A stretch of 34,540 bases of DNA from a virus (lineage: Duplodnaviria; Caudoviricetes). Position 1 is the first letter of the stretch; the number at the start of each line of letters is the position of its first letter. Positions 1-34,540 of the stretch are shown piece after piece. The position numbers and the translations under genes are program-made. The stretch covers positions 1 through 34,540 of the IMG/VR virus record IMGVR_UViG_3300032328_000724; one strand, written 5' to 3'. Under the pieces are notes generated by a model. The model was not told the DNA's origin, searched no databases, and worked only from the letters and a program-made list of their open reading frames with translations.

Positions 1-2
1 CG

Positions 3-794
3 GCAATATCAGGAACGACTCTTACGGGGCAAGCATCTTCGGGGGATGCAGGTGTATTGGCGAACGAGTATCGAAACTTTCAGATTCGCATTGTCGAAGA
101 CCTAACTAACCCAACAGCAGTAGGGCAGCGACGACGCATTACGTCGCACACGGCTGGAGTGTCGCCGGTTTACACTGTCCCAACATGGACCGTTACGCCA
201 TCGGCTACAGCGAAGTATATGATCGAAAACAACAATGATATTCTGTTATGGACGTCGACAAGCACGTCGACGTTCCGATATGTAGCGGATGCTTGGGATA
301 CTACAACGTACGCGGTAGCGCCAGCGGCAAGATCGACAGGCACGATTGCGTTTCATCCATTCGCAACAGTTCTTAATTCAGAAAAGACGATTCGCCACTC
401 GCATATTTACACGTTTCGGGGCGGGGCGGTCAACAGCCTGGACCTCTTCGATATTGCAGGAGCAACCACCGGGTCTTGGACAGGAGGGGTACCGTACGAC
501 AATCAAGGGCCAGTAACTGTTAACACGTCGTCTGGAGTAGCGTATAGTGCAGTTGATAACGATGCAATGATTTGTCCGGTTCAATTATCTGGACAACAGG
601 CAAATATGTACGTTTTTGACGTCGATAAAATGTCTCTACGAGCGTACTCGCCATGCCCACAAATTTCGTCGAGCCCACTAGATGGCAACCGATTAGCAGT
701 CGATACATACGTCGATGGGACGGATAAGAAAGCGATGTTTTACTTCATCCCAACTAATCAGACGTACATGCTTCGAAGCTTATTTTTTAACTAG
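3..794 (+). CDS. 5'-truncated putative virion protein with Kelch/beta-propeller-like repeats
   Basis: Frame is open from position 3 (AISGTTLTGQ...), so the start lies upstream of the window. T/S/G/A-rich, with a Kelch-like segment IYTFRGGAVNSLDLFDIAGATTGSW. Confidence 0.45.
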   Translation, partial: AISGTTLTGQASSGDAGVLANEYRNFQIRIVEDLTNPTAVGQRRRITSHTAGVSPVYTVPTWTVTPSATAKYMIENNNDILLWTSTSTSTFRYVADAWDTTTYAVAPAARSTGTIAFHPFATVLNSEKTIRHSHIYTFRGGAVNSLDLFDIAGATTGSWTGGVPYDNQGPVTVNTSSGVAYSAVDNDAMICPVQLSGQQANMYVFDVDKMSLRAYSPCPQISSSPLDGNRLAVDTYVDGTDKKAMFYFIPTNQTYMLRSLFFN

Positions 795-802
795 GGGTAG
801 CC

Positions 803-1168
803 ATGTTCATCGCGCCAGCAATACCACCGGCAATACCAACATCGACGATCATTGCATCGAAAGTTGTTAGTAACGCAAACGACTTTCTAGTCGCATGCAA
901 AACGTTCCAGCGAGAACAATTTCGCTTGTTTTGGTACGTCGACGGTCAACTCCGATCCAAGCAAGAGATTAACGAGATTCTTGCTAAGCTCGATTCGGCC
1001 AGCCCAGGACAATCCGCCAAATTATTTCAATCGGCCAAAGCGCTTGTCGACCTAATTTTGTCGCTGGAACCTGCCGGACTTGGGGAAGAAGACTGGATGC
1101 CTCCCTATGCGTACACGATCGACCAACAGACATGGGGCTTGCGAATAGTGGAGGATACATTTGGTTAA
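803..1168 (+). CDS. hypothetical phage protein
   Basis: ATG preceded by GGGG; fills the gap between flanking genes; no recognisable motif. Confidence 0.7.
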   Translation: MFIAPAIPPAIPTSTIIASKVVSNANDFLVACKTFQREQFRLFWYVDGQLRSKQEINEILAKLDSASPGQSAKLFQSAKALVDLILSLEPAGLGEEDWMPPYAYTIDQQTWGLRIVEDTFG

Positions 1169-1610
1169 ACGACGGTTGAACATAACTAACGCTCAATGGC
1201 TTGCAGCGATTGAAAAGGGACTAGGGCAAGACTATTTGGTCGCGGCAGAGCTGAAGATTCATCGCCACACGGTTCAGCGTAAGCGTGAGAAACATGAATG
1301 GCTTCAAAAGGCGTTTGACGACTATCGAGCGAACAACGCGCCGAGAGCCGAAGCGACCATCCTGCGCAACCTGGACAACCCCAAGGTAGCTATGTGGTAT
1401 CTCGATCGTAAAGGCAAGCACCTTGGATACGGTACGAACGTCAAGGTAGAATCGGACAATCGGAACGACATCCAGTACGTGTTCCATTACACCGAGGATG
1501 GAAGGAATCCGTACGCTCCGGGAGAGACGCCACCGGAAGAGCCAAAGCAAGAGCCCGACGAAAAACAACCAGGCGAAAGCACGGATGGACACGATGGTTC
1601 GAACGGTTGA
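1161..1610 (+). CDS. terS: terminase small subunit (HTH-containing)
   Basis: TTG start with GGAGGA RBS; N-terminal HTH-like VAAELKIHRHTVQR; AMWYLDRKGKHLGY motif typical of TerS; immediately upstream of TerL. Confidence 0.75.
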   Translation: MVKRRLNITNAQWLAAIEKGLGQDYLVAAELKIHRHTVQRKREKHEWLQKAFDDYRANNAPRAEATILRNLDNPKVAMWYLDRKGKHLGYGTNVKVESDNRNDIQYVFHYTEDGRNPYAPGETPPEEPKQEPDEKQPGESTDGHDGSNG

Positions 1611-3159
1611 AATCGGAAAGCCGCAAGACGGACCACAAAAGATTTCGTTTGGCATCAATTGCGATGTTCTGATCTACGGGGGGCAAGCCGGCGGGGGAAA
1701 GTCGTGGATGCTTGTCAACAAGCCTTTGAACAGTGTTCATATCAAAGGCTTCTACGGGGCTATCTTCCGACGAACGTTCCCACAATTGAAGGGGCAGGGC
1801 GGGGTGTGGGATGAGTGCCAAGAACCATATCGGGCACTTGGGGCACGGATGCGGGAAGGGCAAGAGCTAGACGCCACTTTTCCTAGCGGTGCAAACATCG
1901 CATTCCGGCACCTACAACACGAGAAGACAATTTACGACTATCAGGGGCATCAATTCGCCTATCTCGGATTCGATGAATTGACGCACTTTACGGAGACTCA
2001 ATTTTTCTATCTGCTTGGTCGGAATCGATCGACATGCGGGGTCAAGCCGTACGCTCGAGCAACATGCAACCCGCAACCGGGATGGGTCGCGGACTTCCTT
2101 GAATGGTGGATTGATCAGGATACAGGGCTAGGGATTCCGGAGCGATCGGGAATCGTTCGGTACTTTATCCGGAGTGGCGACTCGGACCAGATCATTTGGG
2201 GCGACTCCAAAGAGGAATTGATCGAACAGTTTCCAGAGTACTCGCCGGAAGACATCCTATCATGCACGTTCGTGATGGCGACTCTCGAGGATAACAAGAT
2301 TCTAAACAAAAAGGATCCTGGTTATCGTGGCAAGCTCATGGCGCTAAGCCGAATCGAACGCAATCGGCTACTCGGAGGGAATTGGAAGATTGCCGAAGGG
2401 GTCCAGATCGATCAGGAGTGGATCAAGCGATACACGATCAACGATAAGGGGCAATTCTGCTTTGCTTTCCAGAACGCAACATTCGCGGTACCAGCGGTTC
2501 AGATGCGACGTATCGCAACCATCGACACGGCTGGAACGTCCAAAGAGAAAGCAGCAAAGGAACGCGGGGCGGAACCATCATGGACCGTATGCGGAATATG
2601 GGACTACATTCCTTTCTATGTTGCCGACTGGAATAATAGTCCATTCAAGCTCTTCGAAATGATGTTTCTGCGATACATTTGGAGGGCTCAAGTCGACTGG
2701 AACCAACTGAAAAGCGGAATCCAAGAGACGCTTGACGTATGGTCGCCAGCAAAGACCTACATTGAAAACGCTCACCATGGTCAACCCCTCAAGGCTGAAT
2801 TGAAGGGGCATCCAAGCGAGCTAATTGGGCCAGTGTTGCCAGGAATGGCCGATGGTACCGAAGGGGCGAAGCTCGAGAGAGCTATCGCTAGCGGCATGTT
2901 GCAGCGATTTGAGCACGGCAAAATCTTTATACCGATGCAAGCGGTAAATATGGTTGTGCCTGATCGAATCGCAAGCGACGAAGGAAACCAAGCACACTGT
3001 TTGAACAAGGATCCGCTTTGGCTTCGCAATTTCCTGCGAGAAACAAGTATGTGGACCGGAAAGCCGAATGAAGTAGCAGATCAGATCGACATGATTTCGT
3101 ATGCGGTATACGTGGCTAAGCGATCAAGTGGTTCGTGGGGTGGAGTTATCAAAAAATGA
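1585..3159 (+). CDS. terL: terminase large subunit
   Basis: Walker A GGQAGGGKS, Walker B FDELTHF, coupling motif ATCNP, RNase H-like IATIDTAG, YIEN and DQIDMISYA. Start placed at ATG 1585 (ORF track starts at 1498). Confidence 0.93.
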   Translation: MDTMVRTVEIGKPQDGPQKISFGINCDVLIYGGQAGGGKSWMLVNKPLNSVHIKGFYGAIFRRTFPQLKGQGGVWDECQEPYRALGARMREGQELDATFPSGANIAFRHLQHEKTIYDYQGHQFAYLGFDELTHFTETQFFYLLGRNRSTCGVKPYARATCNPQPGWVADFLEWWIDQDTGLGIPERSGIVRYFIRSGDSDQIIWGDSKEELIEQFPEYSPEDILSCTFVMATLEDNKILNKKDPGYRGKLMALSRIERNRLLGGNWKIAEGVQIDQEWIKRYTINDKGQFCFAFQNATFAVPAVQMRRIATIDTAGTSKEKAAKERGAEPSWTVCGIWDYIPFYVADWNNSPFKLFEMMFLRYIWRAQVDWNQLKSGIQETLDVWSPAKTYIENAHHGQPLKAELKGHPSELIGPVLPGMADGTEGAKLERAIASGMLQRFEHGKIFIPMQAVNMVVPDRIASDEGNQAHCLNKDPLWLRNFLRETSMWTGKPNEVADQIDMISYAVYVAKRSSGSWGGVIKK

Positions 3160-3482
3160 CAGCAGGGAAGTCACAAACAGGCGATTTAGACGGGATCAAA
3201 ACGCACGACGAAGATCCGTTTCTAAACATATCAACCGTCGGTCGCGCACTCGGGAAGCATCGAAGCACTATCCGCGATTGGATCGATTCTGGGATTTTGA
3301 AAGCCGAGCGAGTCGGCAAGCTGGACAAAGTTCGCAAGAGTACCCTTATCCGGCTTCTCGAGGGATCGGCATTGGGGGAGGATTTGGAAATTCTCGAGCG
3401 AGTAGACGGGCTCGAGGGAGACGACGATAATCGTGGACCGGAGCGAGACCAACCAACTAACACCGAAACGGAAGACAGTTAA
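3156..3482 (+). CDS. excisionase/MerR-like winged HTH DNA-binding protein
   Basis: LNISTVGRALGKHRSTIRDWIDSGILKAERVG matches the Xis/HTH_17 pattern; ATGA overlap with the terL stop; acidic tail. Confidence 0.75.
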   Translation: MTAGKSQTGDLDGIKTHDEDPFLNISTVGRALGKHRSTIRDWIDSGILKAERVGKLDKVRKSTLIRLLEGSALGEDLEILERVDGLEGDDDNRGPERDQPTNTETEDS

Positions 3483-3487
3483 GCATT

Positions 3488-4642
3488 ATGGCAACACGAC
3501 GATGGCTAGGGACAGCGGTACCAGTTCGACAACGGACCACGATTACAGTCGGAGGAACGATCGTAGCGGCGGACGTTTTTACCGTCGTTTGTGGATTCTC
3601 AAACGTGTCCATTATCGCGGCGGATACTGTTGCTGCGAACGTAGCGGCACAACTGCTAGCAGCATTGCAAGCGGGGTCGCAAGAGTTTAAGGACGCTACC
3701 TGGACAATCGCCGGGGCGGTCATAACTGGGACAGGCTTTCCCGGTGTTCCGTTTGTTGTGACGTCTAGCGCCACAGGAAGCGGAACGTCGACGTGTGTTA
3801 CGGCGACCCCGACAGCAGCATCAGGACCAAACTATGCGGACGTAGCTGCTAACTGGAGTGGTGGGGCATTGCCGGCAGTTACCGACACTGTTTACATCGA
3901 AGCGAATACACCCCCAATTCTTTACGGGCTCACGTCGATAACGGGATTGTTTGCTAGAACGGTTGTCGAATCAGGAGCGCCACAGATAGGGCTACCAGCG
4001 ATCAGCAGTCGAGGCTATCGCGAATATCGGCAACAATGGTGGTCGATCAATACGACTTTGCTCGAGGTCGGGAACGCCGGTACCGAAGTTAGCGGGGCGA
4101 TTGTCAAGATCGATCTAAAATCAACAGCAACGACAACCATCGTTCGATCAACAGGGCAGGGGACCACAACGGAACCACCATTGCAACTTATTGGCGGGGC
4201 TTCAGCAACGGCAACGATCGAGACCGGGACCGTGGCTATCGCAGACAGCGCAGTCGATGCAGCGGCATACACAACGATTACGGTCGGAGCTGGAGCGAAC
4301 GTAAAGCTTGGTGCAACGTGCACGCACACGACGATCAACACGTATGGTGTTCTTCTGATTGAGAACACGGTAACGAATTTGAACGTCAAGGGAGGGCGAA
4401 CAAGCTCTTCGGGTACGGTGACGAATCTGGACGTGTCGGGATCCGGCATTTTCAATTGGGCTTCGAACAATACGATTGTTGCGGCATTGGTGGGACCGGG
4501 AACGCTTCAGTCGGGAGACAGTCGCGCCAAGACCGTCACAACGTTGACTCTTCGCGCCAGGGCTCAATTGATCGATTCCCAAGGAGTTATCACGGTAACG
4601 ACCATGCTAAAATCCGGTGTTCAAAGTATCTCAACGAACTAA
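3488..4642 (+). CDS. putative virion structural protein (T/A/G/V-rich, beta-helix-like C-terminus)
   Basis: Very T/A/G/V-rich; repeated TVTNLxVxG strands; WSGGALP motif reminiscent of passenger/beta-helix repeats. Confidence 0.55.
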   Translation: MATRRWLGTAVPVRQRTTITVGGTIVAADVFTVVCGFSNVSIIAADTVAANVAAQLLAALQAGSQEFKDATWTIAGAVITGTGFPGVPFVVTSSATGSGTSTCVTATPTAASGPNYADVAANWSGGALPAVTDTVYIEANTPPILYGLTSITGLFARTVVESGAPQIGLPAISSRGYREYRQQWWSINTTLLEVGNAGTEVSGAIVKIDLKSTATTTIVRSTGQGTTTEPPLQLIGGASATATIETGTVAIADSAVDAAAYTTITVGAGANVKLGATCTHTTINTYGVLLIENTVTNLNVKGGRTSSSGTVTNLDVSGSGIFNWASNNTIVAALVGPGTLQSGDSRAKTVTTLTLRARAQLIDSQGVITVTTMLKSGVQSISTN

Positions 4643-4671
4643 AGCCGAGCGTATCTACCAAAACGCCGGTT

Positions 4672-4734
4672 CAAAAACGCTAGAAACGCGGGAAACGCGA
4701 GTTTCGCGGGAAACGCGGGAAACGCGGGTTTTGT
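4672..4734. repeat. tandem 9-bp direct repeat array (consensus GGGAAACGC, about 7 units)
   Basis: caaaaacgc tagaaacgc gggaaacgc gagtttcgc gggaaacgc gggaaacgc gggttttgt, in the intergenic region before the head genes. Confidence 0.85.
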
Positions 4735-4772
4735 CGGGTAAACCGCGATTGTTCATTTTGGATTGTTTGGGT

Positions 4773-4796
4773 CCATGCCTTTTAATGAGGGCATGG
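4773..4796 (+). promoter_or_regulatory. hairpin CCATGCC-ttttaatgag-GGCATGG covering the RBS and start codon of the protease gene; loop contains -10-like TTTAAT
   Basis: Perfect 7-bp inverted repeat (extendable with G-U pairs) spanning GAGG and ATG 4793. Confidence 0.5.
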
Positions 4797-6067
4797 CAAA
4801 ACAATTTCGCAAAACAATGCTTCGTGTCGGTGTATACGAGTCTCTCGACGGGACCATCGTTGTTACTCCGAAACGTCTAAAGCATTGGGCGAACGAAGTA
4901 AGGCGAATCCAAAACGCGGGTTATACGATCCCTGTCCACTGGGACCATCCAGACCTAGCCGATATGTCAGCGCCAAAACGCATGAGCACGTCGAAAGGGG
5001 TTAGTCGATCGTCGCAAGATACGTGTGGCAATCTCAAAAACTTTCGCGTTACCGCAGACGGGAAAGCCGCAGAGCTAACTATCGAAGCAACAACCCCATC
5101 GGCTATCGAGAAACTGGAAACCAATACGGTTTTTGTATCGCCGGTGTTGTTCGATTCTTGGAAGGATTCCAAGAGCAACACGTATCGCGACTTGATCGGC
5201 TCATGCGACTTGGTCGACTATCCGGTCGATCACTCCCAAGGGCCGTTTGTCCCAGTTTTGCAAGCCATGTCGTGCATCCGTATGTCCAATTCTCCAACAC
5301 GATATCGAATGGGTCCAACCATGGCAAAGCCTGGAATGACGGAAGAGGATGAAGTTGATTATGAGGATACAACCGAATCAGGCGATGACGGTGGCATGGG
5401 ATCCAGTGTTGACATGGAACCCGGTACCACAGCAGCGGATGATACCACCGAACCAAAACCAACCGAGGCACCAACTACCGGAACAAGTGTTGCCGACGTG
5501 GTTGCTTTGCTTGCTCAAATTTATGTTGTTCTCCCTGACGATACCACTACCGTCAATTTCCTAGAGCGATTGCGACCGGCTCTTATGACAGCGGTCGCGG
5601 CAAACGCTCAACCAGCGCCAGACGAACCAGCAACCGAGCTACCACCGGAGCAGATGCAACAGCCACAATTGGCCGAGCAACCACAGATTGCGACGATGAG
5701 CTTGGCGAATCGAATCAAGAAGCTTGAGGGGGAAAAGATCGAATCTGCCAGAGCAGCGTTACGACGACGCGCCAAGGCACTACTCGATTCCGGTCGATGC
5801 TCTCCCCATGAGTTCAAAACCATCGTTTCCAAGGTCAGTGTTCAGAAAATGTCGCTAACGGCAAAAGACACTGTTTCAGCCGGTGAAGCGGCGGTTTGGA
5901 TCCGGGCTAAGGAAGCGAATCCAGCGGGGTCCGTTTGGACACCGAGCGAACGTGTGCAACGCATGAGCGTTAAGCCCGTAGCTGCTCCTACATCGTGGGA
6001 CGCGAAAGCAACGATGACTCAAAGCCAAGAAGACGAAGCGGTAAACGCTTTGCTGAAACGTAAGTAG
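4793..6067 (+). CDS. Mu gpI-like prohead protease / scaffold
   Basis: VHWDH, FVSPVL and DLVDYPV match Mu gpI-type protease motifs; acidic/Pro-rich linker and helical scaffold-like C-terminus; lies before decoration and capsid genes. Start at ATG 4793 after GAGG. Confidence 0.7.
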   Translation: MAKQFRKTMLRVGVYESLDGTIVVTPKRLKHWANEVRRIQNAGYTIPVHWDHPDLADMSAPKRMSTSKGVSRSSQDTCGNLKNFRVTADGKAAELTIEATTPSAIEKLETNTVFVSPVLFDSWKDSKSNTYRDLIGSCDLVDYPVDHSQGPFVPVLQAMSCIRMSNSPTRYRMGPTMAKPGMTEEDEVDYEDTTESGDDGGMGSSVDMEPGTTAADDTTEPKPTEAPTTGTSVADVVALLAQIYVVLPDDTTTVNFLERLRPALMTAVAANAQPAPDEPATELPPEQMQQPQLAEQPQIATMSLANRIKKLEGEKIESARAALRRRAKALLDSGRCSPHEFKTIVSKVSVQKMSLTAKDTVSAGEAAVWIRAKEANPAGSVWTPSERVQRMSVKPVAAPTSWDAKATMTQSQEDEAVNALLKRK

Positions 6068-6105
6068 ACCTACCAAGCAACCATATCAATTAAAGCGAGA
6101 CCATT

Positions 6106-6939
6106 ATGAACGTCGGACACTTCGGAACACCAGGGGTAGGCGCAGCAGACTTCTCAGTCGATTTCGAAATCATTTGGGGCGGAGACGAAAGCAAGCTCGA
6201 GATTCTTCGCGATGGACCGCAATTCGATTCGGCAATGGTCGATGCTGCGAACACCCCGACTAGCGTTATCCGCAAGGGTATGCTTTTGGGTCAGGTGACA
6301 GCGACGTCGAAGGTCAAACAATGGGATCCGGCAGCGACCGACGGTACCCAAACTCTTGTCGGAGTACTTGGAGTCGAATTGCACATGGTCGATGGCTTCT
6401 TTGTTGCAGTCGATCGACGCGGGCCGATGATTGTGCGAGCCCCACTAAAGGCCAAGTTCCTGAAAATCGCCGGAGCTGCTTTGGTCGGTAACGCAAACGA
6501 GTACTTGGCAAGAAACGCTCTTGCAATGCTTGGTTGTTTGTTGGATGACGACAAGACAAACAGCTTGTCGGGCATTTATCAACGTCAGTCGACCAAGATC
6601 ACTAACTATACAGTTGTTGCAGCGGACAATAACACACGCTTTACCGCGACCACAGCGGATGCGACGTTCACTTTGCCAACAATCCGAGCCGGTTTGAAGT
6701 TCGAGTTTCTGCGAGCTTCTGACCATAACTTGGTTATCACCAGCGCAGCGGGTGACGACATCATCGTCGGAAACGATTTGACAGCGGATTCGATTACCTA
6801 CTCCACAGCGGGTAACAAGATCGGCGCTCGTGTAACGGTCGAAGCAATTTATGTCGGGGCCGCTTTGCGATGGTTGGCAACAATCAACGTAGCTCCATTC
6901 TCAACGGGTACCTTGCTTACTCAAACGTTGGCAACTTAG
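6106..6939 (+). CDS. head decoration protein (lambda gpD-like N-terminus) with extra C-terminal beta domain
   Basis: IRKGMLLGQVTATSKVKQWDPAATDGTQTLVGVL is gpD-like; C-terminal NYTVVAAD...TFTLP...AGLKFEF beta domain; between protease and capsid. Confidence 0.7.
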   Translation: MNVGHFGTPGVGAADFSVDFEIIWGGDESKLEILRDGPQFDSAMVDAANTPTSVIRKGMLLGQVTATSKVKQWDPAATDGTQTLVGVLGVELHMVDGFFVAVDRRGPMIVRAPLKAKFLKIAGAALVGNANEYLARNALAMLGCLLDDDKTNSLSGIYQRQSTKITNYTVVAADNNTRFTATTADATFTLPTIRAGLKFEFLRASDHNLVITSAAGDDIIVGNDLTADSITYSTAGNKIGARVTVEAIYVGAALRWLATINVAPFSTGTLLTQTLAT

Positions 6940-6984
6940 TCGTAGTTCGTTCTGTACTTCACCATTTCATAAAGAGGGAAAAAC

Positions 6985-8130
6985 ATGGCTTCACTACAGA
7001 GCCTACTATCACCACAGGTGCTAACGCGAGTTGTATCGCAAGTCGCACAAAGTTCCGATTGGCTTGCTACCTTGTTTGGGGTGCAAGTAGGTGGTCCAAA
7101 CGTGCTCAATTATGGGCATGGTCGCGAGGGTGCTTACCATATTTACAACAACGTCCGAAAGGTCGGTAAAGGTAGAGCGCCAGGGACAGCGGCGGGGCGA
7201 CGTGCTCCCAACCCGATGGGCAAAGTAATGTTCACATATCCACGGATGCACGAACAAACTTCCCTATCGGCGGAAGTACTCCACAACCTTGGAAAGATCG
7301 AGGATCCAGCGGTTCGGGATCGAGCCGGGGCGGATATGATCAGTCGCCAAACAAAGACCATGGGGCAGATTGCTGCTAACTGGCGCAAGGCAATGCTTAT
7401 CGGTATGCTTCGCGATTCGCTTTGGACTGTAATTGATGGTGACGATGAGTACTTCACACTCAGCGATCCAGGATCGGGCAACCGTCAACGCATTAACTTC
7501 CAGATGCCAGCGGCGAACAAGACCCAACTGAACATGCTTGGGGCAGGTAACATCATTACAGGCACTTGGGCAAGTGATGCAACGGACATTCCTTTGCAAC
7601 TTGGAAACATCAACGCAGCTTTCCAACAACTAAACGGTGGTCACTTAGCAGCGATTATCACCAATTGGGCAGTTTTCAACAACGTTATCCAGAACGCTTT
7701 CGTTCAGGCTCTCCACGGTACATCTTCGCCACCATTCCAACAGATCACTCGAGAAGTCGATGGAGATGTCGGGAACACAATGAAGAACGTTTACCGAGCT
7801 ACACTTACCTTTATGCCAGACGTCGTGTGGTACATCACCGACGAAGGTTTGGACATGGGGCTTGAAGGTGCGGAGACGTACAACAAGATTGTGGCAGCTA
7901 ACCAAGCTACGTTCGTGGGCTTCGAACCAGGAGACGACGTTGTTGGATGCTACGAAGGTAGCGAACCAATCGCGGAATACGATGGTGCACCTATCAACGT
8001 CAAGGTTGGTATGTCGGCATGGTCGGTCGCTCGAGCAAACCCAACGGCAACAGACTTGTTCTCGCTGGACAACGCTTTGATCGTCAACCACGTTCCTACG
8101 AGTATCGCCACCGGTACCGTTGTGTTCTAA
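6985..8130 (+). CDS. major capsid protein (lambda gpE-like, HK97 fold)
   Basis: 381 aa, GAGGG RBS, position after decoration protein, INFQMPAANK and W-x5-DI motifs typical of Phage_cap_E; followed by a hairpin. Confidence 0.78.
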   Translation: MASLQSLLSPQVLTRVVSQVAQSSDWLATLFGVQVGGPNVLNYGHGREGAYHIYNNVRKVGKGRAPGTAAGRRAPNPMGKVMFTYPRMHEQTSLSAEVLHNLGKIEDPAVRDRAGADMISRQTKTMGQIAANWRKAMLIGMLRDSLWTVIDGDDEYFTLSDPGSGNRQRINFQMPAANKTQLNMLGAGNIITGTWASDATDIPLQLGNINAAFQQLNGGHLAAIITNWAVFNNVIQNAFVQALHGTSSPPFQQITREVDGDVGNTMKNVYRATLTFMPDVVWYITDEGLDMGLEGAETYNKIVAANQATFVGFEPGDDVVGCYEGSEPIAEYDGAPINVKVGMSAWSVARANPTATDLFSLDNALIVNHVPTSIATGTVVF

Positions 8131-8158
8131 ACGATTGTCCACAGCGGCAAAAAATCCT

Positions 8159-8194
8159 AAGTAGGCAAGCCGCAACGCTTGCCTATTTCCTTTT
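8159..8194 (+). terminator. putative intrinsic terminator after the capsid gene
   Basis: TAGGCAAGC-cgcaac-GCTTGCCTA perfect 9-bp stem followed by TTTCCTTTT. Confidence 0.7.
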
Positions 8195-8203
8195 GGGGGT
8201 ATC

Positions 8204-8716
8204 ATGGCAGTCGTCCTAACCACTTACGAAAAGATCCGGCGATTCCTTGCAACCCAGGGCATGCAATCCTTTGTTGATGAAGAGGAAGAGACGGTAAACG
8301 ATGAGATAGCGCTTACCACAGCGGAAATAGCGGGTCGAGTTTCGTCCAAGTACGACATCGATTCGCTAATGCAATCTCCGATGGTCGATTCCATGGCGAA
8401 AATCATCACGGCGCGGAATCTTTGCACCAATCGCGGCAATCCTATTCCGGAGTCGATCGAGCTTCGGTACCAAGAGATTGTTGGGGCAGGTGGAAAGCTT
8501 GACATGATTGCCATGGGCAAGCTTAAACTCTTGGACGAAAACGGGATTCCGTTACGCGGTCGACTTGGCTTCGCTCCTGGAATGAAGAATCTACGAGTCG
8601 ATCGAAGCTACGTTAATGAGACCGTACGAGTTGTTACGTCCATTTCGACAAAGAACGACAGTACCCCACTCGAGCAAGACACGGCGACAAGATCACTTGG
8701 GGGCTTCGATGGTTGA
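8204..8716 (+). CDS. head-tail connector, Mu gp36/DUF1320-like
   Basis: EIAGRVSSKY...ELRYQE...LDMIAMGKLKL pattern; first gene after the capsid. Confidence 0.7.
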   Translation: MAVVLTTYEKIRRFLATQGMQSFVDEEEETVNDEIALTTAEIAGRVSSKYDIDSLMQSPMVDSMAKIITARNLCTNRGNPIPESIELRYQEIVGAGGKLDMIAMGKLKLLDENGIPLRGRLGFAPGMKNLRVDRSYVNETVRVVTSISTKNDSTPLEQDTATRSLGGFDG

Positions 8717-9530
8717 TCAGGTCACGATCAGACGCGGCGGGAAGTCTTACGCCAAGCATCTTGTTCGCTTGTATGTTCGTTCATTGACAGGTCGAACAGC
8801 GGACTTGGGCGGACATGCAAAGGGAGTGTTTTATGCGGTTGGGATTACGGCTCTTACCGATATCCAGGATGCCTATTTAATCAAGGCACGGGGCGGGACC
8901 GACGCATGCGGTATCAAGTGGCCTCCTTTGTCAAAAGCGTACTTGGCTTATCAACGTCGATTTGGACCAGGGGAGCAAGCCGCACTTAAACGCGCTGCAG
9001 GTCTCAAGCCGCATCACTATCATGGAGTCCAAGGCAATGGCGGACTACTCTCCAAGGCGCAGCAAAAGCGATGGTACCAACTGTACGGGGGGAATCTTGC
9101 TTGGTTATCGGCTCGAGTCGAAGAATCAAAAGCAAAGAACATCGCAGCGGCGATGGCATGGACCAAGATCAAGGAAGAGGGCGCTAAGACAAAGCTTGAA
9201 GTGTTCGGAAGCCGCATCGTTGATATCCTCATGGATACAGATACGCTCTACAATTCTTTGAGCCCAGGCTACCTATCGGGTACCGTCTACACTCCCAAAG
9301 CGGAAGCGGAAGACAACCAAGTCTTCACAGCATTGTCCGATGGCATCATTATCGGAACCAATCTGATCTACGCACGTACGCACAACCAGGGCGATCCAAA
9401 ACGAGGGATCCCAAAGCGGGAATTTTTACCCTCAGATCCTCCAATGGAATGGCTCAATCGATGGGCAAAAGTCGCGATTGAGGCAATTGCCGAAGGGCTA
9501 GCCAACTCGATACAGGAGGCTCGACAATGA
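8709..9530 (+). CDS. virion morphogenesis protein, Mu gpG / P2 gpS-like
   Basis: WPPLS, LMDTDTLYNSL, IGTNLIYARTHNQG and IPKREFL motifs; start at ATG 8709. Confidence 0.8.
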   Translation: MVDQVTIRRGGKSYAKHLVRLYVRSLTGRTADLGGHAKGVFYAVGITALTDIQDAYLIKARGGTDACGIKWPPLSKAYLAYQRRFGPGEQAALKRAAGLKPHHYHGVQGNGGLLSKAQQKRWYQLYGGNLAWLSARVEESKAKNIAAAMAWTKIKEEGAKTKLEVFGSRIVDILMDTDTLYNSLSPGYLSGTVYTPKAEAEDNQVFTALSDGIIIGTNLIYARTHNQGDPKRGIPKREFLPSDPPMEWLNRWAKVAIEAIAEGLANSIQEARQ

Positions 9531-10108
9531 TTGCAGGAGAGACCTACCTTTTGGAAGCGGTACGCGAAGTACTTCGGATCAAGCTTGCATTGCCAGAAAC
9601 CGCATGCGATTGCGAGTACGATGAGCAGATTCCAGCAATCGCGAACGATATGTATTATGCGATCATTAACAACGGCATCGAACCGGGACGAACGAACGGA
9701 ACAGCCGGGGGTGTTTGTGACGTAGTTCATTCGGTTCAGGTGCTTGTTTTGAACCGCAAGCTTGAAGCGAGAGACAAGCGGCGAAACCTTTTCATGCAAA
9801 GGTTAGTCGGGCTCAATGCTGCTTTGGATAACGTCTTCCTTGCGATCCATCGGCAAGTAGAAATCACGACTCTTGCAAACGCGCTAATGTTTGAAGACGA
9901 TCCAGCAGCGGCACCATTTCAAAATACGTTGTTCTACGCGAACGTGGATCGACGTCCGAAGATGGTCAACAGTCAGACCTACGGGGGCAAAGCTGTCGGG
10001 GGACCAGGAACGACCGACGGTATCGCTATGGCTCGATCGATTTATTTTACCGGGATCCGTCGCATGCAAACGGTTGTTCAGGTCCACACAGGGTACAAGG
10101 TAACATAA
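9527..10108 (+). CDS. putative tail completion/terminator protein
   Basis: Size and position after the gpG-like gene; ATGA overlap; alpha/beta pattern. Confidence 0.45.
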   Translation: MIAGETYLLEAVREVLRIKLALPETACDCEYDEQIPAIANDMYYAIINNGIEPGRTNGTAGGVCDVVHSVQVLVLNRKLEARDKRRNLFMQRLVGLNAALDNVFLAIHRQVEITTLANALMFEDDPAAAPFQNTLFYANVDRRPKMVNSQTYGGKAVGGPGTTDGIAMARSIYFTGIRRMQTVVQVHTGYKVT

Positions 10109-10629
10109 TGCGGCACAGAAGCGTTACGCTAAAACCATTGTTCAAGTCGACGCTTTCCCCCGAAGCGGAAGCGGTCGCTATGGCAATCGCCAAGATCAAG
10201 CCATTGCCAATGAAGCAAACGTCGGCGGGGATAGTGATTCCAAACGAGCGAAGTATCAAGCAACGCAATTTCGCGTTTTGCCGAAATCCGGAGTGCGCGG
10301 AAGAGGGTTGCGAGTTTCGTTTCGAAGTCGAGCACACGTTAAACCCATGCCCTAAGTGTGGAGCTGATCGAGCCCCATTTGTCGGCATGCTTGCGAAAAT
10401 TCATTTGCTTGTTCGGGATAGAAAGGGTCCATTGGTTTGTGCCGGTGGTTTGCGTTACCGAATGGCATGCGATACCGAATACAAGCGGGGATCGATTTCG
10501 ACGACGGAAAACCATGAATTGGGGTCCGGCGCTCGAGAAGTCTGCAATTGTGTCGACTGCTTGGTTCAAGCGGACAAAATCAATGTTGGGGAGTATACTG
10601 GGTCGCGATTCATGGTTGAAGGAAAGTAG
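10108..10629 (+). CDS. Cys-rich (zinc-ribbon-like) protein
   Basis: CRNPEC, CPKC, CNCVDC; TAATG coupling to the previous gene. Confidence 0.6.
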   Translation: MRHRSVTLKPLFKSTLSPEAEAVAMAIAKIKPLPMKQTSAGIVIPNERSIKQRNFAFCRNPECAEEGCEFRFEVEHTLNPCPKCGADRAPFVGMLAKIHLLVRDRKGPLVCAGGLRYRMACDTEYKRGSISTTENHELGSGAREVCNCVDCLVQADKINVGEYTGSRFMVEGK

Positions 10630-10638
10630 GGTACCAAA

Positions 10639-11172
10639 ATGAGTTATGTAGCCGGCGCGTATTTGATTGGTTTCAACGCCAAAGTTTGCGGACAAACACA
10701 GGAAGGCATCGCGTTTGAAAACACGATGTTTTTCCGTCCAATTCAGGGCAATTGGGGGGGACAAGCAACCCAGGATATGATTTTTCTCGGGAACGACTGG
10801 ACGTCGATGGTTACGTTCTTGGAAGCCGATGCAGCGGCAATGGTGGACATCATCAAGCCGTTTAACGGAGCTGCGACCGATCTAAACATGGGGCAACCCG
10901 GCATCATTGCTTCGCAGCATGGTGTAGCGAAGTCGATGGTTTTGACGTCGCTACTCACAGCGGCGGTTATCAACGCATCGGGGACCAGTGGACAGACAGC
11001 AGTATTGCCACTTACCCGAACGCTACTAAAAACGATTCGCGATGGGAATTATCCGATCCGAGAATTGTTCGACGTCGGGCTTCGCGATATTCCGGTTCGA
11101 TTCCGTCACTTGCCATCGGCACGAACGCAAGCGACTGGAATCGGCGGGGGAGTGGTCGCCACCGAGACATGA
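10639..11172 (+). CDS. putative tail tube protein
   Basis: 177 aa, beta-rich, N-terminal CGQTQEGI hairpin pattern; position before chaperone and tape-measure genes. Confidence 0.5.
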   Translation: MSYVAGAYLIGFNAKVCGQTQEGIAFENTMFFRPIQGNWGGQATQDMIFLGNDWTSMVTFLEADAAAMVDIIKPFNGAATDLNMGQPGIIASQHGVAKSMVLTSLLTAAVINASGTSGQTAVLPLTRTLLKTIRDGNYPIRELFDVGLRDIPVRFRHLPSARTQATGIGGGVVATET

Positions 11173-11543
11173 TTAAGATTGACAACGGACAACGCACGAT
11201 CGAAATATCGGCTAATGGTGAGATTCGCCATTGGTCCTACGATGTTTTGCTGATCAAGCTCTTGGCGGAAAAGCTCGAAGGGGAGCATGCCATGCGTACG
11301 AAAGTGGAAAACAAAGAAGTATTGTTGCCACCGACAGACGGATTCCTAGCGGGCTTCGCGGTCGCTCTGCAGGAACGCGGTTTCGAGGGGTGCACAATCG
11401 ACGCGGCGTTTCGGGTTTATAACATCGTCAACGCTCAATTCCGTGCTATGTACGGAAAGCTTGCGGAACAAATTGCGGAAGAGATAGCACAGAAACCACC
11501 TTCCCTAATTGCGAGATTGCTTCGAAAAATCACGGGGGCTTAA
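11169..11543 (+). CDS. putative tail assembly chaperone (short, gpG-like)
   Basis: Position between tube and tape measure; similar to the N-terminal part of 14630..15136. Confidence 0.45.
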   Translation: MIKIDNGQRTIEISANGEIRHWSYDVLLIKLLAEKLEGEHAMRTKVENKEVLLPPTDGFLAGFAVALQERGFEGCTIDAAFRVYNIVNAQFRAMYGKLAEQIAEEIAQKPPSLIARLLRKITGA

Positions 11544-12848
11544 ATGTCGGCAGAATTAACGATCAAGCTAGTCGATGCTACTCCCGACGAACAAGCCGCA
11601 CAGGACAGACCAAGGCAAACGCCGGAAGAGACCGAAGCGAAACGCCGGGAGTCTCCGAACTACGTCGAAGCGCCACCGGTTCAAACGGCTGATAATCGTC
11701 TTCCAGGTTATCCTACGCTTCCACCGAAAAGCGGTGTTGAGCCCCCCCCGATCCAACCTACAAAGGAAAAGGTCGAGGAAGTTCAACCAAAGGGGCAGGA
11801 ATCGAAGAAAGAGCCAAAGCGAGACGACTCGAGCAAAGTCCCATCGGCTGATCAGTCGCAGGAACCGAAGCAAGCATCGGTATCTATCTCCGACGTGCTC
11901 GATCAACTGCAACGCAAGCTCGACAAGTCGATGCCAGGGCGACAGGCGAACAAAGTCATCGGTCGAGCCCGTGGAGTGGCTAGACGTGTCGCGAAGCAAG
12001 CGAAAGCATCGTTCGATCGATTCCAGCGGAGTGAGATAGGCAGAAAGGTAATGCCTACGCTTTCCAAAGTCGGGAAAGCGATTAAGGCAAGTAAAGCCGG
12101 TCAAGCAGTTGCCAAAGCAGGCTCGAGCATGCTTGGGGCAGCGGGGCGAGCTTTGGGGATGACAGGAGCAAGAGTTGCAGCGACAGCAGCAACGGGGGCA
12201 GCGACCGCAGGAACAGCAGCAACAGGGGCAGCAGCAACAGCGGCGGGAACGGCAGCAGCGGGGGCAGGTGTAGCAGCGGTCGCATCTAATCCGGTAACTG
12301 CGACCGTCGGCGCGGTGGTTGTGGCTCTTGCGGCTCTTCCAGTTGCGGTAGCAGCAGCAGCGTACGGTATCAAGCGATTCGGAGACCTGATTGTATCTCT
12401 TGGCGATAACGTAGCTGACAAGTCAGCGGCAATGTCAGCAGCGAGGGGACGACAGGAAATCTCCACAGAATTGAACATGATGAAGCGAGCGCAGCAAATT
12501 GGACCGGAAATGTCGAAGCTCATCGACGCACAAACACGATTCAACGACGTGACGGAAGAGATTTGGACTAGCGTACTAACTTGGATTGTAAAGATTGCTC
12601 CCTACGTGGAAGCCGCATCGGATGGAGTAACGGCATTGTTACGCGGGGTCGATGTTCTCGAGAAAACCGGAGCGTTAATTGCAGCGACGATCACGCAAGG
12701 GTTAGCAGACGACGCAATCGCGGCAACAAACTTGGGTAACGCGATGGGCAAATTCCAAAATGCGGTCGGTGACGTGTTCAAGACAAGCATCAACGATCCC
12801 GACCCACCGGACCCTTTTTTGATGGACTTGCTAAAGGCTAAAATATGA
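11544..12848 (+). CDS. putative short tape measure protein
   Basis: N-terminal ELTIKL, Ala/Gly-rich repeats (AATGA), hydrophobic segment VGAVVVALAALPVAVAAAAY, helical C-terminus; positional. Confidence 0.55.
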   Translation: MSAELTIKLVDATPDEQAAQDRPRQTPEETEAKRRESPNYVEAPPVQTADNRLPGYPTLPPKSGVEPPPIQPTKEKVEEVQPKGQESKKEPKRDDSSKVPSADQSQEPKQASVSISDVLDQLQRKLDKSMPGRQANKVIGRARGVARRVAKQAKASFDRFQRSEIGRKVMPTLSKVGKAIKASKAGQAVAKAGSSMLGAAGRALGMTGARVAATAATGAATAGTAATGAAATAAGTAAAGAGVAAVASNPVTATVGAVVVALAALPVAVAAAAYGIKRFGDLIVSLGDNVADKSAAMSAARGRQEISTELNMMKRAQQIGPEMSKLIDAQTRFNDVTEEIWTSVLTWIVKIAPYVEAASDGVTALLRGVDVLEKTGALIAATITQGLADDAIAATNLGNAMGKFQNAVGDVFKTSINDPDPPDPFLMDLLKAKI

Positions 12849-14626
12849 CGCTGAGCATTATCAAGTACAACAATTACACGTTCAACGATAAGTCGAGGTT
12901 TCATTTCGACGAAACGTACGTCTATGATGAATCCGGAAGGGTTATCAAAGGTACGTTGTTTCGTTTGCGTGTCGAGACCATTATTTGCAATGAAGACGTT
13001 AGCCCAGGTCAGACCGATTATTCGTCATCGGATTTCAGTTGTGGCAACACAATGCACGCGGCACGGCAAAAGCTATCGCAACCTGGAGAGAATTTAGTTA
13101 TCGACCATGAAGGATTTGGACCGCGACTAGATATCAATTTTAGGTACCCAGTGATTCGGGATACAGAGTGGGGACCACGTCCAAAGATGCTTAGTTGGGA
13201 ACCAATTGGTCACACGGCATCGGTTGAGGTTGTTTGGGAGTGTGAATTTACAATCCCAATATGCAACGGTGAAACCAATTCTCCGAGCTTCCAAGGGCTT
13301 TCGGCACTTAGCTACGGAATTAGCTACTCTTTCGACAAACGTGGATTCACGACACGACGAATTAGCGGTCGAGTTGAAATTGCCATGTCGGGAACCGTCA
13401 ATGGTAAGCTATGGGATACGGTCGACTCATATCGCGACAAAATCATCGTGAACAAGCCGAAGAACTTCCAACGGGAGGTTACTTGGGATGTTTCATCCGA
13501 TAAGCGTACAGCAAATTTTACGATTGTAGACTCAGAGCATCAGAGCCCTAATGCTTGGCCTCCTGGAGTGGTCGAAATCGACGCACAACATCGGGTTTCA
13601 TGGTCACGATCTTCGATAGCTCGAATCAATTGCATGATCAGCGCAACAATCGAAATGGCACCTGATCAATTTAAGGCTCGAGCGTGGCTTATTTTTCGTG
13701 ATATCGTGCTTACTCGACTCCAGTATGCAGCGGCAACGTACCAAGCTACCAGCAACTACGACTTGGGACCACCAGTCGCTTTTATCAACTCGATCGAGAT
13801 TGTCGAGAATATCTATAAGAACAGCGTAAGCTTCCAACTACAGTACTACTTTTTGAACCAAGCAAACCTCGATCGGATATTCCTTTTGACGGGCTTGTTT
13901 CAACCGACATCTTTTCTCAATGGTCCGTCGCCATCGTGGGATACGTGGGACAATTCGATAAAGCATCTACAACCGTTTCAGGGTACCGGGAAAGATGGGG
14001 GCGTTTCCAATCTTCGATTCGATCCTTCCAGCGAAGCGCCGATAAACCTTTGCAATCAGCTTCCAGCGAGTGCCCAACAGTTCACTACTCGCACGGTTCA
14101 GCCTGCGATCATTTACGCTGGTACTGGCACAACGTTCGTTAATGAGACACCCCCACCGAGAACTAGCTACATCGTTTTTTCCGCAAAGGTTTCTTACAAG
14201 AACAAGAACAAAGTTCGGGTTTCATTGCAGGTTGGAAAGCAAGACGTTAATCGTCAAAACTTCGATCCAGCTCTACCAGAAATCAACGGTACAACCGTCG
14301 GGGCTTCGAACGGGAAGATAAAGCGGTTCGTCGAGAACAACGCCGGGGACCATCTAATCACGTACATGGGCTACGCTGAGCGAGTTGGGTATCCGGTACC
14401 AGAGCCGGGAATAATGAAAATCGGTGACGTCGATTTGCGACCGCATGGCGACTTGGAGTTTCGGCAAGTCTTTTTGGGTATGTTCTTCGGGCAACCAAAG
14501 TACGCGGCATCCTGGAAACAAGACTATTGGATTGATAAAGTACCAGACAACTTGGGCCAGAAGTTCCCGAACGCGGCGGATGATGGGCTCAATGACGCAT
14601 TTGCTCAAAACCCCCCACCAAAGTAA
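12845..14626 (+). CDS. putative distal tail/baseplate protein
   Basis: Follows the tape measure with ATGA overlap; beta-rich, aromatic; N-terminal IKYNNYTF. Confidence 0.5.
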   Translation: MTLSIIKYNNYTFNDKSRFHFDETYVYDESGRVIKGTLFRLRVETIICNEDVSPGQTDYSSSDFSCGNTMHAARQKLSQPGENLVIDHEGFGPRLDINFRYPVIRDTEWGPRPKMLSWEPIGHTASVEVVWECEFTIPICNGETNSPSFQGLSALSYGISYSFDKRGFTTRRISGRVEIAMSGTVNGKLWDTVDSYRDKIIVNKPKNFQREVTWDVSSDKRTANFTIVDSEHQSPNAWPPGVVEIDAQHRVSWSRSSIARINCMISATIEMAPDQFKARAWLIFRDIVLTRLQYAAATYQATSNYDLGPPVAFINSIEIVENIYKNSVSFQLQYYFLNQANLDRIFLLTGLFQPTSFLNGPSPSWDTWDNSIKHLQPFQGTGKDGGVSNLRFDPSSEAPINLCNQLPASAQQFTTRTVQPAIIYAGTGTTFVNETPPPRTSYIVFSAKVSYKNKNKVRVSLQVGKQDVNRQNFDPALPEINGTTVGASNGKIKRFVENNAGDHLITYMGYAERVGYPVPEPGIMKIGDVDLRPHGDLEFRQVFLGMFFGQPKYAASWKQDYWIDKVPDNLGQKFPNAADDGLNDAFAQNPPPK

Positions 14627-14629
14627 GCC

Positions 14630-15136
14630 ATGAAATTCCGATTAGACGGGGGAGTCATCGACGCGGATTTATCGGAGCTACAGAGGCTTTTGAGTTCCGT
14701 TACGCCATTATCTCGAGCCGTATTGGGTACCATTGTTTCGGATAAGTCGTTTCTCGAGGGAGTCGCCAAAGCATTGCAGGAAAAATACCTTCCTGAAACG
14801 CGGGTAACGTCGTCAGAAGCTTGGCAAATTTGGAAAGCGGTCGATGATGCTGCTACTGCCTACCAAGCACAGACGCGGGATTATGCAGAATTGGCGTTTT
14901 GGTTTCATATCAATCCGTACGAAGTATCGGAACGACAGCGAGTCGGACTACTAGCCAATTTGGGCATGCTCAAGGCACAGGATAGAATCAATCGCGGTGA
15001 CTACGACGCATTGGATCCAAAACAGGTTTATCAACTCTTCATGCTTGCGTATGAGGACAAAGAGCTTGCACAACGTAGGGCGACGGAATCCGCAAAACTA
15101 GCAATCGAACGGGAAGCGAAGAGGCAACGACAATGA
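14630..15136 (+). CDS. putative tail assembly chaperone (long, gpGT-like paralogue)
   Basis: SFLEGVAKALQE...TSSEAWQIW resembles GFLAGFAVALQE...TIDAAFRVY of 11169; ELAFWFHINPYEVS resembles gpT/gpE'-type extensions. Confidence 0.4.
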   Translation: MKFRLDGGVIDADLSELQRLLSSVTPLSRAVLGTIVSDKSFLEGVAKALQEKYLPETRVTSSEAWQIWKAVDDAATAYQAQTRDYAELAFWFHINPYEVSERQRVGLLANLGMLKAQDRINRGDYDALDPKQVYQLFMLAYEDKELAQRRATESAKLAIEREAKRQRQ

Positions 15137-18100
15137 ACGTTTTCGGACAAGCAATCGATAAGACATTACGAGCAATCGGCATTCGTAAGACACCGAGCCT
15201 ACCAACGAAGGAAAATCCGAAACCCAAAGCAGCTACGTCAAGCTATTCGGGGCTAAAGTTTTTCCAACAGACTCGAGACCTGCCCCTATTTACGTTTGAC
15301 GTCATTCGTCAAATGCTCCAGGATCCGGAGATTCGTTTAGGGCTTGCCATGCGAGCCGCACCAATCGCAGCGGTTGAGTTTGCCTATATCGAAGGGACCG
15401 ATACGGAGGGTAAGCCGAAATGGATTCCAGGGGTCGAAGCAAAGGATCCTATTGTTGCCGAGTGGGTATTGCGACAACTGCAAAACATCTGGAAAAGCTC
15501 TCTACCGGGAATCGTCAACTCGCAGAAATGGGGTTGGTCCGGTGGTGAAGTCACGATCATGCTGGACGAAGATACAGGGCTTCTCGAGATTAACGAGTTG
15601 CTAGCGCGTCACTCGAGGGATTGCCGATTGCTCGAGCTTCCTTGCGGTACACCATGGGGAGTTCAGATTGACAACGTAAAGGACGGGGCGTCTAAGGTTG
15701 ATCTACAGTACCCGTACTGCTTCTTTATCAACTTTCGTCCGGAGGATGGCGAAAAGTATTCAGCCTCGATTCTACTCGGAGCGTATTCGCCCTGGGCCGA
15801 TCAGTGGCTAAACGGTGGAGCGCTGGACGTTCGCCGGTTGTTCATGCACAAAGATGCCTACGGTGGAATGTCGATCGGGTACCCGACGGAAGACTACAAC
15901 GTTGAGGGGCAGGAAAAACCAGTTTCGGCCAAGTTCATTGCAGACCAGATTGTTGAACAAGCTCAAGCCGGCAATGTGATAACGTACCCAAGCGGAAACG
16001 ATGAGACAGGAAAGCCGAAGTGGGTTATTGAACGGGCTCAAGTATCTGCCAACCCTCAACATATCCTCGAGTACCCTAAAGACTTGGACGCGGAAAAGCG
16101 GCACGGGCTCGAGATTCCCGACGGAGCGATCAGTAACGACGGTAGTGGAGCTTGGGAAGGTAAATCCCTACCGATGGCAGCATTCTACGCGGGGCTCGAT
16201 ACGTGGGTGACTCAGATCCTTTGCGACTTATACAAAACGCTTCTGCCATTGGCTCAACTCAACTTTGGCGAAAACGTGTCCTTCAAACTGCGACATAAGC
16301 CGTTAGCGCTGCAGATGCTCCAACAGCAAGGGGCGAAGCAATCCAACGGCATGCAGGACAGTCAAGGCGGGGATCCGTATGGTGGCATGGGTGGAGACAT
16401 GGGCGGGGGCGGGGGTGGTATGGGTGGACCGCCAAGTATGCAGCAAATGGCGAATAGCCCACACGCAGTTATTGCAGCGGCACGCAAGGCGCTTGGTTAC
16501 AACATCCATCGCTTAGGAAACGGACCTAGACACGCCCCAAAGGGATACACGAAGGATAGTCCCCTCGTTATCAACGGGCATGAGTACGTCGGAGGAAACT
16601 TTATTCCGAACGATCAGATCGACCATGCCAGCGACGAACAATTGAAGGAGATTGCATCGGGCTCTCGATCGAGTACTCCAGTCGAGGCGAAAGTATCAAA
16701 ACCAAACAGGTCGATCGAGCCTTTTGAGAATCTAAACGTCGGTCTTCGCGATAAGCATTCGAATATGCTTCAAACGAATCGCACCATCAAATTCAAGGAT
16801 GGTCATTCGATCAAAGTACAGTACGACACGCACGGCAAGAATAGCGGGTATCGGGTTACGCATAAATCCGCCGATGGTAAGACGGACTATCCTGAGCGAT
16901 TCAGTACCATAAAAGAGGCATCGGACTTTGGCGCGGAGCAACTGCAACGCAAACGAGCGACGGTGAAATCTCCTAGCATGCAATCCCGACAACTTCCCGA
17001 CACGAATGTCGGAATTGAAAAACAAGCTCCAAAATACAAGCCAAAGCGGTCTCTCACCGAGGGCAACTACCGTTACAAGAGCAAGGACTTTTTCTCGAGT
17101 GGGGTAAAAGCCAAGTTCAAGGACAACATCGCAGCATTGCAGACCCTACGCGAAATTAAGCTCGAGGGACGTTCGGCAACGCCACAAGAGCAAGAGACCA
17201 TATCCAAGTGGGTAGGTTGGGGACAAATGCCGGGATTGTTCGATTACACACTTCCGGACGGTACGAAATCCGTCGAAACGGAAGCCAACTATAAGAAGTG
17301 GAGCAAGGAGAGGCAAACGCTGAAGGACTTGCTAGGGCTCGAGGGGTACGCCGACGCTCGAGCTTCCACCATCAATGGACACTACACGCATCCGAGCGTA
17401 GTGGAAGCTCATTGGAAGATGGCGGAAAAGCTTGGTTTCAAAGGTGGGCGATTCCTAGAACCAGCGGTAGGGTCAGGGTACTACCTTGGATTCATGCCAG
17501 AGCACTTGGCCGAAAAGACACACGTCACAGCGGTCGAAATGGATTCTGGATCCGGAGCAATTACGCAAGTTCTTTATCCTAGTGCCGACGTCCATATCAA
17601 GCCGTTCCAAGAGTTCAAGTCGCCTGATAACTACTTCGATTTGACAGCGACGAACGTGCCTTTCGACGCGAACCAAAAGATTTACTATCCCAAGCATAAG
17701 ATCAGTGCGCAGTTGCATGATTATTACTTCCTGCGAGCTATGGACACGACGAAGCCAGGGGGCTTGATCATGCAACTAACGTCGACCGGTACCATGGATA
17801 AGATTTCCGACGACGTTCGAAATCTGCTTGATGAGAATACCGAGTTTGTTTCCGCGATTCGTTTTCCATCGGATGCACACAGCGAGAACGCCGGTACCGA
17901 AGTCGTTACCGATATGCTGATCATGCGAAAGAAGAATCCAGCGATACCACCAGTAACGGACGAAACTCCACCGGAGGCAATGCCAAAGCAACCGTACGAA
18001 ATGAACATGACGAACGAAGAAATCGAACGTCAACGCAACGGGGAAAGTGTCGAGACTCGCTATTCTCCAGGTTTCACGGGCATAACAACCGATAGCCTTG

Positions 18101-21100
18101 GACGACTTTACCACTGGAAAGATGGTAAGCGAATTGCGGCACCTTCCTGGAACAACACAGAGCTTGTACCAGATCCGGAGGGCGGGAAAGACATACGGAT
18201 CAATAAGTACTTTGCCGACAATCCTGATCAGATTTTGGGGACTTTGAACCGAAGCGGAACAATGTACACGGGGGGCATGAAGAATGTCGAGCGTAACGAG
18301 TCGTACGACGACATGCTTCAAGCAGCAATCGATCGACTTCCATCCGACATCGTCCAAACGCAAGTAACGAAATCGGAAGAATCAGCGGTCATCACCGATG
18401 AGCTACTCCATGAGGGGCAACTTGTATCTCGAGACGGCAAGATTATGCAGTACTCAAACGGTGCTTTGAAACCGTTTTCCGTACCTGAGAAGAATGTCGA
18501 TCGAGTTACGTCGATGATTGCTTTGAAGGACAAAGCACGGGAAGTACTCCAGGCTCAGAGACGCGGGGAGGAACCAGACCGCACGGAGCTCAATAAGCTC
18601 TATGACGATTTCTACACGAAGTACGGACCATTGCACAAAACCGACAACCGAAAGGCAATGAAGGGGGATCCGGACGCAACATTCTTGCTATCTCTCGAGA
18701 AGTACAACTCGAGTGACAATACTGCGATCAAGGCGGATATGTTCAGCAAGAACACGCAAGTGCGCGGAGAGCGAGCTACGAAAGCAGACGGACCAGCGGA
18801 AGGGCTTGCAATCTCGCTCCATGAGACCGGACGATTGTCTCTCTCGAGAATCGCAACGTTGACGGGGCAAACGGAAGAGGAAGTAGGCAACGATCTACGA
18901 GAGAAAGGACTAGCATTCCAGGATCCAAACGGCACTTGGATGCCAGCATCTATGTACCTTTCGGGGAATACCAAACGTAAGCTTGCGGAAGCAAGGCATG
19001 CGGCAATTCTCGATCCGACATTCGAAGCGAACGTTAGAGCGCTCGAGCAAAACCAACCAGAAACAATTGCATCGGACGAAATCGGCGTGACGATGAGTTC
19101 CCCTTGGGTGCCAGTCGATCGACTCCAGGAGTTTGCGGCGCACGTTCTTGGAGCAGAGCTTGAAGACTTTCAAATGTCGCGGGACGGTGGCAGTTTCTCC
19201 ATGCGTATCCTTAACGACCACGTTGAATACGCTCAGTCGACTAGAGCCGTATGGGGCGACTTTGAACGGGTTATGAACGCGGCGGTCAACGGCAAGCCCG
19301 TTTTGGTACGCGACAGCGATGGAGCGATCGACAAAGACGCAACCGACGGGTATGCCGAGAAAATTGCGACACTCCAAGAGCAATTCCGGGAGTGGGCTTT
19401 CGACTCGGATCCGGAGCGAACCGAGGCAATGGCAGCGATCTACAACGAGACGCAAAACACGCACGTCGATACCAAGTACGATGGCAGTCACCAAACATTC
19501 CCAGGCATGGTAGACACGTTCAAGCTTCGAAAGATTCAACAGGATGCTGCTTGGCGAATTGTCCAGACCGGTCGCGGATTGCTTGCACACGAAGTAGGTA
19601 CCGGCAAGACGTCGACCATGGTTGCATCGGCAATGGAGCTGAGACGCATGGGGCTTTCCAAAAAGCCAGCGTTTGCGGTAAAGAACGCGAACATCGAACA
19701 ATTTGCGGAAGAGGCTCAGCAACTCTATCCCGATGCGAGAATCCTTTCGCTAGGAAAGAATTTCACGGCAGAGAACCGCCAAGAAATGTTGAACCGCATT
19801 GCAACAGGCGACTATGACATGGTCATTATGACGCATGAAAATATCGCCAAGATGCAGATGAAGCCCGACACGATCAAGCGAGTCATCGGGGAGGAAATCC
19901 AAGAACTAGAAGCAGCGTTAGTAATGGCTCAGAAGAAGCAAGCCGACATGGACGCGCTAACCGATTTGGAAGATGAGGGTAAGTACAAAAAGACCACCAA
20001 GAAAGAGCGAGAACGCAAAAGCAAAGCATTGCAGAACAATATCAAGAAGATCGAGAGCCGCAAAAAGGGGATCCAAGGCTATCTCGACAAAGTACTCCGA
20101 TCGGAAGACAAAGATGCGATCTACTTCGAGGATACTGGCATCGATCAATTGTTCGTTGATGAGGCACACAAGTTCAAGGGATTGCCGATCACTACCAAGC
20201 ACGACAAGGTCGGAAACATTCCCAAGCTTGCTTCGGCTAGTGCTCGAGCCCTGGACATGCTTGCACGGTGTCGCTACTTACAGGAGCAAAACGACGGTCG
20301 GGGAGTTGTGTTCGCGACGGGAACACCGATTACCAACAGCATGGCGGAATTGTACGTTATGCAGAAGTTCATCCAATCGGACGTGCTTCGCGAACGCGGT
20401 GTATCGCGGTTTGACGATTGGGCGGATACCTACGGCGAAATCACAAACGATTTTGAGTTCAAGCTGAAGGGGGAAGCGGTCGCAACACAACGGTTCAAGC
20501 GGTTTATGAACCTTCCAGAGCTTCGCAACATGGCATCGGAAATGATGGACATTAAGCGAGCTGTCGACATCCCGAATTTGGTTCGTCCGGACAAGCATGA
20601 ACACGCAATCGCGGTAGCTCGATCGAGTGATATGGATTCCGTGATGGAAGAGATAAAGGAACGGGCATTGGCATGCCGGGGCGGAAGGTCGGAAAGGTTA
20701 GTTCGCAGCGCTGCGGGTGAAATGATTCACGATAGCCCGTTGATTATCAACACCGATGCGAGAGCAGCATCGATCGATTTACGGCTCTACGATGCGAGTC
20801 TTCCGGACCATCCAGATTCCAAGGCGAATACAGCGATCAAGAATATCCTTGACGTCTACCACAAGAGCAAGGACAACGTTCAAGCTGTCTTTTCCGATAC
20901 GGGTATCCACGACACGAACAAGACAAATTTTTCGTTGTTCAAGGATATGAAAGACAAGCTAGTTGCGGCTGGAATACCACCGGGGGAAATAATCGACTTC
21001 TCGCAAGACATGAGCGACATCCAACGGGAAGACGCTCAAGCACGTCTAAGACGCGGAGACGCACGAATCGCATTTGGATCCACTGAGCGACTTGGGACCG

Positions 21101-22245
21101 GTACCAACATTCAGAAGAAACTAAAAGCAATTCACCATTTGGACATCCCGTACAATCCATCGGCGCTCGAGCAACGCGACGGTAGAGCCCATCGGCAGGG
21201 CAACATGCACAAAGATACGGGTGGTATCGACGTGTTCAAGTACGTCCAAGAGGGCTCAGCGGATTACCTTTCGTGGCAGATATTGGCGAACAAGTCGGGT
21301 TTCATCAATCAGTTTATGATCGGTGACAAGACGCTTCGAACCATGGAAGACATTTCCACCGACGATATGTCGCCTGAGCAGATGATTGCGATTGCAACCG
21401 GGGATCCTGGAATGATGCGCCAGATAGGACTACAGGACGAAGTTCGACGATTGCGACGTTCTAAGGGAAGAGCCGAAAACGAGCAGCGTACGATCAGTAA
21501 AGCGATTCGCGAAGCTCCAGCGAGAATCGAGAACTACTCTCGATCGATCAAACAAGCAACGCAAGACGCTGAGCACTTGCAACGGCAACCATTGTTTCAA
21601 TTCAAGACGCATACAGGTGCCGAGATTACTCACACGGAAGAGGGAACCAAGAAAGCTCTTGCCGATGCACGTCGGGACGCTCGAGCAGCGTATGAAGAGG
21701 CACAAGCGAAAGCGATCGAGAGGTACTCGGATAATACTTGGGCTCGAGAGGGGTATCAGGGAACGGGCAAGCTTGGAAGCTATAAAGGCTTTGAACTATC
21801 CGTGAGTCGAGACGGAAAGCACACGATCACAACACCATCGGATCGAAAAATTCCTTACGGTGGGTCGTTCGATTCGCTCGAGAAAGTTATCAACGCGATA
21901 CCGAAGCATCCGGTAACGCACACCGAGAACCTAGCCGCATTCCAACGCGACTTGGAACGATTGCGTAAGTCTGAGGGGCAACCATTCAAGAAAGCTCAAT
22001 TGCTCGAGGAACGCGAAAGGGAGCTTGCAACGCTTACGAGTCAACGCAATGACAAAAAAGCTTTGCGGGAGTCTCCAGACGCCAAAACGCTTCTCGTAAA
22101 CACCGAGGCAAGTCTGACGAGCAACCTCGAGCGAATGAAGTCACTTGGATTAAGAATTAGCACGGACGGGAACGGCTTGTATAATATACATGACGCCGGG
22201 GACACGATTATCGCCAAAATAAGGTACAAAGCAGATGGCAAGTAA
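15133..22245 (+). CDS. polyvalent protein: portal-like N-terminus (DUF935/Mu gp29-like) fused to DarB-like N6-adenine methyltransferase and SF2 (SNF2-like) helicase
   Basis: aa 1-400: IRQMLQDPEI, SQKWGWSGGEV, SILLGAYSPW, HKDAYGG portal-like pattern. MTase motifs FLEPAVGSG (17452) and NVPF (17653). Helicase AHEVGTGKT (19585), DEAH (20158), ATGTPITNS, GTGTNIQ, QRDGRAHRQGN. One uninterrupted frame. Confidence 0.8.
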   Translation: MNVFGQAIDKTLRAIGIRKTPSLPTKENPKPKAATSSYSGLKFFQQTRDLPLFTFDVIRQMLQDPEIRLGLAMRAAPIAAVEFAYIEGTDTEGKPKWIPGVEAKDPIVAEWVLRQLQNIWKSSLPGIVNSQKWGWSGGEVTIMLDEDTGLLEINELLARHSRDCRLLELPCGTPWGVQIDNVKDGASKVDLQYPYCFFINFRPEDGEKYSASILLGAYSPWADQWLNGGALDVRRLFMHKDAYGGMSIGYPTEDYNVEGQEKPVSAKFIADQIVEQAQAGNVITYPSGNDETGKPKWVIERAQVSANPQHILEYPKDLDAEKRHGLEIPDGAISNDGSGAWEGKSLPMAAFYAGLDTWVTQILCDLYKTLLPLAQLNFGENVSFKLRHKPLALQMLQQQGAKQSNGMQDSQGGDPYGGMGGDMGGGGGGMGGPPSMQQMANSPHAVIAAARKALGYNIHRLGNGPRHAPKGYTKDSPLVINGHEYVGGNFIPNDQIDHASDEQLKEIASGSRSSTPVEAKVSKPNRSIEPFENLNVGLRDKHSNMLQTNRTIKFKDGHSIKVQYDTHGKNSGYRVTHKSADGKTDYPERFSTIKEASDFGAEQLQRKRATVKSPSMQSRQLPDTNVGIEKQAPKYKPKRSLTEGNYRYKSKDFFSSGVKAKFKDNIAALQTLREIKLEGRSATPQEQETISKWVGWGQMPGLFDYTLPDGTKSVETEANYKKWSKERQTLKDLLGLEGYADARASTINGHYTHPSVVEAHWKMAEKLGFKGGRFLEPAVGSGYYLGFMPEHLAEKTHVTAVEMDSGSGAITQVLYPSADVHIKPFQEFKSPDNYFDLTATNVPFDANQKIYYPKHKISAQLHDYYFLRAMDTTKPGGLIMQLTSTGTMDKISDDVRNLLDENTEFVSAIRFPSDAHSENAGTEVVTDMLIMRKKNPAIPPVTDETPPEAMPKQPYEMNMTNEEIERQRNGESVETRYSPGFTGITTDSLGRLYHWKDGKRIAAPSWNNTELVPDPEGGKDIRINKYFADNPDQILGTLNRSGTMYTGGMKNVERNESYDDMLQAAIDRLPSDIVQTQVTKSEESAVITDELLHEGQLVSRDGKIMQYSNGALKPFSVPEKNVDRVTSMIALKDKAREVLQAQRRGEEPDRTELNKLYDDFYTKYGPLHKTDNRKAMKGDPDATFLLSLEKYNSSDNTAIKADMFSKNTQVRGERATKADGPAEGLAISLHETGRLSLSRIATLTGQTEEEVGNDLREKGLAFQDPNGTWMPASMYLSGNTKRKLAEARHAAILDPTFEANVRALEQNQPETIASDEIGVTMSSPWVPVDRLQEFAAHVLGAELEDFQMSRDGGSFSMRILNDHVEYAQSTRAVWGDFERVMNAAVNGKPVLVRDSDGAIDKDATDGYAEKIATLQEQFREWAFDSDPERTEAMAAIYNETQNTHVDTKYDGSHQTFPGMVDTFKLRKIQQDAAWRIVQTGRGLLAHEVGTGKTSTMVASAMELRRMGLSKKPAFAVKNANIEQFAEEAQQLYPDARILSLGKNFTAENRQEMLNRIATGDYDMVIMTHENIAKMQMKPDTIKRVIGEEIQELEAALVMAQKKQADMDALTDLEDEGKYKKTTKKERERKSKALQNNIKKIESRKKGIQGYLDKVLRSEDKDAIYFEDTGIDQLFVDEAHKFKGLPITTKHDKVGNIPKLASASARALDMLARCRYLQEQNDGRGVVFATGTPITNSMAELYVMQKFIQSDVLRERGVSRFDDWADTYGEITNDFEFKLKGEAVATQRFKRFMNLPELRNMASEMMDIKRAVDIPNLVRPDKHEHAIAVARSSDMDSVMEEIKERALACRGGRSERLVRSAAGEMIHDSPLIINTDARAASIDLRLYDASLPDHPDSKANTAIKNILDVYHKSKDNVQAVFSDTGIHDTNKTNFSLFKDMKDKLVAAGIPPGEIIDFSQDMSDIQREDAQARLRRGDARIAFGSTERLGTGTNIQKKLKAIHHLDIPYNPSALEQRDGRAHRQGNMHKDTGGIDVFKYVQEGSADYLSWQILANKSGFINQFMIGDKTLRTMEDISTDDMSPEQMIAIATGDPGMMRQIGLQDEVRRLRRSKGRAENEQRTISKAIREAPARIENYSRSIKQATQDAEHLQRQPLFQFKTHTGAEITHTEEGTKKALADARRDARAAYEEAQAKAIERYSDNTWAREGYQGTGKLGSYKGFELSVSRDGKHTITTPSDRKIPYGGSFDSLEKVINAIPKHPVTHTENLAAFQRDLERLRKSEGQPFKKAQLLEERERELATLTSQRNDKKALRESPDAKTLLVNTEASLTSNLERMKSLGLRISTDGNGLYNIHDAGDTIIAKIRYKADGK

Positions 22246-22591
22246 TGACAAGCAAAGCAGGTGGGGAAAGCTCTTCGCGAAGTATTTAGCCGACAATCGT
22301 CCGGAGTTGTGGGACGAACTAATGGCCGAAGGCGACGAAGCAAAAGACCTATTCATAACAAGCCGAGTCGATGAAGCACTTGCAAGCTATCGAGAGTACT
22401 TGGAAAAGGGCTCAAACGAAGCTGAAGCGGTCGAGCTAGCATTGTCGGAGCTACTCGGGATGGACGAAACATCTTCCGAAGATTGGGAGGATGAAGACGG
22501 GCAACAGGAGCACGTCAACGCATTGTTCCAGCATCTTAACGTTGAGCCGACAACGATTACCGACGAAGAAACCGACGAAGAGTCGGACTAG
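22235..22591 (+). CDS. TnpV-like acidic helical protein
   Basis: RWGKLFAKYLADNRPELWDELMAEG...AVELALSELL resembles the TnpV pattern; acidic tail; overlaps the end of the MTase-helicase gene. Confidence 0.55.
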   Translation: MASNDKQSRWGKLFAKYLADNRPELWDELMAEGDEAKDLFITSRVDEALASYREYLEKGSNEAEAVELALSELLGMDETSSEDWEDEDGQQEHVNALFQHLNVEPTTITDEETDEESD

Positions 22592-22616
22592 GTTTCAAGC
22601 TGCTACGGCATTTTCG

Positions 22617-22635
22617 GTAATGACAACGTATTGAC
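22617..22635. promoter_or_regulatory. putative operator, related to 33002-33020
   Basis: GTAATGACAACGTATTGAC vs GTAGTGACAGCGTGTTGAC, 16/19 identical. Confidence 0.5.
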
Positions 22636-22661
22636 GGGGTAAAATCCTTAGAATAAACGTC

Positions 22662-22689
22662 TTGACATTTATTCGCCAAGTGGTATCGT
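22662..22689 (+). promoter_or_regulatory. sigma70-type promoter
   Basis: TTGACA-N16-TATCGT with extended TG, in an AT-rich intergenic region. Confidence 0.55.
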
Positions 22690-22752
22690 TACATTGTGGA
22701 CACCAGCGATTTGCTTGGTGAGTGGAATGTTACCCTTCAGGAGAATACAGTA

Positions 22753-23130
22753 ATGGCTAAGGCAACGGAGTACTGGAAAGCACCTAAGCTTTCCAATGGC
22801 AAGTATCCAACGATGGACTTCTATATTGCCAAGTGTGAGCAATTAAAACTACGGTGCCTCAATGGTGGATTCGTAGAACGTACGAACGGGCAGTTTGTAT
22901 CGGGTTTGATGGGTGTATCTGCAATCGAAGCCGGCGAAATCGCGGCATCACACTTCGAAGAGCCTTTGGTTGTTCTTTCCTATGGAGCACAACATTTGCG
23001 TAACGCTCAAGAGAATACGCGGTTGGCAGCGGTATGGGAGTCGGCTCGAGACTCACAACCGAGAGACTGTCATTGTGCTCGAGGTGGGAATCCTGCTTAT
23101 TGCGAATGCAAGACATGGGAGACACGCTAA
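22753..23130 (+). CDS. hypothetical protein with C-terminal Cys cluster
   Basis: ATG 22753 with AGGAG RBS; ends CHCARGGNPAYCEC. Confidence 0.65.
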   Translation: MAKATEYWKAPKLSNGKYPTMDFYIAKCEQLKLRCLNGGFVERTNGQFVSGLMGVSAIEAGEIAASHFEEPLVVLSYGAQHLRNAQENTRLAAVWESARDSQPRDCHCARGGNPAYCECKTWETR

Positions 23131-23384
23131 TGAACGCTCTAAAAATTGAAATCGTCGATAATCCGAGCTTAGCGCCCAACTACAACCGCGATGAGTTAGA
23201 GACTCGGGCAGCGAGAATCGACAAGTGCATCATTGTCGGCAAGGGAACGGTCGAAGGAAACCCGACGGTTGATTTCCATATCTTTGCGGAAGATGGTTCG
23301 AAGTTCGTCGCGATGCTAACGGGCAACTTGGTCAAGAGCCTTGCAGCAACGATCGAGGGATTTGAGCAAAGGGGCAAAGCATAA
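23130..23384 (+). CDS. hypothetical phage protein
   Basis: TAATG coupling at both ends; GGGAG RBS; GTVEGNPTVDF motif. Confidence 0.7.
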   Translation: MNALKIEIVDNPSLAPNYNRDELETRAARIDKCIIVGKGTVEGNPTVDFHIFAEDGSKFVAMLTGNLVKSLAATIEGFEQRGKA

Positions 23385-23971
23385 TGAACAACTGGAAAGA
23401 CATCATTGGGCGGGTCAAGGCTATCGTCAATGAAGTACGAGACGAACAAAAGTCGATCGAGGCACGTTTGGCGGAGTCAAACAACGAAAACATGCAGCGA
23501 GAATTGAACAAGACCATACACGACTTAAACGCTTGTCGACGATGGCTTGAAACATCGGATAAAGCAGCAATTGAGGCTCGAGCCCAGGTCGCAAAGCTGG
23601 AAAAGCATATCGTTGAATTGCATGATAATCATGCAAAGGCAGAGGCGAAGCACAGAAAAGCCTTAGCTTTCGAAAAGAAGAACCATGAAAACACGGTCGA
23701 TCTATACAACGCGCTCGTCAACGATCGAGAGAAAGCCACAAAGCGTGGAGTTCTCGACAAGGTTACGAAAGAGCGTGATGCAGCGATTGCGGAACGCGAT
23801 AAGCTCGAGTTGCAATTGGAGCGATTTTCGAAATTATCCGTGTTGATTACCGAAGTAGTCAGCAAGGCGAGCGCAGTTGATAAGCCAGTGTCTCCCAAGG
23901 CTGGAAAGAAGGTCGCGACGGTTGATAAGTCGAGACGTCCTAGCAAGACAGCGAAAGGAGGGAAAGCATAA
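23384..23971 (+). CDS. coiled-coil protein with basic tail
   Basis: Heptad-rich sequence; TAATG coupling. Confidence 0.7.
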   Translation: MNNWKDIIGRVKAIVNEVRDEQKSIEARLAESNNENMQRELNKTIHDLNACRRWLETSDKAAIEARAQVAKLEKHIVELHDNHAKAEAKHRKALAFEKKNHENTVDLYNALVNDREKATKRGVLDKVTKERDAAIAERDKLELQLERFSKLSVLITEVVSKASAVDKPVSPKAGKKVATVDKSRRPSKTAKGGKA

Positions 23972-24384
23972 TGGGATTCAGCGGCGGAAAAGCGATAGCG
24001 GAAGCTCTCATGCATGCGATGATGGATTGTGCCGAGTTTACTCCACACGTTCGGGAGTATCTCTACAGGGCAATGATACCAGCGATCGAAGCCCAGGATT
24101 GTGACACGCTCGAGGAACTGCTTGGATGCGATGATTCTTTCGATGCAGTTATGAGCGATCTACGAAACCCGCCACCGGAAGGATTCTCGACCGACGAATA
24201 CAGGGCTCTCCGAAAGGAAATCGGTAAGTACTTGTGTTCGGAAGAGTTTCCCCTTGGAGTTGTGTTCGAATACGACATGGGCGAAAAGGGGGGGATGTTT
24301 GAAGTCTCCTACACGTTCGAAACGTTCGAGCAACTGCTTGGGGCAGCGGCGGATTATCGGAACGAAATGGACGGGAACGAATGA
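23971..24384 (+). CDS. acidic hypothetical phage protein
   Basis: GGAGG RBS, TAATG coupling; MGFSGG...DCDTLEELLGCDDSFD motif. Confidence 0.7.
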   Translation: MGFSGGKAIAEALMHAMMDCAEFTPHVREYLYRAMIPAIEAQDCDTLEELLGCDDSFDAVMSDLRNPPPEGFSTDEYRALRKEIGKYLCSEEFPLGVVFEYDMGEKGGMFEVSYTFETFEQLLGAAADYRNEMDGNE

Positions 24385-24569
24385 AAAAAAAGGGACGACC
24401 GGCAACAGGATCGGCAAAACGCCGTTCCATTCGGGTTCACGATGAACCATGGGCGGAAATACAAACCGGGGCAGAGCTTTCGGGGTACAATTTCTCTCAG
24501 TGGGCGATTATGTTGCTACTCAAAGAAGCCAGAAAACTGAAACGCAAAAGGAAACAAAAGCATGCCTAG
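24381..24569 (+). CDS. ribbon-helix-helix DNA-binding protein
   Basis: GRPATG...RRSIRVHDEPWAEIQTGAELSGYNFSQWA is an Arc/CopG-like RHH pattern. Confidence 0.75.
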   Translation: MKKKGRPATGSAKRRSIRVHDEPWAEIQTGAELSGYNFSQWAIMLLLKEARKLKRKRKQKHA

Positions 24570-26445
24570 CCCATGGATGAAACAAACGATGACGGAATCA
24601 AGCGATCCTAAAATCCTGGAAGCGGTTCGTAGTGCGATCGAAGCCAACGAGCCACTATTTAACGAGTTGATGGATTCCGATGAGCTGGAGGCATTTGTCG
24701 CAAATAAAGCCGGTGAAGTCGAGACCATGGTCGCGGACTATATCAAAGTCGGGGCTACGGAAGATGAAGCGATGCAACTTGCTCTCGAGGGATTGCTACC
24801 CGACGACGAAGCCGACGGGATCGATACCGATGACGTGTCGATCGAGGGGGAAGACGTCGCAAGAATGTCGTTAAGTCGCAGAATGGCGCTTCAGGTCGGT
24901 ACCACGGTCAACAAAGGCGGGGTGAACTACGTTCTAAACGAGAATCACCGATGGACGCGGCAAGATGCAGGGGGCCAAGCAGCGCCACAACAGCGACCGA
25001 AGTTGTCCCAAGACGAAATGAAAGCTTCGATGGCGGGGCAAAAGTACGAAAGCCCACAGGCAAAGCAAAACAAGGTGATCGTCGACAAGTTGAACAATCC
25101 GAAGCAAAAAGCACCATCGGAAAAACAAGCCGCATTGAAAGAGCAAAACGCATTTCATGCGAAGCTGGACGCAATGGATAAGAGCGAAGTCGATGCGATG
25201 GCTACCAAGCTTGGCATCGATCCTGCAAAGTGGCCGAGCCGGTGGAATCTTCAAGAACAGATCAGAAAGGCGAAACCAAGACAGCCATCCGAATCATCGG
25301 ACTACGAGTCGCGGGTTCAAGCAGCGATCAAAGAGGGGATGAGCCGGGGGGACGCTCAAGGGTACGTTGAAGCCCAGGATATGCAGAAGAGCAAGCCGAA
25401 CCAACCAAACAAGCCGGCAAACTCACCAATTGACACTCCCCCGCCACCGGTGCACAAGTCGGAGATATTTGGCGGTCATCACAATCCGAGGGTTGACGAA
25501 GATCCAAACCATGATGGGGTGACAGATCGGGCTCGAGTCGGGGTTGCGGCTTTCGATGTTCCCCCTCCCCCAAAGAAGATACCGAGGATTCCAGGGTTGA
25601 CCGGAGTCGCCAAGAAATCGGAAGACCACTTTGCCCAGGCTTTCGAAGCGGATCCGGAAAAGCTGATCAACGATGCGGTCATTATGTTTACCGCGATGGC
25701 GGAACCTGGATCCCCTGCAACGTTCGAAACCGACGCTTGCAAGAATCTGAGCCCATATTGGAAGTCTCTCGAGCTGAATGAAAACCTCGAGCAACGGTCG
25801 AAGAATCGGGCAACGCTCAACACGTCGCTACACCAAACAGCGAACGCGATTGCGAAGAACGCTTTCGTCAAGCACCTGGACACACTTCCGGAGGGTTCGG
25901 AAATCCTGGTTACAGTCGGTGGTTGTGGAGCTGGAAAGGGCTTCGCGCTCAAGGGTGTTCCCCAAGCTTTGGAGCTGAAAAAACGCGCGGCAGTTGTGTG
26001 GGATTCAGCCGGGGACCAAAACGCAACGGAGAATCCTTGGATTCTCCAGGAGGCACGAAAACGCGGTCACAAAGTTTCGTACGTCTACGTTCATAGCGAT
26101 CCGAAAGTATCGTGGGCGGATCCAGGTCGCGGTGTGGTCAAGCGAGCTGGAGACCCTAATGACGGTCGAATGGTCGATGCCATGGTGTTTGCTGACTCCT
26201 ACGCTTTGGGAGCGAAAAACCATGCAGAGTTCGCCAAGCGCCATGCAACCGATTCAGACGTCACTTGCGTCTTTTTGAAAAACGGCAATCCACCGGTGTT
26301 ATCCGGACAGATGCCACCAGAAGCACTAACGATCGACCGGTATGAGCTTGCGAAGTTCGCGGTCGATACGATCAACAATTCGCCGGACATTCCCCAACAC
26401 GTAAGAGAGGGAGCATTGGCCGGCACAAAGATTTGGGGCGACTAA
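24562..26445 (+). CDS. multidomain protein: TnpV-like N-terminus, HeH-like motif, C-terminal zeta-toxin-like P-loop kinase
   Basis: Walker A GGCGAGKG (25918), VVWDSAG, RGHKVSYVYVHSDP, KRAG...GRMV lid typical of zeta/PezT-like kinases. Confidence 0.7.
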   Translation: MPSPWMKQTMTESSDPKILEAVRSAIEANEPLFNELMDSDELEAFVANKAGEVETMVADYIKVGATEDEAMQLALEGLLPDDEADGIDTDDVSIEGEDVARMSLSRRMALQVGTTVNKGGVNYVLNENHRWTRQDAGGQAAPQQRPKLSQDEMKASMAGQKYESPQAKQNKVIVDKLNNPKQKAPSEKQAALKEQNAFHAKLDAMDKSEVDAMATKLGIDPAKWPSRWNLQEQIRKAKPRQPSESSDYESRVQAAIKEGMSRGDAQGYVEAQDMQKSKPNQPNKPANSPIDTPPPPVHKSEIFGGHHNPRVDEDPNHDGVTDRARVGVAAFDVPPPPKKIPRIPGLTGVAKKSEDHFAQAFEADPEKLINDAVIMFTAMAEPGSPATFETDACKNLSPYWKSLELNENLEQRSKNRATLNTSLHQTANAIAKNAFVKHLDTLPEGSEILVTVGGCGAGKGFALKGVPQALELKKRAAVVWDSAGDQNATENPWILQEARKRGHKVSYVYVHSDPKVSWADPGRGVVKRAGDPNDGRMVDAMVFADSYALGAKNHAEFAKRHATDSDVTCVFLKNGNPPVLSGQMPPEALTIDRYELAKFAVDTINNSPDIPQHVREGALAGTKIWGD

Positions 26446-26822
26446 TGGACACTCTAGGGCTAGCAAGAAAAGACGATAAGCAAACGAGCCACGATGGCGC
26501 GGAGCACATTAAACCACGATTGAATGACAGGAAGTTGGAATTTATGAGTGGGTTGAGGGCTCTCGGAGGGAGAGCAACAGCCAAGGAAGTTGCGAGTAAC
26601 GTCCATCCAGGCGAATTTGCGATATTCGACTCAATCAGGAAACGAGCGATTGATTGTGTTCGACTTGGTTGGGTAAGGGAAGTGGAACCGAGGGAATGCA
26701 AGGTATCGGGCCGAAAGTGTACCGTGTATGAGATTGTCGAAATCGCACGCTGCGAGGCTTGCGGTGGCGAAATGGTCAATGGAGTCTGTAAACGAGAACT
26801 AGAAGAGGAAAGCAATGGATAA
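26445..26822 (+). CDS. winged-helix DNA-binding protein with Cys-rich C-terminus
   Basis: ARKDDKQTSHDGA (phage ARxxDxxTS motif), ATAKEVA helix, RECKVSGR wing, CEACGG. Start at 26445 by TAATG coupling. Confidence 0.65.
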   Translation: MDTLGLARKDDKQTSHDGAEHIKPRLNDRKLEFMSGLRALGGRATAKEVASNVHPGEFAIFDSIRKRAIDCVRLGWVREVEPRECKVSGRKCTVYEIVEIARCEACGGEMVNGVCKRELEEESNG

Positions 26823-27165
26823 CGCACAACCGCAAGCAGAGATTGGAACCATGGATACATGGTGGACCGATGAATCAGCGAGACAAGAAGCCATGGGCGA
26901 CTTTGTTGTCGAGAATGGACTAGGTGTCCAGGATATGCCGGAAAACCCTTACGAGGATGATTCAGCGGTACCAGCGGAAGAAACCAGCGAAGAGACTCCA
27001 GACATGACGGGGGGCAACGATGAAGTTACAGAGACCGACGTTGAAATCGAGGGCGATGCTGAGGCAGCCGAGGCACAGAAGCAAAAAGCGGCAAAGGACA
27101 AGCAAGACAAAGCCAAGGCCGACATGCTTGGAGAAGAGCCCGACGTTGAGCCCCAAGGCAATTGA
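26815..27165 (+). CDS. highly acidic hypothetical protein
   Basis: About 34 of 116 residues are D/E; GAGG RBS. Confidence 0.65.
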   Translation: MDNAQPQAEIGTMDTWWTDESARQEAMGDFVVENGLGVQDMPENPYEDDSAVPAEETSEETPDMTGGNDEVTETDVEIEGDAEAAEAQKQKAAKDKQDKAKADMLGEEPDVEPQGN

Positions 27166-27231
27166 GTGGGCTTACTGGGAAAATGAGAAGATGATGTTTC
27201 CCGAATCTATGTGGGAAGAATTGGAACCAAA

Positions 27232-27552
27232 ATGACAACGTTACGCGAATTTACAAGGATCAATTACGTCGATGATCTAAACAAACGCATGTTGCAGGCA
27301 ATGGTAGTCGAACATGCGAACCGGTTTACGCTCATTCAGAAATCACAATTTGAAAGCGTAACAGTAAAAAGCATTTCCGACACGTTTCATCGGGTCGAGA
27401 AGCGAACCGGCATAATCAACGTTGTCGTTCCCAAAGAGCGATTCGTAACCTACGAGGAAAGCGATTTAGAGTGGATGTTGTACTTCGGCATGGCGATTCC
27501 ATGGAGTTACGTTTCTCAGTTCGATTCAACCGTCAGAGCGAACCACAAATAA
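27232..27552 (+). CDS. hypothetical protein
   Basis: ATG 27232; fills the gap before the MuF gene. Confidence 0.6.
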   Translation: MTTLREFTRINYVDDLNKRMLQAMVVEHANRFTLIQKSQFESVTVKSISDTFHRVEKRTGIINVVVPKERFVTYEESDLEWMLYFGMAIPWSYVSQFDSTVRANHK

Positions 27553-27556
27553 AACC

Positions 27557-29284
27557 ATGATTGAGCCCGACGACATCTACAATAAGACTTTATTCGGCGC
27601 GGAAGCGGTTTTCGCTGAAGTTCGTGACGACATCATCCGTACGGTATCGAGTTCTTACCGTACTCTTCCGATACCGAGTGTTCTAAATCGAATCCGTTCG
27701 CTTTGGGCATCGTCATCGGTGGTTTTGGTTGACCACTTGGCCGATACTAATTTAGCTGCTTGGGTCGGTGGAATTGACTCAGTTTCGAAGCAGTTTCCAG
27801 CATGGCTATGGCAACACTTCACGCATCAGCTATGGGGAGGGAAGCAACCAGAGCCGTTTGAGCTGAATTTGTTTCCACACTTCCGAGACAATGACTCGCT
27901 CAAGACGCTTCGGTTGCCGATTATCGACAAAGCAGTCTCGAATTTGATTCGTCGCAATGTGATGACGCGACCGCAATGGGACTTGGCTCGAGAGGAAGAG
28001 CAGAAGAAAGCGTTTTTCATTACTGCCGATCTTGGCGAAAAGGCGATCGAGACTATCCGCGACGTGCTTGTCGAGGATGTTTCAGCCGGTCAAACGATCC
28101 GAGCTTTCCAGCAAAAGCTAGCCGAGTCGATCGAGGGTTCGGCATTGCATCCGGCACACGTTGAAAACATTTACCGGACCAACGTACAAGCAGCGTATCG
28201 CGATGGCAAAGAGACCATGGCATCGCATCCTATCGTGGCGGGATTGTTTCCCTATCAACGGTACACTTGCAATCACGATGCACGTACACGGACGACGCAC
28301 AGAGCCCTAGAGCGTTTGGGGCTCAATGGTACCGGGATCTATCGGCGCGACGATCCTTTTTGGGACTTCTATACTCCCCCATGGGGCTACCAATGCCGAT
28401 GCGGAACCATGCTCTTGACGATCGAGCAAGCCGCACGGTTAGGGGTACGCGAAGCGATGGACTGGTTACGTTCGGGACGTCCACCGGCACAACCGGAGCA
28501 CAGGCTCGAGCATATTCCATTCCCACCGGAACCAGGGTTTGGGTATCGCGGTATCGTTCGAATGTCGTCAGTCGATCGAGCTGGACACAAACACAAAGGA
28601 AAAGGCCAAGGCGGGGGGCAGTTTACCAGCGACGGAGACGGGGCGCAGAAAACGCCGGCTCAAACTTCCAAAACGGGGCAAAAGCCGACAGGAAAGGCAA
28701 AAGCGGTAAAAGCACCTGCGAAGGTTGCCGAGTTGCATCCAGCGGTTTTGGCGAAAGCAGCGGAGCAAGGCGACTCGCCGGAACATCGGGAAGCCCGTAC
28801 GGTCGTCGCCAAGCACTATTTCGCGAATATGGCAGTTGCGTACGACCACAAGACCGGGACCATGGTACCGCTAAAGCCTAGCACGCAGGAGGGCATGTTA
28901 GACGGGATCGATCTGAGCAAGCCCGTTACACTTGGTCCCCCTCCAGCGATTCCGCCACCAAGAAAGATGGTTCAGTGGCAAGCGGAAGGGGGCTATCGCG
29001 GTTCGTACTTTAGTGTTGAAGGGGTGAAGCCACAGGAGTTAGGGATTTATGAACAAGCAACAGCTTGGACGCTTCCAGGTCAGCCGGTTTTACCCAGGAG
29101 GCAAAAAGCCTACGACACCAAAAAAGCCAAGCTCGATCGAATCAGTTATTTGCAGAGCGTAACGGCACCTACGATCGATACATGGTCGGTACCGGGAAAG
29201 CACGTAGCAGTAGCGGGGGGCGGTCCACAATGGTACGTTCCCGTAGCTGCTCACCCACAAGTTAGGATTCCAGTTACAAAATGA
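27557..29284 (+). CDS. MuF (SPP1 gp7-like) head morphogenesis protein with C-terminal Ntox46/Tse6-like NAD(P)+ glycohydrolase toxin
   Basis: MuF motifs IYRTNVQAAY, DARTRTTH, DDPFW...PPWGYQCRC. Toxin motifs GIDLSKPV, VQWQ, GSYF, PQELGI, SVTAPTIDTWS, GGGPQ. Confidence 0.82.
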   Translation: MIEPDDIYNKTLFGAEAVFAEVRDDIIRTVSSSYRTLPIPSVLNRIRSLWASSSVVLVDHLADTNLAAWVGGIDSVSKQFPAWLWQHFTHQLWGGKQPEPFELNLFPHFRDNDSLKTLRLPIIDKAVSNLIRRNVMTRPQWDLAREEEQKKAFFITADLGEKAIETIRDVLVEDVSAGQTIRAFQQKLAESIEGSALHPAHVENIYRTNVQAAYRDGKETMASHPIVAGLFPYQRYTCNHDARTRTTHRALERLGLNGTGIYRRDDPFWDFYTPPWGYQCRCGTMLLTIEQAARLGVREAMDWLRSGRPPAQPEHRLEHIPFPPEPGFGYRGIVRMSSVDRAGHKHKGKGQGGGQFTSDGDGAQKTPAQTSKTGQKPTGKAKAVKAPAKVAELHPAVLAKAAEQGDSPEHREARTVVAKHYFANMAVAYDHKTGTMVPLKPSTQEGMLDGIDLSKPVTLGPPPAIPPPRKMVQWQAEGGYRGSYFSVEGVKPQELGIYEQATAWTLPGQPVLPRRQKAYDTKKAKLDRISYLQSVTAPTIDTWSVPGKHVAVAGGGPQWYVPVAAHPQVRIPVTK

Positions 29285-29517
29285 GCAAGATACAGGAAGC
29301 GATCCAACACACGGAAGCCTATTTGAAGTTGTCGCAGGATCCGGCAATGGTCGCAGTACTCGCACAACTCAAGCAAGCTCTTGATGGCAAGCCGCAACCA
29401 TTGTGTTCCATCGGTCGCATTGTGACGTCCAACTACGTTCCAGCTCCAGTAGCCGAGCTTGAGGATTGGGTCGATCTAGTTTTGGAAGCATGGAAGGAAA
29501 TCAAGGCACGGAAATGA
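29281..29517 (+). CDS. putative immunity protein (Tsi6-like)
   Basis: 78 aa, all-helical, overlaps the toxin stop; AVLAQL and SIGRIVTSNY resemble Tsi6 motifs. Confidence 0.6.
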   Translation: MSKIQEAIQHTEAYLKLSQDPAMVAVLAQLKQALDGKPQPLCSIGRIVTSNYVPAPVAELEDWVDLVLEAWKEIKARK

Positions 29518-30806
29518 TTGGTTCATTTAATTGGCTCGTAGACGGTAAGCCTGTCTATTTCGACCAAACAAGCCAACAGCAATTCATCGACTGCCCAAGG
29601 GGATGCAACAGCGGTCGAGCTGTTTTTGTCATGCGAGAAGAGGATGCAGACGCAATCGGAGAAGACGCGGTAAGCTTCGAGGCGACGTTTATCGATGAGG
29701 ATGCTAAAGAGGGCGATGAGCCGCAAGTATTCACTTGGCAGGGGTACTATCTATGTTCGCGGTTGAAAGAGCTGGAATCCGGTAATGTGGTAGTGGAGTT
29801 TCGCGACAAGCGAGTTTTGCTCGAGCGTGGCACGGTGAACACCGAGTACAACACGATCAACCTAGTCGCGTACGAGCCGGGGGGAAGCACGACAACTTAT
29901 AACTTCTATGTAGATGAGTTCTGCCGAGCTTCGAACACTCCCCACACCTTTGTGCAAATTGTCGAAGCTATCTTCGATGAGACTGAGCTAGAATATCCTG
30001 GTTGTCCGTCGGTCGCAGTTTCTCCCATAACGAACATTTCCGGACGTGGCAATTGTGCGACCATCTTGCAAGGCTTGCTTGCTTCTGTCGGGCTCGACAT
30101 GATATTCGATCCTTTCGCCGGTACCGTCAGCATTGTCCGATTGACGGATTCGCACGACGTTAGCGCACGTGAAGAGGCAACAGCCGACGGGCGAATCGTC
30201 TATCCAGGGCAGTTTAACGACGATGATGCAACGAAGCAGCATATTGGGAAGGCAAAAATACTTCCATCTGACTATTTCCCTGTTCAATTCGTGGAAGAGG
30301 ATGAAGCGACGTTTGGGGATGGTGGCTCTTCGATCAACATTCGAGACTACCAACTAGCCGACGACATCACACGTACCGTAAAGACCGCACGGTTAACGGA
30401 AATCGAAGCAGCTTTGGACGCATGGTACCAGTACCAAGACGAAACATTCACCGAGTACTTATGGGGCATTGTGGAGCAGGTACCGGGAGCACGAATCTAC
30501 CATACGACGTGGATGCTCAAACACGAAGAGAACGGAACGCACACAAAGCTACGCAACTACGTTCCCCCGATACCATGGGCAGCGAGAACCGAGTTCCGCC
30601 GAAAGGGACCACGACGGGGGAAAACTCGAGAAGTGGTTGACGGGACGCTCAAATTGGTCGAGTACTACAAGCAGAGCAATACGGGCTCTTACACGGCAAC
30701 AAACAAAGACATAAAAGCAGTCACAATAGGGACCAACATCGCGATAGACAAGACTGTCGCGTTTTGGGAAGGTGAAAGAACGTATCTAGCGCTGGAGGTA
30801 TGTTAA
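29514..30806 (+). CDS. putative tail-tip/baseplate hub protein
   Basis: ATGA overlap at 29514; VEFRDKR...YN, TFVQIVEAIF, ATILQGLLASVGLDMIFDP pattern typical of hub proteins. Confidence 0.5.
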   Translation: MIGSFNWLVDGKPVYFDQTSQQQFIDCPRGCNSGRAVFVMREEDADAIGEDAVSFEATFIDEDAKEGDEPQVFTWQGYYLCSRLKELESGNVVVEFRDKRVLLERGTVNTEYNTINLVAYEPGGSTTTYNFYVDEFCRASNTPHTFVQIVEAIFDETELEYPGCPSVAVSPITNISGRGNCATILQGLLASVGLDMIFDPFAGTVSIVRLTDSHDVSAREEATADGRIVYPGQFNDDDATKQHIGKAKILPSDYFPVQFVEEDEATFGDGGSSINIRDYQLADDITRTVKTARLTEIEAALDAWYQYQDETFTEYLWGIVEQVPGARIYHTTWMLKHEENGTHTKLRNYVPPIPWAARTEFRRKGPRRGKTREVVDGTLKLVEYYKQSNTGSYTATNKDIKAVTIGTNIAIDKTVAFWEGERTYLALEVC

Positions 30807-31814
30807 ATGGGAGGACTTGGATATTGCTGTTGTGACGAAGAAAGTTGCGACATTGCACAAGACGACTTCAATCGAGCTAATTCAACCGACCTTGGATCGG
30901 GATGGACAGCAGCGACTCGAGACAATTTCTCGATCGTAAGCAATCAAGCTGTTGCCGATACAACTGACGCGGCGATATTCGATACGCTTCATCCGGATCC
31001 AGACCCATCGGGAATAGCGATCGTGAAGACGATCGACGAAGTATTTGACAGCGGGGCGACGTATCGCGTTATTTGTAACGCGGTCGATGCGAGTAATTAT
31101 CACTGGTGTGACTTTACCCGAAACGCTGGAGACACGTCGGTATTAGCCATCGGAAAGCGTACCAGCGGGGTAGATACTACGATCAAAAGCGCCACGATTG
31201 TTGGCTTGAGCAATTTATCTCGAGATTTGCAAGTTCGTATTGCTCCAGGGGAGCTATGCGGAATGGTCTCAAACGCGACTCTTTCGTTTGTTGGAAAAGA
31301 TGCAACGCCATTCCCGACGGGCTATCGTATCGGAATGAAAGCGAGTGTAGCGGGGCTCAAGTTCGACGACATCCGTTTCGTCCAGCATAACGAAACGTTC
31401 GAGACATGTCCCGTGTGTATCTGTAAATGCGATACGTCATATATTCCACCGGTGCTAAACGCTCGTTTCCAGGGGTTTGGTCCGAGAATGGAAGCATTGA
31501 GTTGCGATACTCAGTTAGTCTACGATCGAGTAGATAGCACCTGGAAAGGGGACGCTTGCGGATGCTTTACCGGTAGAGTGCGATGGACGTGTCCAGCAGT
31601 AGACAACGATCCGCTTGAGGCAATCTTGCTCCTATTAGACAGCGGTTGTACTAACTCCGATGGTTTTCACGGTGGGTCGAGACTTCCGTCAACTGCTACG
31701 TGCAATCCAATCTCCATACTTTATGGACCGTACACTGTCGCGGGATCCGACCTTTCGTGTGGTTGCGGTCCAATTTTTTCCGCAGGATCATACACAGTTA
31801 CGATAACGGCATGA
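30807..31814 (+). CDS. cysteine-rich putative virion/receptor-binding protein with concanavalin-like beta-sandwich
   Basis: 19 Cys in 335 aa (YCCC, CPVCICKC, CGC twice); DDFNRAN...LGSGW and GYRIGM...FDDI lectin-fold motifs. Confidence 0.55.
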   Translation: MGGLGYCCCDEESCDIAQDDFNRANSTDLGSGWTAATRDNFSIVSNQAVADTTDAAIFDTLHPDPDPSGIAIVKTIDEVFDSGATYRVICNAVDASNYHWCDFTRNAGDTSVLAIGKRTSGVDTTIKSATIVGLSNLSRDLQVRIAPGELCGMVSNATLSFVGKDATPFPTGYRIGMKASVAGLKFDDIRFVQHNETFETCPVCICKCDTSYIPPVLNARFQGFGPRMEALSCDTQLVYDRVDSTWKGDACGCFTGRVRWTCPAVDNDPLEAILLLLDSGCTNSDGFHGGSRLPSTATCNPISILYGPYTVAGSDLSCGCGPIFSAGSYTVTITA

Positions 31815-32980
31815 GCACTTGTAAGTTAAAACGTGTGTCCCCTCCATGCGATTGCCCTATCGCTGGTTTCTGCAAACGTCACAAGGTAAACAAGGGAGAA
31901 CACTGGAGAAAGCTTTGCCAAACCGATGAAAAGTATCGGCAAGCATGGGACGACAATACAGGACCGGGGCAACTTGTCCCAGGTATCGACTACTTTTCGT
32001 TAACACCAGTCGATTACGGCGCGTACCATAAGCATTGGCGTGAATGGCACACAATCGCGAATCCAAGTTGGGTTTGGCTATTGGATTGGATCGAGCGTAT
32101 TCCCGGTTGCGTGACGTGCAAGGATGACATGCGACGATGGATCGAAGTAAATAGACCACGATTCGACGACTGGAAAGCGTACAGTTGTGAAGGGCATAAC
32201 CACGTCAATCGCAAGCTTCTGAAGCCAGAGCTAACAGTTGAGGAAGCGAAAGAACGATGGAAAAACTCTTCATACGTGTATCTTCCAAACGCCGATCGGC
32301 AACAACCCTCGATCGAGTGTGTCGTCGCGGTGACATCGATCGGCCCCAAGCATTTCGAAAAGCAGTTGGAAGCGGTCGCGACATGGAAGCGATTAGGGCT
32401 CACTGTCGTATCGGTAAACACGTCCGAGGAAGTCGATAAGCTTCGGGAAGTATTCACCCAGGTCGACGAATGGATAGCTAACGACGTGCTTGGTACGTTC
32501 TACGCAAAGCCGACGCAACCGATCAATCGATTGCTGGACGTCGCGATTGCAAAACAAAAACCGGTACTACTGATCAACTCCGACATTCGCATCATTGGGG
32601 ACCAGTCGACCATTGTCGACATCGTCAAAGCCGGGAAATCAGCGATAGGCATACGGCATAACTTCAAGGACTCCCCAACCGATGCAATCCAAGAGGTTTG
32701 GGGGCTTGATGCTTTTCTGGTTTGGCCTGATCAAGTCGAGAACCTACCGGAAGTGGTTTTTTCGGTTGGTCGCCCAATGTGGGACTATTGGCTAGGGTGG
32801 ATCCTTGGGAGAGACAAGCGTGAAACCGAATGGATTGGGCAACCTTATTTTTTCCATTTGGCTCACCCAGTTGCCTGGACGAAGGAAGATTGTCAGCGTG
32901 GTCATAAACACTTCGTTAGCAAGTTTGGACCGTGCAACTGGATGGCATGGAGACAGCTTTCGCCGTGTTGGAAGGGCTAG
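31811..32980 (+). CDS. fusion: Cys-rich N-terminus + Erv1/ALR-like sulfhydryl oxidase + GT-A glycosyltransferase-like domain
   Basis: WREWH, PGCVTCKDD (CxxC), CEGHNHVNRKLLKP...W; then VAVTSI, INSDI, GLDAF, GRPMWDYW. Start at ATG 31811 (ATGA overlap). Confidence 0.72.
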   Translation: MSTCKLKRVSPPCDCPIAGFCKRHKVNKGEHWRKLCQTDEKYRQAWDDNTGPGQLVPGIDYFSLTPVDYGAYHKHWREWHTIANPSWVWLLDWIERIPGCVTCKDDMRRWIEVNRPRFDDWKAYSCEGHNHVNRKLLKPELTVEEAKERWKNSSYVYLPNADRQQPSIECVVAVTSIGPKHFEKQLEAVATWKRLGLTVVSVNTSEEVDKLREVFTQVDEWIANDVLGTFYAKPTQPINRLLDVAIAKQKPVLLINSDIRIIGDQSTIVDIVKAGKSAIGIRHNFKDSPTDAIQEVWGLDAFLVWPDQVENLPEVVFSVGRPMWDYWLGWILGRDKRETEWIGQPYFFHLAHPVAWTKEDCQRGHKHFVSKFGPCNWMAWRQLSPCWKG

Positions 32981-33001
32981 CACTAGGATACTTGTAAAAA
33001 A

Positions 33002-33031
33002 GTAGTGACAGCGTGTTGACAACGTCACTAC
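33002..33031. promoter_or_regulatory. palindromic operator GTAGTGAC-N14-GTCACTAC flanking the -35 box
   Basis: Perfect 8-bp inverted repeat read directly from the sequence. Confidence 0.65.
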
Positions 33032-33044
33032 GGCAGCGTACATT
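33016..33044 (+). promoter_or_regulatory. sigma70-type promoter of the early operon
   Basis: TTGACA-N17-TACATT with an A-tract upstream. Confidence 0.75.
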
Positions 33045-33082
33045 TCCACCGGTTCAGTTTCTTTACACGAACGGGGGATAGT

Positions 33083-33376
33083 ATGACAACGGGCAATCCA
33101 AAGGCAAACGAAGAGGAAACAAATGCGACTAGCGCTTTGGCAGCGACAATTGAAGCCTTCTGTGTCGACGCAATGCGTGTGATGGTGTCTACTGGTCGCT
33201 TAGACGAAAATCAGTCTCGACAATGCCTAGCTTCGGCAATGGTGTACGTCATCTGCAAATTAGTAGCTCCAGGTACACCAGATGGGCAAGTCGGGGTTCA
33301 ACTGCTTTACGATGCAATGACTACGACCTTCAATCGAAAGATTGATGAATTGCGAGGGTCGAATGAGCGTAATTAA
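33083..33376 (+). CDS. hypothetical protein
   Basis: GGGGG RBS; first gene after the promoter. Confidence 0.65.
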   Translation: MTTGNPKANEEETNATSALAATIEAFCVDAMRVMVSTGRLDENQSRQCLASAMVYVICKLVAPGTPDGQVGVQLLYDAMTTTFNRKIDELRGSNERN

Positions 33377-33539
33377 GAAGCAGCGACAGCTAGGTCGCGT
33401 AGGTACTGCGACCTGGAACAAGCTCAAGAAAGCGGCGAAGCTTGCCGAGCTTTCGTTTACCCAGTGGGCAGTTAGCCGGCTGTTGGTAGCGGCGGAAACC
33501 GAAGCACTAGAGCGAAAGGAAGCCAAGAGCGATGAATGA
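33363..33539 (+). CDS. ribbon-helix-helix DNA-binding protein
   Basis: RQLGRVGTATWNKLKKAAKLAELSFTQWA; similar to 24381..24569. Start at ATG 33363 after GAGGG. Confidence 0.7.
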   Translation: MSVIKKQRQLGRVGTATWNKLKKAAKLAELSFTQWAVSRLLVAAETEALERKEAKSDE

Positions 33540-34383
33540 TGAAGAATACTTCAATGATCACTCGAGGGTTTCTAATTCTGGTCTCAGCTTGCTCAAAGAG
33601 TCTCCTGAGTTGTATTACAAGATGATAACCGGGGAGTACGTTCGACCGGTTACGAAAGCCATGGAGTTTGGGACGCTAGTCCATTGCTTAGTTCTCGAGT
33701 CAAGTAAGTTTTCGGAAAGATATTACATTCTTCCGGAAGGCATCGATCGACGTACCAACGCGGGTAGGGCAGCGTACGACGAAGCTTTGTATGTTGCCGG
33801 CAAGAAGACGGTCATTACACGCGAAACGATTCAGGCAGCGTTAGCTTGTGCGAAGCGAATCAGATCAAACGAGACGATCGGCAAGACGCTTGAGACTTCA
33901 GACGTCGAAATCGAGCGAAAAACGTACTACCGTTTGTTCGGTCTCGAGTTTCGGTCGAAGCTTGATTGGGTCGATTCAAGGCGAAAGCTTATCATCGATA
34001 TCAAGACATGCCGTAACGCTAGCCCGAAAGCCTTTGCGATCCATGCTGCGAAGCTTGGCTATCATCGGCAAGCGGCATTATACTGCGAGGGGGCTTCGCA
34101 GGTTTGGGGAGGGCAATTTCGGTTTGTAATGGTATGCGTTTGTACAACGTATCCGTACGAAACGTCGGTTGTCGAGTGGGACGACTACGGACTTGCTAGG
34201 GGCATGCAAGATGCAGCAGCATTGTGCGAGCAACTAAAGATCCGCACGTTGACCGACAATTGGAAACCAGACTATTCGAAGGGACCGGCACCTACGAAAA
34301 TTACCGTACCAAAATGGTTGGAACGTCCGGAAATGGAAGATTTGTTTTTCAAGGACTTATTAGAAGGGCAAGACAATGAGTAA
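33532..34383 (+). CDS. RecE/exonuclease VIII-like PD-(D/E)XK nuclease (DUF3799-like)
   Basis: SNSGL, FGTLVHCLVLE, RSKLDW, IIDIKT, YHRQAALY motifs. Confidence 0.88.
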   Translation: MNDEEYFNDHSRVSNSGLSLLKESPELYYKMITGEYVRPVTKAMEFGTLVHCLVLESSKFSERYYILPEGIDRRTNAGRAAYDEALYVAGKKTVITRETIQAALACAKRIRSNETIGKTLETSDVEIERKTYYRLFGLEFRSKLDWVDSRRKLIIDIKTCRNASPKAFAIHAAKLGYHRQAALYCEGASQVWGGQFRFVMVCVCTTYPYETSVVEWDDYGLARGMQDAAALCEQLKIRTLTDNWKPDYSKGPAPTKITVPKWLERPEMEDLFFKDLLEGQDNE

Positions 34384-34540
34384 CGAATTGAGTACCACAG
34401 CGAACCAGGGTACCGGGGGTGCACTTGCTAACGCGGTCGCTTCTCGAGAAATCGCTGAGATTCAAGGGGCGATGACGATGGCGAAACGCTTTCCGAGGAA
34501 CGAATCGGAAGCGTTAGACAAGATCATTGCAGCATGCAAG
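34376..34540 (+). CDS. 3'-truncated putative ssDNA-annealing/recombination partner of the RecE-like nuclease
   Basis: Not in the ORF track; reads MSNELSTT...REIAEIQGAMTMAKRFPRNESEALDKIIAACK to the window end; position after the exonuclease. Confidence 0.55.
   Translation, partial: MSNELSTTANQGTGGALANAVASREIAEIQGAMTMAKRFPRNESEALDKIIAACK

Follow-up and report, generated by a model that had tools for sequence, protein, structure and literature searches.

Vaccinia virus E10R is a compact Erv oxidase of a nucleocytoplasmic large DNA virus (NCLDV), and the poxvirus-type cytoplasmic disulfide relay consists of an Erv oxidase, an adaptor and a thioredoxin-like carrier. QSOX, which is eukaryotic and secreted, has Erv fused in one chain to a thioredoxin-like module that hands over the electrons of the substrate. 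According to passages in PMC3509050, Erv oxidases are universal in eukaryotes and conserved in eukaryotic large DNA viruses, those of the African swine fever virus (ASFV) pB119L type are thought to form virion-protein disulfides in a reducing cytoplasm, Mimivirus R596 works through a shuttle disulfide that sits on a mobile stretch of the chain, and the shuttle motifs of the cellular enzymes are C-x-C, C-x-x-C or C-x4-C. Searches of one open-access library returned no paper that describes a tailed phage with an Erv enzyme, in agreement with a preliminary description of the DNA studied here, which had recorded no characterised phage system of this kind.

Phage-encoded glycosyltransferases act on virion proteins in mycobacteriophages, and we know of no description that links a virion glycosylation system to a thiol oxidase or to Cys-rich substrates. 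A GT-A-type glycosyltransferase and disulfide-forming enzymes are found together in the set that matures the glycocin sublancin of the SPbeta prophage, i.e. the S-glycosyltransferase SunS and the thiol-disulfide oxidoreductases BdbA/BdbB, and the cysteine count of the product is odd. In that case a small secreted peptide is the substrate, and the oxidoreductases belong to the thioredoxin and DsbB types, are extracytoplasmic and are encoded by separate genes. Virus-encoded glycosyltransferases also act on virion proteins in giant viruses, as stated in an excerpt of PMC9614988.

The locus described here lies in a window of 34,540 bp (the whole stretch of DNA analysed, from IMG/VR record IMGVR_UViG_3300032328_000724) and encodes a fusion of an Erv domain and a GT-A-fold domain immediately downstream of a Cys-rich protein. 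As in ASFV pB119L (3gwl) and the compact NCLDV Erv oxidases, the Erv helical bundle is minimal, with one FAD-proximal Cys pair, and pB119L is both the best sequence-profile match and the best Erv fold match to the domain. It differs from pB119L in several respects: the virus is a bacterial tailed phage, helices 1 and 2 are joined by a loop ~12 residues shorter, the Erv domain shares its chain with a GT-A domain and a 4-Cys arm, and most of its relatives have CxC. A further difference is that no thioredoxin- or glutaredoxin-like carrier was found with Pfam in a scan of 35 window ORFs; with the contig at 75% completeness, a carrier could sit on the missing part or be supplied by the host. Mimivirus R596 and baculovirus Ac92/P33 resemble the window in having an Erv module joined to domain-sized extras, but the extra domain here can be recognised by its fold as that of an enzyme class (GT-A), and the candidate shuttle C13-x-C15, on a low-confidence arm, may be compared with the C-x-C shuttles of cellular Erv enzymes. 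QSOX likewise joins Erv to another functional module, in its case a thioredoxin-like one. The combination of prophage-borne GT-A and disulfide-forming enzymes is shared with sublancin maturation, a likeness drawn from descriptions and not from homology, and the placing of GT-A genes beside structural genes with the virion glycosylation systems of mycobacteriophages and giant viruses.

The gene pair and its Cys-rich upstream member

The contig is that of an uncultured tailed phage, and its host is probably a planctomycete. The Cys-rich partner gene (30807..31814, + strand) encodes 335 aa with 19 Cys (5.7%), compared with 126 Cys in 11,401 residues (1.1%) for the 37 window ORFs tabulated. It is followed by the fusion gene (31811..32980, + strand), the 389-aa product of which has the same length as that of database relative P0003. 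The ATG of the fusion gene at 31811 lies inside ...GGCATGAGC... and overlaps the upstream stop codon by four bases, ATGA (31811-31814). The bacteriophage origin, the 19-Cys product and the ATGA overlap given in the preliminary description therefore all stand. The fusion gene is the last one ahead of the recombination module in the window. A promoter and terminator scan of positions 27000-34540 gave no more sites than shuffled sequences (4 vs 5.5 and 7 vs 7.5), neither a signal nor a membrane segment was found in the fusion protein, and a search of PHROGs did not find a family for it.

Cysteines of the partner protein are strongly conserved, with 15 of 19 invariant among seven aligned relatives compared with 68 of 316 other residues (Fisher p 5e-7), and the N-terminal cluster C7-C8-C9-x4-C14 (30825..30848, + strand) is invariant in alignment A5. 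Residues ~14–200 (30846..31406, + strand) are predicted, in a low-confidence model, to form a ConA-like beta-sandwich domain of lectin/CBM type at pLDDT 50-76, and the Cys-dense C-terminal region (31407..31811, + strand) has 12 Cys in residues 201-320 at pLDDT 20-30, including the motif C201-x2-C204-x-C206-x-C208. The VIA-align matches to the N-terminal domain include the receptor-binding domain of phage TM4 gp23 (Z 14.1), CBM66 (Z 13.8) and the baseplate of mycobacteriophage Douge (Z 13.4), and the Atlas model of the protein matches the 3keto-disac_hyd/Laminin_G type. The mean pLDDT of the model is 41.6 and residues 191-335 are unmodelled, so that it is without cysteine geometry, and because of the low overall confidence we treat the ConA-like domain as a lead. 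No hydrophobic signal or membrane segment was found in the protein.

The preliminary description had named this protein as a putative tail-tip component, and that identity is weakly supported. The putative ConA-like N-terminal domain and a weak PHROG match (E 0.0034) point towards it; the position of the gene, after a MuF-like head gene and ~18 kb from a tape-measure-like gene, points away. A word-based homologue search found one close relative only, growth of an iterative HMM for the family among the fetched loci stopped at 11 ORFs, and partner proteins from different loci are mostly not alignable.

Erv/ALR and GT-A domains of the fusion protein

Judged from sequence profiles and a predicted structure together, residues 66-152 of the fusion protein (32006..32266, + strand) are a genuine Erv/ALR sulfhydryl-oxidase domain with a canonical CxxC. 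Pfam Evr1_Alr (PF04777) matches the protein at E 4.1e-7 and 30.7 bits (cut-off 27.6), and a six-frame search gives 34.2 bits, with none of 14 control genomes matching. The 11 best chains in a phmmer search of the PDB are ALR/Erv1 (E 1.5e-4 to 0.025), and their alignments are in register at CxxC and HNxVN; all 15 PDB matches to a profile of 19 phage Erv copies are Erv/ALR-family oxidases, the best being ASFV pB119L (3gwl, E 5.2e-11). Five helices in residues 66-150 (66-81, 87-95, 101-113, 118-136 and 143-150) are modelled at pLDDT 77-90, and the closest PDB fold match is 3gwl_B (Z 11.3, rmsd 2.1, 87 residues, 25% identity), with Erv1 (4e0i, Z 10.7) and Erv2 (1jr8, Z 10.5) among the others; helical bundles may reach such Z scores by chance, but here sequence and fold agree. 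The active site C100-V-T-C103 (32108..32119, + strand) is at the start of helix 3 and aligns with CEEC of ALR. HWREWH corresponds to residues 75-80, GCVTC to 99-103 and GHNHVNRKLLKP to 128-139, and W76, H80, H129, N130, V132 and N133 are all present and aligned; we take the W-x3-H of helix 1 and the H-N-x-V-N of helix 4 to be flavin-site residues. The earlier reading of a WxxxH, CxxC and HNxVN signature in 32033-32260 as that of Erv, for which a Pfam search and a structure prediction of residues ~70-155 had been proposed as checks, is thus borne out, with a match beyond chance.

Conservation among 19 distinct phage Erv copies is high for W76 (19/19), H80 (17/19), C103 (19/19), H129 (18/19) and V132 (19/19), and the first active-site Cys varies in position, giving CxxC spacing in three copies and CxC in 16. 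H80 and H129-N130 are missing from the copies in loci L037 and L038, and with the prevalence of CxC this means that the family is not uniformly canonical. The wider library family has 1008 cluster representatives at E≤1e-10, which may include eukaryotic and giant-virus members, and an in-house pattern match assigns the best 150 of these to CxC (114) or CxxC (23), with 13 unassigned.

The remainder of the protein, residues 166-389 (32306..32977, + strand), has as modelled a GT-A glycosyltransferase fold and falls outside every named glycosyltransferase family searched. The best fold match is the fucosyltransferase WrtF (9omh_A, Z 13.0, rmsd 3.4, 191 residues), followed by chondroitin and heparosan synthases at Z 12.8-12.9 (9q8z_B, Z 12.9; 8viw_A, Z 12.8) and by TarS, TarP and SpsA at Z 11.5-11.7 (5tze_C, Z 11.7; 1h7l_A, Z 11.5), whereas scores are lower (Z 9.8-11.7) for nucleotidyltransferases in this fold class. 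There are 146 matches to the domain in BFVD at E≤0.001, and nearly every named one among the 50 listed is a glycosyltransferase of a virus or a GT-A-type domain. The motifs INSDI (255-259), GLDAF (298-302) and WDYW (324-327), which had earlier been taken as signs of a GT-A-like domain, are all within it, and the Z scores of 13.0 to 11.5 against glycosyltransferases agree with that assignment. The DxD-like motif N256-S257-D258-I259-R260 (32576..32590, + strand) follows the fourth strand; all 27 aligned GT-A domains share N256 and D258, and the third, acidic position is Glu in 24 of them and Arg (R260) in the window and its close relatives. WrtF is reported, in the abstract on it, to work without metal. 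No Pfam family was found for the GT-A region of the fusion protein or for any of the 27 aligned domains, the domain has no match in NCBIfam, and none of 134 homologues has a named function. A search of PDB sequences with the GT-A profile gave two weak phosphatase matches only, which we regard as chance, and no glycosyltransferase.

Preceding the Erv domain is a 4-Cys module, C13-x-C15-x5-C21-x14-C36 (31847..31918, + strand), in an arm that is probably flexible as judged from the model (residues 1-67 at pLDDT below 50). The same spacing recurs in relatives and is invariant in four that have no Erv domain (L024, L027, L026 and L033). The preliminary description had proposed CDCPIAGFC (residues 13-21) as a possible shuttle disulfide. 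It is indeed part of a recurring module that is compatible with a shuttle disulfide, but a zinc knuckle fits equally well.

Pairing, domain exchange and distribution

The link of the fusion gene to a Cys-rich upstream gene is conserved over numerous phage and prophage loci and is tightly coupled. A survey of this coupling, suggested in the preliminary description, took in 36 distinct related loci, with 247 other ORFs for comparison. The Cys content of the upstream ORF is 4% or more in 30 of the 36, as it is in 13 of the 247, and CC occurs in the first 45 residues of 32 of the 36 distinct partners and of two of the 247. Many of the loci belong to related phages, so they do not count as independent samples. 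The upstream gene usually begins with a CC(C) cluster, the stop-start distance is at most 14 bases in 17 of 24 gene pairs, and three more loci in planctomycete metagenome-assembled genomes (MAGs) have the same arrangement. Homologues of the 335-aa partner lie upstream of Erv-GT genes that are only ~35% identical, at seven loci.

The constant partner of the Cys-rich gene is the GT-A domain and not Erv. The two domains are fused in both orders, with Erv N-terminal in most (including L042 and L043, by coordinates) and C-terminal only in L030 and L034. Other GT-A fusions are without Erv and have instead a GT2 domain (L026, L031), methyltransferase-like parts (L033, L004), a 4-Cys module (L024, L027) or a ferredoxin-like part (P0028). 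The Cys-rich partner is retained in a clade without Erv (L019, L024-L033), so Erv is not required for such a partner. Partner Cys counts are odd in 20 of 24 cases (p 0.0015), a count that is sensitive to uncertain start codons and to related sequences. By eye, a resemblance to nucleotide-sugar transferases can be seen in the middle domain of L009/L007 and in the C-terminal domain of P0005, in which Pfam finds nothing.

All five of the genome loci with relatives are in Planctomycetaceae or Pirellula MAGs, and the window GT-A domain groups with the MAG loci in a tree (support 99/98); one of the related loci, L042, adjoins an integrase and a host kinase gene. Among 201 genomes sampled from the phylum and 151 from the family of MAG G001, for which part of the candidates were scored, the Erv profile was seen in G001 only, and it is therefore not a host core gene. 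Searches of 50,697 deposited phage records by tblastn gave no match with the whole fusion protein, and none with the Erv domain alone even at E≤10.

Proposed function and alternatives

Because the fusion gene lies directly after the gene for a Cys-packed, lectin-like protein, its product would probably cross-link that protein in the host cell. We lean towards a reading in which the Erv-GT-A protein would oxidise the cysteines of its Cys-rich, lectin-like partner to disulfides in the host cytoplasm and possibly also glycosylate this partner. The Erv domain would bind FAD, take electrons from the thiols of the substrate and hand them on to oxygen or some other acceptor by way of C100/C103, perhaps through the N-terminal C13-x-C15 arm. 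The substrate would be the upstream Cys-rich protein, itself a putative virion protein and probably receptor-binding, and the GT-A domain may transfer a sugar to it. A much bolder version, which strikes us as quite improbable, is that planctomycete phages carry their own cytoplasmic maturation machine for a Cys-packed receptor-binding protein, in which Erv would close all of the Cys pairs, mostly with an unprecedented CxC flavin-proximal site, and GT-A would glycosylate the leftover Cys of the CC(C) cluster. Such a system would mirror glycocin maturation at the scale of the virion and would be the first disulfide pathway of a bacterial virus.

The partner cysteines could alternatively hold zinc or iron-sulfur centres, with the Erv-GT-A protein acting on another target or controlling the redox state of the sites. 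The two partner clusters (CCCxxxxC at C7-C14 and CxxCxCxC at C201-C208) resemble metal sites, and the 4-Cys module of the enzyme together with the ferredoxin-like fusion in P0028 suggests that metal or redox modules travel with the family. We consider this rather unlikely, since a metal-binding protein does not need a dedicated flavin thiol oxidase, the link of Erv to proteins with 15-35 Cys recurs across many loci, and 12 Cys over 120 residues exceeds the needs of a usual small metal site. The domain exchanges bear on a further explanation, that GT-A is the core enzyme and glycosylation of the partner, perhaps on Cys sulfur, is the main function, with Erv an interchangeable accessory redox module. 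The constancy of GT-A beside the Cys-rich gene in its various fusions and the persistence of Cys-rich partners in the Erv-free clade are as this would predict, and the odd Cys counts would fit pairs plus one leftover Cys. However, that parity leans on the same start codons and related sequences, the domain belongs to no glycosyltransferase family by sequence, and in the window Arg replaces the acidic residue of the DxD-like motif; we judge the explanation unlikely.

The place of the gene, last before the recombination module here and before the integrase in L042, is a usual one for a moron, and O-antigen and teichoic-acid glycosyltransferases are among its top fold matches. The gene could thus close the late operon and encode an enzyme of lysogenic conversion or host-surface modification, with no functional tie to its neighbour. 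This seems to us very unlikely, given that start and stop codons overlap, the neighbour is conserved where the enzyme is only 25-50% identical, the protein has no membrane segment, and a thiol-oxidase fusion is of no obvious use in glycan synthesis. We give hardly any credence to a catalytically silent Erv domain that serves in binding or as a scaffold: the lost flavin-site residues in L037 and L038 and the non-canonical CxC of most relatives would be in keeping with it, but the window copy retains every motif tested, including the canonical CxxC, and the flavin-proximal Cys is invariant in all 19 copies.

If the enzyme acts as an oxidase of the Cys-rich partner, as we favour, some phages would make disulfide-rich virion proteins in the reducing bacterial cytoplasm with an oxidase of their own. 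If active, this solution would parallel that of the poxviruses and ASFV, and would here be coupled in-chain to a probable glycosyltransferase. Since most of the closest representatives have CxC and not CxxC, they pose a testable question about Erv chemistry, and the finding is relevant to how the Erv fold arose. The phage Erv domains would then offer compact oxidases with which to form disulfides in the bacterial cytoplasm.

The Erv/ALR domain and its active site

The 389-aa fusion protein matches the Pfam family Evr1_Alr at residues 90–151 (E 4.1e-7; 30.7 bits, with a curated cut-off of 27.6), and in a six-frame search the Erv match scores 34.2 bits, with none of 14 control genomes matching. 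In phmmer comparisons with PDB sequences the 11 best matches are ALR and Erv1 (E 1.5e-4 to 0.025), with GCVTC opposite PCEEC and GHNHVNRKLLKP opposite LHNEVNRKLGKP. A profile built from 19 distinct phage and prophage copies has 15 PDB matches at E ≤0.01, all 15 of them Erv/ALR-family oxidases, and the top match, African swine fever virus (ASFV) pB119L (E 5.2e-11), covers nearly the whole core. The AlphaFold model of the fusion protein (mean pLDDT 72.6) has five helices at residues 66–150 (pLDDT 77–90), and VIA-align superimposes it on pB119L with Z 11.3 (rmsd 2.1 over 87 residues, 25% identity), and on yeast Erv1 and Erv2 with Z 10.7 and 10.5. The Pfam score, the Erv-only PDB profile and the fit to pB119L bear out the Erv/ALR domain proposed in the preliminary description. 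The window protein agrees with the Erv family in every testable feature of sequence and fold, and we regard an Erv fold in residues ~66–152 as close to certain.

The motif residues are well conserved in the 19 copies (W76, C103 and V132 in all, H129 in 18 and H80 in 17); L037 and L038, two of the related loci, have lost H80 and H129-N130. The textbook Erv active site is Cys-x-x-Cys, but this is present in only three of the 19 copies (window included), and in the remaining 16 the site reads Cys-x-Cys; the second cysteine, on the flavin side, does not vary. An exhaustive profile search gives 4576 cluster representatives at E ≤0.001 and 1008 at E ≤1e-10, counts that possibly include eukaryotic and giant-virus members. 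Among the best 150 representatives, 122 are no longer than 200 aa and are stand-alone Erv proteins, and 11 have the C-terminal GT-A-fold domain; a simple pattern match assigns CxC to 114 and CxxC to 23, with 13 not assignable. In one database relative of 2656 aa (P0140) a short part of the profile (positions 59–86) is matched in 17 stretches, a pattern that suggests a repeat protein and not an oxidase.

The GT-A-fold domain and the N-terminal arm

Residues 166–389 superimpose on the fucosyltransferase WrtF (Z 13.0, rmsd 3.4, 191 residues), chondroitin synthase (Z 12.9), heparosan synthase (Z 12.8), AvpGT (Z 11.9), TarS (Z 11.7), TarP (Z 11.6) and SpsA (Z 11.5), with nucleotidyltransferases of the same fold class scoring somewhat lower. 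There are 146 matches (E ≤0.001) in a viral structure library, and among the 50 listed nearly every match that has a name is a viral glycosyltransferase or GT-A-type domain. Neither this region nor any of 27 aligned domains has a Pfam family, NCBIfam has none for the domain, a PDB sequence search with it matched no glycosyltransferase, and none of its 134 homologues carries a functional name. The GT-A-like domain of the preliminary description is borne out as a fold. The model shows residues 166–389 as a GT-A fold outside any named glycosyltransferase family, and we consider this fold assignment very probable. Invariant in the alignment are W, N-S-D, R, G-x-D, G, W-D and H-x-x-H. The N-S-D-I-E motif lies after the fourth strand, the position at which GT-A enzymes carry DxD; its final E is kept in 24 of 27 domains and replaced by R260 in the window and its close relatives.

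Residues 1–67 are modeled with pLDDT below 50 and contain the motif C13-x-C15-x5-C21-x14-C36. The identical spacing is invariant in relatives that have no Erv domain (L024, L027, L026 and L033), and the motif is thus a small self-contained module. The mobile-segment shuttles of cellular Erv enzymes use C-x-C, C-x-x-C or C-x4-C, according to PMC3509050, so the motif may serve as a shuttle disulfide or, just as well, as a four-cysteine metal knuckle.

A conserved pairing with cysteine-rich genes

The window is a 34.5-kb uncultured virus record with an estimated completeness of 75%, and its + strand carries all of the long ORFs. Among these are genes for a large terminase and for portal-like, lambda-D-like decoration and major-capsid-like proteins, together with neck and tape-measure-like genes. 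A DarB-like protein of 2370 aa with only six cysteines (15133–22245, +; phrog_10089, E 0, 1285 bits) has methyltransferase and SNF2/helicase parts and sits amid the structural genes. In a 575-aa MuF-like minor head protein (27557–29284, +) a phage Mu F-like head domain (Pfam E 7e-11; phrog_220 E 1e-31) is joined to a C-terminal Ntox46 'bacterial toxin 46' domain (E 2e-11), and the protein looks like head-packaged cargo of the polymorphic-toxin type. The partner (30807–31814, +, 335 aa) and enzyme (31811–32980, +) genes are the last two before a recombination module, which begins after a 100-base gap with a RecE/exonuclease VIII-like PDDEXK gene at the far end of the window (33532–34383, +; DUF3799 E 7e-29, phrog_412 E 2e-56), with a further ORF at 34376–34540 (+). 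The best promoter-like site of the region (33016–33044, 10/12) is in this gap, and such sites are no more numerous than expected by chance.

The enzyme's ATG lies within ...GGCATGAGC... and overlaps the upstream TGA by four bases. The partner has 19 cysteines in 335 residues (5.7%), and the mean across 37 tabulated window ORFs is 1.1% (126 of 11401 residues). Neither protein has a hydrophobic signal or membrane segment (19-residue hydropathy maximum ~1.0), and both should therefore fold in the cytoplasm. Three small cysteine-rich + strand ORFs at 10108–10629 (173 aa, 10 Cys), 22696–23130 (144 aa, 6 Cys) and 26433–26822 (129 aa, 6 Cys; phrog_1123 match) could encode additional substrates or metal proteins.

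The coupling to a cysteine-rich gene extends to related phage and prophage loci, a co-occurrence that the preliminary description proposed to survey. Related loci (39 from a viral-contig scan and five from a one-genome-per-species scan) together with the window give 40 distinct enzyme/neighbor pairs, and in 36 of them a + strand ORF of at least 150 aa ends just upstream of the enzyme. This ORF has at least 4% Cys and at least nine cysteines (up to 35) in 30 of 36 pairs vs 13 of 247 other ORFs of the same size class and loci (Fisher p 2e-24), and its first 45 residues contain a CC, most often as MGxxGxCCCxxC, in 32 of 36 vs two of 247 (p 2e-35); the loci are mutually related, and the counts describe a conserved arrangement and not independent events. 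Six pairs fall below the threshold: the L004 neighbor has no cysteines, the enzyme gene of L011 is split with its Erv half upstream, L035 and L036 have arrays of stand-alone 220-aa GT-A paralogues, the L031 neighbor has nine cysteines at 3.6%, and in L038 the longest qualifying ORF is not the locus's 362-aa, 24-Cys ORF. The L019 neighbor (233 aa, 9 Cys) is borderline at ~3.9%. Two planctomycete MAGs have three more loci with the same gene order and 20, 25 and 30 cysteines upstream. The stop–start distance is 14 bases or less in 17 of 24 pairs, with a four-base overlap in seven. True homologues of the 335-aa partner (27–34% identical) lie upstream of ~35%-identical enzymes at seven loci, and in their alignment 15 of 19 cysteines are invariant vs 68 of 316 other residues.

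The enzyme varies in its architecture. Most proteins carry the Erv domain at the N-terminus, L030 and L034 at the C-terminus; L026 and L031 have a GT2 domain, and L033 and L004 have weak methyltransferase matches. Among the database relatives, P0028 (376 aa) has the GT-A domain with a ferredoxin-like C-terminal tail (a precomputed Fer4_19, PF06902, match), in P0005 Erv is joined to another C-terminal domain, and in P0007 another N-terminus precedes the GT-A domain. Cysteine-rich partners are retained in a clade without Erv (L019, L031, L024–L032; support 99/98), so with these varied fusions the partner's link to GT-A is no weaker than its link to Erv, and the GT-A domain is the constant element of the pairing. 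We note that two relatives of 610–615 aa (L009:5800–7632 and L007:4861–6708) have a zinc-ribbon-like N-terminus (CxCPHCx4C...CxC) and, between Erv and GT-A, an extra 210-aa domain with an FVDADC motif; Pfam matches nothing in this domain, which by eye looks like a second sugar transferase.

The partner has weak matches to phrog_2804 "virion structural protein" (E 0.0034) and DUF7257 (E 0.14), and its model is poor (mean pLDDT 41.6), with a beta-sandwich at residues 14–200 (pLDDT 50–76). In this poor model the sandwich resembles the receptor-binding domain of mycobacteriophage TM4 gp23 (Z 14.1), CBM66 (Z 13.8), a Douge baseplate chain (Z 13.4), the CBM of phage J-1 Dit (Z 12.1) and many lectins, and Atlas's independent model is of the same ConA-like class. 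In prophage L043 two genes separate the tape-measure gene from the partner, which the enzyme gene follows; in the window the partner follows the MuF-like head gene and not the tail genes. A receptor-binding or baseplate role is plausible, and the tail-tip assignment of the preliminary description is weakly supported. In two partners (L027:3466–5325 and L033:4040–5977) an inserted FGE-sulfatase-type domain (Pfam E 1e-33 and 3e-30) follows the N-terminal cysteine cluster and precedes the cysteine-rich C-terminal part.

Relatives, hosts and a possible role

Among known enzymes the nearest are compact Erv oxidases from large eukaryotic DNA viruses, such as pB119L and E10R, and Erv enzymes to which extra domains are fused, such as mimivirus R596 (PMC3509050). 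Poxvirus-type relays employ a thioredoxin-like carrier; no such carrier was found among the window ORFs. PMC10598087 discusses Erv in giant viruses. A search of one open-access library turned up no description of an Erv enzyme in a tailed phage, in agreement with the preliminary description, which knows of no characterized phage system of this kind.

All five genome loci are in Planctomycetaceae or Pirellula MAGs, and the window GT-A domain clusters with planctomycete-MAG copies (support 99/98). L042 lies on a 126-kb contig, with a tyrosine integrase and a protein kinase gene after it, and L041 has a serine recombinase nearby. One MAG has seven Erv profile matches, and the profile was not found in any other of 201 and 151 sampled relatives, among which part of the candidates were scored. 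The recombinase neighbors and this rarity indicate that the gene travels with prophages.

An odd number of cysteines is present in 20 of 24 partners (binomial p 0.0015), a count that depends on start-codon choice and on partners that are related to one another; this would suit disulfide pairs plus one leftover cysteine. The clustered cysteines may instead be metal sites, and retention of partners where Erv is absent, the non-canonical CxC and R260 in place of an acidic motif residue all count against oxidation and modification of the partner. With the folds, motifs, gene overlap and synteny as its observed basis, we nonetheless lean slightly towards a role in which Erv oxidizes and GT-A modifies the upstream lectin-like protein. 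Late in infection the two genes would be co-translated, and the Erv domain with FAD would draw electrons from cysteine pairs of the nascent partner, directly or via the C13/C15 arm, and hand them to oxygen or another acceptor, while the GT-A domain on the same chain would modify that same partner protein.
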